Below, piece after piece: positions 1 through 64,000 of a stretch of 64,000 nucleotides of DNA. Location of the stretch: NCBI GenBank assembly GCA_934667095.1, contig CAKULE010000006.1, positions 1,720-65,719 on the forward strand, in the 5' to 3' direction. Both the position numbers and the translations under genes were made by a program. This stretch comes from an uncultured Oscillospiraceae bacterium. GTDB taxonomy: Bacteria; Bacillota; Clostridia; Oscillospirales; Oscillospiraceae. The notes beneath the pieces are model-generated. The model saw only the letters and a program-made list of their open reading frames with translations. It searched no databases and was not told the DNA's origin. How positions within the stretch are numbered: position 1 is the stretch's first letter; each line of letters opens with the position of its first letter.

Positions 1-192
1 AATGTGTATTTTGACTCAGATGGCGAGGCCGGAAAGTTTACCAGCAACATCTTTGCCTATCCCACCACCTATGTGGTCGACCGCAGCGGCAATATCGTGG
101 GCGAGCCCATCGTAGGCGCCATCACGGAAAAGAAGCAGGCGGAGACGCTGCAAAAGCTCATCGACCAGGCTCTTGCCGCCGACATGGGCTGA
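1..192 (+). CDS. thioredoxin-fold thiol-disulfide oxidoreductase (TlpA/ResA-like), C-terminal fragment; 5' end outside window
   Basis: Frame open from window edge to TGA 190-192. The tail FAYPTTYVVDRSGNIVGEP resembles the C-terminal part of TlpA/ResA-type thioredoxin-like proteins. Lies directly upstream of an exported MsrAB. Confidence 0.5.
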   Translation, partial: NVYFDSDGEAGKFTSNIFAYPTTYVVDRSGNIVGEPIVGAITEKKQAETLQKLIDQALAADMG

Positions 193-290
193 CCCGGGAT
201 TTAAAAAAGCGCCTGCTGCGCGCCATTGCATTGCCCTCGGCGGGCAAGGGGCGGAGTGAGCCCCGATTCCCCTGATAAGGAGGAAATGCG

Positions 291-1364
291 ATGTATCGAA
301 GCGTATTGGCACTGCTTTTCGCCGCGATTCTTCTGCTCAGCGGCTGCGCCGCCGGGCAGAAGAATATGCCGAAGGAAAGGAGCGGGCAGGAAGCAAGCAT
401 GGACGGAGCGGCTTTTGACCGGTCCGACGAGGAGATCGCCTATATGGATACCACGGAAAATGTCATCTATCTGGCGGGCGGCTGCTTCTGGGGCATGGAA
501 CAGCTGATGCAGTCCATCCCCGGCGTCATCGATGCCGAGAGCGGCTACGCCAACGGCACCTGCGAGGCGGACGCCGATTACAAGACCGTCTGCAAGGGAG
601 AGACCGGCTTTCGGGAGACCGTGCGGGTGGAATACGACCCCGAGCAGGTGAGCCTCGACGCGCTGCTGCTGGCCTACTTCTATGTGATCGACCCCACGGT
701 ACAAAACCGGCAGGGCAACGACGTGGGCAGCCAGTACCAGACTGGCGTCTACTACACCAACGAAAGCGCGAGAGAAACGGTGGAGCGCATCGCGGAGATC
801 GAGCGGGGACGCAGTGAAAAGTTCTTCGTGGAGATCGGCCCGCTCAAGAACTATTATCCCGCCGAGGAGTACCACCAGAACTACCTCGAAAAGAACCCGA
901 ACGGCTACTGCCACATCCCGCGCGCGGAGATGGAGCTGTTTTCCCGGCTGCGCATCGACCCGGGCGACTATCAGAAGCCTGCGGCGGAGTCCATCCGGGA
1001 CAAGCTGACGGCGGAGCAGTACCGCGTCACGCAGGAGAGCGGCACGGAGCGCGCCTTCACGGGCGAGTTCTGGGACAAGTTTGAAAAGGGCATCTATGTG
1101 GATGTCGTCACCGGCGAGCCGCTCTTTTCCTCCACGGATAAGTACGAGAGCGGCTGCGGCTGGCCGGCTTTCACAAAGCCCATTGAAGAGCCTGCCGTGG
1201 TGGAACTGGAGGACCTGAGCCACGGCATGCGCCGCACAGAGGTCAGAAGCCGTGCCGGAGATCTCACCTTGGTCATGTGTTCACCGGCGATCCGGAGTCG
1301 CCCAACGGCGTGCGCTACTGCATTACTGGCTGTTCGGCCGCTACCACGACAACCGAGCCATTGA
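291..1364 (+). pseudogene. msrAB: lipoprotein peptide-methionine sulfoxide reductase MsrA-MsrB fusion, frameshifted and 3'-degraded in the MsrB domain
   Basis: RBS AAGGAGG 277-283. Lipobox LLLSGC. MsrA motif GGCFWGME. MsrB motifs [18 protein letters not shown] and GCGWPAF. After RAGD (codons to 1262) the conserved [20 protein letters not shown] continues in another frame (1265-1318); family similarity is then lost. Confidence 0.75.
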
Positions 1365-1421
1365 CGAAAAGCACATTCTGCTGTGGGAGCAGATCGTGCG
1401 GGTCATCTGAAGCAGGTCAAA

Positions 1422-1465
1422 GCAGAGAAAAGCACGGCGGTGTCGCCGTGCTTTTCTCTGCTTTG
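1422..1465 (+). terminator. rho-independent terminator hairpin
   Basis: Perfect 18-bp stem GCAGAGAAAAGCACGGCG / CGCCGTGCTTTTCTCTGC with 4-nt loop (1422-1461), followed by CTTTG. Confidence 0.6.
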
Positions 1466-1505
1466 AGCGTTGAACAGGTGCACTGCGCCGGAAAGGAGAA
1501 AAACC

Positions 1506-2072
1506 ATGAATATCCGCAAGCCCACAGATTACACCACCCTGTTCACCGCACTGGACGCCGCTGTTGCGGCGCAGCTCCCGCAGATGGAGCTATACTGCAA
1601 AATTGGTCAGCTGGTCGGCAGCAGGAGCGAAAAAGGCGCAGCTGTCGCGGCGCCGAAACACCTGCAAGCGGCCTATCCCGCAGCCGAGGGCTTCTCTCCC
1701 CGCAACCTGCGCCGGATGCGGGACTTCTACCGGATGTACGGCGACACACCGGAGTTGCTGGCAGCGGCAATGCGTCTGAACTGGACACAAAATGTGGTCA
1801 TCATGGAGGGCGGATTGACCATGGACGAGAGGTGCTGGTACATTCGGAAGGCCGCCGAAAGCGGCTTATCCAAAACGGAGCTGCTTCGGATGATCGCATC
1901 CTCCGCACATTTGGAAATTGCTCTTGGCGAAAACGAGGATACCTGTTATACTGTAGAAAAAGATGAGTTTTCGGAGAAGAATCGGTATGAAGAATATCCT
2001 GTTTATTTGCCACGGCAGGATTTACTGGGCATGATAAAAAGTCTCATATCGTCTCATAGACCCCGTTTTTAA
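1506..2072 (+). CDS. DUF1016 (YhcG-like) N-terminal domain protein, lacks the nuclease domain
   Basis: RBS AAGGAG 1493-1498, ATG 1506. FSPRNLRRMRDFYRMY and LNWTQNVVIM...RCWYIRKA match my recollection of the DUF1016 N-terminal region. The last ~40 codons are AT-rich, unlike the rest of the gene. Confidence 0.55.
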   Translation: MNIRKPTDYTTLFTALDAAVAAQLPQMELYCKIGQLVGSRSEKGAAVAAPKHLQAAYPAAEGFSPRNLRRMRDFYRMYGDTPELLAAAMRLNWTQNVVIMEGGLTMDERCWYIRKAAESGLSKTELLRMIASSAHLEIALGENEDTCYTVEKDEFSEKNRYEEYPVYLPRQDLLGMIKSLISSHRPRF

Positions 2073-2172
2073 GCGTTTTTTGTGTTTCAATCTCAAATTT
2101 ACCAAAGATTTACCAATATTTCTGGAGAGTCAGACTTGCAGATTCTAACACCAGAATAAGGAGATCAATACT

Positions 2173-2559
2173 ATGACTGAGATGAAGAAACACATTTATG
2201 ATGAGAGCAATGGCCTTTGGTATGAACTCATTGGCGATTATTATATTCCGGTTCTTGTCCTGCCCTCTGAGGAACAGCGCCCCATTGGTAAATGGGGACG
2301 GATGCACCGGGAGTACCTCAGAGAGCATCGTCCGATCCTTTTTAATGATCTGATCTTGAGTGGTCAACTCTGGACATATCTGGCTGATCTGAACGAACAG
2401 GCGCAGCGCAGATTACAATTGATTATCAGACAGATGCAGGAAGCGGAGTCTGTGACCGAGGAGATAAAAGCTGCCGATCAGATGGCATGGGTCGGAGCGA
2501 TGAACAGCATCCGAAGCCGGGCAGAAGAAATTATTCGATCTGAAATGATTTACTGCTGA
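2173..2559 (+). CDS. tnpV: TnpV-like transposon accessory protein
   Basis: RBS AAGGAG upstream. IGKWGRMHREYLREHRP...LILSGQLWTYLADLNEQA...MNSIRSRAEEII matches the TnpV family found on clostridial serine-recombinase elements (from memory). Confidence 0.8.
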   Translation: MTEMKKHIYDESNGLWYELIGDYYIPVLVLPSEEQRPIGKWGRMHREYLREHRPILFNDLILSGQLWTYLADLNEQAQRRLQLIIRQMQEAESVTEEIKAADQMAWVGAMNSIRSRAEEIIRSEMIYC

Positions 2560-2563
2560 AGTG

Positions 2564-3466
2564 TCAGTCTTCCGGTTCAGCCAGTTCTACAATAATATTA
2601 CTCTGCTGGAGCAGCCAGTCCGAAAAATCCTTTGGGCTGGCTGTTTTCTTTTTCACGGCCTGTTTCCGCTGCAAGGCTTCTTTTTTGAAGGATTCAAAAG
2701 CAGCCAGCATTTCTTCCAGACGATCAGCAGGAAAACCAGAAGCTTTCTTTGCCTTATTGATTTTGTTTCGCCAGTTCTGGCACTCATTTTTGTAGAGCAG
2801 ATCATAATTGTTTTCTCTGGCTCGTTCATCAAACTCACGCTTGTTCTGGAGAGATTGCTTTTTACGACACTTATCACTGCACAGCTCATATCGTTGGCTT
2901 TTGGCAAGAAATACTTTCCCACAGATTCTGCATTTCCGGAAATACAGCCCCCAATTGTTCAGGCGATTCAGATAATAGATCATCAGCGGATACAGGGACG
3001 AATAGGCAGCAACACACCCCATTTTTCGTTTGCTGTCTGGATACCAGAGGTCAAGCCGTGTATCTTCCTGCGGCACAGAACCATGAATATGCGTGGAAAT
3101 ATTCAGTCGTTTTGGCTTCCCTGTATCCTCGTCAAAGTCAAGGGGTGGATTGCCCATAAATAAGGCTGTAAAGCCATTCACTTTTTCGATAAAACGTTCG
3201 CAGGTAGATTCCCGATCTCGTGGTTCTCTTGCCTTCAAATATTCATTCCAGATACGAAGAGCCACATACATTCTCACCGGATCACCGGTGAGATATTTTT
3301 TTGCCAGAAAATCGCCGGAAGCCTGTTCCAGTTCGGGCTGTTTCCAACGATTGGAGTGCAGGGCTTCTCTCAGTGGTATTAAACCAAGGTGATTCCATTC
3401 GCCGTCCGAATCATGCTCAAAGGTTGAAAGCATAGTTCCCAAAGGGCGTGTAACATCACAAAGCAC
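2564..3466 (-). CDS. conserved mobile-element protein with C-terminal Zn-ribbon (DUF6076-like); possibly the 3' part of a frameshifted longer gene
   Basis: 300-aa ORF in the low-GC patch. CRICGKVF...CSDKC cysteine pairs followed by a Lys/Arg-rich tail. An upstream ORF (3477-3671) abuts it in a frame offset by 1 nt. Confidence 0.5.
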   Translation of the reverse strand: MLCDVTRPLGTMLSTFEHDSDGEWNHLGLIPLREALHSNRWKQPELEQASGDFLAKKYLTGDPVRMYVALRIWNEYLKAREPRDRESTCERFIEKVNGFTALFMGNPPLDFDEDTGKPKRLNISTHIHGSVPQEDTRLDLWYPDSKRKMGCVAAYSSLYPLMIYYLNRLNNWGLYFRKCRICGKVFLAKSQRYELCSDKCRKKQSLQNKREFDERARENNYDLLYKNECQNWRNKINKAKKASGFPADRLEEMLAAFESFKKEALQRKQAVKKKTASPKDFSDWLLQQSNIIVELAEPED

Positions 3467-3476
3467 CTCTGTATCG

Positions 3477-3671
3477 TCATATCCCTGTAAACGAAACCGG
3501 ATTTGCAGTTCTTCTCCTTAAAATACGTTCTTTCATTTTCTGCCTGTCCAACGTTAGCACCAGCAGAACACGGTCATAAAGCGGTTCGTGCCGCACAAAT
3601 TCAAAATCCATACAATTCCCTCGTTTCGATTTATGGTAATTTTGTAATTCAGTTATATTAGTTACACTCAT
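3477..3671 (-). CDS. hypothetical protein, candidate N-terminal fragment of the 2564-3466 gene
   Basis: 64-aa ORF ending TGA at 3477-3479. The downstream gene's frame is open from 3517, so a single-nt indel between 3480 and 3517 would fuse them. Confidence 0.3.
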   Translation of the reverse strand: MSVTNITELQNYHKSKRGNCMDFEFVRHEPLYDRVLLVLTLDRQKMKERILRRRTANPVSFTGI

Positions 3672-3938
3672 GGTACTGCAAAACTATTGTTTTATCAAGT
3701 TTGTGGCGATATGATGGCGTCAGATGGTAATTTCGTTCCGTCGTGTACCATGACAACTGAACGACCGTCTGAACCGAGATAAACCGCCATGACCTCTCCT
3801 GAAACGGAGGGCGAGCGCATCGAGAAATCGGTGACTCATGTATGTCGAGCAGGGCAGCATGAAGGAAACGGAACAGGTAGAACGGCAAATATGCAGAAAA
3901 TGAAAATCAATCAATTTAAATAAAGGAGGAACACCGAT

Positions 3939-4172
3939 ATGAAAGAAAAAATGAAGTGGAATGATTACGACTCGCTGCCCCTGATTTTGGATGTTACGGA
4001 TATTCAGCATATCATGGGAATTTCCAGAGCCAGTGCTTATGAGCGGGTACACACACCGGGGCTTCCGGTGGTGCGCAGCGGCAGGTTGATTAAAATCAGC
4101 AAGAAAGCCTTTTTTAATTGGCTGGACAGCGGCGGCAATTCCCACGAGAACGAAAAAGGGAAAACAGCATAA
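3939..4172 (+). CDS. excisionase-family / MerR-like helix-turn-helix DNA-binding protein
   Basis: RBS AGGAGG upstream. LILDVTDIQHIMGISRASAYERVHTPGLPVVRSGRLIKISKKAFFNWL is a typical Xis-type HTH. Confidence 0.7.
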   Translation: MKEKMKWNDYDSLPLILDVTDIQHIMGISRASAYERVHTPGLPVVRSGRLIKISKKAFFNWLDSGGNSHENEKGKTA

Positions 4173-4201
4173 CCGTGAAATGGAATATGAGGAGGATTTT
4201 T

Positions 4202-4506
4202 ATGATGAAGCTGTCTAAGTATGAGAAAGAAACATCATTAACTGGAACGAAGCGGAAAGCACCGCCAGCATCTATACCTTCAATGCTGATTTGAGACGCA
4301 GATTGGCAGAATTCAGTCGGAAATATCCCCAACTGTGCCAGTTGGAGCGCAGCACCACGGAGAGCAGCGTGACCTATGTGATTGAAAAGTCCCGGCTGTC
4401 TGTCCGGTTGATTCCACCACATGGTGAGGAGCGGCTGGCAGCTGCCAGAAAGTACGCCAAACAACATGGATTTCAGGTTTTGCGTGCAGAAAAGGAAAGT
4501 GCCTGA
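4202..4506 (+). pseudogene. small conserved mobile-element protein, disrupted by a 1-nt frameshift near codon 11
   Basis: RBS GGAGG about 4190, ATG 4202, giving MMKLSKYEKET. Coding continues in another frame as IINWNEAESTASIYTFNADLRRRLAEFSRKYPQL... to stop 4506. The ATG frame itself stops at 4292. Confidence 0.5.
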
Positions 4507-4656
4507 TTACAGGGTAAGTGCCTGTAAAATGCCGGGTCTGCACCTGGCATTTTCACAGGCTGCTTATTCAGGGGTAAAAGTATCCAGTACCATAGAAGAT
4601 GAAAAATATCCGGTTCGGGAGCTGTTTTCCCGGTCAGGAGAAAGGAGGAAAAAGCA

Positions 4657-4785
4657 ATGGGAAATTTGTATGGATATATCCGTGTCAGCACCAGAGAACA
4701 GAATGAGGACAGGCAGATTCTTGCACTGAAAGACCTTTCTATCCCAGAGAAAAATTTGTTTATCGATAAGGATAATGTACAATAG
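4657..4785 (+). pseudogene. serine recombinase (resolvase/invertase family), only the first ~40 codons remain; truncated by the IS
   Basis: RBS GGAGG 4644-4648. MGNLYGYIRVSTREQNEDRQILALKDL carries the catalytic-serine motif Y-x-R-V-S-T-x-x-Q. The frame stops at 4783-4785, exactly at the IS256-family left end. Confidence 0.8.
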
Positions 4786-6110
4786 GTTGCGCAAATTGAA
4801 AACCGCATAAAAGAAGACATAGCTTGCAGGCTCTGGTAGAATGAAGTTACCACACAAACATTCGAAAGGAGACAGCAAACTATGTCCGAGAAAATTGTAC
4901 AGCTGAATGAGGAAATTATCAAGGGGCAAATCAAGGAATTGGTCCGCGGCAGCGTGGAGGAAACCCTGAACGAGCTGCTGGAAAAGGAGGCGGAGTCGCT
5001 GACGCAGGCGGCTCGCTATGAGCGCAGCGAGGCCCGTCAGGGCTACCGCAGCGGCCACTATGACCGCAACCTTACCACAACCTCCGGCGATGTCACGCTC
5101 CACATGCCGCGGCTCAAGGGCGTATCCTTTGAGACTGCCATCATCGAGCGGTATCGCCGCCGGGAGAGCAGCGTGGAGGAGGCGCTCATCGAAATGCATC
5201 TGGCGGGCGTCTCCGTGCTCCGAGTGGAGGACATCACGGAGGCGCCGTGGGGCAGCAAGGTCTCGCCTGCCACCATCAGCGAGCTGAACAAGAAAGCCTA
5301 CGTCCACATCGAGGATTGGCGCAACCGCCCCTTGCAGGGCGGGCGCTATCCATATGTCTATGTGGACGGCATCTACCTGCGCCGCAACTGGGGCGGAGAG
5401 TACGAAAATGTTGCTGTTTTGGTGGCAATCGCCGTGAATGAGGACGGTTTTCGTGAGGTTTTGGGTGCCGCCGAAGGCATGAAAGAGGACAAGGCCAGCT
5501 GGGTCAGCTTCTTCCAGTGGCTCCGTGGGTGCGGCTTGGACGGCGTAAAGCTCATCGTCGGCGACAAGTGCATGGGGATGCTGGAGGCTGTGGGCGAGGT
5601 GTTCCCAGACGTCAAATATCAGCGCTGCACGGTGTATTTCTACCGCAATGTGTTCTCCGTTGTGCCTAAATCCAAGGTCAAAATTGTGGCAAAAATGCTC
5701 AAGGCGATCCACGCCCAGGAGAGCAAGAAAGCCTCCCGCAAGAAGGCGAAGGCCGTGGTCGCCGAGCTGCGCGCCATGAAACTGAAGGAAGCTGCCAAGA
5801 AGGCCGAGGACGGCATTGAGGAGACGCTGACCTACTGCGATTTTCCCAGCGAACACTGGACGCGCATCCGCACCAACAACGTAATCGAGCGGCTGAACCG
5901 TGAGATCCGCCGATGGACGCGGGTGGTGGGGACATTCCCTGACGGCAACTCCGCTCTGATGTTGGTCTGCGCAAGGCTGCGCCATGTGGCGGGCACCCAG
6001 TGGGGCAACAAGAAATACATGAACATGAAGCACTTGGAGGCGGCTCTGGACGACGCCTCTATTGCCGGCTGACTTCATTCAGCCGGAGCCTGCAAACAAT
6101 TTTGCGCATA
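4786..6110 (+). mobile_element. IS256-family insertion sequence (boundaries approximate)
   Basis: Single mutator-type transposase ORF. Terminal inverted repeat TGCGCAAATTG (4788-4798) vs CAATTTTGCGCA (6097-6108). Subterminal inverted repeat 4824-4847 vs 6072-6095 matches at 21/24. No flanking direct repeat seen. Confidence 0.75.
4882..6072 (+). CDS. IS256-family (mutator-type) transposase
   Basis: 396 aa. YERSEARQGYRSGHYDRNL, YVYVDGIY...VLVAIAVNEDGFREVLG and IRTNNVIERLNREIRRWTRVVGTFP are typical IS256/Mutator transposase blocks. Confidence 0.95.
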   Translation: MSEKIVQLNEEIIKGQIKELVRGSVEETLNELLEKEAESLTQAARYERSEARQGYRSGHYDRNLTTTSGDVTLHMPRLKGVSFETAIIERYRRRESSVEEALIEMHLAGVSVLRVEDITEAPWGSKVSPATISELNKKAYVHIEDWRNRPLQGGRYPYVYVDGIYLRRNWGGEYENVAVLVAIAVNEDGFREVLGAAEGMKEDKASWVSFFQWLRGCGLDGVKLIVGDKCMGMLEAVGEVFPDVKYQRCTVYFYRNVFSVVPKSKVKIVAKMLKAIHAQESKKASRKKAKAVVAELRAMKLKEAAKKAEDGIEETLTYCDFPSEHWTRIRTNNVIERLNREIRRWTRVVGTFPDGNSALMLVCARLRHVAGTQWGNKKYMNMKHLEAALDDASIAG

Positions 6111-6357
6111 AATCTTGACGGGACCCTCGAGGACGCTATGATTTTTGACGCTGAAGAGGTCGGCAACGCCGTAAGAGGGGATTACCCGGGCGAGCCCTGA
6201 GGAAGAGGGCTGCTGGTGTATGGAGAACATCAGCATGTCCAGCGCCGGCTCGGCGGCCATTCGGAACGGCTTCCACATCAGGACGGACGGCAGGACCGTG
6301 GAGGAGCTGGTCTGCACGGTCCTTGATCATATCGGGGCATAAGACCCCGTCCCGGCA

Positions 6358-6383
6358 GGGACACGGCTTCGGCCGTGTCCCTC
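6358..6383 (+). terminator. GC-rich hairpin, probable terminator of a lost or degraded upstream gene
   Basis: GGGACACGGC-TTCG-GCCGTGTCCC perfect 10-bp stem, followed by a weak T-tract (TCGCTTTGCGTT). Confidence 0.35.
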
Positions 6384-6427
6384 GCTTTGCGTTCCGCCTT
6401 CCGGTGGGGAGATTCCGGATACGGGGC

Positions 6428-6456
6428 TTGTCTCCCCATTTCAGATGTGCTATAAT
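6428..6456 (+). promoter_or_regulatory. sigma-70-type promoter upstream of ddl
   Basis: TTGTCT (6428-6433), 17-nt spacer ending TGC, TATAAT (6451-6456), i.e. an extended -10 TGnTATAAT. Confidence 0.5.
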
Positions 6457-6513
6457 CAAACGTCAGGCATACCATATATCAAACATCTGTTGTTTATAAG
6501 GAGCGATTTTGTC

Positions 6514-7554
6514 ATGAAGATCGTCGTTTTGGCCGGCGGCCTCAGCCCCGAGCGCAACGTCTCCCTCTCCAGCGGCAGCAAGATCTGCCAGGCCCTGCGG
6601 GACCGGGGGCATCAGGCCGCCTTTGTCGATATGTTCCTTGGCACGGCGGGGGAGCCCGCCGCTCTCTTTGACGCTCCGCTGGACCCGGGCCTCACCCGCA
6701 TTGCCCGGCAGGCCCCCGATTTGGCGGCCCTGAAGGCGGAGCGGGGCGGCCGCAGCATGTTCGGCCCCGGCGTGCTGGAGCTGTGCGGCATGGCGGACGT
6801 GGTCTTTCTGGCGCTCCACGGCTCCTGCGGGGAGGACGGCCGCGTGCAGGCCGCGCTGGACCTGCTGGGCATCCCCTACACCGGCGCGGGCCATCTCAGC
6901 AGCGCCATCGCCATGGACAAGGACCTGACCAAGCGGGTAGCCGCCCCCTTCGGCATCAGCACCCCCGCGTGGGAGGTCGTCCGTTACGCCGCCGCGGACA
7001 TCCCTGCCATCGTAGCGCGCACCAAGCTGCCCTGTGTGGTGAAGCCGGTGGACTCCGGCTCCTCCATCGGCGTGTCCATCGCCCACACAGCGGAGGAACT
7101 GACCGCCGCGCTCACTGAAGGGGTGGCGCTGGGCGGCCACAGCGTGATTGAGCAGTACGTCAAGGGCCGCGAGATCCAGGTGGGCATTCTGGACGGCAAG
7201 GCCCTGCCCTCCATCGAGATCATTCCCAAGGAGGGCTTCTACGACTACGCGAACAAGTACCAGCCCGGCGCGGCGGAGGAATTCTGCCCCGCCCCCATCC
7301 CCCCCGAGTGGGAGGACCGGCTGGGCCGCGCGGCGGAGACGGTGTTCCGGGCCCTGGGCCTCAGCGTATACTCCCGGGCGGACTTCATCGTCACCGAGGA
7401 CGGCACCCCCTGGTTCCTTGAGATCAACACCCTGCCCGGCATGACCCCCACCAGCCTTCTCCCGCAGGAGGCCGCGGCGGTGGGCATCGACTACGGCAGC
7501 CTGTGTGAGCATATCATCGACAGCTCCCTGAAGGCCCGGGCGGCCGGACTGTGA
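6514..7554 (+). CDS. ddl: D-alanine--D-alanine ligase
   Basis: RBS AAGGAG 6498-6503, ATG 6514 (MKIVVLAGGLSPERNVSLSSG). ATP-grasp blocks VVKPVDSGSSIGV and FLEINTLPGMT. Confidence 0.95.
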   Translation: MKIVVLAGGLSPERNVSLSSGSKICQALRDRGHQAAFVDMFLGTAGEPAALFDAPLDPGLTRIARQAPDLAALKAERGGRSMFGPGVLELCGMADVVFLALHGSCGEDGRVQAALDLLGIPYTGAGHLSSAIAMDKDLTKRVAAPFGISTPAWEVVRYAAADIPAIVARTKLPCVVKPVDSGSSIGVSIAHTAEELTAALTEGVALGGHSVIEQYVKGREIQVGILDGKALPSIEIIPKEGFYDYANKYQPGAAEEFCPAPIPPEWEDRLGRAAETVFRALGLSVYSRADFIVTEDGTPWFLEINTLPGMTPTSLLPQEAAAVGIDYGSLCEHIIDSSLKARAAGL

Positions 7555-7570
7555 GCGAAGGAGAGAGAAC

Positions 7571-8959
7571 ATGGAAGCATTGACTCTGCGCCAGCTGCTG
7601 GAGGCCACCGGCGGCACCCTGCTGGGTGAGTGCAACGATCTGGACGCGGTGTTCACCGATGTCTGCACTGACAGCCGGCACATTGCCCCGGGCTGCCTCT
7701 TCCTGCCCATTCAGGGGGAGCGGTTCGACGGCCACGGCTTCATCAACGACGCGTTGGAGGCCGGGGCGGCGGGCTGCCTCTCTGCCCGGGAGCGGGACAG
7801 CTACCGCAGCGACAAATTCTACGTGAAGGTGCGCTCCACCCAGCGGGCCCTGCGGGATCTGGCCCGGTACTACCGGGAGCAGTTCTCCATCCCCGTGGTG
7901 GCGGTGACGGGCTCCGTGGGCAAAACCACCACCAAGGACATGGTGGCGGCGGTGCTCAGCGCCCGTTATAAGGTCCTCAAGACCGAGGGCAATTACAACA
8001 ACGACATTGGCCTGCCCCTCACCGTCCTCCGGCTGAACCATACCCACCAGATCTGCGTGCTGGAGATGGGCATGGACCACGCCGGTGAGATCGACTACCT
8101 CAGCGAGCTGGCGGAGCCCGATGTGGCCCTCATCACCAACATTGGGGACGCCCACATCGAGAACCTGGGCAGCCGGGAGGCCATCTTTGCCGCCAAGTGC
8201 GAGGTGTTCGGCCATTTGAAGCCGGACGGCCTGGCAGTCCTCAACGGGGACGATCCCATGCTGGCCACCCTCCGGGGCAAGCTGGCCCAGAAGACGGTCT
8301 TTGTGGGCAGCGGCGAGGGCATGGACTACACCGCCGCCGACGTGGATACCGGCGACGGCACCCATCTCAGCTGCAGCATCCGCACCCCCAAGGCCCAGTT
8401 TCAGGCGGATATCCCGGCGCTGGGCGGGCATATGATCTATCCCACCCTCATGGCCGCCGCTGTGGCGGAGCATTTCGGCATGGCGGCGGACGAGATCCTT
8501 CAGGGCATCCGGGCCTTCCTGCCAACCAAGATGCGTATGAACGTGGTGCGCTGCCCCGGGGACTTCATCATTCTGGACGACGCCTACAACGCCAACCCCC
8601 AGTCCATGCGGGCGGCGGCGGCCGTGCTGGGCGATGCCCACGAGCGCCGCAAGGTGGCCGTGTTGGGCGACATGAAGGAGCTGGGAGCCAACAGCCAGCT
8701 GTTCCACCGGATGGTGGGCGGCTATTTTGCGCAGGCCGGGGTAGACCGGCTCATCGCCATCGGCGATCTGGCCCGCTACATTGCCGACGGCGCCATAGAG
8801 GCCGGGCTGGAGCAGGCCAGCTGGTATCCCGACCTCAGTCAGGCGGAGGACGCACTTCTGCGGGAGGTGCGCTCCGGTGTGACCATTCTGGTGAAGGCCT
8901 CCCGCGCCATGGAGTTCGAGCGGGTGGTGGCCTTCCTCAAGGCACAGGCAGAAAAGTAA
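7571..8959 (+). CDS. murF: UDP-N-acetylmuramoyl-tripeptide--D-alanyl-D-alanine ligase
   Basis: 462 aa. Mur ligase P-loop VTGSVGKTTTKDM. LLGECNDLDAVFTDVCTDSRHI N-terminus typical of MurF. Adjacent to ddl. Confidence 0.95.
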   Translation: MEALTLRQLLEATGGTLLGECNDLDAVFTDVCTDSRHIAPGCLFLPIQGERFDGHGFINDALEAGAAGCLSARERDSYRSDKFYVKVRSTQRALRDLARYYREQFSIPVVAVTGSVGKTTTKDMVAAVLSARYKVLKTEGNYNNDIGLPLTVLRLNHTHQICVLEMGMDHAGEIDYLSELAEPDVALITNIGDAHIENLGSREAIFAAKCEVFGHLKPDGLAVLNGDDPMLATLRGKLAQKTVFVGSGEGMDYTAADVDTGDGTHLSCSIRTPKAQFQADIPALGGHMIYPTLMAAAVAEHFGMAADEILQGIRAFLPTKMRMNVVRCPGDFIILDDAYNANPQSMRAAAAVLGDAHERRKVAVLGDMKELGANSQLFHRMVGGYFAQAGVDRLIAIGDLARYIADGAIEAGLEQASWYPDLSQAEDALLREVRSGVTILVKASRAMEFERVVAFLKAQAEK

Positions 8960-8983
8960 CACAACAGATAAGAGAGGTACCTT

Positions 8984-10888
8984 ATGATCGACATACAGCT
9001 GACCGGTCTGGTCAAGGAATTCGAGGTCGGTCACAGGATTCTGGACGGCTTCTCCCTGCAGGTGGACAGTGGGGAACGGGTGGGCCTGCTGGGCCGCAAC
9101 GGCGCTGGCAAGACCACCATCTTCCGCATCATGACTGGGCAGGTCGCCCCGGACGAGGGCACCATTACCATCGCCCCCGGCAAGCGGCTGGGGCTCATCT
9201 CCCAGATCCCGGTCTACCCGGCGGGCTACACCGTCCGTGACGTGCTGGACACCGCCTTTGCACCCCTCCATGCCATGGAGCAGGAGCTGAACGACCTCGC
9301 CGTCCGGATGGGGGAGAGCAGCGACAAGGCCCTGCTGGAGCGGTACGACAAGCTGTCCGCCGCCTTCGAGGCCGGCGGCGGGTATGACACTGAGACCCGC
9401 CTGAACAAGGTCTGCAACGGCCTGTCCATCGACGCGGATATGCGCCAGCGGCCCTTTGATGCACTCTCCGGCGGCGAGAAGACCCGCATCAACCTGGCCC
9501 GCCTCATTTTAGAGGACACCGACATCCTCCTGCTGGACGAGCCCACCAACCATCTGGACCTGAATGCCACCGAGTGGCTGGAGAGCTATCTGGAGCGCTT
9601 CAAGGGCACTGTGCTGGCCATCTCCCATGACCGTTGGTTTCTGGACAAGGTGGTCAAGCGGGTGGCGGAGGTCAGCGACGGCAAGGCGGAGCTCTACTCC
9701 GGCAACTACTCCTTCTACGTGGAGGAGAAGGAGCGCCGCTATCAGGAAAAGCTGAAGCAGTACGAGAAGGAGCAGGCTAAGATTGCCCAGCTGGAGAAGT
9801 CCGCGGAGCAGCTGCGCACGTGGGCCTTCATGGGCATGGACAAGACCTACAAGCGGGCCATGAGCATGGAGAAGCGCATCGAGCGCATGCGCACCACCGA
9901 CCGCCCCACCAAGGACAAGAAGCTCACTGTCCGCTTTGGCGAGCGGGAGTTCCACGGGGACGAGGCTATGGTTATCGACCATCTGTCCAAGTTCTTTGGG
10001 AACCGCACCCTGTTCTCTGACATCAACTTAGAGGTCACCGGCGGCGAACGCATCGCCCTGCTGGGGGACAACGGCACCGGCAAGTCCACCTTTCTGAAGA
10101 TCGTCATGGAGGAGGAGAGCCCGGACTCCGGCTCCATCTATCTGGGGCCCTCCATCCGCATCGGCTACCTGCCCCAGATCATCAGATTCGATCGCCCGGA
10201 CCGCAATCTGGTGGACACCATGCTCTACGCCCAGAACTGCACCACTCAGGAGGCCCGGGACCGGCTGGCGGTCTTCCGCTTCCGTGGGGAGGATGTGTTC
10301 AAGTCCGTATCCGCCCTCTCCGGCGGAGAGCAGTCCCGCCTTCGGCTGTGCATGCTCATGGACCACCGCATCAACCTGCTCATTCTGGACGAGCCCACCA
10401 ACCATCTGGACATCGACTCCCGGGAGTGGATCGAGGACGCCGTGAGCGAGTATGGCGGCAACCTGCTCTTCGTCTCCCACGACCGGTATTTCATTGAGAA
10501 ATTTGCCAGCCGCATCTGGCTGTTGGAAAACGGGACCATCACCGACTTCAAGGGTACCTATACGGAGTTCCGCGCGTGGCGGGAGCGGCAGGAGCAGTTG
10601 AAGCGCCAGCCCGCCCCGGCGGTGCAGGAGAAGCCCAGGGAGGACAAGCCCCGCCGCCCCGGCGGCACCAAGGAGCTGGAGAAGCAGGTCAAGGCCGCCG
10701 AGCGGGCGGTGGAAAAGGCGGAGATCCGTCTGGACGAGCTCTCCGGCGAGATGGAGGCCGCCGCCTCCGACTATCAGAAGCTGCAGGACCTGTATCACGA
10801 GCGGGAGGCGCTGGAGGACGAGCTGGCCCACCTCTATACCGTCTGGGAGGATCTGGCCGCCCAGCTGGAGGAGGCGAAGGGCATATGA
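8984..10888 (+). CDS. ABC-F family ATPase (two ABC domains, no TM domains, C-terminal coiled coil)
   Basis: Walker A GRNGAGKTT and GDNGTGKST; signatures LSGGEKTR and LSGGEQSR. Inter-domain linker of about 80 aa. Lys/Glu-rich C-terminal tail. Confidence 0.9.
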   Translation: MIDIQLTGLVKEFEVGHRILDGFSLQVDSGERVGLLGRNGAGKTTIFRIMTGQVAPDEGTITIAPGKRLGLISQIPVYPAGYTVRDVLDTAFAPLHAMEQELNDLAVRMGESSDKALLERYDKLSAAFEAGGGYDTETRLNKVCNGLSIDADMRQRPFDALSGGEKTRINLARLILEDTDILLLDEPTNHLDLNATEWLESYLERFKGTVLAISHDRWFLDKVVKRVAEVSDGKAELYSGNYSFYVEEKERRYQEKLKQYEKEQAKIAQLEKSAEQLRTWAFMGMDKTYKRAMSMEKRIERMRTTDRPTKDKKLTVRFGEREFHGDEAMVIDHLSKFFGNRTLFSDINLEVTGGERIALLGDNGTGKSTFLKIVMEEESPDSGSIYLGPSIRIGYLPQIIRFDRPDRNLVDTMLYAQNCTTQEARDRLAVFRFRGEDVFKSVSALSGGEQSRLRLCMLMDHRINLLILDEPTNHLDIDSREWIEDAVSEYGGNLLFVSHDRYFIEKFASRIWLLENGTITDFKGTYTEFRAWRERQEQLKRQPAPAVQEKPREDKPRRPGGTKELEKQVKAAERAVEKAEIRLDELSGEMEAAASDYQKLQDLYHEREALEDELAHLYTVWEDLAAQLEEAKGI

Positions 10889-11520
10889 CGGCTTATCGTG
10901 GAAAGAAAAATACGGCGAGCCGCCGTGTCCTTACGGTCCTTCTGGCCCTCATCATCGCCGGCGTGGTCTTTTTCGGGTCCATGCTGGGCATCGTGCTGGC
11001 CGGCAGCCGGGACGAAGTGAAAAGCGAGTCGGTCCACGCCGTGGTGGTTCTGGGCTGTCAGGTGATGCCCTCCGGGCAGCCGTCCATCCTCCTGCGGGAC
11101 CGGCTGGATAAGGCGCTGGACTATCTGGAGGACCAGCCGGAGGCGGTGGTCGTGGTCTCCGGCGGGCAGGGCGGGAACGAGCCCACCTCCGAGGCCCAGT
11201 GTATGTACGACTATCTGGTGGCCCACGGCGTGGCTCCCGACCGCATCCTGCGGGAGGACCACTCCCGCAACACCGACCAGAACCTGCGCAACACCATTGA
11301 GCTCCTCTCGGAGGAGGGCTGCGACCCCACGGGAGAGATCGCTGTGGTGTCCAACGGCTTTCATCTGGCCCGGGTGCGGATGCTCTGGGCCCGGGCCAGC
11401 GGCGGGCAGGACAACCTGTCCACCCTCGCCGCGCCGTCCACCCACGCCCCCTCCCGCCTGATGATGTACCTGCGGGAGCCGCTGGCGCTGGTGAAATCCT
11501 TCCTGTTCGACCGGAGGTGA
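10885..11520 (+). CDS. YdcF/DUF218 (SanA/ElyC-like) membrane-anchored protein
   Basis: ATG overlaps the ABC-F stop (ATGA). N-terminal TM helix VLTVLLALIIAGVVFFGSMLGIVLA. VVVLGCQV...VVVSGGQG...SEAQCMYDYL...TDQNL pattern of the DUF218 fold. Confidence 0.8.
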   Translation: MTAYRGKKNTASRRVLTVLLALIIAGVVFFGSMLGIVLAGSRDEVKSESVHAVVVLGCQVMPSGQPSILLRDRLDKALDYLEDQPEAVVVVSGGQGGNEPTSEAQCMYDYLVAHGVAPDRILREDHSRNTDQNLRNTIELLSEEGCDPTGEIAVVSNGFHLARVRMLWARASGGQDNLSTLAAPSTHAPSRLMMYLREPLALVKSFLFDRR

Positions 11521-11526
11521 ACCCCA

Positions 11527-12588
11527 TTGACCGACCAACTGAAGGGCGTGGAGCTGCGCTACGCTCAGATCGAGGCCCGGCTGGCGGCCAATGAGACCTA
11601 TGCCGACCCGGAGCTGGTGTCCCGCCTGAACCGGGAGCAGCGGGAGCTTGGACCCCTTGTCACCGCCTACCGGGCCCTGTGCCGGGCCAGAGAGGACCTG
11701 GCCGGGGCGGAGGCCCTGCTGGCCGACCCGGAGCTGCGGGGGCTGGCGCAGGAGGAGCTGTCCGACGCCAAGGCCCGCATCGCGGCGCTGGAGCACCAGC
11801 TGCGCATCCTGCTGCTGCCCAAGGACCCCAACGATGACAAGAGCGTCATCATAGAGGTACGGGCCGGCGTGGGTGGGGAGGAGTCCGCCCTGTTCGCCCA
11901 CTCCCTCACCCGGATGTACACCATGTACGCCGAAAAGCACGGCTGGAGCGTGGAGGTCACCTCCGCAAACGAAACGGAACTGGGCGGATTAAAGGAGATA
12001 TCCTTTACTGTAGAAGGGGAGGGCGCATGGTCCCGCCTGAAGTTCGAGAGCGGCGTCCACCGGGTCCAGCGGGTGCCGGAGACCGAGTCCGGCGGTCGAG
12101 TCCACACCTCCACGGCCACGGTGTCCGTCCTGCCGGAGATGGAGGCGGTGGACGCCCAGCTGAACCCTGACGACGTGGAGATGCAGGTGTTCCGCTCCTC
12201 CGGCGCGGGAGGACAGCACATCAACAAGACCTCCTCAGCGGTGCGGCTCATCCACCGGCCCACGGGCACGGTGGTGGAGTGCCAGCAGGAGCGTTCCCAG
12301 TTCCAGAACCGGGAGAAGGCCATGAAGCTGCTGGCCTCCATCCTCTATGAGCGGGAGCAGGAGCGCATCCGCAGCGAGCATGACAGCCAGCGCCGCAGTC
12401 AGGTGGGCTCCGGCATGCGCAACGAGCGCATCCGCACCTATAATTTCCCTCAGGGCCGGGTGACGGACCACCGGATCGGCCTGACCCTGTACAAACTGGA
12501 CGCCGTGCTGGACGGCGATCTGGATGAGATCATCGACGCCCTGACCGCTGCCCATCAGGCGGAGCTGCTGGCGGAGGAGAGAGACTGA
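11527..12588 (+). CDS. prfA: peptide chain release factor 1
   Basis: 353 aa. RVQRVPETESGGRVHTST (RF1-type recognition loop) and GGQ motif SGAGGQHINKTSSAVRL. TTG start. Confidence 0.95.
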   Translation: MTDQLKGVELRYAQIEARLAANETYADPELVSRLNREQRELGPLVTAYRALCRAREDLAGAEALLADPELRGLAQEELSDAKARIAALEHQLRILLLPKDPNDDKSVIIEVRAGVGGEESALFAHSLTRMYTMYAEKHGWSVEVTSANETELGGLKEISFTVEGEGAWSRLKFESGVHRVQRVPETESGGRVHTSTATVSVLPEMEAVDAQLNPDDVEMQVFRSSGAGGQHINKTSSAVRLIHRPTGTVVECQQERSQFQNREKAMKLLASILYEREQERIRSEHDSQRRSQVGSGMRNERIRTYNFPQGRVTDHRIGLTLYKLDAVLDGDLDEIIDALTAAHQAELLAEERD

Positions 12589-12591
12589 ATC

Positions 12592-13857
12592 ATGTATACC
12601 CATGTGATCTTTGATCTGGACGGCACGCTGCTGAACACGCTGGACGATCTGGCGGCTGCAGGAAACCACGTCTGCGCCGCCCGCGGCTGGCCCACATGGC
12701 CCACGGAGGCCTACAAGACCATGGTGGGCAACGGCATTCCCAAGCTGGTGTCCCGCTTCGCCCCGGAGGGGACGGAGGGCGAGGCGCTGGCCGCCGCGCT
12801 GACGGAGTTCACCGCATACTACGACCTCCACAAGGAGGATAAGACCGCCCCCTATCCCGGCATCCCGGGGACTCTGGCCGCCCTGAAGGCGGCGGGAGTG
12901 ACCATGGCTGTGCTCACCAACAAGGCGGATGCCCTGGCGGGCCCGCTGGTGGAGCGCTGGTTCCCCGGCGTGTTTACCGCTGTGCAGGGGGCGCTGCCCG
13001 GCCAGCCCACCAAGCCGGACCCAACGCTCCTGCACCGCCTGATGGCACGCATCGGCGCGGAGCAGGGGAACACCCTCTTCGTGGGGGACAGCAACGTGGA
13101 CATCCGCACCGGCAAAAACGGCGGGCTGGATACCTGCGGTGTCCTCTGGGGTTTCCGCTCTGTCCGGGAGCTGGAGCAGGAGGGGGCCGGCCGCCTTATC
13201 GAGGCCCCCGCGGAGCTGGTGAGGCTGGTGACGGGCACGGAACTGCTGACCTCCTCTGACACCGGTCGGGCGGCAGAGCTTTTGGGCATGGGCCGCCTTG
13301 TGGCGGTCCCTACCGAGACAGTCTACGGCCTGGCTGCCGATGCCCTGCGGGCGGATGCAGTCCACGCCAATTACGAAGCCAAGGGCCGCCCGGAGACCAA
13401 GCCCCTCAACGTGCTGGTCGACGGCATGGCTATGGTGGAGAACGTATGTAAAGTCATTCCGCCTGACGCCTATCGACTGGCGGAGGCCTTCTGGCCCGGA
13501 CCGCTGACCATGATCCTGTGGGGCAACGGCGCTCTGCCGGACATCGTCCCTGCTGGGGGAGCAACCCAGGGGGTCCGCTGCCCCGACCATGCGGATGCCC
13601 TCGCGGTGATCCGTGCTCTGGGCCGGCCGCTGGCCTGCCCTTCCGCCAACCTGTCGGGCTGCCGGAGCCCCAAGTGCGCCGCCGATGTGCTGGCCCAGCT
13701 GGCCGGCCGCATCGACGCCGTGCTGGACGGCGGCCCCTGCGGCGTGGGGGTGGAGTCCACCATTCTGGACCTGACCGTCACACCCTACCGCATCCTGCGG
13801 CAGGGCGGCCTGCCCCGGGAGACCATCGAGGCAGTGCTTGGCACACAGATTGTGTAA
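12592..13857 (+). CDS. fusion protein: N-terminal HAD phosphatase (phosphoglycolate-phosphatase-like) + C-terminal YrdC/TsaC L-threonylcarbamoyladenylate synthase domain
   Basis: HAD motif I IFDLDGTLLNT and motif FVGDSNVDIRTG. YrdC-domain blocks VAVPTETVYGLAADA, KGRPETKPL, WPGPLTMIL, PSANLSG, VESTILD in one uninterrupted 421-aa frame. Confidence 0.85.
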   Translation: MYTHVIFDLDGTLLNTLDDLAAAGNHVCAARGWPTWPTEAYKTMVGNGIPKLVSRFAPEGTEGEALAAALTEFTAYYDLHKEDKTAPYPGIPGTLAALKAAGVTMAVLTNKADALAGPLVERWFPGVFTAVQGALPGQPTKPDPTLLHRLMARIGAEQGNTLFVGDSNVDIRTGKNGGLDTCGVLWGFRSVRELEQEGAGRLIEAPAELVRLVTGTELLTSSDTGRAAELLGMGRLVAVPTETVYGLAADALRADAVHANYEAKGRPETKPLNVLVDGMAMVENVCKVIPPDAYRLAEAFWPGPLTMILWGNGALPDIVPAGGATQGVRCPDHADALAVIRALGRPLACPSANLSGCRSPKCAADVLAQLAGRIDAVLDGGPCGVGVESTILDLTVTPYRILRQGGLPRETIEAVLGTQIV

Positions 13858-13873
13858 AGGGGGAGAGCCTGAC

Positions 13874-14488
13874 ATGCTGACCATCGGGATCACCGGCCCC
13901 ACCGGGGCAGGGAAGACTACCGTGCTCAACGTTCTGCGGGAGCTGGACGCCGTGGTGCTGGACTGCGATGAGCTCTACCACGAGCTGACCGAGCGCTGCC
14001 ACCCCATGCGGGAGGAGCTCAGCGGCCGCTTCGGTCCTGAGATTTTTGACGAATTCGGCGCGCTCCGCCGCAAGGTGCTGGGGGCCATGGTGTTCGGGGA
14101 TGAGGCCGCACTGGCAGACCTGAACGGCATCACCCATCGCTATATTTCGCAGGCGGTGCGGGAGGAGATCGACCGCGCCCGGCAGCAGGGCCGGCCCGCC
14201 GTGGCCATCGACGCCATCGCCCTGCTGGAGGGCGGCCTGGGGGCGCTGTGCGACGTCACCGTGGCGGTCACCGCCGCCGACGAACTGCGCGTCCGCCGCA
14301 TCATGCTGCGGGACGGCATTTCTGAGGAGTACGCCCGCAGCCGCGTGGCGGCGCAGAAGCCATCCGCCTGGTTCGAGACCCACTGCGACCATACCCTGCG
14401 CAACGACGGCGATGACCCGGAGGACCTGCGCCAGCGGGCCTTCGCCCTGTTCGTACCCATGTTAAAAACTCATAAGGAGGAAACATAA
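13874..14488 (+). CDS. coaE: dephospho-CoA kinase
   Basis: MLTIGITGPTGAGKTTV P-loop at the N-terminus; about 204 aa; RBS GGGGGAG upstream of ATG 13874. Confidence 0.9.
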   Translation: MLTIGITGPTGAGKTTVLNVLRELDAVVLDCDELYHELTERCHPMREELSGRFGPEIFDEFGALRRKVLGAMVFGDEAALADLNGITHRYISQAVREEIDRARQQGRPAVAIDAIALLEGGLGALCDVTVAVTAADELRVRRIMLRDGISEEYARSRVAAQKPSAWFETHCDHTLRNDGDDPEDLRQRAFALFVPMLKTHKEET

Positions 14489-14489
14489 A

Positions 14490-15893
14490 ATGGAAGAAAA
14501 AACTGCGGGCCAGCTGCTGCGGGAGCAGCTGCTGGACAAGAAAAAGAACGGCTGGGACGTGGTGGATGCCGCCGCGGAGCAGGCTATCCACGACTACTGC
14601 GAGGGCTATAAGACCTTCCTCGACCGCGGCAAGACCGAGCGCTGCTGCGTGAAGTACGCCGTGGAGCTGGCCGAGGCCGCCGGCTTTGTGGCCCTTGAGC
14701 GGGGCATGGAGCTCAAGCCCGGAATGAAGGTCTACCGTGTGAACCGCGGCCGCGCCATGGAGCTGGCCGTCATCGGCTCTGCGCCGCTGGATCAGGGCGT
14801 GTCCATCGTGGCCGCCCACATCGATTCCCCCCGGCTGGACCTGAAGCCCGCCCCCCTCTACGAGGCGGACGAGCTGGCCTTTCTCAAGACCCACTACTAC
14901 GGCGGCATCCGCAAGTACCAGTGGGTGACCATCCCGCTGGAGCTCCGCGGCGTGGTGGCCCTGAAGAATGGCTCCGTGGTGGAGGTCGCCATCGGCAGCC
15001 AGCCCGGCGATCCCCAGTTCACCATCAACGACCTGCTGCCCCACCTGGCCGCCGACCAGAGCAAGAAGTCCCTAGGCGAGGCCATCCCCGGCGAGAGCCT
15101 GAACATCCTCATCGGCAGCCGCCCCCTGAAGGACGACGACGGCTCCGACCGGGTGAAGCTGCAGGCCATGAAGCTGCTGAATGAGAAGTACGGCATTCTG
15201 GAGGCCGACTTCATCTCCGCCGAGCTGGAGATCGTCCCCGCCTTCAACGCCGCGGACATCGGTCTGGACCGCTCCCTCATCGGCGCCTACGGTCAGGACG
15301 ACCGGGTGTGCGCCTACGCTGGTCTGAAGGCCCTGCTGGACCTGAACGGCACCCCCTGCCGCACCGCCGTGTGCGTGCTGGCGGATAAGGAGGAGATCGG
15401 CTCCGTGGGCGTGTCCGGTATGCAGTCCACCTTCTTCGAGACCTTCGTCAGCGACCTGTGCGACAGCCAGCGGGTGCCCCTGAAGGCCTGCCTGGAGCGG
15501 TCCTTCTGCCTGTCCTGCGACGTCTGCGCCGCCTACGACCCCAACTTCGCCGAGGTGTACGAGCGCCGCAACGCCGCCTACCTGAACTACGGCGTGGGCC
15601 TGTGCAAGTACACTGGCGCCCGTGGCAAGTCCGGCTGCTCCGATGCCGGGGCCGAGGCCGTGGCCTATGTCCGCAGCCTGCTGGACGGCAAGAACGTCCT
15701 CTGGCAGATGGCCGAGCTGGGCAAGGTGGATCAGGGCGGCGGCGGCACCGTGGCTGCCTATATGGCCAACCGCAACATCGACACACTGGATGCCGGTGTC
15801 CCTGTGCTGTCCATGCATTCCCCCTTTGAGACCGTCTCCAAGCTGGACTGCTACATGACCTACGCCGCCTCCAAAGCCATCTACGAGGGCTGA
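14490..15893 (+). CDS. M18-family aminopeptidase
   Basis: 467 aa. AAHIDSPRLDLKP, HYYGGIRKYQW, GQDDRVCAYA, DKEEIGS, SMHSPFE are blocks I recall from M18 aspartyl/aminopeptidase 1 proteins. Confidence 0.85.
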   Translation: MEEKTAGQLLREQLLDKKKNGWDVVDAAAEQAIHDYCEGYKTFLDRGKTERCCVKYAVELAEAAGFVALERGMELKPGMKVYRVNRGRAMELAVIGSAPLDQGVSIVAAHIDSPRLDLKPAPLYEADELAFLKTHYYGGIRKYQWVTIPLELRGVVALKNGSVVEVAIGSQPGDPQFTINDLLPHLAADQSKKSLGEAIPGESLNILIGSRPLKDDDGSDRVKLQAMKLLNEKYGILEADFISAELEIVPAFNAADIGLDRSLIGAYGQDDRVCAYAGLKALLDLNGTPCRTAVCVLADKEEIGSVGVSGMQSTFFETFVSDLCDSQRVPLKACLERSFCLSCDVCAAYDPNFAEVYERRNAAYLNYGVGLCKYTGARGKSGCSDAGAEAVAYVRSLLDGKNVLWQMAELGKVDQGGGGTVAAYMANRNIDTLDAGVPVLSMHSPFETVSKLDCYMTYAASKAIYEG

Positions 15894-15896
15894 ACC

Positions 15897-16334
15897 ATGA
15901 TCCATCTGGAGCCCGTGGGCCCGGACAACTGGCGGGAGCCCCTGGCAGTCCGGGAGGATCAGCGGCACTTCGTCTCCGACGGGGCGTGGACGCTGGCCCG
16001 TGCCTGGGCCTACCGGGAGTACAACAGTGTGGCCAAGGTCATCTATCATGATGACGAGCCGATTGGTATGCTGATGTACTACGACTGGCCGGAGGAGAAG
16101 AGGTACGTCTTCAGCCAGCTGTTCATCGACCAGCGCTGGCAGGGCAGGGGGTTCGGCCGCCGGGCGGCGGAGCTGGCTCTGGATGAGATGCGCGCCGCCG
16201 GCAGGTACAGTCAGGTGGTCCTCTGCTACGTGGAGGGGGACGAGCCCGCCATGCGGCTCTACCAGTCCTTGGGCTTCGTCCACACCGGCGAGGCCGACGA
16301 GGGCGAGATTGAAATGCTCCTGAGGCATCTGTGA
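15897..16334 (+). CDS. GNAT-family N-acetyltransferase
   Basis: 145 aa. QLFIDQRWQGRGFGRRAAELALDEMR is the acetyl-CoA binding Q/RxxGxG/A motif. Confidence 0.8.
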   Translation: MIHLEPVGPDNWREPLAVREDQRHFVSDGAWTLARAWAYREYNSVAKVIYHDDEPIGMLMYYDWPEEKRYVFSQLFIDQRWQGRGFGRRAAELALDEMRAAGRYSQVVLCYVEGDEPAMRLYQSLGFVHTGEADEGEIEMLLRHL

Positions 16335-16347
16335 CGCATAGAAAGCA

Positions 16348-16386
16348 CCCCTTTTGCGGACAATACCGCAAAAGGGGGCTTTTTTA
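16348..16386 (+). terminator. rho-independent terminator
   Basis: CCCCTTTTGCGG-ACAATA-CCGCAAAAGGGG stem-loop followed by GCTTTTTT. Confidence 0.7.
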
Positions 16387-17084
16387 TGTCAGGACCGACA
16401 CCCAAAGACGAGGAGCAGGGCACGCTGGAGCGGCAGATCGAGGACACGGGCTCCGCCGCCGTGATCACCCGGGACGGCGTGATCCACACCCTGACCATCA
16501 TTGGCCAGATCGAGGGCCATCAGGCCGCGCAGGAGGGAGCCAAGACTACAAAGTACGAGCACGTCCTGCCGCTGCTCACCGCCATTGAGGAGAGCGACGA
16601 GGCCGGCGGCCTGCTCATCCTGCTGAACACCATGGGGGGCGACATCGAGGCCGGCCTGGCCATTGCGGAGATGATCGCCGGCATGCGCAAGCCCACGGTG
16701 TCGCTGGTGCTGGGTGGGGGACATTCCATCGGCGTGCCGCTGGCGGTGGCGGCCCAGACGTCCTTCATCGTGCCCTCCGGGGCCATGACCATCCATCCGG
16801 TGCGGCTCAATGGCCTTGTCATCGGCGTCAGCCAGACCTTCCGCTATTTCGAGCGCATTCAGGACCGCATCTGTGACTTTGTCACCCGGCACAGCGCCAT
16901 TTCCCGGGAAAAGTTCGAAGGCCTCATGCTCAACACCCAGGAGATGACCACGGACATGGGCAGCGTGATCTACGGCGAGCAGGCGGTGGAGCTGGGCCTC
17001 ATCGACCGCCTGGGCACCCTGGGGGACGCGCTGGACTGCCTGCACGGGCAGATGCGGGCCCGGCGGCAGGGCAGCCGGGCCTGA
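16386..17084 (+). CDS. ClpP-fold serine protease-like protein (TepA-like)
   Basis: 232 aa. IIGQIEGH...LLILLNTMGGDIEAGLAIAEMIAGMRKPTVSLVLGGGHSIGVPLAV...IHPVR resembles the ClpP/TepA family core. Confidence 0.7.
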   Translation: MSGPTPKDEEQGTLERQIEDTGSAAVITRDGVIHTLTIIGQIEGHQAAQEGAKTTKYEHVLPLLTAIEESDEAGGLLILLNTMGGDIEAGLAIAEMIAGMRKPTVSLVLGGGHSIGVPLAVAAQTSFIVPSGAMTIHPVRLNGLVIGVSQTFRYFERIQDRICDFVTRHSAISREKFEGLMLNTQEMTTDMGSVIYGEQAVELGLIDRLGTLGDALDCLHGQMRARRQGSRA

Positions 17085-17095
17085 ACCGGAGAGGC

Positions 17096-17130
17096 ATCCC
17101 CGCCGGGCCGTTCCGGCGGGGATATTTCTG
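17096..17130 (+). terminator. rho-independent terminator
   Basis: ATCCCCGCCGG-GCCGTT-CCGGCGGGGAT stem-loop followed by ATTTCT. Confidence 0.6.
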
Positions 17131-17151
17131 GCGGAAAAGCGCAAGTTGTGA

Positions 17152-17180
17152 TTGACAAGGCAGGCATCCTGTGGTAAGAT
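17152..17180 (+). promoter_or_regulatory. sigma-70-type promoter for the tRNA-Ser pair
   Basis: TTGACA (17152-17157), 17-nt spacer, TAAGAT (17175-17180) preceded by TGG (extended -10 like), about 28 nt upstream of the first tRNA. Confidence 0.55.
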
Positions 17181-17208
17181 AATCCTTGCATTTGGGCCGT
17201 TTCCATGT

Positions 17209-17295
17209 GGAGAGGTGTCCGAGTGGTTTAAGGAGCTGGTCTTGAAAACCAGTGACTCGCAAGAGCCGTGGGTTCGAATCCCACCCTCTCCGCCA
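17209..17295 (+). tRNA. tRNA-Ser (anticodon UGA)
   Basis: Manual cloverleaf: acceptor GGAGAGG/CCTCTCC, anticodon stem CTGGT/ACCAG with loop CTTGAAA, long variable arm, T-arm GTGGG-TTCGAAT-CCCAC, encoded CCA. Confidence 0.9.
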
Positions 17296-17322
17296 ATTTC
17301 ATAACTGCGCTGAATTCGACTT

Positions 17323-17414
17323 GCGGAAGTACCCAAGAGGCCGAAGGGGCTCCCCTGCTAAGGGAGTAGGCGTCTAAACAGCGCGCGAGGGTTCAAATCC
17401 CTCCTTCCGCGCCA
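17323..17414 (+). tRNA. tRNA-Ser (anticodon GCU); its 3' end is the prophage attachment core
   Basis: Acceptor GCGGAAG/CTTCCGC, anticodon stem CTCCC/GGGAG with loop CTGCTAA, long variable arm, T-arm GAGGG-TTCAAAT-CCCTC, encoded CCA. Confidence 0.9.
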
Positions 17415-17416
17415 AA
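17388..17416 (+). repeat. attL core (29-bp direct repeat)
   Basis: AGGGTTCAAATCCCTCCTTCCGCGCCAAA, identical to 49590-49618. Confidence 0.85.
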
Positions 17417-17445
17417 CCCCGGAATCGCATGATTCCGGGGTTTTG
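17417..17445 (+). terminator. terminator hairpin after the tRNA (phage-supplied side of attL)
   Basis: CCCCGGAATC-GCAT-GATTCCGGGG followed by TTTTG. Confidence 0.65.
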
Positions 17446-17545
17446 CTATCACTATGCGGGGTTGAGGGCTTTTTAGACGGTGCAGACAATGTCTGTTCAA
17501 GGAGGGTAAATGCACCTCTTATGACACAGAAACTACACAGGAAAG

Positions 17546-18598
17546 CTATTGCTGGGGCTCACCTTGGGTAGCCTCGGCAATTTTTTTGTTGATGGCTTCG
17601 GCGGTCTTCTGCCTTCGGACAGCGAGGATATGGGTGTAGGTGTCATTTGTCATGGCGGCTGTTGAGTGTCCCAGCAGGTATTGCCGGTCCTTGAGGTCGA
17701 GGCCGCTGTCCAGCAGGATGGTCGCATAGCTGTGGCGCAGTTGATGGGCAGTGCAGTGGATGCCGGTGTCTCTGGCATAGTGCTTCCAGCGCATTTCATA
17801 TTCTCCCTCACCATAGGGTGTCAGCCCTCCATCAGAGGAAAACAGGAAGGACTCCCGCCCCAGCTTGCGGGGGAGCTTGTCAGCCAGCGGATCAAGAATC
17901 GGCACCGTGCGCACTCCGCTCTCGGTTTTGGGGGCTTTGATCTTCGGTTTGCGGTTCTCGTAGTATACCGACTTTCTCACATAGATCTCCCGCTCCCGCA
18001 GGTTGATGTCCTTTCCTTGTATGGCAAGGGCCTCCCCCTTGCGCAGGCCGGTATAGAGAAGAAAAAAGGGAAGCAGCCACGTGTCTGCGTGCTCCCGGAT
18101 GCGTTGAATGTCCTCATCCGAAGCCGGCTGCCGGTATGACTTTTTCAAATCCCTTGGGATGGTAACCTCGGCACAGGGATTCAGGCTGATGTCTCCATGC
18201 TCCACGGCCCAACGGCAGATCATGTTGATCATCTGGCGCTGGGTAATCACGGTTTTCTTTGCTCGCCCCGGCGCAAACTTATCGATATAGGCCTTGATCT
18301 GTGGCGGCGTAATGCTGCGGATGGGGAGCCTGCCAAAGTGCTCCACAGCACGGTCATAGGCCGCATTATAGCTGCGCAGGGTGTTGGGGGCCAGCTTGGG
18401 AAACCGATCATTGCAGAAGTCCCGTGCCACGGCTGCAAAATCCCGGCCGCGCTGGACGTCCTCCCGATAAGCAATCATTTTGCGCTCCACCTCGGCATCA
18501 GTCGCGCCACGGAATGCTACACGCTTCCCGTTGATGACACGGATCGCCTCATGCAGACCATCGGGGCGGACGTAGTAGCGGGCCTTTCTTTTTCCCAT
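17546..18598 (-). CDS. int: tyrosine-type site-specific integrase
   Basis: RBS AGGAGGGA upstream of ATG at 18598 (MGKRKARYYVRPDG). C-terminal catalytic region HQLRHSYATILL...LLGHSTAAMTNDTYTHI. Confidence 0.9.
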   Translation of the reverse strand: MGKRKARYYVRPDGLHEAIRVINGKRVAFRGATDAEVERKMIAYREDVQRGRDFAAVARDFCNDRFPKLAPNTLRSYNAAYDRAVEHFGRLPIRSITPPQIKAYIDKFAPGRAKKTVITQRQMINMICRWAVEHGDISLNPCAEVTIPRDLKKSYRQPASDEDIQRIREHADTWLLPFFLLYTGLRKGEALAIQGKDINLREREIYVRKSVYYENRKPKIKAPKTESGVRTVPILDPLADKLPRKLGRESFLFSSDGGLTPYGEGEYEMRWKHYARDTGIHCTAHQLRHSYATILLDSGLDLKDRQYLLGHSTAAMTNDTYTHILAVRRQKTAEAINKKIAEATQGEPQQ

Positions 18599-18612
18599 GG
18601 TATCCCTCCTCC

Positions 18613-18636
18613 AAATCCGCAAACGCATGCGGATTT
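18613..18636. repeat. 24-bp palindromic motif, copy 1 (AAATCCGCA-N6-TGCGGATTT)
   Basis: AAATCCGCAAACGCATGCGGATTT, 15 nt upstream of the int start codon. Confidence 0.8.
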
Positions 18637-18670
18637 GCGCACAAATGTTCGATTCAGCGTTCTTTTTTAA

Positions 18671-18697
18671 CCTCCCCCGAAGCCGGGGGAGGTTTTT
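18671..18697 (+). terminator. GC hairpin + T5 between palindrome copies 1 and 2 (plus-sense terminator)
   Basis: CCTCCCCC-GAAGCC-GGGGGAGG followed by TTTTT. In minus sense only UU follows the hairpin. Confidence 0.45.
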
Positions 18698-18698
18698 C

Positions 18699-18722
18699 AA
18701 ATCCGCAGACGTTTGCGGATTT
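18699..18722. repeat. 24-bp palindromic motif, copy 2
   Basis: AAATCCGCAGACGTTTGCGGATTT. Same 9-bp arms as copy 1, different 6-nt spacer. Confidence 0.8.
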
Positions 18723-18730
18723 CAGAAATT

Positions 18731-19147
18731 TCAATGCTCGAGTGTCTGTCCTTCGTAGAGAAGAAGGAGGGCACGGAGCGGATCGAGAAAGTCGCCGCAG
18801 ATCTGCCGTGCGATGGCGGCGGCAGTGGCTTCATCATAAACATGCGAGGTCAAGTTGCGGGCGGTGAGGATATTGTTCCAGACCTCGCTGTCCTTGATCA
18901 CGCCGGCGGAAAAGGCTTCCTTTAGGATACCCCGAGGCGACGCAATGGAAAGCACCATGCCCTGGTCCTCCAGGTATTCCTTGACAGACTTCCAGGCCAG
19001 CTCCACGGTGAACTCGAAGCGCTGGATGAGCCCGTCCCGATACAGGGAATCCTCCGGGGCCTGCTGATAGCGGGCGACGGCCTCCTCCAGTTGGGCGAGG
19101 GCGTGCTTGTAATTACTGATCTTTTGCAGCATAGAGGACCACACCAT
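18731..19147 (-). CDS. HEPN-domain protein (HI0074-type nucleotidyltransferase substrate-binding subunit), putative toxin of an MNT/HEPN pair
   Basis: RFEFTVELAWKSVKEYL and R-x4-H motif ARNLTSHVY. Alternative start ATG 19132. Overlaps the upstream MNT gene. Confidence 0.8.
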   Translation of the reverse strand: MVWSSMLQKISNYKHALAQLEEAVARYQQAPEDSLYRDGLIQRFEFTVELAWKSVKEYLEDQGMVLSIASPRGILKEAFSAGVIKDSEVWNNILTARNLTSHVYDEATAAAIARQICGDFLDPLRALLLLYEGQTLEH

Positions 19148-19400
19148 CCTTTTCGATATTATGCAGGAACGCGGGAGCCATGTCGGTCGAGATATGGACG
19201 ATGTCCAGCTTCAGCAGGGTGGGCAGTTCCTCCGCCTCCAGCCAGAAGGCCCCGCGCTCCGCCTCCGGCATACCGTACACGGCAAGATCGACATCGCTCT
19301 GAGCGTGGAAATCGCCCCGGGCCCGGGAGCCAAAGAGCACAAGCCGCCGGGCGCCGTGCCGCTGCGCCAGCGCGGCAAGCTGATGATAGAGCCGTTCCAT
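19113..19400 (-). CDS. minimal nucleotidyltransferase (MNT), putative antitoxin partner
   Basis: Start MERLYHQLAAL at 19400. Pol-beta-type motif LFGSRARGDFHAQSDVDLAV. Confidence 0.8.
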   Translation of the reverse strand: MERLYHQLAALAQRHGARRLVLFGSRARGDFHAQSDVDLAVYGMPEAERGAFWLEAEELPTLLKLDIVHISTDMAPAFLHNIEKDGVVLYAAKDQ

Positions 19401-19413
19401 CGCCGCGCACCTC

Positions 19414-20169
19414 TCAATACTTCGCCCGGAGCTCAACCACCTTGCCGATGACTCGGACAGGGAGGCGCTCCACGTCGGCACAACTGTAAAACTGGACATC
19501 ATGCACCGGGTTGGTCGGGATCAGCGAGATCCCGTCCGGCCCGTATTTTATTTTCTTCACGGTGGCGCTGTCGCCGTTGACCAACACCACCACGGTGTCG
19601 CCGGTCTCGGCGGAGTCCTGTTTACGGACGATGACCACGTCGCCGTCCCGCATGCGGGGCTCCATGCTGTCGCCCTTGATCCGCAGGCCGAAGAACTCGC
19701 CGGTAGCGGCCAGGGCCCCATCGATCTCCTCGTAGTCCACCACGTCGGTGATGGCTTCGATGGGGATACCGGCGGCCACGTCGCCCAGTACAGGGATACG
19801 GGAAGCGGTGACTAAGTCTAATACGTGCTGGTAGCCATGAGTTAATGCGTAAATTGTGTCGTGGCTCAACGCAAGTGATTCCTGCAGTGAGGATATGCGT
19901 CGCTGAGAATCTAATAGGGCCGCAGATTGTGGGCTTCTATACTTTTCGCCGGAACCAAAAAGAAGCCAACTTGGCGATGTGTTGAGTGCGGTGCAGAGAA
20001 GGCCGATTTTCCCAGCAAAAGAATTACTTTTCCCCTTTTTCCAGTCAGTGACTGTTTGAGGAGAAACTTGCATCATATCCGCAAAATCTTTTTGCGTGAT
20101 ACCAGAATCATCTAGCAAAGTGAAAATGCGATCTCGCATGGAATCGTATTCTACGTTAAAATCGCTCAA
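19414..20169 (-). CDS. CI/LexA-like phage repressor (XRE HTH + S24 peptidase domain)
   Basis: TTG start with AGGAGG RBS. HTH ITQKDFADMMQVSPQTVTDWKKG. S24 block RIKGDSMEPRMRDGDVVIV...VKKI. Confidence 0.9.
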   Translation of the reverse strand: MSDFNVEYDSMRDRIFTLLDDSGITQKDFADMMQVSPQTVTDWKKGKSNSFAGKIGLLCTALNTSPSWLLFGSGEKYRSPQSAALLDSQRRISSLQESLALSHDTIYALTHGYQHVLDLVTASRIPVLGDVAAGIPIEAITDVVDYEEIDGALAATGEFFGLRIKGDSMEPRMRDGDVVIVRKQDSAETGDTVVVLVNGDSATVKKIKYGPDGISLIPTNPVHDVQFYSCADVERLPVRVIGKVVELRAKY

Positions 20170-20198
20170 AATTGCGACCTCCTATTTGGACAGATTCG

Positions 20199-20227
20199 CC
20201 ATAAATCAGAAAAAATCTGATTTATGG
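20199..20227. promoter_or_regulatory. operator O1: 29-bp palindrome in the cI/cro intergenic region
   Basis: CCATAAATCAGA-AAAAA-TCTGATTTATGG (12-bp arms). Confidence 0.65.
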
Positions 20228-20256
20228 TTGACAATCAGAAAAAATCTGATTAGTAT
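20228..20256 (+). promoter_or_regulatory. rightward early promoter (PR-like) overlapped by operator O2
   Basis: TTGACA (20228-20233), 17-nt spacer, TAGTAT (20251-20256). The spacer contains AATCAGAAAAAATCTGATT (20233-20251), a second copy of the O1 core. Confidence 0.6.
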
Positions 20257-20326
20257 ATACATAAAAACAAGTATAACTTAACACATCAAAAGCAATATCG
20301 CAAGACTTTTCTGTAAGGAGGTAGTT

Positions 20327-20560
20327 ATGAAAATTTTAGAGTGTCGAAAGGCAGCGAAAATGACGAGGAAAAGATTGGCACAGGATCTTGGAGTATCGAG
20401 TACTGCTGTTTATCTATGGGAAGTAGGAAAGGCAACTCCTCGGCTTCAAAATTTGATTGAGATGTCAAGGATTTTGGGATGTACAGTTGGGGATCTAATT
20501 GGCGAAGAAACTGAACCATACACCGAGGAGGCCCGGGCCGTCCGGCCCACAGCGTCATAA
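20327..20560 (+). CDS. Cro-like XRE-family HTH regulator
   Basis: RBS AAGGAGG upstream. MTRKRLAQDLGVSSTAVYLWEVGKATPRLQNLIEMSRILGCTVGDLI. Divergent from the repressor. Confidence 0.85.
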   Translation: MKILECRKAAKMTRKRLAQDLGVSSTAVYLWEVGKATPRLQNLIEMSRILGCTVGDLIGEETEPYTEEARAVRPTAS

Positions 20561-20584
20561 TACACCGGCAGGAGGTGATTGACC

Positions 20585-21034
20585 ATGCAGAGAGATTGCA
20601 GAAATATCTATCAGACCGCCCGGAAAATCGCGGGCGTCACCCAGGAGCGGGCCGCCGAGATGCTGGGTCTGTCCGTGCGCTCCCTGGCGGACTACGAGTG
20701 CGGGGTGCGGGTGCCGCCCAACGAGGTGGTGGACCAGATGGTCACGTGCTACTGCTGTCATCAGTTAGCAGTGTGGCACATCCGGGCCACGGTGGAGAGC
20801 GCCCGCAGTATTTTGCCGGAGGTCGCCCAGCTGCGCCTGCCGGAGGCGGTGCTCTGCCTTGTAGACACCATCTACGACTTTGCCGACGACAAGCTCGACC
20901 GCCAGCTGATCGATATGGCCCGGGACGGCGTGATCGACGAAACGGAGCGGCCCCAGTTCCGGCGGATCGTGGGGAAGCTGAACAACATTGTGGCGGCGGC
21001 TGTGGCCATCAGCTGCCAGAGCGCGGAGAGATAG
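20585..21034 (+). CDS. XRE-family HTH protein with C-terminal helical domain
   Basis: RBS GGAGG 20571-20575, ATG 20585. GVTQERAAEMLGLSVRSLADYECGVRVPPNEVV. Confidence 0.7.
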   Translation: MQRDCRNIYQTARKIAGVTQERAAEMLGLSVRSLADYECGVRVPPNEVVDQMVTCYCCHQLAVWHIRATVESARSILPEVAQLRLPEAVLCLVDTIYDFADDKLDRQLIDMARDGVIDETERPQFRRIVGKLNNIVAAAVAISCQSAER

Positions 21035-21044
21035 GAGGACGACC

Positions 21045-21251
21045 ATGTCACGAGAAAAGGAACTGTTCCGGGACAACCTTGTGCGGCTGGACGAGGCGTT
21101 TCCCGGACGGGAGCTTATCAAATTCGCGGACGCGGTGGACTACTGCGGGATTCCGTCGCGCACCGCCAGAGAGGACAAAAAATTTCCGAAGCAGTTTGTG
21201 GGGAAGAATCTGTATGTCAGCAAGACGAAGCTCGCCAGCTATTTGGCATAA
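21045..21251 (+). CDS. small phage DNA-binding-like protein (possible Xis/regulator)
   Basis: RBS AGGAGG before ATG 21045. 68 aa, basic C-terminus. No family assignable by eye. Confidence 0.5.
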   Translation: MSREKELFRDNLVRLDEAFPGRELIKFADAVDYCGIPSRTAREDKKFPKQFVGKNLYVSKTKLASYLA

Positions 21252-21364
21252 AAAAGCCCCCGGCGAATGCGGGTACATTCACCAGGGGCTCGGCAGTACA
21301 AGTACTACCATGAGAACAAATTTAGTTTACCATATTCGGCGGAAAATTGCAAGGGGGTGAGGGC

Positions 21365-22219
21365 GTGGCGCAGATCAGAATCGAAAAATCCCAGGGTTTC
21401 ACGGCGCTGGCCAACGAGGTCATCCAGAATCCGAAGCTGTCCTTAAAGGCGAAGGGGCTGTTGGCCTATATGCTGTCCGTCCCGGCAGACTGGGACTATT
21501 CCATATCCGGCCTGTCCGCCAAGTGCAGGGAGGGCAAGGCCGCCATCCGCAGCGCCATCGGGGAGCTGATGGAGGCCGGCCACGTGACCCGCAGCGCCGT
21601 CCGCAAGGCCACCGGCACCATGGACGGCTACGAGTACGTGGTCTACGAACTGCCAAGACCGTCGTGCGAAAATCGGACGACGGCAGAGGAGGAGCCACCG
21701 TCGTTCGGTTTTCCGACGTCGGATTTTCCGTCGTCGGAAAATCGAACGGAACAAAATAAGAACTTAACAAAGAAGAACTTAACAGATACCCCCTATAGTC
21801 CCCCAGCGGGGGACGGGCCTGCCGAAGATCTACATACTCCGGAGCCGCCGAAGCAGGACGCCCCAGAGCCGCCGGAGCCCAAGCCCCGGAAGGGGCGACT
21901 GAAGGACTACAAGCCGGAGTGGTTCAATGCCTTCTGGGCCATCTATCCCCGGAAGGACGGGAAACAGGCGGCCTATAAGTCGTGGTGCAAACTCAAGCCA
22001 GACCGGCCCACCTGCCGGGCCATGGCGGCGGGGCTGGAGCGGGCCCGAACCTCCCGGCAGTGGACGAAGGACAACGGGGAGTTCATTCCCCACGCCTCCA
22101 CATGGATCAACGGCCGTATGTGGGAGGACGAGGGTGTGGACCTGTCGCTGCTGCCGGCGGCGGCTGATTCCGGCGGCCGGTGCTGGGCCCCGGACCCGGA
22201 GGTGATCCCCGATGGATGA
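21365..22219 (+). CDS. phage replication initiator / replisome organizer (N-terminal winged-helix, low-complexity linker, conserved C-terminal domain)
   Basis: GFTALANEVIQNPKLSLKAKGLLAYMLSVPADWDYSISGL... is a typical phage replication wHTH. C-terminal YPRKDGKQAAYKSWCKL...ASTWINGRMWEDE. Lies directly upstream of DnaB. Start GTG 21365 (or TTG 21347). Confidence 0.7.
   Translation: MAQIRIEKSQGFTALANEVIQNPKLSLKAKGLLAYMLSVPADWDYSISGLSAKCREGKAAIRSAIGELMEAGHVTRSAVRKATGTMDGYEYVVYELPRPSCENRTTAEEEPPSFGFPTSDFPSSENRTEQNKNLTKKNLTDTPYSPPAGDGPAEDLHTPEPPKQDAPEPPEPKPRKGRLKDYKPEWFNAFWAIYPRKDGKQAAYKSWCKLKPDRPTCRAMAAGLERARTSRQWTKDNGEFIPHASTWINGRMWEDEGVDLSLLPAAADSGGRCWAPDPEVIPDG
21660..21790. repeat. iteron-like inverted/direct repeats inside the organizer gene (candidate phage ori)
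   Basis: Four CGGAAAAYC-type units in alternating orientation (21666-21683, 21706-21722, 21720-21737, 21735-21749), plus AAGAACTTAACA twice (21758-21769, 21773-21784) in an AT-rich stretch. Confidence 0.5.
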
Positions 22220-23615
22220 GGAACTGCGCCTTACCGGGGCCGTGGAGGCCCAGCAGTCTGTCATCGGCTCCATGCTCATCGACGACCGCTGTGTGGGCGT
22301 GGTGATGAGCAGTCTGACAGCAGAGGACTTTACCGACGGTCCCTGCCGGACGGCCTTCCGGGCCATCAAAAAGCAGTTCGTGGCGGACAGGCCGGTGGAC
22401 CCCATCGCCCTGCTGGACGCCGTGGGCGGTGGGGATCGCTATGTCCAGTGGATCAAAGAGGTCATGGAGATCACCCCCACCGCCGCCAATGTGGAGTATT
22501 ACGCCGGGATCGTCCGCAAGTCGGCGGCCCTGTGTCGGCTTCGGGAATTGGCGGGCAATGTGGTCCAGTGCGGAGATTTGGAAACGGCCTCGGCTCTGGT
22601 GCGGGAGATGTCGGCCGCCACCTCGGCGGCCAGCCGTGTGTCCCGCATGACGGCCCGGGAGCTGGCGGAGGACTTCCTACGCCGGTTGACCGACCAGAAA
22701 AAGCCGGAGTACCTCCCCTGGGGGATACCGGCGGCGGACCAGAAGGTCTACGCCGAACTGGGGGACCTGTGCCTGCTGGGCGGGTACGCCTCGGCGGGCA
22801 AGACCCTGTTGTCCCTCCAGATGGCCCTGGCCCAGGCCAAGCGGTACCGGGTGGGTTACTACACCCTGGAGACCCGGCCGGAGAAGATGGCCGACCGCAT
22901 GTTCGCCCACCTGGCCAAGCTGCCCATGACGGCTATCAAGCGCCGGGAGATCACGGAGGGCGATCTGCGCCGGGCGGCGGACGCAGCGGATCTGTTTACC
23001 AAGACCTGCCCCATTGACTTCGTCCGGGCGGCGGGCCTGTCCGTGGAGGACATCGCCGCCGACGCCATCGCCCACCGCTACCAGGTGATCTACGTGGACT
23101 ATCTCCAGCTCATCGAGGTGCCCGGAATCCGGGCAGGGGACCGCTATGGAGCCGTGACGGCGGTGAGCCGGGGGCTGAAGCTGTTCGCCCAGTCCCACAA
23201 CGTGGCGGTGGTGGCGCTGGCCCAGCTCTCCCGGCCCCAGCCAGCGGGCGGGAAGAATGGGCAGGCCCTCATCCCGCCGTCCATGCACTCTTTCCGGGAG
23301 TCCGGCCAGATCGAGCAGGACGCCGACGTGGCCTTTCTGCTGTGGGCAGAGGATGACAACGACAACCGTTCTCGCCGGAGTTTCAAGCTGGGCAAGAACA
23401 AGGAGGGCGAGAAGTTTCTCCGCCATCTGGATTTTGATGGCTCCACCCAGACTATGGCAGAGGTGGAGGAATCGGAGCGCAGCGCCGTGGCCGCTCACTA
23501 TTCCGAGGTGGGCAAAGCGGTGAAGCAACGCAACCGAGCGGCTGCACAGGTTCCGGGCTTTACAGAACTGCCGGAGGACAGCGACTGTCCCTTCCCGGCG
23601 AGGGCGCCCTCATGA
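22212..23615 (+). CDS. DnaB-type replicative DNA helicase
   Basis: 467 aa. N-terminal AQQSVIGSMLID...DFTD...AIKKQF pattern. Walker A GGYASAGKTLLSLQMAL. RecA-like C-terminal domain FRESGQIEQDADV. Confidence 0.9.
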   Translation: MDEELRLTGAVEAQQSVIGSMLIDDRCVGVVMSSLTAEDFTDGPCRTAFRAIKKQFVADRPVDPIALLDAVGGGDRYVQWIKEVMEITPTAANVEYYAGIVRKSAALCRLRELAGNVVQCGDLETASALVREMSAATSAASRVSRMTARELAEDFLRRLTDQKKPEYLPWGIPAADQKVYAELGDLCLLGGYASAGKTLLSLQMALAQAKRYRVGYYTLETRPEKMADRMFAHLAKLPMTAIKRREITEGDLRRAADAADLFTKTCPIDFVRAAGLSVEDIAADAIAHRYQVIYVDYLQLIEVPGIRAGDRYGAVTAVSRGLKLFAQSHNVAVVALAQLSRPQPAGGKNGQALIPPSMHSFRESGQIEQDADVAFLLWAEDDNDNRSRRSFKLGKNKEGEKFLRHLDFDGSTQTMAEVEESERSAVAAHYSEVGKAVKQRNRAAAQVPGFTELPEDSDCPFPARAPS

Positions 23616-23800
23616 CGGCCCGGCAGATGGCCCTGGTGCGGGGCGAGGCCCTGCGGCACGAGCGGCTGAGCCGCCTATCGGAGGAACCATCCGTCCGGAC
23701 CGGACACTTGGAAACGGCGGCGGCTCTGCTGGCCGCCCTGGACGCCGCCCAGTGCGGGAGGAGAAAGCGAAAGAGGAGGGCACACCATGCGAGACATTGA
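23612..23800 (+). CDS. hypothetical phage protein
   Basis: ATGA overlap with the dnaB stop. 62 aa, Arg-rich tail. Confidence 0.4.
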   Translation: MTARQMALVRGEALRHERLSRLSEEPSVRTGHLETAAALLAALDAAQCGRRKRKRRAHHARH

Positions 23801-23990
23801 GCTGGGTATGCCGTACACGTTCGTCCCGGCCCCCTTTATCGGGGAGCGGGACGTGACCCGGGACGGGGAGACCGTCCGCCGGGCGGTTACCGGCCGGGTC
23901 TGCTATATCAACGAGCCCCACAGGTATTTCACCGTGAGCTTTACCCTCGGCAGAGGGTATCCCATGAAGGAATCCTTCAAAATTTTCTGA
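23787..23990 (+). CDS. hypothetical phage protein
   Basis: 67-aa ORF with GAGGAGGG RBS upstream, in an operon-like position. Confidence 0.5.
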   Translation: MRDIELGMPYTFVPAPFIGERDVTRDGETVRRAVTGRVCYINEPHRYFTVSFTLGRGYPMKESFKIF

Positions 23991-24003
23991 GGAGGTACAT
24001 ACC

Positions 24004-24789
24004 ATGAGAACATTTGCAGTTGTCAACATGAAGGGCGGGGTGGGCAAGACTACCACTGCCATCAATCTGGCGTGTATTCTGGCCACCGACTACCAGCAGC
24101 GGGTACTGCTGGTGGACGCCGATGCCCAGTCCAACGCCACCCGCTGCCTGCTGGATGCCGATGAGACTCGCTCCGGGCTGGCCGCCCTGCTCACCGGCCT
24201 TGCCAGCTATGACGAGCTGATCGAGCCTGTGGCGGAGATCGAGGGGTTGGATATGCTCCCAGCCACCAATGAGCTGTGGCGGGTAGACTTCGCCTGCGTC
24301 ACCGGGGACGGCTCCGGAGTGTTCCGTGCCCTGCGGGGTCTGCGGGACGCCGTGGAGGAGGACGACAGCTATGACGTGATGGTCATTGACTGCCCGCCCA
24401 GCTTCTCCGCCGCCTGCGTGTCCGCCATCGTGGCCAGCGACAGCATCATCATCCCAGTGCTGCCCGACGCCTTCTCCGCCGCCGGCATGGCGGACCTGGT
24501 GGAGCAGATCGACAGCGCCCGGCGGTATCAGCCCTCCATCCGGGTGTCCGGAATCCTCATCAACCAGTGGCACCGGGCCGACGTGGTGGAGGACGCCACC
24601 GAGTACCTCCGGGCAGCCTCCCCCGTGCCCGTGTTCGACACGGTGATCCGCCGGACGGATCGGGTGCTGGAATCCACTTGGGCCCAGCAGCCCGTGATGA
24701 TCTGGAGCCCCCGGTCCTCCGCCGCCCGGGACTACCGGGCCTGGGTCAGGGAACTGGTGACCAAGGAGGCGGTGCTGGGTGGCCGGTAA
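24004..24789 (+). CDS. parA: ParA/Soj-family partition ATPase
   Basis: Deviant Walker A VNMKGGVGKTTTAINLA. VLLVDADAQSNAT. VIDCPPS. RBS GAGGAGG upstream. Confidence 0.9.
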   Translation: MRTFAVVNMKGGVGKTTTAINLACILATDYQQRVLLVDADAQSNATRCLLDADETRSGLAALLTGLASYDELIEPVAEIEGLDMLPATNELWRVDFACVTGDGSGVFRALRGLRDAVEEDDSYDVMVIDCPPSFSAACVSAIVASDSIIIPVLPDAFSAAGMADLVEQIDSARRYQPSIRVSGILINQWHRADVVEDATEYLRAASPVPVFDTVIRRTDRVLESTWAQQPVMIWSPRSSAARDYRAWVRELVTKEAVLGGR

Positions 24790-25735
24790 GTTTGACTTGG
24801 GGGCCATCCTTGCCGGGCAGGAGGTCAAGACCCCACCCAAGCCCCGGGACATCGCCGCCATCACGGCGGAGATCATCGAGAACAAGCGTCGTGGCGGAGA
24901 GGCCGTCCTCACCATCGGCCGGGCCCTCAACGAGGCCAAGGCCCTGCTGAGCCACGGGGAGTGGCTGCCGTGGCTGACAGAGCAGGCAGAGCTGTCGGAG
25001 CGGGCAGCCCAGAACTTCATGCGGCTGGCCCGGGAGTGGTCAAATCCGCAAACGCTTGCGGATTTGGGCAGCAGCAAGGCCCTCGCCCTGCTGGCCCTGC
25101 CGGAGGAGGAGCGGGAGCAGTTTGTAGAGGCCCATCCGGTGGCTGACATGAGCACCCGGGAGCTGAAGCAGGCCATCGCGGACCGTGAGGCGGCGCTGGC
25201 CGAGAAGGCTGCCGCCAACAAGGAGCGGGACAAGCTGGCGGAGCGGGTGGCCGCCCTCCAGTCGGCCCAGGAGCTGGCCGCCGATCTCACCGCCCAAAAG
25301 GACGCCGAGATCGTCCAGCTTCGGGCGGAGCTGAAGGCCACCCAGGAGCGGCCGGTGGACGTGGCCGTCATGGAGGTGGACCAGACCGCTCTGGATGCCG
25401 CCCGGGCCGAAGCGGCCGCCGCAGCGCAGGCCAAGTTGGACAAGGCCCTGGATGGCAAGAAACAGGCGGAGGAGAAGCGCAAGGCACTGGAGGAGGAATT
25501 GACGGCTCTCCGGGCGCAGCTGGCGGACTCTGCCCGGGAGGACAAGCGGGCGCAGATCGCGGCGGACAAGGACCTTGCGGTATTTGAGGTGACCTTCGCT
25601 CAAACCCAGGAGGACGTGAATCGGCTCCACGGTCTGCTCATGAAGGTGCGCAGCCGAGGGGATGAGACCTTGGCGGAGAAGCTCCGCCGGGCCCTGCTGG
25701 CCCTGGCGGACAGCGTGAGGGGGTGCGCAGGATGA
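24779..25735 (+). CDS. DUF3102-like protein with long coiled coil, candidate ParB-like/centromere-binding partner of ParA
   Basis: GTG start after AAGGAGG. IGRALNEAKALLSHGEWLPWLTEQAELSERAAQNFMRLARE matches my recollection of DUF3102. The Ala/Glu/Lys-rich middle is predicted coiled coil. Contains palindrome copy 3. Confidence 0.7.
   Translation: MAGKFDLGAILAGQEVKTPPKPRDIAAITAEIIENKRRGGEAVLTIGRALNEAKALLSHGEWLPWLTEQAELSERAAQNFMRLAREWSNPQTLADLGSSKALALLALPEEEREQFVEAHPVADMSTRELKQAIADREAALAEKAAANKERDKLAERVAALQSAQELAADLTAQKDAEIVQLRAELKATQERPVDVAVMEVDQTALDAARAEAAAAAQAKLDKALDGKKQAEEKRKALEEELTALRAQLADSAREDKRAQIAADKDLAVFEVTFAQTQEDVNRLHGLLMKVRSRGDETLAEKLRRALLALADSVRGCAG
25042..25065. repeat. 24-bp palindromic motif, copy 3 (inside the DUF3102-like gene)
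   Basis: AAATCCGCAAACGCTTGCGGATTT; encodes SNPQTLADL. Confidence 0.8.
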
Positions 25736-26067
25736 GCGTACTGGCCGAAGTGATCGCCGCCATCGAGGCCCAGCAGCCGAAGGAACGCTCCGCCGTCTGG
25801 ATGGTGGGGGAGCAGATGAAGGACATCTGCCGGGCCGACCCGGCCGCCGCCGAGCTCCTGCTGGCGGATCTGACCCACAACCCGGACATGACGCTGGCGG
25901 CCGCCGAGAAAAAGATCGCCGCCCGGGCCAAGGCTAACAAGGTGGGCAACTGCGGCTGCGTCACCCCGGCGGAGGCGGAGGAGATCCTCCGGGAGTTCTT
26001 CGGCCTTGGAGCCCCGGGCACTCCGGCGGAACGCCCCAAGGTCCTGGACCTGGCGGACTTTCTGTGA
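25732..26067 (+). CDS. PcfK-like / AcrIIA9-family-like small protein (candidate anti-CRISPR)
   Basis: ATGA overlap with the upstream stop. ...TLAAAEKKIAARAKANKVGNCGCVTPAEAEEILREFFGLG resembles the conserved C-terminal block I recall for the AcrIIA9/PcfK-like family. Followed by a PcfJ-like gene. Confidence 0.55.
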   Translation: MSVLAEVIAAIEAQQPKERSAVWMVGEQMKDICRADPAAAELLLADLTHNPDMTLAAAEKKIAARAKANKVGNCGCVTPAEAEEILREFFGLGAPGTPAERPKVLDLADFL

Positions 26068-26079
26068 GGGGGCGGGCTG

Positions 26080-27915
26080 ATGGATACCGAGTGGAAAGCT
26101 CTGGCCGGCCGGCTGCCGACGCAGCCCTGCGGCGACTTGATCCAGGACATCATGAGCGCCGTGTACGACGGTGAGGAGCTGGGCGAGAATCTGATTCTCT
26201 ACCACCGGGAATCGGTGGAGCTGGCGGACGAAGGCCTGATGCTTCAGACCATGGCCCCGGAGGACTGGGCCCGCTATGATGCCTCCCGCCGCCGGCGCTG
26301 GGGCGCCCGGTGTACCTGCTCCTTCTGCGGCGAAGACTTCCTCGCCGGGTATGTCCGGCGGGAGGGTCTGACGGGGATCGCCCTCTTTGCAGACGATGAC
26401 GGCAACACCCAGCCCGGCTTTGCTCTGGCGGAGGAGGGTGGGGCAGAGTACTTTGACGGAGAGCCCGTCCAGTGCCCCAGCTGCCGGAATGAGGGCATGC
26501 TGACCCGCCGGAGCGAGCTGCGGCGGGGGAGGACACACCAGGTCATGCAGGCGGAAACGGTAGACGTGGACGGGTACACGGCGGTGATGTTCTGGCTGGT
26601 GTCCCGCTATCAAGACGATGCCGGCGTGGACCGGACCCTCTGCCTGCCCAGCGCCGCCCTGCTGGTGGACAAGGCGGGCAGGCTGCGGCGCTTCCGGGCC
26701 GTCCGGCAGGGCGGCGAGGTAACGGACGTGGAGTGGCTGCCCTGCGCCCGCACCCGGGACCCCATGCAGGTGGCCTATTACGACCATGGCTCAGTCAACT
26801 GCCGGAAGGTGGGAGGCTGGACCTGCGTTTACGGTCCGGAGCTGGCCGGGCACACCGGAGAGAAAACCGCTCTGGACAAGTACATCGGCGCGGGCGGGCA
26901 CTGGCCCGGGGCATACCTCCACGTGTGGCAGAAGCACCCGCAGGTGGAGAACCTCATACGGCAGGGGTTTGCCGGTGCCGTCCAGCAGACCATTGATGAG
27001 TACCTGGACCGCGTTGCCTACTTCGCCGACCTGCGGGATGCCCCGGCCATCGACTGGGTGGACTGGACTCAGCGCCAGCCCCACAAAATGCTGGGCATGA
27101 ACCGGGAGGCATTCCGGGCCATCCGGGAGAGGAGCAGATGGGGCGGACAGGACGCGGCCTGCTGGGCCCGATACCGGGCGGCTCTGCCCGGGGCGGATGC
27201 CCTGGAATATGACCGCTGCCGTCAGGTGCTGGGCCGCGCGGAGGTGGAAAAGCTGCTGGATGCCCTGGCCGAGGGCTGGCCCGACCTGCGCCCCGCCCGG
27301 GTGACCCGCTATCTGGAGTGCCACGGCCCGGCGGCGGACGGCGTCCAGATGCTGCTGGACTACCGCCGGATGCTGCGGGACGCGGGATTGGCGGAGACGG
27401 AGGAGACCCTCTGGCCCCGGGATCTGGCCGCCGCCCACGACCGGGTGGCCCAGATGTGGACCGGGCGGAGCTCCGCAGAGTATTCCTTGGGTTTCACGTC
27501 GGTGTATTTGTCGCTCCGAGACTTGGAGTGGACGGACGGCGACCTGTGCGTCGTGGTGCCGAGGTCGGAGCAGGATCTGATCGAGGAGGGCCGTGTGCTG
27601 CGGCACTGCGTGGGCACTTATGGACGGCCCCATTGCTCTGGTAAGCCCATCTTCTTTATCCGCCACCGCCGCCGGCCGGAGCGCAGCTACTACACCCTCA
27701 ATATCGACCTCACGGGCAAGCTGCCCCGGGAGATCCAGCTGCACGGCTACGGCAACGAGCGCCACGGCCCCGCAAAGCAGTACAGCCATTCCATCCCGCA
27801 GACGGTCCGGGACTTCTGCGACCGCTGGCAGCGGGAGGTGCTCCTGCCGTGGTTCATGGCCCGGCGGGAGTGGAAGAGTAAGCCCGTCGGCCAGAGCAGA
27901 CGCCGGGCGGGGTAA
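26080..27915 (+). CDS. PcfJ-like domain protein with N-terminal Zn-ribbon-like cysteines
   Basis: 611 aa. C-terminal LIEEGRVLRHCVGTYGRPHCSGKPIFFIRHRRRPERSYYTLNIDL matches my recollection of the PcfJ-like core. CTCSFCG...CPSCRNEG near the N-terminus. Confidence 0.6.
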   Translation: MDTEWKALAGRLPTQPCGDLIQDIMSAVYDGEELGENLILYHRESVELADEGLMLQTMAPEDWARYDASRRRRWGARCTCSFCGEDFLAGYVRREGLTGIALFADDDGNTQPGFALAEEGGAEYFDGEPVQCPSCRNEGMLTRRSELRRGRTHQVMQAETVDVDGYTAVMFWLVSRYQDDAGVDRTLCLPSAALLVDKAGRLRRFRAVRQGGEVTDVEWLPCARTRDPMQVAYYDHGSVNCRKVGGWTCVYGPELAGHTGEKTALDKYIGAGGHWPGAYLHVWQKHPQVENLIRQGFAGAVQQTIDEYLDRVAYFADLRDAPAIDWVDWTQRQPHKMLGMNREAFRAIRERSRWGGQDAACWARYRAALPGADALEYDRCRQVLGRAEVEKLLDALAEGWPDLRPARVTRYLECHGPAADGVQMLLDYRRMLRDAGLAETEETLWPRDLAAAHDRVAQMWTGRSSAEYSLGFTSVYLSLRDLEWTDGDLCVVVPRSEQDLIEEGRVLRHCVGTYGRPHCSGKPIFFIRHRRRPERSYYTLNIDLTGKLPREIQLHGYGNERHGPAKQYSHSIPQTVRDFCDRWQREVLLPWFMARREWKSKPVGQSRRRAG

Positions 27916-27947
27916 AAAGAAACTGCCGGGGGCAAAGCCCCCGGCAG
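27912..27947 (-). terminator. terminator hairpin downstream of hicB (may act bidirectionally)
   Basis: CTGCCGGGGG-CAAAG-CCCCCGGCAG (27923-27947). In minus sense it is followed by TTTCTTTTT. Confidence 0.6.
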
Positions 27948-27958
27948 CGGGTGGTCAG

Positions 27959-28366
27959 TCAGTTGGCGGCACCGTGCAGATAGCCGTTCAGCGCGTCGGT
28001 CAGTACCTGGGAGAAGTTCACGTGGGCCTCCTCCGCTTCCCGGTTGAGCCAGGCGGGGATGGTGAGGGTCTTTTTCACTACGCGGTTGTTGACCCGGTCT
28101 CGGACGGAGGGCATAAACACCTCCACCATGGTCAAGACGCCGCCCTCCTCGGGGTGCAGATCCTCGATAGGGGAAGGGACGGGGATCGGGTCGCCGTCTT
28201 GCTCCATGCCGTACAGGTGCAGGCCCATGGCCTCCTTGGCGTTGCGGAATGCCTCCTCGGTGGTGGAAGCGCAGGGCAGGCAGCCCGGCAGGTCGGGGAA
28301 CTCAATCGAGATCCCATCCGGGTCATAGTAGAAGATGGCGGGGTAGCTGTAGTAGTTCGGAAGCAT
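27959..28366 (-). CDS. hicB: HicB-family antitoxin
   Basis: YPAIFYYDPDGISIEFPDLPGCLPCASTTEEAFRNAKEAMGLHL is the HicB N-terminal fold. C-terminal ribbon-helix-helix-like KKTLTIPAWLNREAE. Confidence 0.85.
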   Translation of the reverse strand: MLPNYYSYPAIFYYDPDGISIEFPDLPGCLPCASTTEEAFRNAKEAMGLHLYGMEQDGDPIPVPSPIEDLHPEEGGVLTMVEVFMPSVRDRVNNRVVKKTLTIPAWLNREAEEAHVNFSQVLTDALNGYLHGAAN

Positions 28367-28402
28367 ATAGAAAACTCCTTTCGGTTGGGCGAGGGGCGGG
28401 GC

Positions 28403-28600
28403 TTACTCGAATTTCAGCCCCGCCTGGTCCCCAATGGATTTCAGTGTTCGCTTTGGGATGTCTTTGACTGGATGTGTGACTGTTACCTTCCCGGGTTTTG
28501 AGGGGTGCTTGAACTGGTGATGATCTCCGGTACAGTGGACCTCGTACCAGCCATCTTCGGCCAGGATCTTGAGCACCTCTCGGGACGAATAGCTTTTCAC
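28403..28600 (-). CDS. hicA: HicA-family mRNA interferase toxin
   Basis: 65 aa. SSREVLKILAEDGWYEVHCTGDHHQFKHPSKPGKVTVTHP is a typical HicA. Confidence 0.85.
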   Translation of the reverse strand: MKSYSSREVLKILAEDGWYEVHCTGDHHQFKHPSKPGKVTVTHPVKDIPKRTLKSIGDQAGLKFE

Positions 28601-28672
28601 ATAACCACCTCTCTTAACTGTCTATATTATAGCACGTATAAACACACGTGTCAATGATTTTCGGAGGAATTT

Positions 28673-28819
28673 ATGAAAAAATTAAAGCCTGGCGACCCGT
28701 GTCCCTGTTGCGGGAAGCCGATCAAAACTCGAGACCCGGAGCGGCTGGAGTTTCTCTCCCTCATGGCGGAGTGGCTGGAGCGACACCCGGAACTGGAGGA
28801 GGCAAGATCATGCGGATGA
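28673..28819 (+). CDS. small Cys-rich (PCPCCGKP) phage protein
   Basis: GGAGG 28663-28667, ATG 28673; MKKLKPGDPCPCCGKPIKTRDPERLEFL...; 48 aa. Overlaps the next small ORF by 10 nt. Confidence 0.5.
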   Translation: MKKLKPGDPCPCCGKPIKTRDPERLEFLSLMAEWLERHPELEEARSCG

Positions 28820-28968
28820 CGTGGGAAGCCCCGGACGGCAGCTGGGGCCTGGACGGCGTGGAGCTCTCGACCCTGCCACCCAAGGTGTACGCCGCCCTCC
28901 ACCGGCTGATGGAATTTGAGCGGGAGTACGGTGAGCCAGTTAGAATTGTTCCCGCAGAGGAGGTATGA
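28810..28968 (+). CDS. hypothetical small phage protein
   Basis: ATG 28810; MRMTWEAPDGSWGLDGVELSTLPPKVYAALHRLMEFE...; 52 aa. The upstream part of the 28648 ORF in this frame lacks an RBS and overlaps a better gene. Confidence 0.45.
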   Translation: MRMTWEAPDGSWGLDGVELSTLPPKVYAALHRLMEFEREYGEPVRIVPAEEV

Positions 28969-28970
28969 GC

Positions 28971-29780
28971 ATGAAGGTATACACACCAAAGGGATACTCC
29001 AATTTGACGGTGGTCTCCGTGCCGCCGGAGGAGATCGCCGACGTGGGCTTCGGCCTGTGCGCCCAGCCCCGGCAGACCATCGACGCCTGGTACAGGGACC
29101 AGGACGACCGGCCGGAGGTGGTGTCCAACGGCGGATTCTTCGACATGACCTCCGGCAATGCCGTGGGCACGGTCATCGTGGGGCGCTGCACCATGTCCGC
29201 CAGCCGCAAGGTCCGGGAGGGGATCGGCACCGTGGACGGCAAGAGCCTATTGTTCGGTCACTCCACGGAATACCGTTGGAAGGACTTCGTTGCCGGGTTC
29301 CCGGTGCTGATCCGGGCCGGGCAACGGGAGCCGGTGACTATGGCCAAGGAGCTCAACTACCGCACCCGCCGCACCTGCCTGGGTTTCGACGCCAAGGGCA
29401 CGGTCCATCTGCTGTGTGTGGAGAGCCCGGGCATGGTCTTCGCCGCCCTCCAGGCCCTGCTGCTCAAGCTGGGCTGCGTCTACGCCATCAATCTGGACGG
29501 CGGTGGCTCCACCCGACTGCTCATCAAGGGGGCCAGAAAGACCAGGCAGACCGCCAACCGCCCGGTGGACACGGTATTTTACATCAAACTCAAGTTCCGG
29601 CCGTGGGCCGGCACGGTGACCCGGTCGGTGCTCAACGTGCGCTCCGGCCCCGGGCCGCAGCACACGCTGCTCCGGGTGCTGCCGAAGGGGACGCAGGTGA
29701 CCGTCCAGAAGGAGGACAGCGGCTGGGGCTTGATCGGGGACGGCTGGGTCCACTTGGGCTTTGTGAGGAGGAAGGCATGA
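28971..29780 (+). CDS. phosphodiester glycosidase-family (DUF2233/NAGPA-like) domain + C-terminal SH3b domain protein
   Basis: GGAGG 28958-28962, ATG 28971. VVSNGGFFDM, FPVLIRAG, RTCLGFDAKG, AINLDGGGST blocks. C-terminal SH3-like GTVTRSVLNVRSGPGPQHTLLRVLPKGTQVTVQKEDSGWGLIGDGWVH. Confidence 0.7.
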   Translation: MKVYTPKGYSNLTVVSVPPEEIADVGFGLCAQPRQTIDAWYRDQDDRPEVVSNGGFFDMTSGNAVGTVIVGRCTMSASRKVREGIGTVDGKSLLFGHSTEYRWKDFVAGFPVLIRAGQREPVTMAKELNYRTRRTCLGFDAKGTVHLLCVESPGMVFAALQALLLKLGCVYAINLDGGGSTRLLIKGARKTRQTANRPVDTVFYIKLKFRPWAGTVTRSVLNVRSGPGPQHTLLRVLPKGTQVTVQKEDSGWGLIGDGWVHLGFVRRKA

Positions 29781-30217
29781 GCAAGGTGTTTCTGATCCGG
29801 GTGCCCGGCGACCCGGCGCTGGCGGACCTTCAGCAGGTGCGGGACTTTGTCTCGGCCTCGTTGCCCACCGGGGTGCTGGCCGTTGGCTCCAAGTGGGAGT
29901 ACGTGTTTCTGGACCTTAGCGAGGTGCAGGGGGTCCTCATCGCCCCGGCAGAGCCCGATGAGGACCCGGAGGCGGAGCGCGGTGAAGATGAGCCCACCGT
30001 GACCTTCTCCGGCAAGGGCTCCGCGGACAAGCGGCGCATCCACGCCCGGCTGACGGCATACCGCAAGGCCCGCGGGCTGGGCTCCTTCGAGCCGCTGGCG
30101 AAGGTCCTCGGATGCGGCACCGAAGTGCTCCGGGCGGTCTACATCGGGGAGACCACGGTAGACCTGGCCACCTGGTACCGGATCGACAAGGCGCTGGACG
30201 AGGTGGAGCGGTGCTGA
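29777..30217 (+). CDS. hypothetical phage protein with C-terminal HTH-like region
   Basis: ATGA overlap with the upstream stop. 146 aa with an acidic linker. Only this C-terminal part of the 28916-30217 ORF is taken as coding. Confidence 0.5.
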   Translation: MSKVFLIRVPGDPALADLQQVRDFVSASLPTGVLAVGSKWEYVFLDLSEVQGVLIAPAEPDEDPEAERGEDEPTVTFSGKGSADKRRIHARLTAYRKARGLGSFEPLAKVLGCGTEVLRAVYIGETTVDLATWYRIDKALDEVERC

Positions 30218-30357
30218 TCATCACCATCGAGGTGGATGCCCCGGCGGGGCAGGCTATCGGCGTTAAGGAGGTGCTGGCCATGTGCCTGGAGCGGTTCGGC
30301 CGTGCCCGGGTGACAAAGATTGACGAGTGCCTGCCGGAGCAGATGAAACTGAAATAG
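30211..30357 (+). CDS. hypothetical small phage protein
   Basis: GTG 30211 after GAGGTGGAG. 48 aa. Overlaps the previous stop. Confidence 0.35.
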   Translation: MLIITIEVDAPAGQAIGVKEVLAMCLERFGRARVTKIDECLPEQMKLK

Positions 30358-30403
30358 GAGGACAGATGCCGCGAGGGCTGAGGTCTGAGACAAGGGAGAA
30401 GTT

Positions 30404-31210
30404 ATGTCAAAGACCATCAAGCACATTCATGCGGGCCTCCTACATGTGGAGGTCATCGGCAGCGTCCCGGACCAATGCGGCCGCCGGCCCCGGTCCGGGC
30501 GCAGCCGCCCAACCAGCGCCGCCCAGGCGTTTTACAATCTCAAATGCTCCTGGCGGGAGCTGGAGCTGGTGTTGGCCGCCAACTTCGGCGCCCAGGACTA
30601 CGTGGTGACCCTTACCTATGACGAGGGCCACCTCCCGGAGAGCAAGGCCCAGGCGGCCAAGCTCATGCAGCGGTTCTTCCGCCGCCTGCGGCAGGTGCGG
30701 CGTTCCCGGGGGCAGGAGCTGCGGTACGTCTACGTCACCGAGGGCTTCCATGCTGCCCAGGCCGACGAGTACTTCGGGGATGACCGGGGGTTGGAGGACC
30801 GGCGGATCCACCACCACATGGTGATCAATGCCGCCGGACCCGAAGACTGGGAGGAACTGCGGAGCCTGTGGCCTTACGGAGGATACCTGCGGTTCGAGCC
30901 GTTGGACGTCCACTACTATCAAGAGCTGGCCAAGTACCTCACTAAGGAGGCCCGGGAGTTCGGCCGGGCCAAGCCGGGGGAGCGCACCTGGCGGGCCTCC
31001 CGGAATCTGGCCAAGTATGAGGTGGAGTACATCGAGATCCCCAGCGACAGCGTGACACTTTCGCCGCCAGCGGGAGCGGTGGATTATCGCCAGTTCTCGG
31101 AGCACAACCCGTACGGCTTTGCCGACTGCATCGGGGCCCGGTACCTGCTGTTCGACACGCCGTCGGCCCCGGTCTATAGCTACACCAGAGGGCGGAGAAG
31201 AACGGAATGA
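30404..31210 (+). CDS. HUH-superfamily rolling-circle Rep-like endonuclease
   Basis: Three ordered motifs: YVVTLTYD (motif I-like), RIHHHMVIN (HUH) and ELAKYLTKE (catalytic Tyr). 268 aa. Confidence 0.6.
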   Translation: MSKTIKHIHAGLLHVEVIGSVPDQCGRRPRSGRSRPTSAAQAFYNLKCSWRELELVLAANFGAQDYVVTLTYDEGHLPESKAQAAKLMQRFFRRLRQVRRSRGQELRYVYVTEGFHAAQADEYFGDDRGLEDRRIHHHMVINAAGPEDWEELRSLWPYGGYLRFEPLDVHYYQELAKYLTKEAREFGRAKPGERTWRASRNLAKYEVEYIEIPSDSVTLSPPAGAVDYRQFSEHNPYGFADCIGARYLLFDTPSAPVYSYTRGRRRTE

Positions 31211-31279
31211 CGTAATAATTTTCAGTCTTGAAACAAGTCTTAATAATCGGACAGAGGCAGCGAAAAGGGGGAGAAAGCC

Positions 31280-31483
31280 TTGCAAACAGGGGAAAGTTAT
31301 GGTAGAATGTTGACAGTGAAAGACGGGTATCTGGTCTGCCCCACGTGCCGTCGCAACAGGCGGCTGATCCAGGTCAGACCGGACACCAGCGCCAAGCGCC
31401 TGGTGGTCTTTTGCAGGGACTGCAAGACCGAACACATCGTGGATATTGACAAGGGCCAGTGCTTTGAGAGCCGGAGCCAATGA
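31280..31483 (+). CDS. cysteine-rich KTR-type zinc-ribbon small protein
   Basis: RBS GGGGGAG before TTG 31280 (alternative ATG 31307). LVCPTCRRNRRLIQVRPDTSAKRLVVFCRDCKTEHIVDI has two CxxC pairs with the spacing I recall for the cysteine-rich KTR family. Confidence 0.6.
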   Translation: MQTGESYGRMLTVKDGYLVCPTCRRNRRLIQVRPDTSAKRLVVFCRDCKTEHIVDIDKGQCFESRSQ

Positions 31484-31662
31484 CTGACGCAGAAATGCGC
31501 GGTCGTTGGTTCCGGCTTTTTGTTTTGCCCGGGCGCTGCGGAGGTGATAGCCCGCAGACCGGGCAGACGGCCGGCCCAGCGGGCGGGGCTGCGCCCGTGC
31601 AGTGCGCTTCGCCTGCGGGGGTGACGTGTGCGCGCGGCGCAGGCCGCCGGGGAGTGTGACCG

Positions 31663-31983
31663 ATGTCCAAGATCGCGTTTTACGACAGCTACGCCTGGCG
31701 GCAGCTCCGAGCCGAGATCAAACGGTTGGACCATAACGAGTGCGTCCTATGCCGGGAGCGAAAACACCGGCATGTGCCCGCCGATCTGGTGCACCATGTC
31801 TGGCACCTGGACGAGTTCCCGCAGTACGGGCTGAGCCCTTATGTCCGGGACTCTGCGACGGGGAAGCTGGAGCGCAATCTCATCTCCGTCTGCCGGGAGT
31901 GCCATGAAACGATTTGCCACCCGGAGCGGCTGCGGGCACCCTATGAGCCACGCTCCGAGCCGCTGACGCCAGAGCGATGGTGA
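31663..31983 (+). CDS. phage HNH endonuclease (packaging-associated)
   Basis: CVLCRER...HHVWHL...CRECHETICH. Lies immediately upstream of the terminase small subunit. Confidence 0.85.
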   Translation: MSKIAFYDSYAWRQLRAEIKRLDHNECVLCRERKHRHVPADLVHHVWHLDEFPQYGLSPYVRDSATGKLERNLISVCRECHETICHPERLRAPYEPRSEPLTPERW

Positions 31984-32095
31984 CCCCCGGCCGAAAAATT
32001 TGGGATTTAAGGCAGACCCCTTCTACTCGGTGGGCATGCCTCCCAAGAGAAAAAATCTCCCGTACACGGGACGCGAATTTTGGGGAGGAGAGAAT

Positions 32096-32413
32096 ATGGG
32101 CGCAAGGACGCCGAACATCGGAGAACTCCGGCAGGATCTGCTGGACCAGCTGGACCGCAAGGGCCTTGTAGGCAAGCAGTACACCGACCTGGTGGAGGAC
32201 TATCTCCGCCTGGTGACCATCAAGCGGAGTCTGCTGGCCGACGTGAAAAAGCGTGGGGCCAAGGTGGAGAGCACCGACCGATTCGGGATCGTCACGGTGA
32301 AGACCAACGAGTCCGTGGCCGACGCGCTGAAGGTCAACGGCCAAATGCTGAAGATCCTCGACTTCCTCGCCGTGGAGGATGAGGAGGGAGTCGGTTGGGA
32401 TGACGAGATGTAA
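32096..32413 (+). CDS. terS: terminase small subunit (P27-family-like)
   Basis: RBS GGAGGAG before ATG 32096. DLVEDYLRLVTIKRSLLADVKKRG...NESVADALKVNGQMLKIL is a typical P27-type TerS. Confidence 0.8.
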   Translation: MGARTPNIGELRQDLLDQLDRKGLVGKQYTDLVEDYLRLVTIKRSLLADVKKRGAKVESTDRFGIVTVKTNESVADALKVNGQMLKILDFLAVEDEEGVGWDDEM

Positions 32414-34055
32414 CACCGGCTGCCGCTACATCGACGACTACATCGCCTCCGTCCGGGCCGGGCCCTCTGGCCGGCGAATGCTGCTGGCGGCAGATTGGGT
32501 GCAGAAGAAGCTGGAGACCCCCGGGGTGGTCATCGACACGGAGAAGACCGACAAGGCCGTGGAGCTCATAGAGCGGTATTTTGCCATGACCCTGTTCCCG
32601 TGGGAACTGTTCGTGTTGGCGCTCATCCACTGCTATGAGGAGGACGGCTCGCTGGTCTTCACGGAGTATCTCATCATGATGGGCCGGGGTAACGGCAAGA
32701 ACGGTTTTATCTCCGGGGTGGCGTGGTATCTCACCACCCACTACCACGGAATACGAAGCTATAACGTGGACATCGTGGCCAACAGCGAGGACCAGGCTAA
32801 GACCTCCTTCATGGACATCTACGACATGCTGGGCCGGACATGGGCCAAGAGCAAGCGGTTTTTCTACCGCTCCCTGGCCGAGATCCGCAACCTCAAGACC
32901 GGCAGCTACATCCGCTACAACACGGCCAACGCCCGGACGAAGGACGGCAAGCGTTCCGCCTGCCTCATCTTCGACGAGCTGCATGAGTACGAGAACGGCG
33001 ACAACATCGAGGTCTACACCTCCGGCTTCGGCAAGCGGCCAAACAGCCGTATTTTCAAAATCACCACCCAGGGCCACGTCCGGGAGGGCGTCCTGGACAC
33101 CGATCTCGCTATTGCGGATGACGTGCTCCACGGGGAGCTGCCGGGCTCCCGGCTGTGCCCGCTGCTCTATGAGATGGATTCCGACGCTGAGTGCAGCGAC
33201 CCGGCGCTGTGGGTCAAGGCCAATCCGTCCCTGCCGTACCTACCTAATCTCCGTCGCCAGATTGAGCAGGAGGCGGAGAAGAAGGCATACGACAAGATCG
33301 TCGAGCGGGGCTTTTACACCAAGCGCATGAACCGGCCCCGGTCGGACGCAGCGGTACAGGTGACCGAATGGGCCAACATCGCAGCCACGGATCAGCCCAT
33401 TGACCCGGCCCTGCTGCATGGCAAGCCATGCACAGCGGGCATTGACTACGCCAGCCTGCGGGACTGGGCCTCGGTGGTGCTCCACTTCAAGGTGGGGGCC
33501 CAGCGGTACGATCTGCACCACTCCTGGCTCTGTCTTCAGTCCCCGGATCTCTCCAGGATCAAGGCCCCGTGGCGGGAGTGGGCGGAGGCCGGCCATTTGA
33601 CCGTGGTGGACCAGCCGGAGATCCCGGCGGTGATGATCACGGAGTATCTGGCCACCCAGATGGAACAGTATGTGGTCTGCGGGGCGGCGCTGGATAACTT
33701 CCGCTTCGCCCTTCTGTCTGAGCCGCTGGAACATCTGGGCTTCACCCTCCGGGGAAAGAATCTGAAGCTGGTGCGTCCCAGTGACATCATGAAGGTGCAG
33801 CCGGTGATCGACAGCTGCTTTACCAACCGCCTGTTTACATGGGGCGATTGCCCGCCCTTGCGGTGGGCGGCCAACAACACCAAGCTCATCCGCCGGGGCA
33901 AGGCGGACGGTACCGACACCGGCAACTATTACTACGGCAAGATCGAGGGGAAGAGCCGTAAGACCGACCCATTCATGGCTCTGGTTGCGGCCATGACCGT
34001 TGAGCAGGAGGCGCCGGGCATCCCGGCGGACTTCGCTCTGGACATCATCACGTAA
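32400..34055 (+). CDS. terL: terminase large subunit
   Basis: Walker A-like MGRGNGKNGF. FDELHEY. C-terminal nuclease region. About 551 aa. Overlaps the terS stop. Confidence 0.9.
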   Translation: MTRCNTGCRYIDDYIASVRAGPSGRRMLLAADWVQKKLETPGVVIDTEKTDKAVELIERYFAMTLFPWELFVLALIHCYEEDGSLVFTEYLIMMGRGNGKNGFISGVAWYLTTHYHGIRSYNVDIVANSEDQAKTSFMDIYDMLGRTWAKSKRFFYRSLAEIRNLKTGSYIRYNTANARTKDGKRSACLIFDELHEYENGDNIEVYTSGFGKRPNSRIFKITTQGHVREGVLDTDLAIADDVLHGELPGSRLCPLLYEMDSDAECSDPALWVKANPSLPYLPNLRRQIEQEAEKKAYDKIVERGFYTKRMNRPRSDAAVQVTEWANIAATDQPIDPALLHGKPCTAGIDYASLRDWASVVLHFKVGAQRYDLHHSWLCLQSPDLSRIKAPWREWAEAGHLTVVDQPEIPAVMITEYLATQMEQYVVCGAALDNFRFALLSEPLEHLGFTLRGKNLKLVRPSDIMKVQPVIDSCFTNRLFTWGDCPPLRWAANNTKLIRRGKADGTDTGNYYYGKIEGKSRKTDPFMALVAAMTVEQEAPGIPADFALDIIT

Positions 34056-34067
34056 GGAGGCTTGCCC

Positions 34068-35222
34068 ATGGGATTCAATTTTTTCCGCTGGCTCCGAGGG
34101 CGGCAGGCTGAGCCCATCAGCCCGGCGGCGATAGAGAGTGAACTGCTGGCGGACGGCTCCATCCGGGAGCTGGCCCTGCTGGCGGTGGAAAATCTCATCG
34201 GAAACGCACTGAGCAAGTGCGAGTTCCGCACCTTCCGGGGCGGCGAGATCACCCGAGGCCCGGAGTGGTACCTCTGGAACATGGAGCCAAACCAGAACCA
34301 GAACAGCACGGCCTTCCTGCACCAGCTGGTACATCAGCTGATCTGGGACCGAGATGCGCTGGTGGTGGAGAGCGGCGGCCGGCTCTACGTGGCGGACGCC
34401 TTCTGCAAGACGGAGTACGCCCTCTACGGCCACCGCTTTTCGCAGGTGCAGGTGGGGAACTTCACCTTTGACCGCACCTTCGACATGGAGGACGTGCTCT
34501 ATTTTGAGCTCTCCCACTGCGGGGCCCGGGCCGTGGTAGACCGGCTCTACCAGTCCTACGGCAAGCTGATTGCCTACGGTATGCGGGGCTATCAGCGCAG
34601 CCGGGGTGTCAAGGGCGTGCTGACCCTGGACACGACGCTGGCGGGGGATAAGCAGTTCACGGAAACCTACGAGCGGATTAAGAATGACGGCTTCCGCCGC
34701 TTTGCAGAGGCGGAGAACGCCGTCCTGCCGGTCTACAAGGGCATGGGCTTTGAGGAGCTGGGCAGCAAGACCTACTCCGCGGACACCACCCGGGACATCC
34801 GCTCTATGATCGACGATGTGACCGACTTTACTGCCCGGGCCTTCGGTGTCCCGGCCCCTCTGCTCAACGGCAGCGTGCAGGACGTGGCCTCGGCCACATC
34901 CCAGCTGTTGACCTTTTGTATCGACCCGATAGTGGACAACCTGGAGGAGGAGATCAACCGGAAGCGGTACGGCGAGCAGGCGTTCCTTCGCGGCGACTGT
35001 CTCTCCATCTCCACCAACAGCATCCAGCACGTTGACCTGCTCTCCGTGGCGCCCAGCGTGGACAAACTCCTTGCCTCCGGCGTCTGCTGCGTCAACGATC
35101 TCCGCGCGCTGACCGGCCAGCCGCTCATCAACGAGCCCTGGGCGTGGAAGCATTTTATGACCAAAAATTACGCGGCGCTGGAAGCAGAAATCGCCGCATC
35201 GGGAGGAGGTGAAAACACTTGA
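34068..35222 (+). CDS. phage portal protein (HK97-type)
   Basis: RBS AAGGAGG 34054-60, ATG 34068. 384 aa, between TerL and the prohead protease. Confidence 0.85.
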   Translation: MGFNFFRWLRGRQAEPISPAAIESELLADGSIRELALLAVENLIGNALSKCEFRTFRGGEITRGPEWYLWNMEPNQNQNSTAFLHQLVHQLIWDRDALVVESGGRLYVADAFCKTEYALYGHRFSQVQVGNFTFDRTFDMEDVLYFELSHCGARAVVDRLYQSYGKLIAYGMRGYQRSRGVKGVLTLDTTLAGDKQFTETYERIKNDGFRRFAEAENAVLPVYKGMGFEELGSKTYSADTTRDIRSMIDDVTDFTARAFGVPAPLLNGSVQDVASATSQLLTFCIDPIVDNLEEEINRKRYGEQAFLRGDCLSISTNSIQHVDLLSVAPSVDKLLASGVCCVNDLRALTGQPLINEPWAWKHFMTKNYAALEAEIAASGGGENT

Positions 35223-36022
35223 AGCATGAACGCATGAAGATCGACTTCCGGCAGCAGGCCGAGGCCCCCTCCGTGCTGGACCTGTACATCTACGACGAGG
35301 TGAAGCCGGACGGCTTCGACTGGTGGACCTGGGAGATGACCCAGAGCGAGACCTCCGCGAACTTCTTCCGGGATAAGCTGGCGGAGTACCCCGACGTCAG
35401 CCAGATCAACCTGTATATCAATTCCGTGGGCGGCTCTGTGCTGGAGGGCTACGGCATTTACGCACAGCTTCGCCGGCATCCGGCCAAGGTCACGGCCTAC
35501 GTGGACGGCTTCGCCTGCTCCATCGCCTCGGTGATCGCCATGGCGGCCGACCACATTGTGATGTCCGTAGGCTCCATGATGCTGATTCACAATATGCTGG
35601 ACTACTGCTACGGCAACGCAGCAGACCACCGCAAGACCGCCGATGACCTTGACCGCATGATGGAGGGCAACCGCCAGATCTATCTCCAGCGGACGGCCGG
35701 CAAGCTCACGGAAGACAAGCTGACTGAGATGCTGGACGCCGAAACGTGGCTCACGGCCCAGGACTGTATGACCTATGGCCTATGTGACGAGATCGCCGGG
35801 GAGGTCAAGGACCCGTCCGGTCTGGCCCAGCGGGTGCAGGCCATGTCTTCGGCGCTGGTACAGCAGATCCAGTACTACCGCGCGGCCCGGCAGCAGCTTT
35901 CCGCCGCACTGGACGCCCGGCCTGCTGCTGCGGAGCTTACTGCGCCGCAGACCCCTCCCACACCGGCGGAAAAGACCGTATCCACATTTTTGACTGAGCT
36001 CGCAGAGCTTGGAAAGGAGTAA
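35219..36022 (+). CDS. ClpP-family prohead maturation protease
   Basis: INSVGGSVLEGYGIYAQLRRHPAKVTAYVDGFACSIASVIAMAAD...MMLIHN is an S14 ClpP-like core. Start TTG 35219 or ATG 35234. Confidence 0.85.
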   Translation: MKHERMKIDFRQQAEAPSVLDLYIYDEVKPDGFDWWTWEMTQSETSANFFRDKLAEYPDVSQINLYINSVGGSVLEGYGIYAQLRRHPAKVTAYVDGFACSIASVIAMAADHIVMSVGSMMLIHNMLDYCYGNAADHRKTADDLDRMMEGNRQIYLQRTAGKLTEDKLTEMLDAETWLTAQDCMTYGLCDEIAGEVKDPSGLAQRVQAMSSALVQQIQYYRAARQQLSAALDARPAAAELTAPQTPPTPAEKTVSTFLTELAELGKE

Positions 36023-36025
36023 GTA

Positions 36026-37210
36026 ATGAAAAACAAAGACACGATCCAGCAGGCCAGACAGGCCATTCTCCAGCGGATGACCGACGCCACCCGCAGCAAC
36101 GACGCCGAGGCCTTTTCCCAGGCCTTTGACGAACTCTCCCAGCTGGTGCAGGACGGCATCCTGGAACAGGTCCAGGATCTCCAGCAGAGCCGGGACAATG
36201 CCGTGCTGGCCGCCCGCGGCCTGCGTGTGCTGACCATCCAGGAGCGGAAGTTCTACACTGACCTGGCCCAGGCGTGGCGTGAGCCCGATCCCCGGCAGGC
36301 GCTGTCTACCATCGACACCGTCATGCCCGAGACCGTGATCAACGCTGTGTTTGATGAGCTCCAGACGGCTCATCCGCTGCTGTCCGCCATCAACTTCCAG
36401 AACACCGGCGCGCTGGTGAAGATCCTGCTGGCCACCGACGGCGGCGCTGCCGCCTGGGGTGAGCTGGGCGACGAGGTGACGGCCGAGCTGACCGCCAGCT
36501 TCACCGAGGTGGATCTGACCATGGCGCAGCTCACGGCCTTCATCCCCGTGGGCAAGTACATTCTGGAGCTGGGCCCCGAGTGGATCGACACCTATGTGCG
36601 CCAGCTGCTCGCCGAGGCGCTGGCCTCCAAGCTGGAATACGGCGTGGTGGACGGTACGGGCAAGAATATGCCCATCGGTGCGGACCGGAAGCTCTCCGGT
36701 GCCAACGACGGCGTCTATCCGCTGAAGACCGCCACCAAGGTCACCTCGCTGGATGCCGAGACCTACGGCTCTCTGCTGGCGACCATCGCCACCGGCCGCA
36801 ACGGCAAGCCCCGGGCCGTGCCCGAGGTGATCCTTGTGGTCAATCCCGCGGACTACTTCACCCGTGTCATGCCCGCTACTACCGCCCGCCTTACGGACGG
36901 CACCTATCTTCGGGACATCTTCCCCTATCCCACCAAGGTGATTCAGTCCTGCGCGGTCCCCAGCGGCAAGGCGATTCTCGGTCTGGCCTCCAAGTACTTC
37001 CTCGGCGTGGGCACCCAGAGCGGCGGCAAGATCGAGTATGACGACTCCGTCCGCTTCCTCAACCGCCAGCGGGTCTATCTGACCTACCTGTATGGCAACG
37101 GTCGGGCGCTGGACGAGAACGCCTTCCTGCTGCTGGACATTTCCGGCCTCAAGCCCTACGTGCCCACCGTTAAGACGGTGACCGAGGCGGCTGCGGCCTC
37201 CGGCACCTAA
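36026..37210 (+). CDS. major capsid protein (HK97 fold) with N-terminal scaffold-like delta domain
   Basis: 394 aa. Position after the protease. Helical N-terminal ~100 aa. Confidence 0.85.
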   Translation: MKNKDTIQQARQAILQRMTDATRSNDAEAFSQAFDELSQLVQDGILEQVQDLQQSRDNAVLAARGLRVLTIQERKFYTDLAQAWREPDPRQALSTIDTVMPETVINAVFDELQTAHPLLSAINFQNTGALVKILLATDGGAAAWGELGDEVTAELTASFTEVDLTMAQLTAFIPVGKYILELGPEWIDTYVRQLLAEALASKLEYGVVDGTGKNMPIGADRKLSGANDGVYPLKTATKVTSLDAETYGSLLATIATGRNGKPRAVPEVILVVNPADYFTRVMPATTARLTDGTYLRDIFPYPTKVIQSCAVPSGKAILGLASKYFLGVGTQSGGKIEYDDSVRFLNRQRVYLTYLYGNGRALDENAFLLLDISGLKPYVPTVKTVTEAAAASGT

Positions 37211-37218
37211 GCCGACCT

Positions 37219-37521
37219 ATGGACAGTCTGCCGGACGGGCTGCTGGATGCCGTCCGCAACTATTTGGACATCACTTGGGTGGATGACGCCGGGGACGAGA
37301 AGCTCTCCGGCGTCATCGCCCGGGGGATTGCCTATCTGGACCGTGTTGCGGGGGTACAGCAGGACTATAAGACTGAAACGGAGGCCCGGGGCCTGCTCTT
37401 TGACTACTGCCGGTACGCCCGGGCCAATTCGCTGCCCAGCTTCGGCGTGGACTATGCCGACGAGCTGATGGCGCTGCACATGGCGGGGGAGGTGGCACAG
37501 GATGACACCGCAGACCTTTAA
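37219..37521 (+). CDS. head-tail connector (gp6-like) protein
   Basis: 100 aa. LLDAVRNYLDITWVDDAGDEKLSGVIARGIAYL is a typical gp6-like start. Confidence 0.7.
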   Translation: MDSLPDGLLDAVRNYLDITWVDDAGDEKLSGVIARGIAYLDRVAGVQQDYKTETEARGLLFDYCRYARANSLPSFGVDYADELMALHMAGEVAQDDTADL

Positions 37522-37849
37522 CGATGGCGTGGTGCGGATCTTCCGCACCGCCGACACCGGAGAGCCCGGCGGCGCTCCGCAGATGGAGCTGACCCCGCTC
37601 TGTGTTCTGCGCTATCACGAGCGCACGGTGGGCTTCCGCCGCTATTATGCCGCCGCCCAGGCCAATGTTAAGGTGTCCAAGCTGCTGAGGTGTCCCAGAT
37701 ACTTCTGTGTGTCTCAGCAGGACGTGGCCGTCCCCGTGGATGGTCGGCAGTACATGATCACGTTGATCCAGTATCCAGAGGACGTGCAGCCGCCGGTGAT
37801 GGATCTGACGCTGGAGGAGGTGGCCCAAGTCTATGAGCCGACTCGATGA
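37502..37849 (+). CDS. head closure / head-tail adaptor protein
   Basis: 115 aa. FNDGVVRIFR...LRYHERTVGFRRYYAA pattern of SPP1 gp16-like head closure proteins. Confidence 0.7.
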   Translation: MTPQTFNDGVVRIFRTADTGEPGGAPQMELTPLCVLRYHERTVGFRRYYAAAQANVKVSKLLRCPRYFCVSQQDVAVPVDGRQYMITLIQYPEDVQPPVMDLTLEEVAQVYEPTR

Positions 37850-38150
37850 AGTCAAGGCCGCCCTGCTGACCTGTACGAACCGGGTCTATCACTTCTTTGC
37901 CGCTAAGGCGGACCCGCCCTATATCACATGGAGCGAGAGCGGCCGGCCGGGCTTCCATGCCGGTGACCGGCGGGAGGAGTACAGCGATACCGGCACCGTC
38001 CACCTGTTCACCCGGAACGAGTGCGACCTGCTGGTGGGCAAGATCGAAGCGGCGCTGGATGAGCATGGTATCGGCTGCGAGCTGGAGGCTGTGCAGTGTG
38101 AGAGCGACACCGGCCTGTTCCACTACACGTGGTCGTGGGAGGCGGGCTGA
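37833..38150 (+). CDS. phage neck/tail-completion protein (hypothetical)
   Basis: 105-aa ORF, translationally coupled within the head-tail joining cluster. Confidence 0.5.
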   Translation: MSRLDEVKAALLTCTNRVYHFFAAKADPPYITWSESGRPGFHAGDRREEYSDTGTVHLFTRNECDLLVGKIEAALDEHGIGCELEAVQCESDTGLFHYTWSWEAG

Positions 38151-38551
38151 TGGCAAAGCTGTCTTTTGACTACCCGCGCGGGCAAATATCCCAGCTGGAT
38201 CGGCTCATGTCGGAGGACCTTGCGTGTAAGATGGTCAATGCGGCGACGCCGGTGATAAAGAAACACCTTGTGCGCCGGTTGGCGGGACATGTCCAGAGCG
38301 GCGATCTCCGCAAAAGTATCCAGACCAAAAAAGCGAAACGCTTTGATCACAGTGATGGAGTCTATGGGGTTGTTTGGGCCTATGGGAAAGACCACAAAGG
38401 CGTCAAGAATGGGTCTAAGCTGGCCATGATGGAGTACGGAACATCCAAGTATCCGCCGACCCCGGTCGTTGCGCCAGCGATGGCCAGCGCCGAGGCTGAG
38501 GCGGTGGCCGCCGCCCAGGCGGTCTACAACCAAGAAATCAACAAGAAATGA
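38150..38551 (+). CDS. HK97 gp10-family tail component
   Basis: ATG overlaps the previous stop (TGATG). KKHLVRRLAGHVQSGDLRKSI...GSKLAMMEYGTSKYPPTP resembles gp10-like proteins. Confidence 0.65.
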   Translation: MAKLSFDYPRGQISQLDRLMSEDLACKMVNAATPVIKKHLVRRLAGHVQSGDLRKSIQTKKAKRFDHSDGVYGVVWAYGKDHKGVKNGSKLAMMEYGTSKYPPTPVVAPAMASAEAEAVAAAQAVYNQEINKK

Positions 38552-38567
38552 GAAAGGTGTGATCTAT

Positions 38568-39140
38568 ATGGCGATGAAGGGCCATAACCGGCAGGGCTAC
38601 TGCGTCCTGTCCATCAACGACCCCGGTGACGGTTCCGCTGCGACCGAAACGCTGGGGACCGGTGTGCTGACCAATCACGTGGTCACCTTTACCGGTTCTC
38701 CCGGCTCCGAGGATACGGAGCTCTACGCCGGCGACGTGTTGGAGGAGAGTGAGAGCAGCCCTGTGGGCAGCGTCAAGGTGGAGCTGTCCCAGCTTCCGCT
38801 GAAGGACGAGGCGGCGCTGGGCGGCCATACCTATTCCGAGGATGACGGCATGACTGTCGGCGAGAACGACAGCGCCCCCTACGTGCGCTATGCCGCTATC
38901 GGTGTAGGCGTACGCAAGGGTGTCACTTTCTACCGGCTGGTGTGCTACTACAAGGTCAAGTTCGGCGCCCCCGATGACGACTTTGCCACCAAGGAGAAGA
39001 CGGTGAGCTATAAGACCCACAGCATGTCCGGCACGACCTTCCCCAATGCCTCCGGCAACGTGCGGTTCAAGCAGGACTACACGACCTTCGACGCGGCGCT
39101 GACCAAGATGAAGGACCTGCTGAACATCAAGGGGGGCTAA
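38568..39140 (+). CDS. major tail protein (phi13/TP901-1-like)
   Basis: ATG 38568. 190 aa. Position before the chaperone and tape measure genes. No sheath gene present. Confidence 0.75.
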   Translation: MAMKGHNRQGYCVLSINDPGDGSAATETLGTGVLTNHVVTFTGSPGSEDTELYAGDVLEESESSPVGSVKVELSQLPLKDEAALGGHTYSEDDGMTVGENDSAPYVRYAAIGVGVRKGVTFYRLVCYYKVKFGAPDDDFATKEKTVSYKTHSMSGTTFPNASGNVRFKQDYTTFDAALTKMKDLLNIKGG

Positions 39141-39144
39141 GGCT

Positions 39145-39627
39145 GTGCGGACGATTACGCTGGGCGGGAGCGAGTATCCCATCCATGCCACGGTGACCGT
39201 GGATGCTGAGATCACCCGCCGGTATAACCAGACCATTCTGGCCGCCGAGGAGGCGGCCAGAGAGGAGGCCGAGCGGGAGGGCCTCAACGACGGGCAGACG
39301 GCCCTGCTCATCGACAGGCGGAAGTCCATGGCGCTGAAGCGGTACGTGTCCGACCGGGAGAACGACCTGCTCCAGATCGCCCTGCTCATCAACGCCGCCG
39401 TGGACTACGAGCGGGTCATCAACGGCCGGGACATCTCGGCCGAGGTCCCCCACTACCCGCTGACGGCGCAGAAGGTTGGCCTGCTGGCCTCGCTGGACGA
39501 CCTCAACCGGGAGGGTACCGTGCAGGCCATTGTGGACGAGTTCCTTGATTGCAGAGGCGGTGACCGAAAAAACTTGACGGCCGGGCAGCTCCGGGAGATG
39601 GCGCAGACGTTGATGACCTCTGTATAG
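39145..39627 (+). CDS. tail assembly chaperone (gpG-like)
   Basis: 160-aa acidic protein between the major tail and tape measure genes. GTG start. Confidence 0.75.
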   Translation: MRTITLGGSEYPIHATVTVDAEITRRYNQTILAAEEAAREEAEREGLNDGQTALLIDRRKSMALKRYVSDRENDLLQIALLINAAVDYERVINGRDISAEVPHYPLTAQKVGLLASLDDLNREGTVQAIVDEFLDCRGGDRKNLTAGQLREMAQTLMTSV

Positions 39628-39794
39628 ATCCCCGCAGCTTCGCCCGGCTGCAATATATCGCCTGTACGCTGCTGGGGTATTCCGGGCTGGAGTACCGGGT
39701 CATGCGCACGGCGGAGATTGCGGAGCAGTTCTCCATTTACTGTGAGCTTCACGGGGTGGAAACAGGCTCTGAGGATGAGGAGGTGAGCTTTTGA
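39145..39794 (+). CDS. tail assembly chaperone G-T-like fusion made by -1 programmed frameshift at 39567-39573
   Basis: The -1 frame is open from 39564 to TGA 39792-39794. The zero-frame heptamer A_AAA_AAC lies inside the overlap. The extension ends at the tape-measure start. Confidence 0.65.
39567..39573 (+). other. -1 ribosomal frameshift slippery heptamer A AAA AAC
   Basis: Zero-frame codons cgA AAA AAC (R-K-N) fit the X XXY YYZ rule. Confidence 0.65.
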
Positions 39795-41461
39795 GCGGGA
39801 ATACGATCAACGCAAAGTTTGTCGTGGAAGGCGAACGGGAATACCGGCAGGCCTTGAACGAGATCAATGCTGGGCTGAAGGTGAACTACGCTCAGATGGG
39901 GCTGGTGGCCGCACAGTACAGCGAGGCGGGGAAGAGCCAGGACGCTCTGCGGGCAAAGAGCAAAGCGCTTGCTGAAACCATACTCTCCCAACGTGACAAG
40001 GTGGCCCTGCTGGAGGCCCGCTTGAAGGCAAGCGTTGAGGCGACAGGGCAGGGCAGTAAAAAGTCCATGGAATACCAGTCTGCGCTGCTCAAGGCGCAGA
40101 CGGCCCTGCAAAAGCTGGAGAACCAGCAGAGCGAATACACAGAGGCGCTGAAGACTGCCAACTCCGAAACTACCTCTCTCGCCGACGTAGTCAACAAGGT
40201 CACCGATATGCTGGGTGTCAAGGTGCCGCCGGCGCTGCAAGGTGTGGTGGACAAGCTGGACGGCGTTTCCGCCTCTGGTGCGGCGTTGGTGGGGATTCTG
40301 GGTGCGGCAGGTACTGCGTTAGCCAAGCTGACCATCAGCACAGCCCAGACCGCCGATGACCTGCTCACTCTCTCCAGCACCAGCGGCATGAGTACGGACG
40401 CCTTGCAGGAGTTTGCTTACATGGCCGACCTGGTGGACACCTCTGTGGACACCATCAACTCCAGCGTGACCCGGATGGTTAAGAACATGGGCACGGCCCG
40501 GACCGGCTCGGGTGAGGCCGCTGCGGCCTTTGCTCAGCTCCGCGTGCGGATTACCGACGCCCGGGGACAACTGAGGGATTCCTCCGAGGTGTTCACCGAG
40601 GTCATCGACCGGCTGGGGCGCATGACCAACGAAACGGAACGGGACGCGCTGGCCATGCAGATCTTTGGCCGGAGTGCCCGGGAACTGAATCCTCTGATCG
40701 AGGCCGGCGGGCAGAAGCTGAAAGAGTTGGCAAACCAGGCACACGAAGTGGGCTATGTGATGGATAGTGAAACGCTGAACCGCTTCGGCGCCCTCCAGGA
40801 CCAGCTGGACGAGATGAGCAAGCAGTCCGATGCGCTGAAGAACAGCTTGGCACTGGCGCTCCTGCCGGTGCTGACATCCCTGTTTTCTGTCATCAGCAAT
40901 ATCCCGGTACCAGTCATGCAGACGCTTATCGTGCTGACAGCCACAATTACTTCACTCCTTTTGGTAGTCAAGGCTATCAAGGACATCAGCGGGGCAGTAA
41001 AGGGCGTCAAGACCCTGCTGTCTCCCGCCAATGCAGCGATGCTCAAGACTACAGCCATCATCCTCGGCGTAGTGGCGGCGCTCATTGCCCTGGGCGTGAT
41101 CATCGCTGTCATCTCCGGACGGGGGAAGGATCTCACCAACGCCATGGAGAGCGTGGGCACCACGGTGGGGACCGTGCAGGGCCGGGTGACCTCGACGCAG
41201 AACACCTATCCGAGGAACGCCACGGGCACCCGCTTCTGGGCCGGCGGCCGCACGATGGTAGGCGAGAACGGCCCGGAGGTCGTGGATCTTCCCCGGGGCA
41301 GCCGGGTCTACAAGACCGGTTCTGCTCCGGCGACCAGTGGAAGCTACACGGACAACAGCCAGTACGTGTTCCGGGTGGACGACATTGAGACCTACGGCAA
41401 AATCGAACGCCGGCTCAAACGGGAACGCCAGAGCCGGCGCATGGGCTACGTGGAGGTGTAG
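39791..41461 (+). CDS. tail tape measure protein
   Basis: 556 aa. Coiled-coil N-terminus, TP901-type core (ALQEFAYMADLVDTS...FGRSARELNPLI) and a hydrophobic segment. TTG start after GGAGG. Confidence 0.85.
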   Translation: MSGNTINAKFVVEGEREYRQALNEINAGLKVNYAQMGLVAAQYSEAGKSQDALRAKSKALAETILSQRDKVALLEARLKASVEATGQGSKKSMEYQSALLKAQTALQKLENQQSEYTEALKTANSETTSLADVVNKVTDMLGVKVPPALQGVVDKLDGVSASGAALVGILGAAGTALAKLTISTAQTADDLLTLSSTSGMSTDALQEFAYMADLVDTSVDTINSSVTRMVKNMGTARTGSGEAAAAFAQLRVRITDARGQLRDSSEVFTEVIDRLGRMTNETERDALAMQIFGRSARELNPLIEAGGQKLKELANQAHEVGYVMDSETLNRFGALQDQLDEMSKQSDALKNSLALALLPVLTSLFSVISNIPVPVMQTLIVLTATITSLLLVVKAIKDISGAVKGVKTLLSPANAAMLKTTAIILGVVAALIALGVIIAVISGRGKDLTNAMESVGTTVGTVQGRVTSTQNTYPRNATGTRFWAGGRTMVGENGPEVVDLPRGSRVYKTGSAPATSGSYTDNSQYVFRVDDIETYGKIERRLKRERQSRRMGYVEV

Positions 41462-41462
41462 T

Positions 41463-43520
41463 ATGGCAGACGTACAAGAAGTTATCTCAGCAAAGAAAAT
41501 TTATGCGGTAGATCTCGAAACTGGGACAAGGACCGAGCAGACAGGAGCGACCGTAACGGTCAAACATTCGATTACTGGGTACAAGTATTCAAGCGGAGCG
41601 ACCGGCTATGCGGGTAATAGTTTGGAGTTCGAGTTCGATCTGTCCGAAAATCCCAATGCTGATTCCAAGACGCTGGAAGGAATGGTGTCTGCCAGCATTG
41701 TGAGCAAGACGGCGACCGGCAGCGGCAACCTGCCCAGCGGAGGATTCACGGGGATGTTAACTGCGGCAGGTTCTGTGTATGTTAATTCGCTGGACGTGTA
41801 TTGCCGGGACAGGGAGGCACAAAACCCAATTAACACCTGTTATGAAAAGCTGGTGACCGGGTATATGGAACTCGGAGCGATTTCGAAGGTCAAACGGTTG
41901 ATGACCGTTGTGGGCGTTCAGGATGACATTTACGGGAACGTTACCTACAATGTCTCAGCTCAAGTGGTAATCAGCGGTATCGCCAGCCAGAGCCCGCCTA
42001 AATTGGATGCCGTCTGGAAGGACATCGTGCCCAAGATCTCCGGGCTGACCCCGGCCAAGGGGGCATTTGTGAACGAGAAGGCGGACGTGGTGTTCGGCTG
42101 GGCTTTCTCGGCGGCCAAGAGCTACAATGGGACGCCCACCACGCAGGCCGGCGGCAAGCTGGAGTGGCGTGTGACCGGCGAGGACGCTGTCCATGAGGTA
42201 TCCTTCACCGGTGCTGGGACATCTGTGACGCTTCCGGCCAACTCCATCCCGACCTCGGTAACCAGCGTGGACTGGCGGGTGACGGTTACCACCATCCACA
42301 GCGTGAGCACGACTTCTGACTGGATCACGGTTTCCACGGTGGATGTAGCCCCATCCGTTCCGACAGAGCTTCAGCCGGCGGACAGCGTGGTTGACAACCG
42401 GGTGCCGCTTACTTTCTCTTGGCAGCACAATATCTCCACGGGCAGCGCTCAGGGCGGAGCGGAGCTGCAATACTCGGAGGACGGCAGCACGTGGACGGCG
42501 CTGGCTGAGGTCGGCGGCAAGGAACAGAGCTGCGAGATTGGTGCAGGAGCTCTGCCCTCTGGTACGGTCCAGTGGCGTGTGCGGACGCTGAACTCTGACG
42601 GGCAGGCGGGGGAGTGGAGCACTCCTGTGACCATCATTTCCAAGTCTCGCCCGGCGGCGCCGGTGATCAGTGCCGTGACCGCAACTCCTCGCCCAACGGT
42701 GGAGTGGCAGAGTGGAGAGCAGATCGGATACCGGGTAGTGTTTGCTTCGGCCGCTGGAGACCTATATGACACGGGGGAGAGATACGGAACGGTCAAGTCT
42801 GCCCGGTGCCCGGGGTTTCTGCCGGACGGCCTGGCGACGGTCACCGTGAGCATCTGCAACGCTGTCGGGCTGTGGGCCAGCGCGGAGAGCGAGATCACCA
42901 TGGCCAACGAGCCCGGGGCGGAGATTGCCCTTCAGGCCCAGCAGATCCCCGGGGCGGTCAAGCTGACGTGGAGCACGCCCGGCAGCTACGGCAAGTATTA
43001 CGTCCTGCGCAACGGCGAGCCGGTGGCCAAGCTCACTGGGACCCAGTGGACGGACCGGGCGGCCTCCGGGGTCAACCGCTACACGGTGATGGGAGTGACC
43101 GGGGACAACTACCGGCTCAGCCCGGAGGTGTCCGCCGAGAGCCGTATCCGCAGCGTCATCCTGTTCGCTGCCGAAACCAACGGCCCCTTCATCCAGCTTT
43201 ACAAGCACAAGGGCTCCCCGCCCCAAATCAGCCGGGACTGCTCGGCCGCCGTCAGCTACCAGCACTTTGCCGGCGAAGCCTGGCCCACAGCTTTTGACGG
43301 CGGCTGCCGGGACATGAGCGCAGCCATGTCCTTCACCATCCTCCACGGAGAGCTGCCGAAACTGGCCGCTCTAATCGGCCGTGTGGTCTGCGTCAAGGAC
43401 AGCGGCGAGGCCGCCTTCTATGCCATCCTGGACTCCGTGGGGCAGAACGTCTGGCGGCGTACGGATGTGGAGCTGAAGCTCACCCGGGTGGCCTTTCGGG
43501 AGCAGGTGGACTATGAGTAA
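41463..43520 (+). CDS. distal tail protein (Dit-like) with inserted FN3/Ig-like repeats
   Basis: ATG 41463 after GGAGG. Repeated ~90-aa units ending in W-R-V motifs (EWRVTGED, DWRVTVTT, VQWRVRTLNSDGQAGEWS). Position after the tape measure gene. Confidence 0.65.
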   Translation: MADVQEVISAKKIYAVDLETGTRTEQTGATVTVKHSITGYKYSSGATGYAGNSLEFEFDLSENPNADSKTLEGMVSASIVSKTATGSGNLPSGGFTGMLTAAGSVYVNSLDVYCRDREAQNPINTCYEKLVTGYMELGAISKVKRLMTVVGVQDDIYGNVTYNVSAQVVISGIASQSPPKLDAVWKDIVPKISGLTPAKGAFVNEKADVVFGWAFSAAKSYNGTPTTQAGGKLEWRVTGEDAVHEVSFTGAGTSVTLPANSIPTSVTSVDWRVTVTTIHSVSTTSDWITVSTVDVAPSVPTELQPADSVVDNRVPLTFSWQHNISTGSAQGGAELQYSEDGSTWTALAEVGGKEQSCEIGAGALPSGTVQWRVRTLNSDGQAGEWSTPVTIISKSRPAAPVISAVTATPRPTVEWQSGEQIGYRVVFASAAGDLYDTGERYGTVKSARCPGFLPDGLATVTVSICNAVGLWASAESEITMANEPGAEIALQAQQIPGAVKLTWSTPGSYGKYYVLRNGEPVAKLTGTQWTDRAASGVNRYTVMGVTGDNYRLSPEVSAESRIRSVILFAAETNGPFIQLYKHKGSPPQISRDCSAAVSYQHFAGEAWPTAFDGGCRDMSAAMSFTILHGELPKLAALIGRVVCVKDSGEAAFYAILDSVGQNVWRRTDVELKLTRVAFREQVDYE

Positions 43521-44559
43521 CGGAATCCGCCGCAACCGGTTCCGCTTTGAGCTGCTGCGACAGGGCGTCCGGCTCTGTGACCTCAAGGCCCGGCAGGATG
43601 GGGAGATCACCTGCACTGCCTCGGCGGAGATCAAACGGGCGCTCTCCTGCACGGTGCAGCTGCCGGACGAGGCAGACCTGCTCAATGACCGGATTCGGGT
43701 GTCGCTGGAGCAGGACGGGGTATGGTTCCCGCTGGGGGTGTTCATCCCGACCACCGCCCCCCGGACGGTGTCCGCAGAGGGCCTTGTGACCGTCGGGATC
43801 GAGGCCTACGACTTGACCTATCAAGTATACCGAGCCAAGCTGGAGCGGCGCTCTGATGGCTACTTCCCGGCCGGAACAGCCTATACCACGGCGGTCAAGA
43901 CGATCTTGACCCGTTGCGGGATCTCCGATGTCTCCATTCCGGACAGCGGCCAGGCACTGGCCGCAGCCCGGGAGGACTGGGAGATAGGGGAGAGCTATCT
44001 GACCGTGGTCAACACCCTGCTGGAGGAGATTGGCTATACCACCCTGTGGTTCGACTCCGCCGGCGTGGCCCGGAGCGGCCCCTACCAGTCCCCGGTGCTC
44101 CGGCCTGTCCAGCACTGGTACGCTGCAGGGCCCGGCTCGGTTGTCCTCCGGGCCCACTCGGTAGAGGACGACACCTTTGACGCCTACAATGTGTTTCCGG
44201 TGTCGGTGTCCGATCTGGACAGCGGGGAGCCCATCTATGTGGTCAGCGTCAACGATGACCCGTCCAGCAAACTCTCCACAGTGGCCCGGGGCCGCCTTGT
44301 AGCTCCTGTGACCAGGCTGGACGGTGCGGCGGACGAGGCGGCGGCGCAGGCCTATGCGGACAGCCTTCGGTTGAAAAGCATGATCAGCACCGAGACGGCC
44401 AAGATCCAGACGGCCATCTGCCCGGGGCACGAGGTGCTGGATATTCTGGAGCTCGACCTCCCGGAGCTGACCGGGAAGTGGGAGGAAACGGCGTGGTCCA
44501 TCCCGCTCAGCCCGGACGGGCTGATGTCCCATACAGTGAGGAGGGCGGTCTATGTCTGA
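43513..44559 (+). CDS. tail-associated (Tal/baseplate hub-like) structural protein
   Basis: 348 aa, overlaps the Dit stop. Synteny only. Confidence 0.55.
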   Translation: MSNGIRRNRFRFELLRQGVRLCDLKARQDGEITCTASAEIKRALSCTVQLPDEADLLNDRIRVSLEQDGVWFPLGVFIPTTAPRTVSAEGLVTVGIEAYDLTYQVYRAKLERRSDGYFPAGTAYTTAVKTILTRCGISDVSIPDSGQALAAAREDWEIGESYLTVVNTLLEEIGYTTLWFDSAGVARSGPYQSPVLRPVQHWYAAGPGSVVLRAHSVEDDTFDAYNVFPVSVSDLDSGEPIYVVSVNDDPSSKLSTVARGRLVAPVTRLDGAADEAAAQAYADSLRLKSMISTETAKIQTAICPGHEVLDILELDLPELTGKWEETAWSIPLSPDGLMSHTVRRAVYV

Positions 44560-44944
44560 CATCATAGAAACCTATCAAGAGCAGCAGGCACAGGAGCCAA
44601 AGACGCCGCAGGCCCAGAGCTTTGCCACCGTGACCGCAGTCTATACCGATGGGCTGGGGCTGCGGTTCGACGGCGAGGATGAGGCCAGCCAAAAGCACTA
44701 TAAGTGCAACCAGTCATGCAAATTCGCCCCCGGGCAGCGGGTGTATATCCAGAAGGACGGCGGCACCTATGTGGTGCTGTTCCCGGTGGGGAATCCGGCC
44801 ACCTCGGTCAGTGCGGATTCTGCCTCGGCGGCCGACGTGGCAGACGGCCTCAAGAACCAGAACGGCGGCGGGACGATCTGGCTGCGTGTTTCAAGCAACA
44901 AGGTCCAGTGGCGGGTTCGCAACACGGCATGGGCCGATATCTGA
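44552..44944 (+). CDS. hypothetical tail-tip protein
   Basis: 130-aa ORF coupled to the upstream gene. Confidence 0.45.
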   Translation: MSDIIETYQEQQAQEPKTPQAQSFATVTAVYTDGLGLRFDGEDEASQKHYKCNQSCKFAPGQRVYIQKDGGTYVVLFPVGNPATSVSADSASAADVADGLKNQNGGGTIWLRVSSNKVQWRVRNTAWADI

Positions 44945-44959
44945 GGAGGAGGCGATACC

Positions 44960-45265
44960 ATGTATATCATGCAGGGTGATGCGTACAGCATCCCCGTACA
45001 CATCACCAACGACGGCGAGCTGGTGACTCCGGAAACGGCAGAAACCGTGGAAATCGCCATCGGCCCGTTGGTCAAGCAGTACCCGGTCGGCGTTTCGTTT
45101 TTGGAGGGGGACTGGCTCTTTCAGCTGACACAGCCGGAGGCGTTTGCTCTCTCGGCGGCCGGGGCGGAGTGCAAGATCCGGGTGAAGTTCAAAAATGGCG
45201 ATGTCATCGGCGTTAGCCTCGGCAAGGTAAGCATTGCGGCATCCCGGTCGAAGGCGGTGCTGTAA
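44960..45265 (+). CDS. hypothetical tail-tip protein
   Basis: 101-aa ORF with GAGGAGG RBS. Confidence 0.45.
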   Translation: MYIMQGDAYSIPVHITNDGELVTPETAETVEIAIGPLVKQYPVGVSFLEGDWLFQLTQPEAFALSAAGAECKIRVKFKNGDVIGVSLGKVSIAASRSKAVL

Positions 45266-45534
45266 TGCAGGTAGATCGAGCATGGGAAGGCGGCCGGCTG
45301 CTGGTGGAGCTCCGGTCGAGGCCGCAGCTGACGGCGGAGCTGGGCGGGAAGGTGGTCGGCACTACTGCCCCGACTTATGAAGGGGATTATATGGCGGTGT
45401 CTTCTCTCGGAGGAGAGGACAAGGTGATGGAGACGGCCAACAAGCTGATGGTGCAGGACGTGGTCGTGAAGGCAATCACCATTTCGGAGACGAGCAATCC
45501 CGCAGGCGGGACAACTATTTTGATAAAGGAGTAA
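45265..45534 (+). CDS. hypothetical tail-tip protein
   Basis: 89-aa ORF; its ATG overlaps the previous stop (TAATG). Confidence 0.45.
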   Translation: MQVDRAWEGGRLLVELRSRPQLTAELGGKVVGTTAPTYEGDYMAVSSLGGEDKVMETANKLMVQDVVVKAITISETSNPAGGTTILIKE

Positions 45535-45540
45535 TGAACG

Positions 45541-46128
45541 ATGGCAAACCAGTATATCAACAAATTTATTCTGGGCGATGAGGTCAAATTCGATCTGACC
45601 AACGACGACGTCACGCCGGAGAAGCTGGCGAAGGGTATCAAGGCCCACGACAAGTCCGGTGCGCCCATCGTGGGTACCAGTACCTTTGATGCGGATACCT
45701 CTGCCGATACCGCAGCGGCCAGTGAGGTCCTGCTGGGGAAGACGGCCCATGTGAAGGGCTCCCGGGTTGCCGGTACCATGCCCAACAACGGGGCCAAGAC
45801 TCTGGAGATCACGGACAAAACTACCCCAGTGACCATCCCTGCCGGCTACCACGACGGCTCTGGCAAGGCCAAGATTGCCGATGCGGAGGGTGCAAAGCTG
45901 ATTCCCGCCAACGTGCGCGAGGGGGTGACAATTCTCGGCGTCAAGGGCGCCATGAGCGGCAGCGAGAACATGAAGCCCCAGACCAAGTCTGTCACGCCGA
46001 CGTTTGAAGCACAGGAAGTTTTGCCGGACGAAGATTACAATTGCCTGTCTTCCGTAGCTGTGGCGGCTATCCCGGTCAACTACGTGGATAATGAGGCGGG
46101 CGGCCAGACCCTGAAGGTGGGGGCCTGA
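45541..46128 (+). CDS. tail fibre/receptor-binding candidate 1 (shares an N-terminal module with the next gene)
   Basis: 195 aa. Residues ~7-47 are 20/41 identical to the N-terminus of the 46133 gene. Confidence 0.55.
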   Translation: MANQYINKFILGDEVKFDLTNDDVTPEKLAKGIKAHDKSGAPIVGTSTFDADTSADTAAASEVLLGKTAHVKGSRVAGTMPNNGAKTLEITDKTTPVTIPAGYHDGSGKAKIADAEGAKLIPANVREGVTILGVKGAMSGSENMKPQTKSVTPTFEAQEVLPDEDYNCLSSVAVAAIPVNYVDNEAGGQTLKVGA

Positions 46129-46132
46129 GCCT

Positions 46133-47083
46133 ATGGCGGTCAATCACGTCATCATCAACGGTGAGACGTCGCTTGACCTGCGGGCGGACACCGTAACGCC
46201 TGATGTCTTAGGTGCTGGCATTACTGCGCATGATGCGGCAGGAAGAGTGATTGTAGGAACCGGTGCCGTGGAGAGCGCCATCATATCCCGGACGATTGCC
46301 GGAAATTACAGAAACCCTGCGGTCGCCAAGATAGGATCTTACGCCTTTAAGGGCTGTCAGACGCTTGCAGAGGTCGATTTCCCGCAGGCGGCTGCGGTGG
46401 AAGCCTATGCCTTTGAAGGCTGTGCCGCTTTGGAGCGTGTCGATTTAGATTCAGCGGTCACGATTGGATCTTATGCGTTTCGGGGCTGCGCCGCATTGGC
46501 GGAACTCAATATTCCTGCGGCGGGTACGGTTGCCTCTTGTGCATTTCAGAATTGTGCCGCGCTGACAGAAGTGAATATTTCCGCAGCAGAGCAGGTGGAT
46601 GCCTATGCCTTCAAAAACTGCTCTTCACTGGAGTATGTCAATTTGGACTCGGTGCTCAGGATTGGGGCGTATGCATTTCAGAACTGCATTTCTCTGATAT
46701 CGATGAACCTTCCCGCAGCGGAACAGATCAGCGTCGATGCCTTCTATGGCTGCTCCTCGCTGGCCAGGATCGACCTGAACGCCGCGCAGGCTATTGACGA
46801 CGGAGCTTTTGATGGCTGCTCGATTAAGACGCTGGTTCTTTGGGGCCCGTTGGTGTGTTCCCTCAACCAGAACGACTTGAGCGATGCGGTCATTTACGTC
46901 CCGCTGGCTTTGCTGGAGCAGTACAAAGCAGCATCGGGCTGGGCCGACTATGCGCTGCGGATCAATCCTATCGAGTGCGCCACGTGGGAGAAGCTGGAGC
47001 CCGTTTATGATTCGTGGGCAAGCGCGGCAAGCAAGACGTGGGCGGAACTCAGAGCCCAGATGCCTGCGGTAGAGCCGCTCTGA
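46133..47083 (+). CDS. BspA-type leucine-rich-repeat protein, tail fibre/receptor-binding candidate 2
   Basis: Eight or more ~23-aa repeats of the form IGSYAFxGCxxLxxVxLxxA. The N-terminal 45 aa are paralogous to the previous gene. Confidence 0.7.
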   Translation: MAVNHVIINGETSLDLRADTVTPDVLGAGITAHDAAGRVIVGTGAVESAIISRTIAGNYRNPAVAKIGSYAFKGCQTLAEVDFPQAAAVEAYAFEGCAALERVDLDSAVTIGSYAFRGCAALAELNIPAAGTVASCAFQNCAALTEVNISAAEQVDAYAFKNCSSLEYVNLDSVLRIGAYAFQNCISLISMNLPAAEQISVDAFYGCSSLARIDLNAAQAIDDGAFDGCSIKTLVLWGPLVCSLNQNDLSDAVIYVPLALLEQYKAASGWADYALRINPIECATWEKLEPVYDSWASAASKTWAELRAQMPAVEPL

Positions 47084-47119
47084 TTCTATGGCAAGCACAA
47101 ATCTATGGAGGAATGAAAT

Positions 47120-47575
47120 GTGAAGCAGACCGAAAATTATCAACTCAGTCTGATCGAAAACAGCGATGTCTTCTCCCCGGACCCGCTCAACGACAATGCC
47201 CGCACGATTGATGGCCTGCTGGCCGAGCTGGCCGGCACGGCCGTGCGCACCGCCGTGGGCAGCTACACCGGTACCGGCGGCTCAGGCGTCAACAGCCCCT
47301 GCGTCCTGACACTGGGATTTCAGCCTAAGTTTTTAATAGTGATGGGCGAAGGCTACTCCTGTGACTTCGTGAACGGCTGCGCCAAGGGCTACGGTGCCAA
47401 GCACGGTGCCCCCGGCCTCGTCAACGTGGAGCAGACTGTGACGTGGACGGAGGACGGCCTGTCGTGGTATGTGGCGGGGGCGCACACCACCTCCGGCAGC
47501 TACGACATCAATGGCGGAGCGGTTTATCAGCTCAATCTCAGCGCCAGAACGTACTTCTATTTTGCCATCGGCTGA
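47120..47575 (+). CDS. phage tail-fibre-like protein
   Basis: GTG start after GGAGG. N-terminal ENYQLSLIENSDVFSPDPLNDNARTID resembles the conserved start of several Firmicutes phage fibre proteins. Confidence 0.5.
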   Translation: MKQTENYQLSLIENSDVFSPDPLNDNARTIDGLLAELAGTAVRTAVGSYTGTGGSGVNSPCVLTLGFQPKFLIVMGEGYSCDFVNGCAKGYGAKHGAPGLVNVEQTVTWTEDGLSWYVAGAHTTSGSYDINGGAVYQLNLSARTYFYFAIG

Positions 47576-47594
47576 CCGAAGAGGAGGGATAAAG

Positions 47595-47942
47595 ATGCGT
47601 ATCATTCAAATTGAGCCGCTCCCCAACGGAGCGCACCGGAACCAGACTACCAGCGCAAAGGCCCCGCCTGACGGCTGGGCGGTCATCCCGCCTGAACTGA
47701 CTATTCCAAGCACTTTCCCCTTTGTGGACATTGAGGTGGAGGCCGGCGTGGTGGTGTCCATGACCGCCGGGGTGGTCCCCGAGCCGGACCCCGAGCCGGA
47801 CCCCGAGCCCACGGTGGACGAACGAGTAACGGCGCTGGAAGCCGAAAACAAGCTCCTGAAGGAACAGGTCAAAATGCAATCTCAACAGCAGACCTTTTTA
47901 GAGGATTGCCTGCTTGAGATCGGCGATGTGGTGTATGCGTGA
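47595..47942 (+). CDS. hypothetical phage protein with PEPD repeat and C-terminal coiled coil
   Basis: RBS GAGGAGGG, ATG 47595. PEPDPEPDPEPT linker followed by VTALEAENKLLKEQVKMQ. Confidence 0.5.
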   Translation: MRIIQIEPLPNGAHRNQTTSAKAPPDGWAVIPPELTIPSTFPFVDIEVEAGVVVSMTAGVVPEPDPEPDPEPTVDERVTALEAENKLLKEQVKMQSQQQTFLEDCLLEIGDVVYA

Positions 47943-47997
47943 CCTTATCGCCGGACTGGCGTTAAGAGTATACATTTTATGCAAAGGAGAAAATGAA

Positions 47998-48177
47998 ATG
48001 ATGGCTATGTTGTATGCAATCAAGATCGTAATGGAGGCGATCAACCCCAAGACCAAGAAGGCGTGGGAATTTGTGGACGTCCCCCCAAAACTGAAGCAGC
48101 AGGTGGCGGACATCCTGATCAACGAGTGCGGCCTGCCCGCGCTTGTCCCCGTTGAGTACGGCGGCACGAAGGAGTAA
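47998..48177 (+). CDS. small phage protein (CD1375-like)
   Basis: RBS AAAGGAG, ATG 47998. MMAMLYAIKIVMEAINPKTKKAWEFVDVPPKLKQQVADIL resembles small proteins found upstream of clostridial phage lysis genes (from memory). Confidence 0.45.
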   Translation: MMAMLYAIKIVMEAINPKTKKAWEFVDVPPKLKQQVADILINECGLPALVPVEYGGTKE

Positions 48178-48244
48178 CCAAAAGCGGCCCCCGTCATGGG
48201 GGCCGCCATCAAACCGGTGCTTGCCACCGAGAAAGTAGGTACAC

Positions 48245-48544
48245 ATGGAAGATGTTGTGAACATCGAGCACCGGCTGACCGAGGTAGACCAACGGAGCAA
48301 AAGCAACACCCATCGGCTGGACGACCTGGAAAAGCGGGTGGATGAGAACGATAAACTGGTAAATGCCGTGTGCGGGCTCCAGAAAGATATGGAGTATACC
48401 AAATCCGACGTTTCGGAGATCAAGGAAGATGTGAAAACCCTGACCGACAAGCCTGCCAAGCGCTGGGACGGCGTGGTGGAGAAGATCATCCTTGTGGTGG
48501 TCGCCGCCGTGGTGGCCTTTCTGCTGGCGAAGGTCGGGCTGTGA
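48245..48544 (+). CDS. XhlA-like lysis-associated membrane protein
   Basis: 99 aa. Coiled-coil N-terminus and a single C-terminal TM IILVVVAAVVAFLLAKVGL. Confidence 0.7.
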   Translation: MEDVVNIEHRLTEVDQRSKSNTHRLDDLEKRVDENDKLVNAVCGLQKDMEYTKSDVSEIKEDVKTLTDKPAKRWDGVVEKIILVVVAAVVAFLLAKVGL

Positions 48545-48558
48545 GAAAGGAGCACAAA

Positions 48559-48825
48559 ATGGAAAAGCAGAAAACTACCATTGGGGAGAACGCCCGGAAC
48601 CTTCTGACCGTCAAAAGCCTTGTGACGCTGGCTCTGACTCTGGTGTTTGCGTACATGGCGGCACGAGGAGAGATCAACCGTGATTTCATGACCATCTACG
48701 CGGTCATCATTTCCTTCTATTTCGGCACGCAGAAGGGCAAGAGCGATTCCACGGCCACCGCTACGGCTACGGCCACATCCGGAGACACCGCCGCCACCGA
48801 GGAGGCGGACACCGATGCCGTTTAA
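48559..48825 (+). CDS. holin
   Basis: ATG 48559 after GAAAGGAG. 88 aa with two hydrophobic helices (SLVTLALTLVFAYMAA, TIYAVIISFYFG) and a charged low-complexity tail. Overlaps the endolysin start. Confidence 0.7.
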   Translation: MEKQKTTIGENARNLLTVKSLVTLALTLVFAYMAARGEINRDFMTIYAVIISFYFGTQKGKSDSTATATATATSGDTAATEEADTDAV

Positions 48826-49525
48826 GATCGCTTACGGTGCCGGGCACCGGCTGGTGACGGCGGGGAAGGAGTTCCCCAAAGAGACCGACCCCAACCAGAC
48901 GAAGGAATGGACGGTCAATGACAGGGTGGCCCGGTATTTCGCCGAGGCCGCCGCCCAGTACGAGGGCGTGGAACTGCTGCGGGTGGATGATCCCGAGGGC
49001 ATGGCCCCAATCTCCGTGGAGGAGCGCAATAAGGCAGCCAACCAGTGGGGCGCGGACTTCTGCCTGTCCATCCACCACAACAGCGCCGGGAAGGTGTTCT
49101 CTGGCGGCGGCGTGGTGGCCTACGTCGGCCCCGGCGTGGACAGCAAGACCAAGCAGTATCAGCGGGCCCTCTACGACGCCGTCATTGCCGCCACCGGCCT
49201 GAAGGGCAACCGGGCGACCCCCCTCGCCACGGCCAACCTCCTTATGTGCAACGGCACCATTGCCCCGGCGGTGCTCATGGAGCTGGGCTTTATGGACAGC
49301 ACCGTGGACGCCCCCATCATCCTGACCGACGCCTTTTCCAAGTCTGCCGGGTACGCCCTCATGGATGGCATCGCCTCCGTGGCGGGCCTGACCAAGAAGA
49401 AGGAGCAGGAGATCCTTTACCGGGTGCAGGTTGGAGCCTACCACAACAAGGCCAACGCCGAGGCCATGAAAGCCGACCTGGAAAGCAAGGGCTATCAGGC
49501 TATGATCGTCACTCTGGAGATCTAA
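48815..49525 (+). CDS. endolysin: N-acetylmuramoyl-L-alanine amidase (Amidase_3) + C-terminal SPOR domain
   Basis: GAGH...ADFCLSIHHNS...MELGFMDS amidase_3 blocks. C-terminal YRVQVGAYHNKANAEAMKADLESKGYQAMI is a SPOR repeat. Confidence 0.9.
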   Translation: MPFKIAYGAGHRLVTAGKEFPKETDPNQTKEWTVNDRVARYFAEAAAQYEGVELLRVDDPEGMAPISVEERNKAANQWGADFCLSIHHNSAGKVFSGGGVVAYVGPGVDSKTKQYQRALYDAVIAATGLKGNRATPLATANLLMCNGTIAPAVLMELGFMDSTVDAPIILTDAFSKSAGYALMDGIASVAGLTKKKEQEILYRVQVGAYHNKANAEAMKADLESKGYQAMIVTLEI

Positions 49526-49589
49526 AGAGCATGGATAACACAGCAAATTCACAGATTGCAAAGAAACGTGATGCCTATGCAGTCTTTAC

Positions 49590-49618
49590 AGGGTTCAAAT
49601 CCCTCCTTCCGCGCCAAA
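49590..49618 (+). repeat. attR core (orphan 3' end of tRNA-Ser(GCU))
   Basis: Identical 29-mer to 17388-17416. No upstream tRNA body. Confidence 0.85.
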
Positions 49619-49660
49619 AGCACCGGAAATGCTTAAAAACAAGCGTTTCCGGTGCTTTTC
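49619..49660 (+). terminator. hairpin terminator, probably the original tRNA-Ser terminator displaced by the prophage
   Basis: AGCACCGGAAA-(16-nt loop)-TTTCCGGTGCT followed by TTTC. Confidence 0.55.
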
Positions 49661-49664
49661 CTTA

Positions 49665-50108
49665 TAATGCCGGACCGGAACCTGCAGCTTCTGGTCCAGC
49701 GGGAGAAGCCAGAGGAGCGATATGTTCTGGCGGATGAGGTGCGGATCAGAGAGTTCCTGATCAATATCCTCAGCAACGCCGTAAAGTTCACCCATGATGG
49801 CGGCACCATTGGGGTGGAGAGCATCAAGGGCAAGGGTACGACCTTTACCGTGAAGCTGCCGCTGGAGCTGGCTGGGCCCCATCGAACGGAAAGCGCCGGT
49901 CCAGCCGCCGGTTCAGGTAAACCTGACGGATCTGCACATCCTGATGGCAGAGGACAACGACCTGAACGCCGAGATCGCCACTGTTCTGGAGGATGTGCAG
50001 GCCGCACTGGCTGCCGGTATGAACGCCCGCTAGGCGAAGCCAATCGGGATCGATACGGTCTCCCGGGTGATCGAGGAAAACATCGAGCAGGAGGAACGGA
50101 ACCAGTAA
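49665..50108 (+). pseudogene. remnant of a hybrid sensor histidine kinase/response regulator (multiple internal deletions/frameshifts)
   Basis: Frame 1: DEVRIREFLINILSNAVKFTHDGGTIGVESIKGKGTTFTVKLPLEL (N-box fused directly to the end of the ATPase domain). Another frame: LHILMAEDNDLNAEIA (receiver start) jumping to AALAAGMNAR, then LAKPIGIDTV...EERNQ stop at 50106-08. Confidence 0.6.
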
Positions 50109-50131
50109 CGCCGCCGCGCGGCGAAAGAGAA

Positions 50132-50170
50132 AGAGCCGCACCCTTCGGGGTGCGGCTCTTTTGCGTTTTC
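50132..50170. terminator. bidirectional terminator between the kinase remnant and fhs
   Basis: AGAGCCGCACCC-TTCG-GGGTGCGGCTCT with T-runs on both strands. Confidence 0.7.
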
Positions 50171-50210
50171 TGTTTTCAGTAGCCGGGAAGGGCAGGGCCA
50201 CGTGCATGGC

Positions 50211-51908
50211 TCAGAACAGCCCGCTGATCTTGCCGTTTTCGTCCACGTCGATCTTCTCGGCGGCGGGGACCTTGGGGAGACCGGGCATGGTCATGATGTC
50301 GCCGGTGAGGGCAACAATAAATCCGGCACCGGCGCTGACCTTCAGATTCCGCACGGTAACGGTGAAGCCCTCGGGCGCACCCAGCAGAGTGGGATCGTCG
50401 GACAGGGAATACTGGGTCTTTGCCATGCACACCGGCAGATCGCCAAAGCCCAGCTCGAAGAGCTGCTTGGCCTGCTTCTGGGCGGCGGGGGTCAGGACGG
50501 CCTGTGCACCGCCGTAGACCCGGCCCACAATGGCGTTGAGCTTATAGATGAGGGAGGTGTTGTCGGGATAGGCGAAGGTGAATTCCTCCGGACTGGGCTG
50601 CTCCGGGCAGGACTCCTCGCACAGGCGCACCACCTCGGCGGCCAGCGCCTTGCCGCCCTCGCCGCCCTTGGCCCACACCTCAGACAACACGGCGTTGACG
50701 CCCAGTTCCCGGCACTTGTCCTCCACCAGATTGAGCTCGGCAGTGGTGTCCGTGGGGAAGGCGTTGACGGCCACCACGCAGGGCAGGTGGAAGGTGTTCC
50801 GGATGGTATCCACGTGGTGGAGCAGGTTGGGCAGGCCCTTTTCCAGCGCCTTGAGGTTTTCCACGTTCAGGTCGGCCTTGGCCACGCCGCCGTGGCTCTT
50901 GAGCGCGCGGACGGTGGCCACCACGACCACGGCGCTGGGGGTGAGCCCCGCCAGCCGGCACTTGATGTCCAGGAATTTCTCCGCGCCGAGGTCCGCGCCG
51001 AAGCCCGCCTCGGTGACGGCATAGTCCCCCAGCTTGAGGGCCATGCGGGTAGCGGTGACGGAGTTGCAGCCGTGGGCGATGTTGGCGAAGGGGCCGCCGT
51101 GGACGAAGACAGGGGAGCCCTCCAGTGTCTGAACCAGATTGGGCTTCAGCGCGTCCTTCAGCAGGGCGGTCATGGCGCCCTCAGCCTTCAGGTCATGGGC
51201 GGTGACGGGCTTGCCGTCGTAAGTGTAGGCCACGATGATGCGGCCCAGCCGGGCCTTCAGGTCCGGGATGTCGCTGGCAAGGCAGAGCACTGCCATGACC
51301 TCGCTGGCCACGGTGATGTCGAAGCCGTCCTCCCGGGGAACGCCCTGCATCCGGCCGCCCAGACCGTCCACGATGTTGCGCAGCTGGCGGTCGTTCATGT
51401 CCACGCAGCGCTTCCAGGTGATCTGCTTCACGTCGATGCCGAGGGCATTGCCCTGCTGAATGTGGTTGTCCAGCATGGCGGCCAGCAGGTTGTTGGCCGC
51501 CCCGATGGCGTGAAAATCGCCGGTGAAGTGGAGGTTGATGTCCTCCATGGGCACCACCTGCGCCCAGCCGCCGCCGGCGGCGCCGCCCTTCACGCCGAAC
51601 ACAGGGCCCAGAGAGGGCTCACGCAGGGCAGCCACGGCGTTTTTGCCCAGCTTCCGCAGGCCGTCGGTAAGGCCCACGGTAGTGGTGGTCTTGCCCTCGC
51701 CGGCGGGGGTGGGGTTGATGGCGGTGACGAGGACCAGCTTGCCATCGGGCTTATCAGCCAAATCCTTCAGCAGGCGGTAGTCCACCTTCGCCTTGTAGCT
51801 GCCGTACTGCTCCAGATAGCGCTCGTCCACGCTGGCAGTTCGGGCAATCTCAGTGATCTTCTTCATTTCGCATGCCTGAGCGATCTCAATGTCGGATAGA
51901 TAGGCCAT
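50211..51908 (-). CDS. fhs: formate--tetrahydrofolate ligase
   Basis: 565 aa. [11 protein letters not shown]..., P-loop [14 protein letters not shown]. Full-length match to the FTHFS family by eye. Confidence 0.95.
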
Positions 51909-51922
51909 GGGCGGGTCCTCCT

Positions 51923-54900
51923 TTAAATCTTGTTGAAATACTTGACGGCGGAAGCAAACAGCTTCATGTCGTACTGGTCCGGTACGTTGCGGTACAGGCT
52001 GCCGCCGATGCGCTCGCTGTGGCCCATCTTACCCAGCACCCGTCCATCAGGGGAGGTGATGCCTTCCGCCGCGCAGACGGAGCCGTTGGGGTTGAAGGCG
52101 GTGTCCATGGTGGGCACGCCGTCCAGATCCACGTACTGTGTGGCAATCTGTCCGTTTTCCGCCAGCTGGCGTACCAGCTCGTCCGAGGCGAGGAAGCGGC
52201 CCTCGCCGTGAGAAATAGGCACGGCGTAGACCTCGCCAACCTCCACGCCCGCCAGCCACGGGGACTTGTTGGAACACACCCGGGTGCGGACTATGCGGGA
52301 CTGGTGCCGGCCGATGATATTGTGGGTCAGGGTGGGGCAGGAGGCGTCGGTGTCGATGATCCTGCCGTAGGGCACCAGACCCAGCTTGATGAGGGCCTGG
52401 AAGCCGTTGCAGATGCCCAGCATCAGGCCGTCCCGCCGGTCCAGCAGGGCGGTGACCTGTTCCTTCACAGCGGGATTGCGGAAGAAGGCAGTGATGAACT
52501 TGGCGGAGCCGTCGGGTTCATCGCCGCCGGAGAAGCCGCCGGGGATGGCGATCATCTGGGCGGTCTGGATGAGCTGGGCGAACTGCCGGGCGCTCTGGGC
52601 CACGTGGTCGGCGGTCAGGTTGCGGATGACGAAAATTTCTGCTTCCGCCCCAGCCTCCAGAAAGGCCCGCTGGGTGTCATACTCGCAGTTGGTGCCGGGG
52701 AACACAGGGATGAGCACCTTGGGCCGGGCGGTCTTCACCGCGGGCACGGCCCGGCTGATGGCGGTGTAGGCGAAAGGCTCCACCACCGTGCTGGCCTCGC
52801 CGGCGCGGGTGGGGTAGACCCCCTCCAGCACGCCCTCGTTCAGGGTGCGCAGCTCCTCGACGGACGCCCGGTCGCCGTTGAGGTCGATCTCGGCCGCCGC
52901 CGTGGTGAAGCCCAGCCTGAGGGCATCGGGCAGCTCGCTCTCTGCCTCGGCCACGATGTACCCGGGCATGGCGGCATACCAATCGACGGCCTTGCCGGCC
53001 TCGGCCCGGAAGCCGATCCCGTTGCCGAAGGACATCTTCATCACGGCCTCGGCAAGGCCGTTTTCCACCGCCCATGCGGCGCGGACCGCGCCCTGTCCGC
53101 AGTACTGATGGAACTGCTCCCACTGGTCGGGGCGGAACAGATACACGGGGTGATTGGCTGCCTTGAACTCGGGGGTGAGCACCTCGCCCGCCTTGATGGG
53201 GGCAATGGCGAAGGAGATGAGGGTGGGGGGCACGTCCTTGTCAAGGAAGGAGCCGGACATGGAATCCTTGCCGCCGATGGCGGCGGCCCCCAGCTCCAGC
53301 TGCGCGTCCAGCGCGCCCAGCAGGGCGGCAAAAGGCTTGCCCCAGCGCCGGGGCTCGTCCCGCAGCTTTTCGAAGAACTCCTGCAGGGAGAGGTAGGCCT
53401 TTCGGTAGTCCGCGCCGGCGGCAGCCAGCTTGGCCACGGAGGTGTACACCGCGTTGTAGGCCCCGAGATAGGGGTCGGCGGTCATCTGGTCGGGGTCGCA
53501 GCCCCAAGCCATTACGCTGGCCTGCTCGGTTTTATGGCCGGAAAGTACGGGCAGCAGGGCGGCCATGGACTGGGCGGGGGTGCTCTGTGTCCTGCCACCG
53601 AAGGGCATGGTCACGCTGCCTGCGCCGATGGTGCTGTCGAAGCGCTCGGTCAGGCCCCGGCGGCTGGCGCATTTCAGGCTGCCGGCCATCTCCCGCAGGG
53701 AGCGGAAGGGCAGCCGGCTGTCCGCGGCCTCTCGACCGGGGACCTCCACGGTGGTCCGCTTGGCGGCTCCGTTGGTGTTCAGAAAGGCCCGGGACAGGTC
53801 TGCAATGGTCTGCCCCTTCCAGTGCATGACCATCCGGGGAGATTCGGTGACCACAGCCACACGGTAGGCCTCCAGATTTTCCCGCTCCGCAGCGGCGATG
53901 AAGGCGGCCTCATCTTCGGGGACCACCACCACAGCCATGCGCTCCTGACTCTCGGAGATGGCCAGCTCCGTGCCATCCAGTCCGTCGTACTTCCGGCGCA
54001 CGGCGTCCAGCTCGATCTCCAGTCCGTCGGCCAGCTCACCCACGGCCACGGACACGCCGCCCGCGCCGAAGTCGTTGCACCGCTTGATGAGCCGTGTCAC
54101 AGCCCCATCCCGGAACAGCCGCTGGATCTTGCGCTCCTCGGGGGCGTTGCCCTTCTGGACCTCGCTGGCCATGGTGGACAGGGACTTGGCGTCATGGCTC
54201 TTGGAGGAGCCGGTGGCGCCGCCGATGCCGTCCCGGCCGGTGCGGCCGCCCAGCAGGATGATCACATCGCCGGGGGCAGGGCGCTCCCGGCGGACGTTTT
54301 CCGCGGGGGCCGCGGCCACCACCGCGCCGCACTCCAGCCGCTTGGCGATGTAGCCCTCGTGATAGAGCTCTGCCACGTGGCCGGTGGCCAGACCGATCTG
54401 GTTACCGTAAGAGGAGTAGCCCGCGGCGGCGGTCTGGGCCAGCTTACGCTGGGGCAGCTTGCCGGGCAGGGTGTCGCTCAGAGGCTTGCGGGGGTCGCCG
54501 CCGCCAGTGACGCGCATGGCCTGATGGACGTAAGCCCGGCCGGAGAGGGGGTCCCGGATGCAGCCGCCGATACAGGTGGCTGCGCCGCCGAAGGGCTCGA
54601 TCTCCGTGGGGTGGTTGTGGGTCTCATTTTTGAACATGAGCAGCCAGTCCTGCTCCTCGCCGTCCACCACTGCGGGTACGTGGATGGAGCAGGCGTTGAT
54701 CTCCTCACTCTCGTCCAGTTCAGGCAGCAGACCGCGCTTTTTCAGTGTTTTGGTGCCAATGGTGGCAATGTCCATCAGGGTCTGGGGCCGCTTGGCGGCC
54801 TTCTCTTCGCCGTACACCTCCACCCGAGCGGCCAGATAGCGGTCATAGGCGGCCTGAACGGCACTGTCCCCGATGGTCGCGCGGTCAATGTGGGTGGAGA

Positions 54901-55585
54901 AGGTGGTGTGCCGGCAGTGGTCAGACCAATAGGTGTCTACCACCCGGATCTCGGTGATGGTGGGGTCCCGGTGCTCCTCATCCCGGAAGTAGACCTGCAG
55001 GAATTTCAAATCGTCCAGATCCATGGCCAGTCCCAGCCGGTCCAGCAGGGCGGCCAGCGCAGCCTCATCCATGGCGGTGAAGCCGGTGATGGTCTCCACG
55101 GTGCTGGGCTGCTCGTGCAGGATCTTCAGGGTCTCCGGCAGGTCGAGGGACGCCTCCCGACTCTCCACCTTGTTGATGACATAGGCCTTCACCGCCTCCA
55201 CCTCGGCGGGGGAGAGGGTGCCGTACAGGGCGTAGACCTTGGCGGAGCAGATGATAGGCCGCTCCCCCTGACTGAGCATCTGAATGCACTGGGCGGCGGA
55301 GTCGGCCCGCTGGTCGAACTGGCCGGGCAGGGGCTCCACGGCAAAGAGGGCCGCGGCATCCCCGGCGTCGATGCGGTCGGACACCACATCGATCTGCGGC
55401 TCTGAGAAGACGGTCCGCTTGGCGTAGTCGAACAGGGTGGCATCTATATCCTCTGCGTCATAGCGGTTCCACAGCTTGACGGCGGTGAGGCCGCTCAGCC
55501 CGAGAAAGGAGCGGCAATCGGCCAGCAGTGCGGCCTCTTCCGGGGCGAGGCCAGGCTTTTTCGTGACGTAAACTCGATAGACCAT
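51923..55585 (-). CDS. purL: phosphoribosylformylglycinamidine synthase, single-chain large form (synthetase + glutaminase)
   Basis: 1220 aa. [22 protein letters not shown]-terminal GATase [13 protein letters not shown]...SHGEGRF. Confidence 0.95.
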
Positions 55586-56862
55586 CAGTTCTTTCCCTCC
55601 AGAGCCGCCAGAGCCCTCCCGCCAATGTCCCGGCGGAAGTAGCGGTTTTCAAACTGTACGCCCTCCATCAGGCGGTAGGCCTCCCGGATGGCGTCGGGCA
55701 GGGCGGCCGCGGCAGCGGTGATGCCCAGCACCCGCCCGCCAGAGGTGACCAGCTGGCTGTCCTCCCGCAGCTTGACCCCGGCGACATAGGCGTGGGCCCG
55801 GGCCTCATCCGTCATGGTGATGGGGTATCCGGTATCATATTTCCCGGGATAGCCCTTGGAGGCGGCCACCACGCAGCAGGCCGCGCCGGCGGAGAACTTC
55901 ACGGGGCAGTCCGCCAGTTTCCCGGCCTCCACTGCCTCCATGACGGTGAGCAGGTCGCTCTCCAGCAGGGGGAGCACCACCTGGGTCTCCGGGTCGCCGA
56001 AGCGGCAGTTGTACTCGATGACCTTGGGGCCGTTCTTGGTGAGCATCAGCCCGAAGTACAGGCAGCCCTTGAAGGGCCGGCCCTCGGCGGCCATGGCCCG
56101 GATGGTGGGCAGGAAGATGGTGTCCATGCACACCTGAGCCACCTCGGGGGTGTAGTAGGGGTTGGGGGCGATGGTGCCCATGCCGCCGGTGTTCAGGCCC
56201 TGATCGCCGTCCAGTGCCCGCTTATGGTCCATGGAGGACACCATGGGCACCACGGCCTCACCGTCGGTGAAGGACAACACGGACACCTCCGGACCCTCCA
56301 GAAACTCCTCAATGACCACCCGGCTGCCGGACTCGCCGAAGACCTTGTCTTCCATCATGGCGTGTACGGCGTCCTCGGCCTCCTGCCGGGTCATGCACAC
56401 CAGCGCGCCCTTGCCCAGAGCCAGCCCGTCCGCCTTCACCACGATGGGGATGGGGGCGGAGGACAGATAGTCCAGCGCGGCGGCGGGTTCGTCAAATACC
56501 CGGTAGTCGGCGGTGGGGATGTGGTACTTGTGCATCAGGTCTTTGGAGAAGACCTTGCTGCTCTCGATGGCGGCAGCCTTGGCGTCAGGCCCGAAGCAGC
56601 GGAAGCCTGCGGCGTGGAGGGCGTCTACCGCCCCCAGAGCCAGCGGGTCGTCCGGAGCCACCACCACGAAGTCAGCACTGCACTCCTGCGCGGCCCTCAC
56701 CAGACCGGGGATGTCCTTCACGTTGCCGGGCAGGCAGACGGCGTCTGCTGCCATGCCGCCGTTGCCGGGCAGGGCATAGAGCTGCTCTACCCGGGGGCTC
56801 TCCTTCAGCTTTTTGACGATGGCGTGCTCCCGCCCGCCGGAGCCGATGACCAGTACATTCAT
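55585..56862 (-). CDS. purD: phosphoribosylamine--glycine ligase
   Basis: 425 aa. MNVLVIGSGGREHAI...; ATP-grasp; GGMGTIAP. Confidence 0.95.
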   Translation of the reverse strand: MNVLVIGSGGREHAIVKKLKESPRVEQLYALPGNGGMAADAVCLPGNVKDIPGLVRAAQECSADFVVVAPDDPLALGAVDALHAAGFRCFGPDAKAAAIESSKVFSKDLMHKYHIPTADYRVFDEPAAALDYLSSAPIPIVVKADGLALGKGALVCMTRQEAEDAVHAMMEDKVFGESGSRVVIEEFLEGPEVSVLSFTDGEAVVPMVSSMDHKRALDGDQGLNTGGMGTIAPNPYYTPEVAQVCMDTIFLPTIRAMAAEGRPFKGCLYFGLMLTKNGPKVIEYNCRFGDPETQVVLPLLESDLLTVMEAVEAGKLADCPVKFSAGAACCVVAASKGYPGKYDTGYPITMTDEARAHAYVAGVKLREDSQLVTSGGRVLGITAAAAALPDAIREAYRLMEGVQFENRYFRRDIGGRALAALEGKN

Positions 56863-57057
56863 GAATGTTCAGACCTCGTTTCACAGAATTTCGCGTCAGC
56901 GAAAAAGAGTGGGATTTGTTTTTTCGGGAATTCACTTCTCCGAAAAACACCACGACCCGCGCCGCGGGGCGCGAAACCGGGGGTATCGGGGCAAGCCGCC
57001 GGCGAAGCCGGCACGCAGACCCGTATTCAGGGGGGATTGGATGCCCCCTGGATACTT

Positions 57058-58236
57058 TTAATGGTGGAACAGTCGCAGCCCGGTGAAGCTCAGCACCATG
57101 CCGTACTTGTCGGCGGCGGCGATGACATTGTCGTCCCGGATGGAGCCGCCGGGTTCGGCGATGTACTGCACGCCGGACTTCCGGGCCCGCTCCACGTTGT
57201 CGCCGAAGGGGAAGAAGGCGTCGCTGCCCACGGTGACGCCGCTCTGGGTGGCGATCCAAGCCTTTTTCTCCTGAACGGTCATGGGTTCCGGCTTGACCGC
57301 GAAGGTGTTCTGCCACACGCCGTCGGCCAGCAGGTCCTCCCACTCGTCGGAGAGGTAGACGTCGATGGCGTTGTCCCGGTCGGGGCGGCGGATGGAGGGC
57401 AGAAACTCCAGCGCCAACACCTTGGGGTGCCGGCGGAGATACCAGTTATCCGCCTTGTTGCCCGCCAGCCGGGTGCAGTGGATACGGCTCTGCTGGCCGG
57501 CACCCACGCCGATGGCCTGCCCGTCCTTTACGTAGCAGACGGAATTGGACTGGGTGTATTTCAGGGTGATGAGCGCCACCTTCATGTCCCGCCGGGCCCC
57601 ATCGGGGAGGTCGCGGTTGGCGGAGACAATGTTGTCCAGCAACTCATCGGTGACTTTGGCGTTGTTGTGGCCCTGCTCGAAGGTGACGCCGAACACGTCC
57701 TTGCGCTCCAGCTGGGCGGGGACGTAGTCCGGATCGATCTGGACAACGTTATAGCCGCCCTTTTTCTTGCTGCGGAGGATGGCCAGCGCCTCGTCGGTGT
57801 AGCCGGGGGCGATGATGCCGTCGGACACCTCGGGCTTCAGGTAGGTAGCAGTGGCGGCGTCGCACACGTCAGACAGGGCCGCCCAGTCGCCATAGGAGCT
57901 GAGCCGGTCCGCCCCTCGGGCCCGGATATAGGCGCAGGCCAGCGGGGTGAGCTCCAGACTGTCGTCCACGAAATAGAGCTTCTTGTCCACCTCGCTGAGG
58001 GGCAGACCCACGGCTGCCCCGGCGGGGGAGACGTGCTTGAAGCTGGCGGCGGAGGGCAGGCCGGTGGCCTCCTTCAGCTCCTTCACCAGCTGCCAGGAGT
58101 TGAGAGCGTCCAGCAGGTTGATGTAACCGGGTTTGCCGTTCAGCACGGTGATGGGCAGGTCGGAGCCGTTCCCCATGAACACCCGGGCGGGCTTCTGGTT
58201 GGGGTTGCAGCCGTACTTCAGTTCCAGTTCGTTCAT
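57058..58236 (-). CDS. purH: AICAR formyltransferase (PurH C-terminal-type domain only; no MGS-like cyclohydrolase domain)
   Basis: 392 aa starting MNELELKYGCNPNQ. ...AEPGGSIRDDNVIAAADKYGMVLSFTGLRLFHH is the AICARFT C-terminus. Confidence 0.9.
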   Translation of the reverse strand: MNELELKYGCNPNQKPARVFMGNGSDLPITVLNGKPGYINLLDALNSWQLVKELKEATGLPSAASFKHVSPAGAAVGLPLSEVDKKLYFVDDSLELTPLACAYIRARGADRLSSYGDWAALSDVCDAATATYLKPEVSDGIIAPGYTDEALAILRSKKKGGYNVVQIDPDYVPAQLERKDVFGVTFEQGHNNAKVTDELLDNIVSANRDLPDGARRDMKVALITLKYTQSNSVCYVKDGQAIGVGAGQQSRIHCTRLAGNKADNWYLRRHPKVLALEFLPSIRRPDRDNAIDVYLSDEWEDLLADGVWQNTFAVKPEPMTVQEKKAWIATQSGVTVGSDAFFPFGDNVERARKSGVQYIAEPGGSIRDDNVIAAADKYGMVLSFTGLRLFHH

Positions 58237-58239
58237 GTG

Positions 58240-58872
58240 TCAGTCCCCCAGATTCTTGTTGAAGATGGTCACTGTGCCCCCAACATTGGCGTAGAGGGAC
58301 ACCTTGTTTTCCCCGTTGAGGGCGGTCCAGACGGCCCCGGGCTCCGGCATGGTGACGGGGATGGGTTCCCCGGTGAAGGAGGGCAGCGGGTCCCCGGGCC
58401 CCTGATAGGTGCTGATGAAATAGCCCGTGCCTTCGTCGCAGCCCTCATAGGAGAAGAACTCCCGCAGGCAGCGGCCGTCCTGCCGCTTGAGGATGGACAG
58501 CTCGAAAGAGCCGTCCGCCCGGCACAGGGCGGAGATGCGGGGGGTATAGTTGGGACAGTCGGGCTCGTACTCCCGGGTCTTCAGGGCCTTGCGGAAGCAG
58601 CCCATGTCCCGGATGGTGTCGGTCTGGTCACCGTTGGTGACGATGAGGGAATCCCCCATGGTGCGCACGGGGTGGTAGATGATCAGACTGGGGTCGGACA
58701 GCTTGGCGGGGTCGTGGGCCTCGGTGCGGATGCCATCTTCCGTGGGCACGAAGACCCGGTTGCGGCTGTTCTCGCTGCGGCCCATGATGAAGTAGTATAC
58801 CCGGCCTTTTCCCACCACGATGCCGCGGCCGGGATAGGGATTGTTGCGCAGAAGGTCCAGCAGGTCAGTCAT
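58240..58872 (-). CDS. purO: IMP cyclohydrolase (PurO-type)
   Basis: 210 aa. NPYPGRGIVVGK...YFIMGRSENSRNRVF pattern of PurO-like IMP cyclohydrolases. Adjacent to the domain-split purH. Confidence 0.8.
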   Translation of the reverse strand: MTDLLDLLRNNPYPGRGIVVGKGRVYYFIMGRSENSRNRVFVPTEDGIRTEAHDPAKLSDPSLIIYHPVRTMGDSLIVTNGDQTDTIRDMGCFRKALKTREYEPDCPNYTPRISALCRADGSFELSILKRQDGRCLREFFSYEGCDEGTGYFISTYQGPGDPLPSFTGEPIPVTMPEPGAVWTALNGENKVSLYANVGGTVTIFNKNLGD

Positions 58873-59491
58873 GACAACAGTTCTCCTTTTCCTCGTAAAT
58901 ACGTTTGGCCACCTGTTCGGCGGCCTGGGGCAGCAGGATCCACTCCGCCTGCTCCATCACCCGGCGCTGCAGAGCCTCCGGAGTGTCTCCCGGGAGGACG
59001 TCCACCGCCTTCTGCAGCAGGATATGTCCGCCGTCGGGCACCTCGTTCACGTAGTGGACGGTGGCCCCGGTGACCTTCACGCCGTAGGCCAGCGCCGCCT
59101 CGTGGACGTGGAGGCCGTACATCCCCTTCCCGCAGAAGGAGGGGATGAGGGCAGGGTGGACGTTGAGAATGCGGTTTTCATACCGGCGGGTGAAATCCCC
59201 GCTTAGGATAGACAGGAAGCCCGCCAGAATGATGAGGTCCACACTGTACTCCTCCAGCAGGTCCAGCAGGGCGGCCTCGAAGGCCTCCTGACTGTTGCCG
59301 AGCGCCTTGCGGGACACCACTGCCGACGGGACCCCGGCCTGCGCGGCGCGCTCCAGCGCGTAGACACCTTCCTTGTTGGAGACCACCAGCACGATCTCGC
59401 CGTGGGGGAGCTTCCCGGCCTGCTGGGCGTCCAGCAGGGCCTGCAGGTTGGTTCCGCCGCCGGATACCAGCACGGCGATACGGGTCAGCAC
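58865..59491 (-). CDS. purN: phosphoribosylglycinamide formyltransferase
   Basis: GTG start at 59491 overlapping the purM stop. [19 protein letters not shown]...[14 protein letters not shown]. Confidence 0.9.
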
Positions 59492-60519
59492 AGGACCACC
59501 TTTTCCTCCCCCTGGACAATCTCGCCCAGTACGTAGGCGTCGCAGCCGTTTGCCCGCAGGGCGGCCAGCGCGGCGTCGGCGGTGGCGGCGCTGACGGTGA
59601 GTGTCATGCCCACGCCCATGTTGTAGGTGTTGAACATGTCCCGCTCCGGGATATTGCCGGTGCGCTGGAGCAGGCTGAAGATAGCGGGAGTGCGGATGGC
59701 GGCTTTGCCCAGCTTGGCGCACAGACCGTCGGGCACAGCACGGGGGACGTTCTCATAGAAGCCGCCGCCGGTGATGTGGCTCACGCCCTTCACCTCCGCC
59801 GCGCCGATGGCGGCCAGCACGGGCTTCACGTACAGCAGGGTGGGGGTCAGCAAAGCCTCGCCGAGGGTGGTGCCCAGCTCGTCCACATAGCGGCCGAGGT
59901 CGGCGTGCTCCACGTCAAAGACCTTGCGCACCAGAGAATAGCCGTTGGAGTGCAGCCCGGAGGAGGGCAGGGCCAGCACCACGTCGCCGGGGACCATTTT
60001 ACTGTGGTCGATGACTTTGCTCTTGTCCACGATACCCACGCAGAAGCCCGCCAGATCGTAGTCGTCGGGGCTCATGGTGCCGGGGTGCTCAGCGGTCTCG
60101 CCGCCGATGAGGGCACACCCGGACTGGACGCAGCCCTCTGCCACGCCGGACACCAGCGAGGCGACCTTCTCCGGGTCGTTCTTGCCGATGGCGATATAGT
60201 CCAGAAAGAACAGAGGCTTGGCGCCGCAGCAGATGATGTCGTTGGCGCACATGGCCACGCAGTCGATGCCCACGGTGTCGTGCTTGTCCATCAACTGGGC
60301 GATGCGCTGCTTGGTGCCCACGCCGTCGGTGCCGGAGACCAGCACGGGCTCCGCCATGCCGGTGAGGTCGGGGGCGAACAGGCCGCCGAAGCCGCCGAGG
60401 TCGGAAATGACCCCGGGGATGAGGGTGCGCTTCACATGCTGCTGCATCAGGCGCACGCCCTGATAGCCGGCCTCGATATCTACGCCGGCCTCGCGGTAGC
60501 TCTCAGAAAAGCTGCGCAT
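59485..60519 (-). CDS. purM: phosphoribosylformylglycinamidine cyclo-ligase (AIR synthetase)
   Basis: 344 aa. [11 protein letters not shown]...GTDGVGTK...DYIA. Confidence 0.95.
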
Positions 60520-60521
60520 AG

Positions 60522-62012
60522 TCAGTTCTCCTTTTCACTGATTTTACACTCGAACCGGTCCTTGCCGCCGGGGGCGGGGATCTCGGTGGGGTAGCCGCCG
60601 CCAAAGCAGGCGGTGCAGAAGCCGCTGTGGGTGTTGTCCGCCAGCTTCACCACGTCGTGAAGGCTCAGATAGCCCAGCGAGTCCACGCCGATGATCTCAG
60701 CGATCTCGTCCACGGTGTGGTGGGTGGCGATGAGCTTGTCCTTGTCGTCAATGTCAGTGCCGTAGTAGCACTCGGACACGAAGGGGGGGGCGCTGACCCG
60801 CATGTGGATCTCCTTGGCCCCGGCCCGGCGCAGCAGGTCGATGGTGCGCCGGCAGGTAGTGCCCCGGACGATGGAGTCATCGATGAGGACCACCCGCTTG
60901 CCCTCCACCACGGAGCGCACAGGGTTCAGCTTGATGTTCACCTCGTTCTCCCGCATGGTCTGGGTGGGGGAGATGAAGGTGCGGCCGATGTACTTGTTCT
61001 TGATGAAGCCCATGCCATAGGGGATGCCGCTCTGGCGGGAGTAGCCGAGGGCGGCGTCCAGCCCAGAGTCGGGCACGCCGATGACCACGTCGGCCTGCAC
61101 CGGGTGCTCCAGAGCCAGAAAGGCTCCCGCACGCTGACGGGCCACGTGGACGGAGCTGCCGTCAATGACGGAGTCCGGCCGGGCGAAGTAGATGAACTCG
61201 AACACGCACAGGCTGGAGGGGACGGTCTCGCAGTGGGTCTCGATGCTGCGCACGCCGTTCTTGTCAGCCACCACGATCTCGCCGGGGCGGACATCCCGCT
61301 CGAAGCTGGCGCCGATGGCGTCCAGTGCGCAGCTCTCGGAGGCAAACACTACGCTGCCGTCCTTCAGCCGGCCCATGCACAGGGGGCGGAAGCCGTGGGG
61401 ATCCCGGGCCGCGATCAGCTTGGTGGGGGAGGAGATCACCAGAGAGTAGGCGCCCTTGATCTTGCCCATGGCGGCGGACACGGCGTCCTCGATGGAGGGG
61501 GCCTTCAGCCGCTCCTGCACGATGATGTAGGCGATGACCTCGCTGTCCGTGGTGGTCTGGAAGATGGAGCCCCGGCTCTCCAGCTCCCGCCGCAGTTCGT
61601 GGGAGTTGGTGAGGTTGCCGTTGTGGGCCAGGGCCAGCCGGCCCTTGTAGTGATTGATGAGGATGGGCTGTACATTGCGCTTGTTGTCGCTGCCGGTGGT
61701 GCCGTAGCGCACATGGCCCACGGCGATGTTGCCGGGGCCGAGGGCGGCCAGCCGCTCCGGCGGGAACACCTCGCTGACCAGCCCTACGTCCCGGTAGGCG
61801 GAGAACACTCCGTCGTCGTTCACCACGATGCCGGCGCTCTCCTGTCCCCGGTGCTGGAGGGCATAGAGGGCGTAGTAGGCCAGCGGGGCCACCTGGGCGG
61901 TCTGGGCGGAGTACACGCCGAACACGCCGCACTCCTCGTGGATGTGGCGCTCCTCCCGGCAGGGGGCGGGACAGGCAGCGCAGGCCCCGGTACAGGTTTT
62001 ATTCTCCATCAT
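60522..62012 (-). CDS. purF: amidophosphoribosyltransferase with a 27-residue Cys-rich propeptide
   Basis: The catalytic N-terminal Cys in ECGVFGVYS follows [26 protein letters not shown]. PRTase motif [13 protein letters not shown]. Confidence 0.9.
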
Positions 62013-62718
62013 GGTCCAGCAGTCTCTTCATGACCTCGGCGTAGGCGTCCTCCACGCCGCCCAGATCCCGGCGGAAGCGGTCCTTATCCAGTTTCTCGTG
62101 GGTGACGGAGTCCCACAGGCGGCAGGTGTCGGGGCTGATCTCGTCAGCCAGCACGATGGAGCCGTCGGCCACCTTGCCGAACTCCAGCTTGAAATCCACC
62201 AGCGTGACGCCGCACTCGGCCCAGAAGGCCTTCAGCACCTCGTTGACGGCAAAGGCGTACTTCTTGATGGTCTCGATCTCTTCCCAGGTAGCCAGCTTCA
62301 GGGCCACAGCGTGGTAGGCGTTGAGCAGGGGGTCGTCCAGCGCGTCGCACTTGTAGGAGAACTCGATGGTGGGCGCGTCGAACACAATGCCCTCTTCCAC
62401 ACCGTACCGCTTGGCGAAGGAACCGGCGGAGATGTTGCGGATGATGACCTCCAGCGGGACGATGGACACCTTCTTCACCAGAGTATCCCGCTCGGAGAGC
62501 TCCTTGACGAAATGGGTGGGGATGCCCGCCTTCTCCATGCGGGCCATCAGGCGGTTGGTCATCTGGTTGTTGATGACGCCTTTGCCCACGATGGTGCCCT
62601 TCTTGGCGCCGTTGAAGGCGGTGGCATCGTCCTTGTAGCTGACGATCACGCAGTTGGGGTCGTCGGTGGCATAGACCCGCTTGGCCTTGCCCTCATAAAG
62701 CTGTTCCAGTTTCTCCAT
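61999..62718 (-). CDS. purC: phosphoribosylaminoimidazole-succinocarboxamide synthase
   Basis: ATG 62718 (MEKLEQLYEGKAKRVY) 11 nt after AAGGAG. The GTG at 62730 lacks spacing to the RBS. Confidence 0.9.
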   Translation of the reverse strand: MEKLEQLYEGKAKRVYATDDPNCVIVSYKDDATAFNGAKKGTIVGKGVINNQMTNRLMARMEKAGIPTHFVKELSERDTLVKKVSIVPLEVIIRNISAGSFAKRYGVEEGIVFDAPTIEFSYKCDALDDPLLNAYHAVALKLATWEEIETIKKYAFAVNEVLKAFWAECGVTLVDFKLEFGKVADGSIVLADEISPDTCRLWDSVTHEKLDKDRFRRDLGGVEDAYAEVMKRLLDHDGE

Positions 62719-62736
62719 CTTGTTCAGCACTCCTTT

Positions 62737-63234
62737 TTATTCTACGCTGTAAGCGTCCATGATCTCGCGGTCCTTTTTCAGGACCTGTTCGGTCTCTTCC
62801 TTCCGGGCCTGAGCCAACTTGTCCGCAAGGGCCTCGTCGCTGACGGCGAGGATCTCGATGGCCAGCAGGGCTGCGTTCTTGGCCCCGTCGATGGCCACGG
62901 TGGCCACGGGGATGCCGCTGGGCATCATCACCGTGGACAGCAGGGCGTCCATGCCGTCCAGATTGGTGGACTTGCAGGGGATGCCAATGACCGGCAGTGT
63001 GGTGTTGGCGGCCAGCGCTCCCGCCAGATGAGCGGCCATGCCCGCTGCGGCGATGAGAACAGAAAATCCGCTCTCCCGTGCGGACGCAGCAAACACTCTT
63101 GCCTCATCCGGACACCGGTGAGCGGACAACACCCGTACCTCAAAGGGTACGCCGTACTGGCGCAGTACTCCGATGGCCTTTTCCACCACCGGCAGATCGC
63201 TGGCGCTTCCCATAACGACTCCGACTTTACGCAT
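62737..63234 (-). CDS. purE: 5-(carboxyamino)imidazole ribonucleotide mutase / AIR carboxylase catalytic subunit
   Basis: 165 aa. [13 protein letters not shown]...SAHR...[11 protein letters not shown]...PVIGIP. Confidence 0.9.
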
Positions 63235-63256
63235 GTGCGTCTCCTCCTCATTTGAG

Positions 63257-63310
63257 AAAATGACAAAAGGGCAGACCGACCCTGTCTAAGGTATGCAGGT
63301 TCGGTCTGCC
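63257..63310 (-). terminator. expression-platform terminator of the ZTP riboswitch
   Basis: In minus sense: GGCAGACCGAAC...GTCGGTCTGCC stem followed by CTTTTGTCATTTT. Its 5' arm overlaps the aptamer 3' end CUGGGCAG. Confidence 0.65.
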
Positions 63311-63383
63311 CAGACGGTCGGCATTTATTATCGTTCCGCTCCCATGGAGTTGATCTCCTGTTTCCGTCAGTCACGGGACGACC
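63306..63383 (-). ncRNA. ZTP (pfl-motif) riboswitch aptamer in the pur operon leader
   Basis: Minus-sense RNA GGUCGUCCCGUGACUGACGGAAACAGGAGAUCAACUCCAUGGGAGCGGAACGAUAAUAAAUGCCGACCGUCUGGGCAG carries the hallmark GACUGACGG...GGGAGC 5' subdomain and the CCGACCGUCUGGGC 3' subdomain. Confidence 0.75.
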
Positions 63384-63402
63384 TCTTGCTTGTTATGTTC
63401 AC

Positions 63403-63431
63403 AGTGTACCATCTTAGCACTGTGCCGTCAA
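63403..63431 (-). promoter_or_regulatory. sigma-70-type promoter of the pur-fhs operon
   Basis: Minus sense: TTGACG (63431-63426), 17-nt spacer ending TGG, TACACT (63408-63403), about 20 nt upstream of the riboswitch. Confidence 0.45.
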
Positions 63432-63676
63432 GCGGGGAATCTGAAAGACTATCTCTGCCGCAAAGCTCCAGTTTTCGGCGCTTTGCCCACGGGGGCCAGA
63501 TACTCTGTAAATGACTGGAAAACCGGCGGACCCGGCGGGTCAAACCCGGTCGCCCTCCCGGTCCGGCGGGGGCGGGACGGGCGACCGCCGGCGCAGCAGC
63601 TCCAGCGCTGCCAGCGCAGAGGGCAGGTCCTTTACCGGCAGCCACACCCGGCCGGGAGGCAGCTGAGCGAGTTCCC

Positions 63677-64000
63677 TCATAGCAGGGTGATAAATTCGCT
63701 GCTGGCGTAGCCCTCGGTGCCGTCGAAGCGCACCAGATACCACCCCTGCCACTGGTTGAGGATGGTGAGCCGGGCCCCGTCGTAGGCTTTGGCGATGACG
63801 GGGGCGGAGGTGGAGGGCCGCTGGCGGATGTTCAGGTAGCCCCAGCTCACGTCCACCACGCCCTGCCGGCTGGTGTTGGGATAGAGGAAGGGAATACCGA
63901 AGTATTCCGTCAGGGACAGCACCAGATTGCGGGCGATCTCATCCAGATTGCCCTTGATCCACGCGGCGTCGTCGGTATTATCGTGGTAGCCCAGCTCCAG
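63677..64000 (-). CDS. N-acetylmuramoyl-L-alanine amidase C-terminal part + SH3b domain (5' end outside window)
   Basis: Frame open to the window edge: LELGYHDNTDDAAWIKGNLDEIARNLVLSLTEYFGIP (end of Amidase_3), then SH3-like GVVDVSWGYLNIRQRPSTSAPVIAKAYDGARLTILNQWQGWYLVRF. Confidence 0.75.
   Translation of the reverse strand: MELGYHDNTDDAAWIKGNLDEIARNLVLSLTEYFGIPFLYPNTSRQGVVDVSWGYLNIRQRPSTSAPVIAKAYDGARLTILNQWQGWYLVRFDGTEGYASSEFITLL

Follow-up and report, generated by a model that had tools for sequence, protein, structure and literature searches.

In ParABS systems, a Walker-type ParA works with the DNA-binding protein ParB, whose N-terminal peptides stimulate ParA, and with parS, a nearly invariant site that has the conserved 16-bp consensus tGTTTCACGTGAAACa; one parS lies within spo0J/parB itself. 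We analysed a 64-kb stretch of DNA from an uncultured Oscillospiraceae bacterium (hereafter the window, meaning the whole stretch), in which a prophage carries a similar arrangement. A Walker-type ParA gene lies immediately upstream of a gene encoding a DUF3102 protein, with overlapping stop and start codons; a palindrome that is its predicted cognate site lies within the gene of this candidate binder, with further copies elsewhere on the replicon; and the DUF3102 protein has a basic and hydrophobic N-terminal tail, associated with the presence of ParA, that resembles the ParA-stimulating peptides of ParB. By contrast with ParB/Spo0J, DUF3102 lacks the ParB/Srx (CTPase) domain, shows no significant sequence or fold match to that family, contains a long coiled coil and has many homologues without ParA. 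Its 24-bp site, AAATCCGCA-N6-TGCGGATTT, bears no relation to the 16-bp parS, and unlike parS it is highly diversified in specificity.

Other described systems share some of these features. In type Ib partition (ParF/ParG, delta/omega), the centromere binders are ribbon-helix-helix proteins that act on short-repeat arrays near a promoter. As in type Ib, the ParA studied here is small (261 amino acids) and lacks an N-terminal DNA-binding domain, and its partner falls outside the ParB family and has a flexible N-terminal tail that is a candidate ATPase activator. DUF3102 differs in being helical with a coiled coil and in having a single long palindrome within its own gene; no ribbon-helix-helix was found by Pfam or in the AlphaFold2 (AF2) model, which has no N-terminal strand. 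RacA of Bacillus subtilis, an HTH head on a long coiled coil, binds GC-rich palindromes (ram) and tethers DNA to a cellular location. The predicted HTH-type head, long coiled coil and GC-rich palindromic site of DUF3102 are alike in this respect, although RacA acts at many chromosomal sites and does not share an operon with ParA. Mycobacteriophage stoperators, which are asymmetric 13-bp sites bound in dozens of copies by the immunity repressor, recall the present sites in occurring as multiple copies in short intergenic gaps of a temperate phage, beside terminators; the sites described here are 24-bp palindromes in one to three copies, and the gene belongs to an early/replication module.

KfrA of the IncP-1 and IncU plasmids RK2, R751 and RA3 is also close in architecture. 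According to one published account, KfrA consists of a globular DNA-binding head and a coiled-coil tail, and its site, which is linked to autoregulation, is a repetitive operator and does not lie within coding sequence (PMC7821693). Like KfrA, DUF3102 combines an N-terminal head with a long alpha-helical coiled-coil tail and is encoded on mobile replicons beside, or accompanied by, segregation genes of the ParA/ParB type. Unlike KfrA, it gave no KfrA_N (Pfam PF11740) match at E ≤ 0.01, and it is found in phages and plasmids of Firmicutes, whereas the KfrA plasmids are Proteobacterial.

Three palindrome copies in one prophage

The palindrome has exactly three matches in the window, all within the prophage of about 32 kb (Table 1), against a chance expectation of 0.03; none of 100 shuffled sequences reached three copies. 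An earlier note, made by reading the sequence by eye, had placed the three copies and their spacers, and exact matching reproduced every one. The note had allowed for further copies, but a search of the window with up to three mismatches returned only the known three, and neither variant-arm palindromes nor isolated 9-mer half-sites were found elsewhere in it. Each copy is a near-perfect 24-bp palindrome with the consensus AAATCCGCAAACGTTTGCGGATTT and CG at its centre, and in copies 1 and 3 the symmetry reaches outward to C...G flanks. A generic REP-like motif, the outcome that the note had named as fatal to its proposal, does not fit this distribution, which is not that of a dispersed REP- or MITE-like element: the copies number three per 64 kb and are confined to the prophage.

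Table 1. Positions of the palindromes and of the prophage features discussed in the text (window coordinates).
Feature	Position	Strand	Evidence or remark
attL core, 3' end of tRNA-Ser(gct)	17388-17416	+	29/29 direct repeat of 49590-49618
Tyrosine integrase (int)	17546-18598	-	Pfam Phage_integrase, E = 8e-20
Copy 1, intergenic palindrome, spacer AACGCA	18613-18636	.	exact match
GC-rich hairpin + T5, terminator-like	about 18670-18697	+	terminator scan; between copies 1 and 2
Copy 2, intergenic palindrome, spacer GACGTT	18699-18722	.	exact match
HepT-like/MNT-type nucleotidyltransferase toxin-antitoxin cargo cassette	18731-19502	-	Pfam NTase_sub_bind + Polbeta; copy 2 at 3' end
ParA-type Walker ATPase, 261 aa, KGGVGKT	24004-24789	+	Pfam AAA_31, CbiA, ParA; PHROG 164
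DUF3102 gene, 318 aa, predicted palindrome binder	24779-25735	+	PF11300, E = 8e-27; PHROG 15609, function unknown
N-terminal tail MAGKFDLGAILAG..., codons 1-22, candidate ParA-interaction peptide	24779-24844	+	motif [KR]-x-[DN]-[LI]-x-x-h-h
Predicted recognition helix SERAAQNFMRLAREW, codons 74-87	24998-25039	+	AF2 helix H74-87; covariation
Copy 3, intragenic AAATCCGCA-AACGCT-TGCGGATTT, DUF3102 codons 88-96	25042-25065	.	exact match
orf114, conserved DUF3102 neighbour	25723-26067	+	remote relative of PGAP-named AcrIIA9 (PcfK) family protein
PcfJ-like protein, 611 aa, conserved neighbour of DUF3102 and orf114	26080-27915	+	PF14284, E = 3.6e-22
attR core, right end of ~32.2-kb prophage	49590-49618	+	29/29 identical to attL

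The attL/attR repeat bounds the prophage and thus puts copies 1 and 2 about 1.2 kb from attL, which bears out the suggestion that they lie near an att end. Copy 1 abuts the ribosome-binding site of int on the minus strand, directly upstream of the gene (ATG at 18598, minus strand). Copy 2 directly follows the T-run of the hairpin, 9 nt past the stop codon of the HepT-like gene. The two copies do enclose a hairpin with T5, as had been proposed, and this hairpin scored as terminator-like on the plus strand. Copy 3 encodes S-N-P-Q-T-L-A-D-L and is in frame within the gene adjoining parA, as first read; the protein, initially described as DUF3102-like, is a true Pfam DUF3102 (PF11300). The palindromes themselves are followed by GCGCAC, CAGAAA and GGGCAG, none of which contains a T-run, and the terminator scan called none of them an intrinsic terminator. 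A promoter scan gave no sigma-70-like promoter at copies 1 or 2, and a search of positions 17000-26500 against Rfam 15 (E ≤ 1) gave no match over any copy, with only two tRNAs exceeding the gathering score.

The neighbouring genes orf114 and that of the PcfJ-like protein co-occur with DUF3102 across relatives. The orf114 product has no Pfam match and is similar to an AcrIIA9/PcfK family protein encoded at L334:2098-2463 (BLASTP E = 2e-8). This remote likeness invites comparison with anti-CRISPR-associated (Aca) regulators, HTH proteins encoded beside an acr gene whose promoter they repress through an inverted repeat; the palindrome, for its part, is not located at a promoter. Megablast of window positions 17400-29000 found no GenBank phage match, and NCBIfam and PADLOC returned nothing informative for DUF3102, orf114 or PcfJ.

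The intragenic site is selected as DNA across the family

The N-terminal domain of the window protein matches 9,683 clusters at 50% identity, and DUF3102 occurs in phages and plasmids, among Firmicutes and more widely. Of 80 homologous loci sampled without bias, 79 had a 9-N6-9 palindrome at the same codons. Its outer AAAT/ATTT is invariant. The arms covary across at least 15 types, at times at the expense of amino-acid changes. The compensatory types include CCGCA, CGGCA, CCGAC, CCGTC, CGGCC, CCCGC and CCGAA; in the CGGCA type, a P-to-R change is paired with a synonymous GCG-to-GCC change. Codon choice within the site is nearly fixed (AAT in 83/85, GAT in 78/78 and TTG in 82/82, or 98-100%), whereas elsewhere in the gene the same codons are used at 45%, 38% and 20%, respectively. 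One clade, KSA, keeps the arms although the left arm is in another reading frame and the spacer is 5 nt, and thereby retains the DNA but not the peptide. The palindrome is therefore under selection as DNA and not as peptide.

Distant members of the family keep the site as well. Bacillus phage 250 and a Levilactobacillus brevis plasmid (approximately 30-34% identity) each have exactly one site, which is intragenic, and a Cytobacillus plasmid also retains it. The conserved and seemingly essential copy is the intragenic one. The symmetry extends into the spacer, with at least two of the three central pairs complementary in 33 of 42 distinct sites, and mismatches between the arms are mostly A.G, with few G.U wobbles.

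In a pattern scan of bacterial genomes, the matches listed were mostly unrelated AT-rich terminators (AAAAAATCCGCA-loop-TGCGGATTTTTT) together with a MITE-like repeat. Among these matches, the look-alike terminators have the same arms in unrelated genomes with non-CG spacers, and the MITE-like repeat, found in some other Clostridia metagenome-assembled genomes, shares the arms but differs in spacers and flanks. Since such unrelated elements share the arms, the diagnostic features are the CG-centred spacer and the gene context, not the arms alone.

Several other roles for the site were considered and rejected. An origin of replication is at odds with a single GC-rich palindrome that has no iterons or AT-rich element and with a separate initiator gene; a pac site for the small terminase, with the presence of the same gene and site in plasmids; and a restriction site, with the variation of the central hexamers.

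Two helix residues covary with arm bases

The DUF3102 protein consists of the N-terminal tail, a helical, HTH-like head (from residue 23 to residue 136 or, in the AF2 model, 145), an Ala/Glu/Lys-rich coiled coil and a conserved C-terminal segment, whose conserved columns were read from alignment A3. The AF2 model is all-helical with a pLDDT of 77 and a pTM of only 0.46. A Pfam scan at E ≤ 0.01 returned only DUF3102, GM130_C and Fez1, and the C-terminal 170 residues matched only coiled-coil-type proteins. PDB sequence and profile searches gave coiled-coil noise and no ParB. Foldseek found no significant fold match in the PDB (best, Spo0J 1vz0, E = 2.8, TM 0.32), and no solved structural relative was found there; in BFVD it found only other uncharacterized DUF3102 proteins. 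A weak Foldseek match was to Orf4 of Leptospira phage LE1 (E = 0.1). The literature searched gave no function for DUF3102/PF11300.

Within the head, the predicted recognition helix is encoded just ahead of copy 3, which lies two codons past the helix-coding segment; the codons of Q78 and N79 occupy 25010-25015. Across the family, residue 78 tracks arm base 6 and residue 79 tracks bases 8-9, Asn being paired with A and Arg with G, and R75 covaries with arm base 5. Arms of seven distinct types ending in CA accompany N79, and eight types ending in C accompany R79. Of approximately 100 variable columns outside the site, 78 and 79 alone have mutual information as high as that of the residues encoded by the site (0.62 and 0.89, respectively); the next best columns have 0.32 and 0.28. 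On the tree, residue 78 and base 6 change together in 9 of 10 cases (0.7 expected). For residue 79, the joint changes number 11 of 16 with base 8 and 11 of 15 with base 9 (approximately 1.8 expected). Neither residue tracked any other arm base in this analysis. Among 150 representatives, N79 occurs with Q or H at residue 91 in 47 of 48 cases and R79 with T, S, A or P in 38 of 38. In the window, the protein is of type QN and each of the three sites has CCGCA arms.

One possible explanation for this covariation lies within the protein. The covarying bases are all non-synonymous, so intramolecular coupling of residues 78 and 79 to residues 90, 91 and 94 could, in principle, account for it. Positions 75, 78 and 79 share one face of the helix in the AF2 model, and the pairings of Asn with A and Arg with G are established amino-acid/base preferences. 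The palindrome is most likely a DNA site bound by the DUF3102 protein whose gene carries it, as judged from these sequence patterns. The protein would bind as a two-fold symmetric dimer through its helix-turn-helix-like head, with helix 74-87 reading the DNA such that R75, Q78 and N79 contact half-site bases 5, 6 and 8-9, respectively, and the long coiled coil may provide dimerization or oligomerization.

A DUF3102 tail motif is associated with ParA

In the prophage, as in type I systems, a Walker-type ParA shares an operon with the candidate binder; the ParA coding sequence overlaps the DUF3102 start by 11 nt. This ParA matches the ParA-like partition proteins of PHROG 164 (E = 1e-57), has no N-terminal HTH and scores under the cutoff of NCBIfam ParA_partition. 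ParA adjoins DUF3102 in 31 of 85 non-redundant loci. The N-terminal tail motif is present in 29 of the 31 ParA-linked homologues versus 2 of the 54 that lack ParA (Fisher p = 4.5e-18). This association supports a ParA-coupled, centromere-like role in this prophage.

Translational coupling to ParA and a tail found almost only in ParA-linked homologues make a segregation or positioning module of the type I kind the most likely context here. DUF3102 would then be the centromere-binding protein, its tail may stimulate ParA, and the three sites with identical arms would serve as centromere-like anchors of the ParA-DUF3102 module. We regard the joint reading, a cognate DUF3102 site bound by a dimer together with a type-I-like ParA segregation or positioning module, as probable, with considerable room for other outcomes. 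The earlier note had proposed a centromere or operator for the ParA/DUF3102 pair. The DNA-level selection, the helix-base covariation and the tail support that proposal, but the family does not depend on ParA as a partner: it is absent from many homologues, and two complete replicons, each with one intragenic site, have separate, annotated partition genes. Partition is thus not the universal role of the family.

The present element is an integrating prophage, and its need for a centromere is not obvious, which weighs against a segregation role.

Proposed matched protein-site pairs

Because the site lies within the binder's own gene, each element would carry a matched protein-site pair, and the pairs may have diversified into many specificities as expected of an identity tag that avoids cross-talk between related elements. 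More tentatively, and with somewhat less confidence than we would need to favour it, DUF3102 may represent an unrecognized class of 'self-marking' DNA-binding adaptors, defined by a 23-24-bp site in their own gene, a residue-base code and modular effectors. With the site placed just past the helix-coding segment, the nascent protein could load in cis, and protein and site would have diversified together into at least 15 specificities through the pairing of residue 78 with base 6 and of residue 79 with bases 8-9. The head would be coupled to a ParA-activating tail here, and to Cys-rich N-terminal domains or to the PcfK/AcrIIA9-like-PcfJ module elsewhere, and the resulting element-identity tag could serve segregation, anchoring or insulation.

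On this evidence, a large uncharacterized family gains a predicted DNA target, predicted reading residues, a predicted specificity code and, for one sub-class, a ParA partner. It also shows, in nature, how a coding sequence can be made to accommodate a palindrome, with amino acids, codons and reading frame bent for DNA symmetry. Matched pairs could be used as orthogonal DNA tags or stabilization cassettes for gut Clostridia, and may aid the annotation of prophage and plasmid maintenance modules.

Intergenic copies and alternative explanations

Intergenic palindromes are optional in relatives, with copies upstream of int in a minority; in the close relative P0003, the contig starts at the repressor gene and the int-proximal region is outside its coverage. 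Where present, these copies almost always either follow a terminator T-run immediately or precede the ribosome-binding site of a leftward gene, such as int or MNT, by 5-25 nt, and they flank accessory (moron) gene cassettes. A composite, 'hairpin-TTTTTC-AAATCC...GGATTT', recurs in L004, L055, L128, L076, L064, L115, L015 and L097. The intergenic arm type equals the resident intragenic type in approximately half of the lineages, and nearly all of these matches are CCGCA, the commonest type, so there is no clear signal that intergenic copies match the resident site. The difference from the resident site in the other half or so of related lineages counts against the joint binding and segregation reading.

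These placements are what a transcriptional operator, roadblock or insulator would lead one to expect, in which DUF3102 or another factor on the palindromes halts RNA polymerase. This is the main rival to a ParA-coupled module, and we consider it unlikely, if a serious contender. Binding is common to it and to our preferred explanation, and only the consequence differs: the intragenic site would make the gene negatively autoregulated and exert polarity on the downstream orf114 and PcfJ, and the copies at terminators would insulate int and the toxin-antitoxin cargo from read-through, much as in mycobacteriophage stoperators or KfrA autoregulation. Complete replicons with partition genes of their own make do with one intragenic site; in Bacillus phage 250, the DUF3102 gene is the first of an early operon, beside a divergent regulator; and proteins with a KfrA-type head and coiled coil are autoregulators according to the same account (PMC7821693). 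However, no promoter-like site overlies the window copies, an operator approximately 265 bp inside a coding region would be unusual, and in the clade with the gene order orf114-PcfJ-DUF3102 only DUF3102 itself could be regulated. A roadblock also leaves the ParA-specific tail unexplained, and the frequent mismatch between intergenic arm types and the resident protein type speaks against it.

A second alternative is a nucleic-acid structure, either a hairpin in RNA or a hairpin or cruciform extruded from the DNA, whose arms would covary to keep pairing. It might, for example, affect the processing or stability of mRNA, govern the translation of int or serve as a single-strand signal. The earlier note had set such a hairpin aside because the arms were identical and the spacers variable. 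We reach the same preference for a dimeric DNA-binding site, but that argument is weak: the arms vary family-wide with compensation, which also fits a hairpin. An RNA of 49 nt spanning copy 3 has a folding energy of -19.9 kcal/mol, and copies 1 and 2 can pair around the terminator, beside the ribosome-binding site of int, with -59 to -65 kcal/mol (z approximately -8), although such pairing is an automatic consequence of two identical palindromes. What argues against an RNA hairpin is the symmetry through the centre and the nature of the mismatches, mostly A.G rather than G.U wobbles; a loop needs neither the self-complementary spacer nor the invariant outer AAAT/ATTT. Neither a T-run after the palindromes nor an Rfam match was found, and a hairpin does not predict that two residues of an upstream helix track specific arm bases. 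We judge a structural role very improbable. The 5-nt spacer tolerated by one clade is in its favour, and the shift from 6 to 5 nt, which a hairpin would accommodate more readily than a rigid dimer, also counts against our preferred explanation.

Next in order, and likewise very improbable in our estimation, are recombination or module-boundary sites, at which related phages would exchange accessory (moron) gene cassettes and integration modules, either by means of a recombinase acting on the palindromes as attC-like sites or through homology-driven shuffling. Intergenic copies do flank cassettes: L076 has palindromes on both sides of its HepT/MNT cassette, and in L060 and L055 a unit of approximately 388 bp, which encodes a toxin-like, hydrophobic peptide of 28 amino acids, is present as single and tandem copies with palindromes at every junction. 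The frequent difference between intergenic and resident arm types is also as expected after module exchange. Yet the universal copy is the intragenic one, single in complete replicons; there is no dedicated, co-occurring recombinase, and integrases differ widely between loci (21-44% identity); and recombination explains neither the helix-base covariation nor the forced intragenic codon choice.

Finally, that the palindrome has no DNA function and is a by-product of the N-P-Q-x-x-A-D-L peptide, with the intergenic copies as chance occurrences or relics, is scarcely credible even though many homologues conserve the peptide, because synonymous codons in the site are fixed in disagreement with usage elsewhere in the gene, peptide variants always alter both arms together, the KSA clade retains the DNA without the peptide, non-coding copies with identical arms occur in the window and in relatives, and the three window copies compare with a chance expectation of 0.03.

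Three palindromes in a tRNA-integrated prophage

The earlier note had reported three copies of a palindrome and suspected that more might exist. An exhaustive search of the window tolerating up to three mismatches, as that note had suggested, confirmed the three matches to AAATCCGCA-N6-TGCGGATTT and returned no others; the shuffle mean was 0.03 matches, and none of 100 shuffles reached three. Neither palindromes of the same build with variant arms nor isolated half-sites were found in the window. The spacers are AACGCA (copy 1), GACGTT (copy 2) and AACGCT (copy 3), and each copy, arms and spacer together, is close to a perfect 24-bp palindrome with CG at its centre.

The last 29 nt of the second tRNA-Ser(gct) gene recur as a direct repeat (29/29 identical), and the palindromes therefore lie in a tRNA-integrated prophage about 32.2 kb long, bounded by attL and attR (see table). 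As previously described, copies 1 and 2 flank a GC hairpin with T5 upstream of int, and copy 3 is in-frame inside the DUF3102 (PF11300) gene adjoining parA.

Features of the prophage and its palindromes (window coordinates)
Feature	Position	Strand	Remarks
tRNA-Ser genes (two)	end at 17414
attL	17388-17416		last 29 nt of second tRNA-Ser(gct)
int	17546-18598	-	leftmost prophage gene
Copy 1	18613-18636		adjoins int ribosome-binding site
Terminator-like hairpin + T5	18672-18697	+
Copy 2	18699-18722		directly after T5 of hairpin; 9 nt from HepT-like stop codon
HepT-like/MNT nucleotidyltransferase toxin-antitoxin pair	18731-19502	-	next after int
CI-like S24 repressor		-	after HepT-like/MNT pair
Cro-like and HTH regulators, replication initiator, DnaB		+	in that order between S24 repressor and ParA
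ParA	24004-24789	+	after DnaB
DUF3102 gene	24779-25735	+	after ParA
Copy 3	25042-25065		codes DUF3102 residues 88-96, S-N-P-Q-T-L-A-D-L
orf114	25723-26067	+	after DUF3102
PcfJ-like gene	26080-27915	+	after orf114
HicB/HicA	27959-28600	-	second cargo toxin-antitoxin pair; Pfam E = 3e-14 and 8e-20
attR	49590-49618		29/29 repeat of attL

On the comparative evidence below, the best explanation of the palindrome is that the DUF3102 protein binds it as its cognate duplex site, and the site's most likely function in this prophage is ParA-coupled and centromere-like. The main alternative, a transcription roadblock or insulator, is compatible with such a role.

Conservation of the intragenic site

Scanning IMG/VR for the exact pattern gave 69 loci; about 39 of these have the motif within a DUF3102 homologue (40-67% identity), at the equivalent protein position. 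For a set free of ascertainment bias, we fetched 80 loci by the off-site peptide anchors HGEWLPW and ERxAQNFM; 79 of them carry a 9-N6-9 palindrome, AAAT.....N6.....ATTT, at the same codons. The inner arm bases vary by lineage, with both sides changing jointly (left/right types CCGCA/TGCGG, CGGCA/TGCCG, CCGAC/GTCGG, CCGTC/GACGG, CGGCC/GGCCG, CCCGC/GCGGG, CCGAA/TTCGG and others), and the encoded peptide follows the arm type (NPQ..ADL, NRQ..ADL, NPT..SDL, NPS..TDL, NRP..ADL, NPA..RDL). Sites of the CGGCA type pair a non-synonymous CCG to CGG change (P to R) with a synonymous GCG to GCC change in the opposite arm. Codons within the site run counter to the genes' own usage: AAT for Asn in 83/85 sites against 45% in the rest of the gene, GAT for Asp in 78/78 against 38%, and TTG for Leu in 82/82 against 20%.

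In the AQQY-helix clade (L297-L315, IMG/VR), conservation of the DNA strikingly prevails over the reading frame: the arms AAATCCGCA/TGCGGATTT are retained around a 5-nt spacer, and the left arm is read in a different frame (ggc AAA TCC GCA, G-K-S-A; peptide G-K-S-A-T-V-A-D-L). The site extends to the distant DUF3102 proteins of Bacillus phages 250 and IEBH (34% identity; AAATTCCACGACGTCGTGGAATTT) and of a Levilactobacillus brevis plasmid (about 31% identity; AAATACGACGACGTCGTCGTATTT), and to a Cytobacillus plasmid in an 8/9 version. These patterns indicate that selection preserves the DNA of the site, not the peptide. We found no description of the function of the DUF3102 family in the literature searched, and PDB sequence and profile searches gave no solved relative.

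Duplex site or hairpin

The earlier note had also read the motif as a dimeric DNA-binding site rather than an RNA hairpin, and the comparison of 42 distinct 24-mers upholds that preference. A two-fold symmetric duplex site is favoured because the outer AAAT/ATTT is invariant in 42/42, because the spacer is self-complementary (at least two of three central pairs in 33/42; central pair CG in 33/42), which a loop would not need to be, and because arm mismatches are mostly A.G, not wobble pairs. Compensatory arm changes by themselves are compatible with both models. Action as an RNA hairpin is a minor rival: the elements can fold as RNA, and copy 1 can base-pair with copy 2 around the terminator beside the int ribosome-binding site (18605-18730, both strands; -59 to -65 kcal/mol, z about -8). 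Such pairing, however, is the automatic outcome of two identical palindromes, none of the three window copies has a T-run on its 3' side, and Rfam holds nothing that matches them. In minus-strand RNA, the 3' side of the copy 1-copy 2 stem ends right beside the int ribosome-binding site, and an RNA-level effect of this stem on int expression is possible.

A predicted reading helix in DUF3102

Modelled with AF2, residues 1-145 are all-helical (pLDDT 77, pTM 0.46). Helices 62-68 and 74-87 of this model would form an HTH-like pair, with S73-E-R-A-A-Q78-N79-F-M-R82 as the reading helix. Among 101 non-redundant homologues, residue 79 tracks the arm ending: with N, seven distinct arm types all end in CA, and with R, eight distinct types all end in C (p about 1/6435, each arm type counted as one observation). 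Arg at residue 78 goes with G at base 6 in 10/10 CGGCx sites. On a neighbour-joining tree for which residues 78 and 79 and the site were masked, residue-78 changes share a branch with base-6 changes in 9/10 cases (expected 0.7), and residue-79 changes with base-8 changes in 11/16 and base-9 changes in 11/15 (expected about 1.8); neither residue tracks the remaining arm bases. In a control over about 100 variable columns, only 78 and 79 reach comparable mutual information outside the site-encoded residues (0.62 for column 78 with base 6 and 0.89 for column 79 with base 9; next best columns 0.32 and 0.28). R75 and E74 partially track base 5. Among 150 representatives drawn from a library clustered at the 50% identity level, N79 accompanies Q or H at the site-encoded residue 91 in 47/48, and R79 accompanies T, S, A or P in 38/38. 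In the model, residues 75, 78 and 79, at positions 2, 5 and 6 of the helix, share one face and correspond in order to bases 5, 6 and 8-9.

The tracked bases are non-synonymous positions, so in principle residues 78-79 could covary with residues 90, 91 and 94 within the protein instead of reading bases. We consider this less likely, because an antiparallel helix hairpin would set residue 90 against 86-87, not 75 or 78, and because the chemistry suits base reading, Asn-adenine and Arg-guanine being classical preferences. The frame-shifted KSA representatives also argue against it: they share the right-arm A-D-L and differ in the left-arm peptide, their arms are identical where the DNA is known, and their residue 79 is N, D, Q or V, never R. 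Base reading remains preferred. The window protein is of type QN (Q78, N79) and the window sites are all CCGCA, so that its binding to each of the three copies is predicted, probably as a dimer across the two arms.

ParA and the N-terminal tail

ParA adjoins DUF3102 in about a third of non-redundant loci (31/85). At their N-terminus, ParA-linked proteins have a short tail, exemplified by MSKPDLGRIIAQ, MGKPDLGALIAR, MSRFDITQAF or MLDLSGVLAP (MAGKFDLGAILAG in the window protein), and its motif [DN][ILVT]xxhh occurs in 29/31 ParA-linked versus 2/54 ParA-less proteins (Fisher p = 4.5e-18, kinship ignored). The ParA-less proteins have acidic or Cys-rich N-terminal extensions in place of the tail. 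A frequent Cys-rich form (..ERCPLQAECE[KR]KC..GREL[ED]C.YY..; L023, L035, L095, L122 and L298, IMG/VR) is possibly a zinc-binding domain that substitutes for it. Partition-type binders activate their cognate ParA through flexible N-terminal basic peptides. Together with this precedent, the tail-ParA association supports ParA and DUF3102 as a working pair in the window prophage, in which DUF3102 would activate ParA; the 11-nt overlap of the two genes fits such a pair.

The earlier suggestion of a site for the ParA/DUF3102-like pair is thus supported in substance by the residue-base covariation and the tail-ParA association. As to its proposal of a centromere or operator, a centromere-like role is most likely in this prophage, but probably does not extend to the family as a whole, and the roadblock reading is its main competitor. 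The 56.5-kb Bacillus phage 250 has a single site, intragenic (L331:5198, record position 40682), no ParA beside DUF3102, and separately annotated 'partition' (gp32) and 'replication' proteins. The L. brevis plasmid NZ_CP113255.1 (66 kb) likewise has exactly one site, inside its DUF3102 gene (L333:2498), and a PrgP/PrgO partition system. These single-site replicons with separate partition systems indicate that one intragenic site is enough for the core role of the family, which is not tied to ParA.

Similar to DUF3102, KfrA of IncP/IncU plasmids has a head and a coiled coil and coexists with a separate partition system; it is described as binding a specific operator, autoregulating and contacting IncC/KorB (PMC7783346, PMC7821693). 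Unlike KfrA, DUF3102 has no KfrA_N Pfam match and its site is intragenic. The DUF3102-palindrome pair may belong with the partition/KfrA-like DNA-binding adaptors.

Steadier partners than ParA are orf114 and the PcfJ-like gene, found in either order on phages and plasmids. The product of orf114 has no Pfam match but is remotely related (BLASTP E = 2e-8) to a plasmid protein annotated by PGAP as 'Cas9 inhibitor AcrIIA9 family'; AcrIIA9 contains the Pfam PcfK domain (PMC6739104). The conserved trio of DUF3102, orf114 and PcfJ hints at an establishment or anti-defence module.

Intergenic copies in relatives

Among 184 related loci with a DUF3102 gene, only a minority carry extra palindromes, 17 distinct sites in all. 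These lie almost always 6-9 kb upstream of DUF3102, in the int/lysogeny/cargo region, and nearly always either directly after a GC hairpin and T-run ('...ggcttttttcAAATCC...GGATTT') or ahead of a leftward gene, 5-25 nt upstream of its ribosome-binding site. They border accessory (moron) gene cassettes, with HepT/MNT bordered on both sides in L076. Palindromes also stand at the ends of a unit of about 388 bp, single or in tandem (L060:3950-4850, tandem; L055:200-720; IMG/VR contigs). Its product is a hydrophobic peptide of 28 aa, MVTYSDL...KKK; the opposite strand bears a consensus TTGACA-17-TATACT promoter, a terminator closes the unit, and the whole resembles a type I toxin-antitoxin cassette.

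In the window, the two extra copies are exactly of the resident type. The intergenic type differs from the resident intragenic type in about half of lineages, the discordant types being mostly CCGTC or CCGAC (L004, L055, L084, L085, L093, L115 and L128, IMG/VR), which may reflect module exchange between phages, a second protein that reads the sites or tolerance of inner-base changes. Among the matches listed from bacterial genome contigs was a dispersed repeat ('...agaaaattttaatcaAAATCCGCATCATCATGCGGATTTtttccttataataag') with the same 9-nt arms and non-CG spacers on many contigs of single MAGs (L185-L205, L229 and L236-L256; for example, Clostridia MAG JAFSCX01), which is MITE- or terminator-like and appears unrelated to DUF3102.

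Follow-up and report, generated by a model that had tools for sequence, protein, structure and literature searches.

A ParA gene and an overlapping DUF3102 gene in an integrated Oscillospiraceae prophage: a candidate ParABS-like module with a gene-internal palindromic site

We propose, with moderate confidence, that a parA gene and the DUF3102 gene overlapping it constitute a minimal ParABS-like system with a non-canonical ParB, which would be made with the early replication operon of a prophage and act on extrachromosomal phage DNA. The fold assignment of the DUF3102 protein, its site, the covariation between protein and site, and the co-occurrence of an N-terminal peptide with ParA are supported by computation; binding to DNA, stimulation of the ParA ATPase, the time of expression and a positioning function are what we infer. 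Coordinates (Table 1) refer to the window, meaning the whole 64-kb stretch of DNA that was analyzed.

The pair is carried by a prophage of approximately 32 kb inserted in tRNA-Ser. Repeats of 29 bp at both ends and the integrase gene next to attL bear out the preliminary description of a phage that integrates at a tRNA gene by means of a tyrosine integrase. The integrase more likely starts at ATG 18599 than at TTG 18700, and GGAGGAGGG-N5-ATG is found on the minus strand at the former. A ParA-type pair had been regarded as unexpected in an integrating phage; this was not supported, as integrating Oscillospiraceae phages with serine or tyrosine recombinases repeatedly carry the block Rep-DnaB-ParA-DUF3102-small ORF-PcfJ, and pairing of an integrase with ParA/DUF3102 is common among them.

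Table 1. Positions of the parA/DUF3102 module, its candidate sites and associated prophage features in the window
Feature	Position	Strand	Remark
attL core (29-bp direct repeat AGGGTTCAAATCCCTCCTTCCGCGCCAAA)	17388-17416		3' end of tRNA-Ser(gct)
Tyrosine integrase	17546..18599	-	Pfam Phage_integrase; adjoins attL
External palindrome copy 1	18613..18636		Ends 1 nt before integrase Shine-Dalgarno
External palindrome copy 2	18699..18722		Between HepT stop codon and GC-rich terminator-like hairpin (18672-18689)
Early rightward promoter TTGACA-17-TAGTAT with flanking operators AAATCAGA-N5-TCTGATTT	20201..20256 (promoter 20228-20256)		Presumed control of parA/DUF3102 operon
parA, 261 aa	24004..24789	+	Soj-type deviant Walker A ATPase without N-terminal HTH
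DUF3102 gene, 318 aa	24779..25735	+	GTG start; 11-nt overlap with parA
Codons 1-20, peptide MAGKFDLGAILAGQ...	24779..24838	+	Proposed ParA-interacting/ATPase-stimulating peptide
DUF3102 domain, residues 23-136	24845..25186	+	Predicted ParB/Spo0J/Noc-type HTH DNA-binding domain
Predicted recognition helix S73-W87 (SERAAQNFMRLAREW)	24995..25039	+	Q78, N79 proposed base readers
In-gene 24-bp palindrome AAATCCGCAAACGCTTGCGGATTT	25042..25065		Codes S88-G97; proposed cognate/centromere-like site
Antiparallel coiled-coil hairpin	25154..25564	+	AF2 helices 126-190 and 202-262; conserved tip PVDVAVMEVDQ at 25352-25381
Conserved helical C-terminal domain, residues 263-318	25565..25732	+	pLDDT 87-91
114-aa ORF, phrog_36399	25723..26067	+	Overlaps DUF3102 stop; directly downstream in 43/106 loci
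PcfJ-domain protein, 611 aa	26080..27915	+	Pfam PcfJ 3.6e-22
attR copy of 29-bp direct repeat AGGGTTCAAATCCCTCCTTCCGCGCCAAA	49590-49618		

The ParA and DUF3102 proteins

Translation of parA reveals a deviant Walker A motif (MKGGVGKTT), a Walker A' motif (LLVDADAQSN) and a Walker B motif (VMVIDCPPS), and these signature motifs argue for membership in the ParA/Soj/MinD family of deviant Walker A ATPases. Searches with the product returned AAA_31 (9.9e-38) and CbiA (1.7e-21) from Pfam and ParA-like proteins from PHROG (1e-57), and the nearest solved structures were ParA 8ray (1.9e-32) and Thermus thermophilus Soj 1wcv (1.4e-30). By homology to these structures, the protein may dimerize in an ATP-dependent manner and bind nucleoid DNA nonspecifically. 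Among 87 unique ParA orthologues encoded beside DUF3102 genes, the Walker A, A' and B motifs were retained in 85, 86 and 81, respectively.

The gene directly downstream of parA overlaps it by 11 nt, as expected for a centromere-binding-protein gene, and is preceded by an AAGGAGG Shine-Dalgarno sequence inside parA (24763-24769), 9 nt before the GTG at 24779; overlaps between the two genes are also conserved in relatives. The Pfam and PHROG matches and this overlap agree with the initial report of a KGGVGKTT-type ParA coupled to a 318-aa protein. The start of the second gene is supported by the N-terminus MAGKFDLG, which agrees with the homologues P0003 and P0005. Its product aligns along its entire length to phrog_15609, and residues 27-136 match Pfam DUF3102 (PF11300) with 94.5 bits (cutoff, 24.4) and an E value of 7.9e-27, so that the DUF3102-like N-terminal domain noted earlier was recovered. 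Literature searches on DUF3102, PcfJ/PcfK and ParA in integrating gut phages yielded nothing usable, in line with the earlier remark that the function of DUF3102 proteins is not established: no published function was found.

Because a Foldseek search of the PDB with the full-length DUF3102 model returned only coiled-coil noise, the N-domain was modeled separately (AF2, pLDDT 90). The best nine PDB matches to this model were Spo0J structures (1vz0, 4umk) with probabilities of 0.75-0.99 and TM scores of 0.56-0.61, and the DNA-binding domain of Noc (6y93) was also matched (TM 0.69/0.71); the E values of the ParB matches were weak, at 0.3-3. In BFVD, phage ParB/Spo0J proteins ranked directly after DUF3102 proteins (TM 0.63-0.73), and weak Pfam HTH_ParB matches occurred in 3/15 family members (E 0.0077). 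Profile HMM and phmmer searches against PDB sequences retrieved tropomyosin- and prefoldin-like coils and no ParB. At the level of predicted fold, the N-domain is thus a ParB-type HTH. A ParB/Srx-like CTPase domain with its GxxRxxA box is absent: approximately 22 residues precede the HTH, and no ParBc Pfam match was obtained. The DUF3102 protein is therefore not a strict member of the ParB family and, as modeled, looks like a stripped-down ParB. The preliminary description had recognized no ParB/HTH-nuclease fold; this stands for the CTPase/nuclease-like domain and fails for the HTH, for which Spo0J/ParB and Noc are the top PDB matches.

The C-terminal part had been described as about 200 aa of Ala/Glu/Lys coiled coil. 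Alignment and AlphaFold modeling instead resolve it into a hairpin (residues ~126-262) followed by a helical domain (263-318). A search of solved-structure sequences gave a prefoldin-like coil-turn-coil match for the coiled-coil region, and the hairpin tip is conserved in the alignment as PVDVAVMxVDQ (residues 192-201). Invariant positions of the C-terminal domain across 32 homologues include D263, D265, L266, F269, N281, H284 and G285, and we infer a role for this domain in dimerization or partner binding.

A second conserved element lies at the extreme N-terminus. parA is directly upstream of the DUF3102 gene in 98/148 related loci, and a peptide of the MAGKFDLGAIL type is nearly confined to these: it is present in 77/98 ParA-linked loci by the strict motif, and in ~98/98 when relaxed variants are read by eye, compared to 6-7/50 ParA-less loci (Fisher p=4e-15). 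Clustering at 70% identity left the association in place (counts 11/1/0/9, p=3e-5). Together with a candidate cis-acting site described below, this ParA-linked peptide supplies what had been missing from the pair, whose layout is that of a ParA and centromere-binding-protein module. An obligate partnership with ParA is not borne out, as about a third of relatives encode DUF3102 without an adjacent ParA and the linkage to PcfJ is tighter, with PcfJ adjacent in 94/106 loci and the most constant neighbor of DUF3102.

A palindrome in the DUF3102 gene and upstream of the integrase gene

No iteron-like centromere was seen beside parA when repeats were sought in the 600 bp around the module; the palindrome family described here surfaced only in a search of the whole prophage. 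Three copies of a 24-bp palindrome are present in the 64-kb window, where 0 are expected. The in-gene copy is built of rare codons (product of synonymous frequencies, 2.9e-8), and its palindromy is preserved through compensatory changes in 131/158 relatives. Two-fold covariation amounted to 105 double changes versus 39.9+-4.4, a value reached by 0/500 shuffles, and the first 86 sequences scanned held 94 palindromes of this type versus ~0.4 in shuffles. The corresponding codons of distant homologues also form a palindrome, in Bacillus phage IEBH (12/12) and a Lactobacillus brevis plasmid (12/12) as well as in Alicyclobacillus, Paenibacillus, Cytobacillus and Methylobacterium replicons. From these sequence patterns, the palindrome is a candidate cis-acting centromere for the DUF3102 protein. 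It is retained in 33/50 DUF3102 genes without adjacent ParA, which implies that the core of protein and site has a ParA-independent job.

Variation in the site tracks the predicted recognition helix. Of all alignment columns outside the stretch that the site encodes, those of residues 78 and 79 share the most mutual information with its bases (0.82 of 0.98 bits and 1.31 of 1.83 bits, respectively), informing arm positions 5-6 and 7-8 far above other residues. The observed pairings of residue and bases are Q/CCG, R/CGG, N/CA, R/AC and K/AA, and the pairings R/CGAC and N/CCAA were seen again in distant homologues. As the helix residues and the site are only 30-45 nt apart in the same gene, this covariation could partly be linkage, but neighboring variable columns covary little with the site. 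We propose that Q78 and N79 read the inner bases of the site directly.

In many relatives, external copies precede a serine or tyrosine recombinase gene by 0-110 bp, and the layout seen at the second external copy of this prophage recurs upstream of recombinase genes in relatives. External and in-gene sites share the arm core in 14/25 cases versus 8.4+-2.1 by chance (P=0.01). The specificity class of the external sites differs from that of the in-gene site in approximately nine loci, and a single genome, L090, holds three site classes. Such mixing is a poor fit to strict cognate recognition and would also fit selection for a hairpin. Exact-pattern scans of IMG/VR for external-type sites produced few informative contigs.

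One reading of the mixed classes, to which we assign little probability, is that the palindromes form a specificity-coded signaling network between related phages. Each DUF3102 gene would carry its own cognate site, a position that would make protein and site inseparable by recombination, and prophages would place sites of other classes before integrase genes and before tandem cassettes of small hydrophobic peptides resembling type I toxins; L090 has five cassettes of small hydrophobic peptides with three site classes. The foreign-class sites would sense the DUF3102 protein made early by a related phage, whether incoming or co-resident, and turn on toxins or recombinase, leading to superinfection exclusion or cross-induction.

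It is improbable, in our estimate, that the palindromes act as hairpins in RNA, single-stranded DNA or cruciforms, for example as elements of mRNA stability, translation or processing, and not as duplex sites for the DUF3102 HTH. Every site is self-complementary even where inner bases differ within one genome (L040, L062, L090), a P-to-R change (CCG to CGG) is balanced in the opposite arm by a silent substitution (Ala GCG to GCC), and mismatches fall mainly in the central 4-6 nt, where a hairpin would have its loop. RNA folding predicts stable hairpins (-12.8 to -18.9 kcal/mol), and the int-proximal copy adjoins a Shine-Dalgarno sequence. However, a bare stem would not need the invariance observed for the outer AAATC/GATTT; many sites are perfectly palindromic through the center (GCGC, ACGT); and G-T versus A-C mismatches display no strand asymmetry. 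The covariation with helix residues 78/79, which extends to distant homologues, is also hard to explain by a hairpin. The preferred reading of the palindrome is a duplex site bound by the DUF3102 protein.

Two further candidates for the palindromes were rejected. As a main reading, operators of the phage repressor or Cro are discounted because the immunity operators differ in sequence (AAATCAGA-N5-TCTGATTT) and because the in-gene site accompanies DUF3102 into replicons with unrelated regulators. Intrinsic terminators are discounted by an A/U-rich stem base, the lack of a U tract, and the separate GC-rich terminator-like hairpin beside the external copies.

Operon context and proposed function

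parA lies in the early rightward operon behind a cro-like gene and replication genes; the gap from the preceding ORF is 13 bp, and in relatives parA overlaps dnaB. An in-silico consensus scan detected no promoter-like site on the plus strand between 20256 and 26200, and by the same scan and the 13-bp gap, the pair appears to lack the autoregulated promoter of its own, with expression in the maintained state, of a partition module. With no promoter-like site of its own in an early operon, parA is probably silent in the integrated lysogen.

This context bears on the suggestion that the phage persists as a low-copy plasmid that ParA-DUF3102 would segregate at cell division, by analogy to P1 and N15. 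The triad of ParA, adaptor and site is in place, and DUF3102 occurs on plasmids and in plasmid prophages (Leptospira LE4, and IEBH, which also encodes Rep and a ParM-like protein). Against this, the present copy is integrated with its att repeats intact and an integrase present, module-bearing relatives are likewise integrated beside recombinases, and parA, without a promoter of its own, sits in a repressed early operon. IEBH itself uses the ParM-like partition protein and has no ParA beside DUF3102. The analogy made in the preliminary description was thus abandoned; we regard classical partition as quite unlikely, and our best reading is that the system is not a plasmid-prophage partition module.

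The constancy of PcfJ invites another alternative, in which DUF3102, a PcfK-like small protein, PcfJ and SSB would form an establishment or anti-defense module that protects or primes incoming mobile DNA of phages and conjugative plasmids, with ParA a lineage-specific add-on. Besides its adjacency in the 94/106 loci, PcfJ stands beside DUF3102 in a Cytobacillus plasmid and a Clostridium butyricum prophage, with an AcrIIA9-family (weakly PcfK-like) gene before PcfJ and SSB after it, and DUF3102 is the first gene of operons on Lactobacillus mobilizable plasmids. Nevertheless, defense and anti-defense models (PADLOC) returned only P-loop and coiled-coil noise, and no solved relative of PcfJ was found by profile HMM or phmmer, nor any known activity. 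Since it would also leave the cognate palindrome and the ParA-linked peptide unexplained, we consider this alternative very improbable.

In the ParABS-like reading that we prefer, the DUF3102 protein would be a sequence-specific double-stranded DNA binder with a ParB/Noc-type HTH and no CTPase domain. It would sit on the 24-bp palindrome AAATCCGCA-N6-TGCGGATTT as a dimer, joined through its long antiparallel coiled-coil hairpin and its C-terminal domain. One target site would lie inside its own coding sequence, just past the recognition helix, and two just upstream of the integrase gene. The first ~15 residues (a basic residue, then F-D-L-G-x-x-L) would contact and stimulate the Soj-type ParA encoded upstream. 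Transcription of both genes would start at the early promoter, under repressor control, and also cover Rep, DnaB and PcfJ; the pair would consequently act on extrachromosomal DNA, either in the interval from infection to integration or once the prophage has excised and replicates. Nucleoid-bound ParA-ATP may position or distribute phage genomes marked by DUF3102, while the integrase-proximal sites may let the DUF3102 protein loop to int or gate int expression.

It is also conceivable, though on balance unlikely, that the DUF3102 protein resembles KorB in being a regulator or an architectural protein and does not position genomes. By binding its palindromes it would control transcription, through a roadblock in its own gene (autoregulation) and through gating of int and of moron/toxin promoters, with ParA, where present, only modulating it or acting in a Soj-like manner on replication initiation near Rep/DnaB. 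The external sites do occupy regulatory positions, with one ending 1 nt before the int Shine-Dalgarno; the order in relatives is palindrome, terminator, LexA-box promoter and int; and in L090, each of five copies is ~60 bp upstream of a promoter-like TTGCGC-17-TATTCT. The third of family members without ParA, a DUF3102 gene translationally coupled to an integrase on Methylobacterium pD, and the position of ParA within the replication module, flanked by DnaB and the remaining genes, point the same way. This reading, however, does not account for the gain and loss of a dedicated N-terminal peptide along with ParA or for the retention of a nucleoid-type Soj ATPase whose motifs are intact. Spacing between palindrome and promoter is also highly variable, and IEBH and the Lactobacillus plasmid have the in-gene copy only.

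DUF3102 is a very large orphan family across phages, plasmids and prophages: phmmer with the full-length 318-aa protein against a 50%-identity library retrieved 8141 clusters at E<=1e-3, which may include coiled-coil-only matches, and 1701 at E<=1e-10. The family gains a testable function and a hypothesis, namely a ParB-type HTH protein with its site written in its own coding sequence and a two-residue recognition code, which a modular N-terminus would plug into ParA in one phage lineage. If true, a CTPase-less ParB variant would be added to the known ParA adaptors, integrating temperate phages would use ParA-based positioning in their extrachromosomal phase, and the locus would be a clean example of a protein and site inseparable in mosaic genomes. 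It would also offer a simple annotation rule for thousands of gut-phage genomes.

Comparison with known systems

The closest parallels are with chromosomal ParABS (Soj/Spo0J/parS of Bacillus subtilis and T. thermophilus), which shares a Soj-type ParA without N-terminal HTH, a partner whose DNA-binding domain has the Spo0J/Noc HTH fold (here predicted) and a short ParA-linked N-terminal peptide, and a palindromic site within the partner's own gene; in B. subtilis, a parS is located inside spo0J. In contrast, the DUF3102 protein has no ParB/Srx CTPase domain, and CTP-dependent clamping and sliding are therefore not expected. Its site is 24 bp and that of parS 16 bp, its dimerization is predicted to involve an antiparallel coiled coil of ~140 residues and a new C-terminal domain, its in-gene site is at fixed codons family-wide, and the module is inside a phage early replication operon. 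Bacillus phage IEBH gp01 has the same DUF3102 domain, with 36% identity across it, and the 24-bp palindrome at the same codons; it differs in having no adjacent ParA and no ParA-type N-terminal peptide, and IEBH has a single site copy and no integrase.

KorB of RK2 (IncP) is a ParB-family HTH protein with palindromic operators scattered over the replicon, serving both as partner of IncC (ParA) and as a transcriptional regulator, and this arrangement recalls the int- and promoter-proximal palindromes of DUF3102 phages. Unlike DUF3102, KorB carries an N-terminal CTPase domain of the ParB kind and acts together with KorA, and the likeness is one of HTH fold class only. SopAB of N15 and ParAB of P1 likewise combine a phage-borne ParA with a centromere-binding protein, and the centromere repeats of N15 lie scattered over its genome, close to regulatory regions. 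Those systems, however, are type Ia, with a large ParA and a canonical ParB, and their expression in the lysogen serves to segregate a prophage that does not integrate, whereas the DUF3102 phage integrates and its module appears to be under early-operon control. Finally, in type Ib and other pairs (ParF/ParG, delta/omega, McdA/McdB), a small ParA has its ATPase stimulated by the flexible N-terminal peptide of a non-ParB adaptor, and some ParA adaptors, such as McdB, contain coiled coils. Adaptors of these pairs are ribbon-helix-helix or non-DNA-binding proteins, whereas the DUF3102 protein is predicted to combine a ParB-type HTH with a gene-internal site.

Genomic setting of the parA-DUF3102 pair

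Genes for a tyrosine integrase, for HepT/MNT, and for an S24/LexA-like repressor all read leftward at the left end of the prophage. Rightward from the early promoter, a closely spaced series runs from a cro-like gene and another HTH gene through the initiator, DnaB, two small open reading frames (ORFs), parA, the DUF3102 gene, and a 114-aa ORF to PcfJ. The genes and the integrated state given in the preliminary description were borne out by the intact Walker A motif of ParA, the overlap of the DUF3102 gene with parA, and the terminal repeats.

Features of the prophage (window positions) and of the DUF3102 protein (residues)
Feature	Position	Strand	Remarks
Prophage	32.2 kb within window		bounded by 29-bp direct repeat
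29-bp direct repeat	17388-17416 and 49590-49618		3' end of tRNA-Ser(gct)
External palindromes	18613-18636 and 18699-18722		upstream of integrase
LexA-like element	18640-18660	-	upstream of int
HepT-like/MNT nucleotidyltransferase	18731-19502	-	toxin-antitoxin pair adjoining int
Early promoter	20201-20256	rightward	TTGACA-17-TAGTAT, operator-flanked
Operator-like palindromes, two copies	20201-20253		between S24 repressor and cro-like genes
Initiator	21347-22219	+	DnaD/HTH_36 type
Repeats inside initiator gene	21658-21748		CGTCGTxCGxAAAATCGxACG; 22-nt inverted repeat, 3-nt spacer
DnaB	22212-23615	+
parA	24004-24789	+	intact deviant Walker A
DUF3102 gene	24779-25735	+	GTG start, 9 nt past AAGGAGG inside parA; 11-nt overlap with parA
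In-gene palindrome	25042-25065		encodes S88-NPQTLADL-G97, directly past predicted recognition helix
114-aa ORF	25723-26067	+
PcfJ-domain protein	26080-27915	+	611 aa
HicA/HicB	27959-28600	-	toxin-antitoxin pair just past PcfJ gene, strand opposite early operon
REP_ORF2-G2P-domain gene	30404-31210		Pfam 9.7e-12; directly before terminase genes
Late-region gene	46133-47083		encodes repeat-containing protein, possibly of receptor-binding or leucine-rich type
94-nt direct repeats, three	46396-46687		inside late-region gene; spacing 66 and 132 nt
DUF3102 domain	residues 23-136		alignment conservation
Motif PVDVAVMxVDQ	residues 192-201		alignment conservation
C-terminal helical domain	residues 263-318		alignment conservation

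The direct and inverted repeats in the initiator gene are likely a replication origin of the kind that lies inside its own initiator gene, and no primase was recognizable in the replication module, though it has its own DnaB. The PcfJ-domain protein bears two CxxC pairs close to its N terminus (CTCSFCGEDF ... CPSCRNEG) and might provide priming or some other function in replication. The position of the REP_ORF2-G2P gene is kept in most relatives.

The family is very large: a phmmer search of a 50%-identity library with the full-length 318-aa protein returned 1,701 clusters at E≤1e-10 and 8,141 at E≤1e-3, the latter count possibly including hits confined to the coiled coil. The close relatives belong to genera of gut Oscillospiraceae, namely Flavonifractor, Dysosmobacter, Oscillibacter, Intestinimonas, and Lawsonibacter. 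Among contigs with homologues, a block of Rep-DnaB-ParA-DUF3102-small ORF-PcfJ(-SSB) recurred in temperate siphovirus-like prophages, some of which encode a serine recombinase and others a tyrosine integrase. In the 148 related loci with at least 1 kb of upstream sequence, ParA lay directly upstream of DUF3102 in 98 and was missing in 50, where the upstream gene encoded DnaB, an SLT transglycosylase, an AAA ATPase, a DnaJ-domain protein, or PcfJ. The pairing of ParA with an integrase, previously viewed as unexpected, is thus normal for this phage group, and the ParA catalytic motifs were kept in 81 to 86 of 87 unique orthologues. Of the 106 loci with sufficient flanking sequence, 94 had PcfJ next to DUF3102, and ParA is therefore the less constant partner. 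An establishment or anti-defense role with PcfJ and a PcfK-like protein, which would draw on this linkage, appears very improbable.

Only 13 bp separate parA from the preceding ORF, a consensus scan of the plus strand gave no promoter-like site between the early promoter and position 26200, and in relatives parA overlaps dnaB; this arrangement makes it most likely that parA-DUF3102 and the replication genes are expressed together, and only while the repressor is inactive. Such expression would argue for action on extrachromosomal DNA and against partition in a lysogen, and so against the comparison with plasmid-prophages drawn initially. True plasmid-type partition is considered improbable.

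A predicted ParB-like head and a ParA-linked N-terminal peptide

Alignment of 32 homologues revealed three conserved parts separated by variable coiled coil. In the full-length AlphaFold model (pLDDT 79), a long antiparallel coiled-coil hairpin extends from a helical head, and a fold search with this model gave coiled-coil noise only. When the head, i.e., the DUF3102 domain, was modeled alone (pLDDT 90), its nine best PDB matches were all Spo0J/ParB (1vz0; 4umk with parS; probability 0.75 to 0.99, TM 0.56 to 0.61), and Noc DNA-binding domains ranked next (6y93, TM 0.69/0.71). Phage proteins annotated as Spo0J or ParB ranked directly behind DUF3102 proteins in a viral library (TM up to 0.73), and Pfam HTH_ParB matched 3 of 15 family members weakly (best E, 0.0077). 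These matches contradict the earlier statement that no ParB or HTH fold is recognizable. The relationship remains remote, as sequence searches against solved structures gave no match. Since only about 22 residues stand before the HTH domain, the ParB CTPase domain is absent; the protein was therefore filed not as a ParB family member but as one predicted to work like the DNA-binding core of a ParB.

Read locus by locus, ParA-linked DUF3102 proteins begin with M-(0-5 residues, in most cases including K or R)-[F/P/V]-[D/N/E]-[L/I/M]-[G/S/A]-x-x-[L/I/F], as in MAGKFDLGAIL (this prophage), MGKPDLGALI, MLDLSGVL, MFDISRFA, and MKANLGRIV, whereas N termini of ParA-less genes are unrelated or form a Cys-rich extension. 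Presence of the strict motif followed that of ParA (77/21/6/44, Fisher p=4e-15); counted by 70%-identity clusters, the peptide and ParA were distributed 11/1/0/9, with three clusters mixed (p=3e-5). In the 21 apparent exceptions, D is replaced by N, E, or Q; a relaxed pattern still missed seven ParA-linked loci, where the peptide is visible by eye (e.g., MAFDISKY and MSKTDLGRLI). Four loci had a clear motif despite lacking ParA, each with an SLT lytic-transglycosylase gene in its place. Five related loci are of this SLT type (L029, L030, L033, L111, and L159); four keep the peptide, and L030 has lost it yet retains a 100-bp parA remnant (76% identity), which suggests that parA was replaced recently. 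The Cys-rich extension (RCPLQAECERxCxFxxRELECxYY...), frequent in ParA-less proteins (loci L013, L044, L059, L060, L064, and L070-L072; proteins P0018, P0030, and P0035), makes the N terminus seem an exchangeable adaptor module. ParB, ParG, and other adaptors have N-terminal peptides, and by this analogy we infer that the peptide contacts ParA.

A palindrome within the gene and its proposed recognition

A repeat search of the whole prophage found three copies (0 expected) of the 24-bp near-palindrome AAATCCGCA-N6-TGCGGATTT, one of them inside the DUF3102 gene, where it uses codons rare in the phage (TCA 3%, CAA 8%, CTT 7%, and TTG 8%; synonymous-frequency product, 2.9e-8). An AATC-N14-GATT palindrome occupies the same codons in 131 of 158 related genes, in 30 sequence variants, and palindromes of this type numbered 94 among the first 86 sequences scanned versus about 0.4 after shuffling. 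Kinship among loci inflates some of the counts in this analysis; cluster-level and distant-homologue checks hold. Beyond the Oscillospiraceae clade, homologous codons of distant DUF3102 genes carry the palindrome in Bacillus phage IEBH gp01 (AAATTCCACGACGTCGTGGAATTT, 12/12, the sole copy in that genome), an L. brevis plasmid (AAATACGACGACGTCGTCGTATTT, 12/12), Alicyclobacillus (11/12), Paenibacillus, Cytobacillus, and Methylobacterium (10/12 each), L. plantarum and B. thuringiensis (9/12 each), and, weakly, C. butyricum (8/12); it was absent at this position in a freshwater phage homologue. For comparison, the frequency of 24-mers scoring ≥10/12 across the window is about 3 per 10,000 positions. 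The operators flanking the early promoter (AAATCAGA-N5-TCTGATTT) have the outer AAATC/GATTT in common with this palindrome and differ inside.

Symmetry is maintained by compensatory changes, both amino-acid and synonymous, e.g., Pro CCG to Arg CGG in one arm with Ala GCG to GCC in the other. Across 72 distinct sites, 92.6% of cells paired versus 80.3% in shuffles, and double changes numbered 105 versus 39.9±4.4, reached by 0 of 500 shuffles; register-shifted controls gave ≤16. Such covariation fits either a dimeric protein co-evolving in specificity with its site or a hairpin. In 98 unique N-domains, with site-encoded residues set aside, by far the most information on the site resided in residues 78 and 79, both on the predicted recognition helix: residue 78 accounted for 0.82 of 0.98 bits at arm positions 5-6 and residue 79 for 1.31 of 1.83 bits at positions 7-8, and the next-best columns, adjacent ones included, for about 0.5 bits or less. 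The pairings (Q78/CCG, R78/CGG, T78/(A/G)G; N79/CA, R79/AC or CC, K79/AA or TCC) were repeated in distant homologues, Q-R with CGAC in L. brevis and Alicyclobacillus and N-N with CCAA in Cytobacillus and Paenibacillus. Together with the invariant outer AAATC/GATTT and the lack of strand bias in G-T versus A-C mismatches, these comparisons favor direct reading of duplex DNA by the DUF3102 HTH. That the palindromes are hairpin elements is a doubtful alternative, kept alive because external copies in one genome may differ in class (inner arm bases), each still self-complementary (L033, L037, L040, L043, L062, and L090). Of 25 distinct pairings of an external with an in-gene site, 14 had the arm core in common, versus 8.4±2.1 by permutation (P=0.01).

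External palindromes and the proposed role

On the integrase-sense strand, the elements run HepT stop codon, palindrome, GC-rich hairpin, CGAACATTTGTG, palindrome, GGAGGAGGG, and int ATG; because of this order, int probably starts at ATG 18599 (minus strand; 18597-18612 region) rather than at TTG 18700 of the longest ORF, from which the extension would cross a palindrome and a terminator-like hairpin. The LexA-like element (CGAACATTTGTG, CGAACATTTGT(G/T)) resembles the Gram-positive LexA (Cheo) box. Relatives have a composite of palindrome, hairpin, promoter, Shine-Dalgarno sequence, and recombinase gene, 0 to 110 bp upstream of serine or tyrosine recombinases, with the LexA-like box in the spacer of a TTGACA-17-TATAxT promoter (L094, L118, L119, L113, and L147), a placement that suggests SOS control of the recombinase. 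In Methylobacterium sp. FF17 plasmid pD (L195, 1593-4663), an alphaproteobacterial DUF3102 gene with its in-gene palindrome (10/12) overlaps the beginning of a gene for a site-specific integrase and diverges from a ParA and ribbon-helix-helix pair, a second, independent DUF3102-recombinase link.

Locus L090 has five palindromes, each preceded by a terminator and followed about 60 bp downstream by a promoter-like TTGCGC-17-TATTCT. Here (560-2500), four to five cassettes of about 385 bp stand in tandem, each with a terminator, a palindrome, a promoter-like site, and, behind a structured leader, an ORF for a hydrophobic, Lys-tailed 28-aa peptide (MVTYSDLIQTGILVVGIIGLFMMANKKK); the palindromes fall into three classes. 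The series looks like a type I toxin array, and single cassettes occur in L025, L040, and L062. A pair of DUF3102-type palindromes that differ in class (AATCGGCAATCGTCTGCCGATT and AATCCGAAATCGCTTGCGGATT), with 37 bp between them, occurs in L178, L184, L191, and L193, where no DUF3102 gene was seen in the examined stretch.

The positions of the external copies suggest a regulatory or looping role besides any centromere role, much as with KorB of RK2 or the dispersed centromeres of N15. A purely regulatory, KorB-like function would account for such positions and leave the ParA-linked peptide aside; we regard it as possible but rather unlikely. Our preferred reading, held with slightly better than even confidence, joins three roles. 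DUF3102 dimers would tag phage genomes by binding the in-gene and int-proximal palindromes; their N-terminal peptide would link them to ParA-ATP on the nucleoid, so that the genomes are positioned or distributed; and the same protein would gate int or loop to it. The system would act on extrachromosomal phage DNA after infection or excision. Where ParA is missing, as in a third of relatives, the protein and its site would have to serve alone, probably with PcfJ. All functional statements are based on structure prediction and comparative genomics.

A literature search found no publication on DUF3102 function, in agreement with the preliminary description. To our knowledge, four findings are new: the assignment of DUF3102 to a ParB-type fold, the palindrome kept inside the gene across the family, the code of two residues, and the N-terminal peptide linked to ParA. 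ParA with an adaptor and a site is a known scheme, and the findings describe a variant within it rather than a new category.
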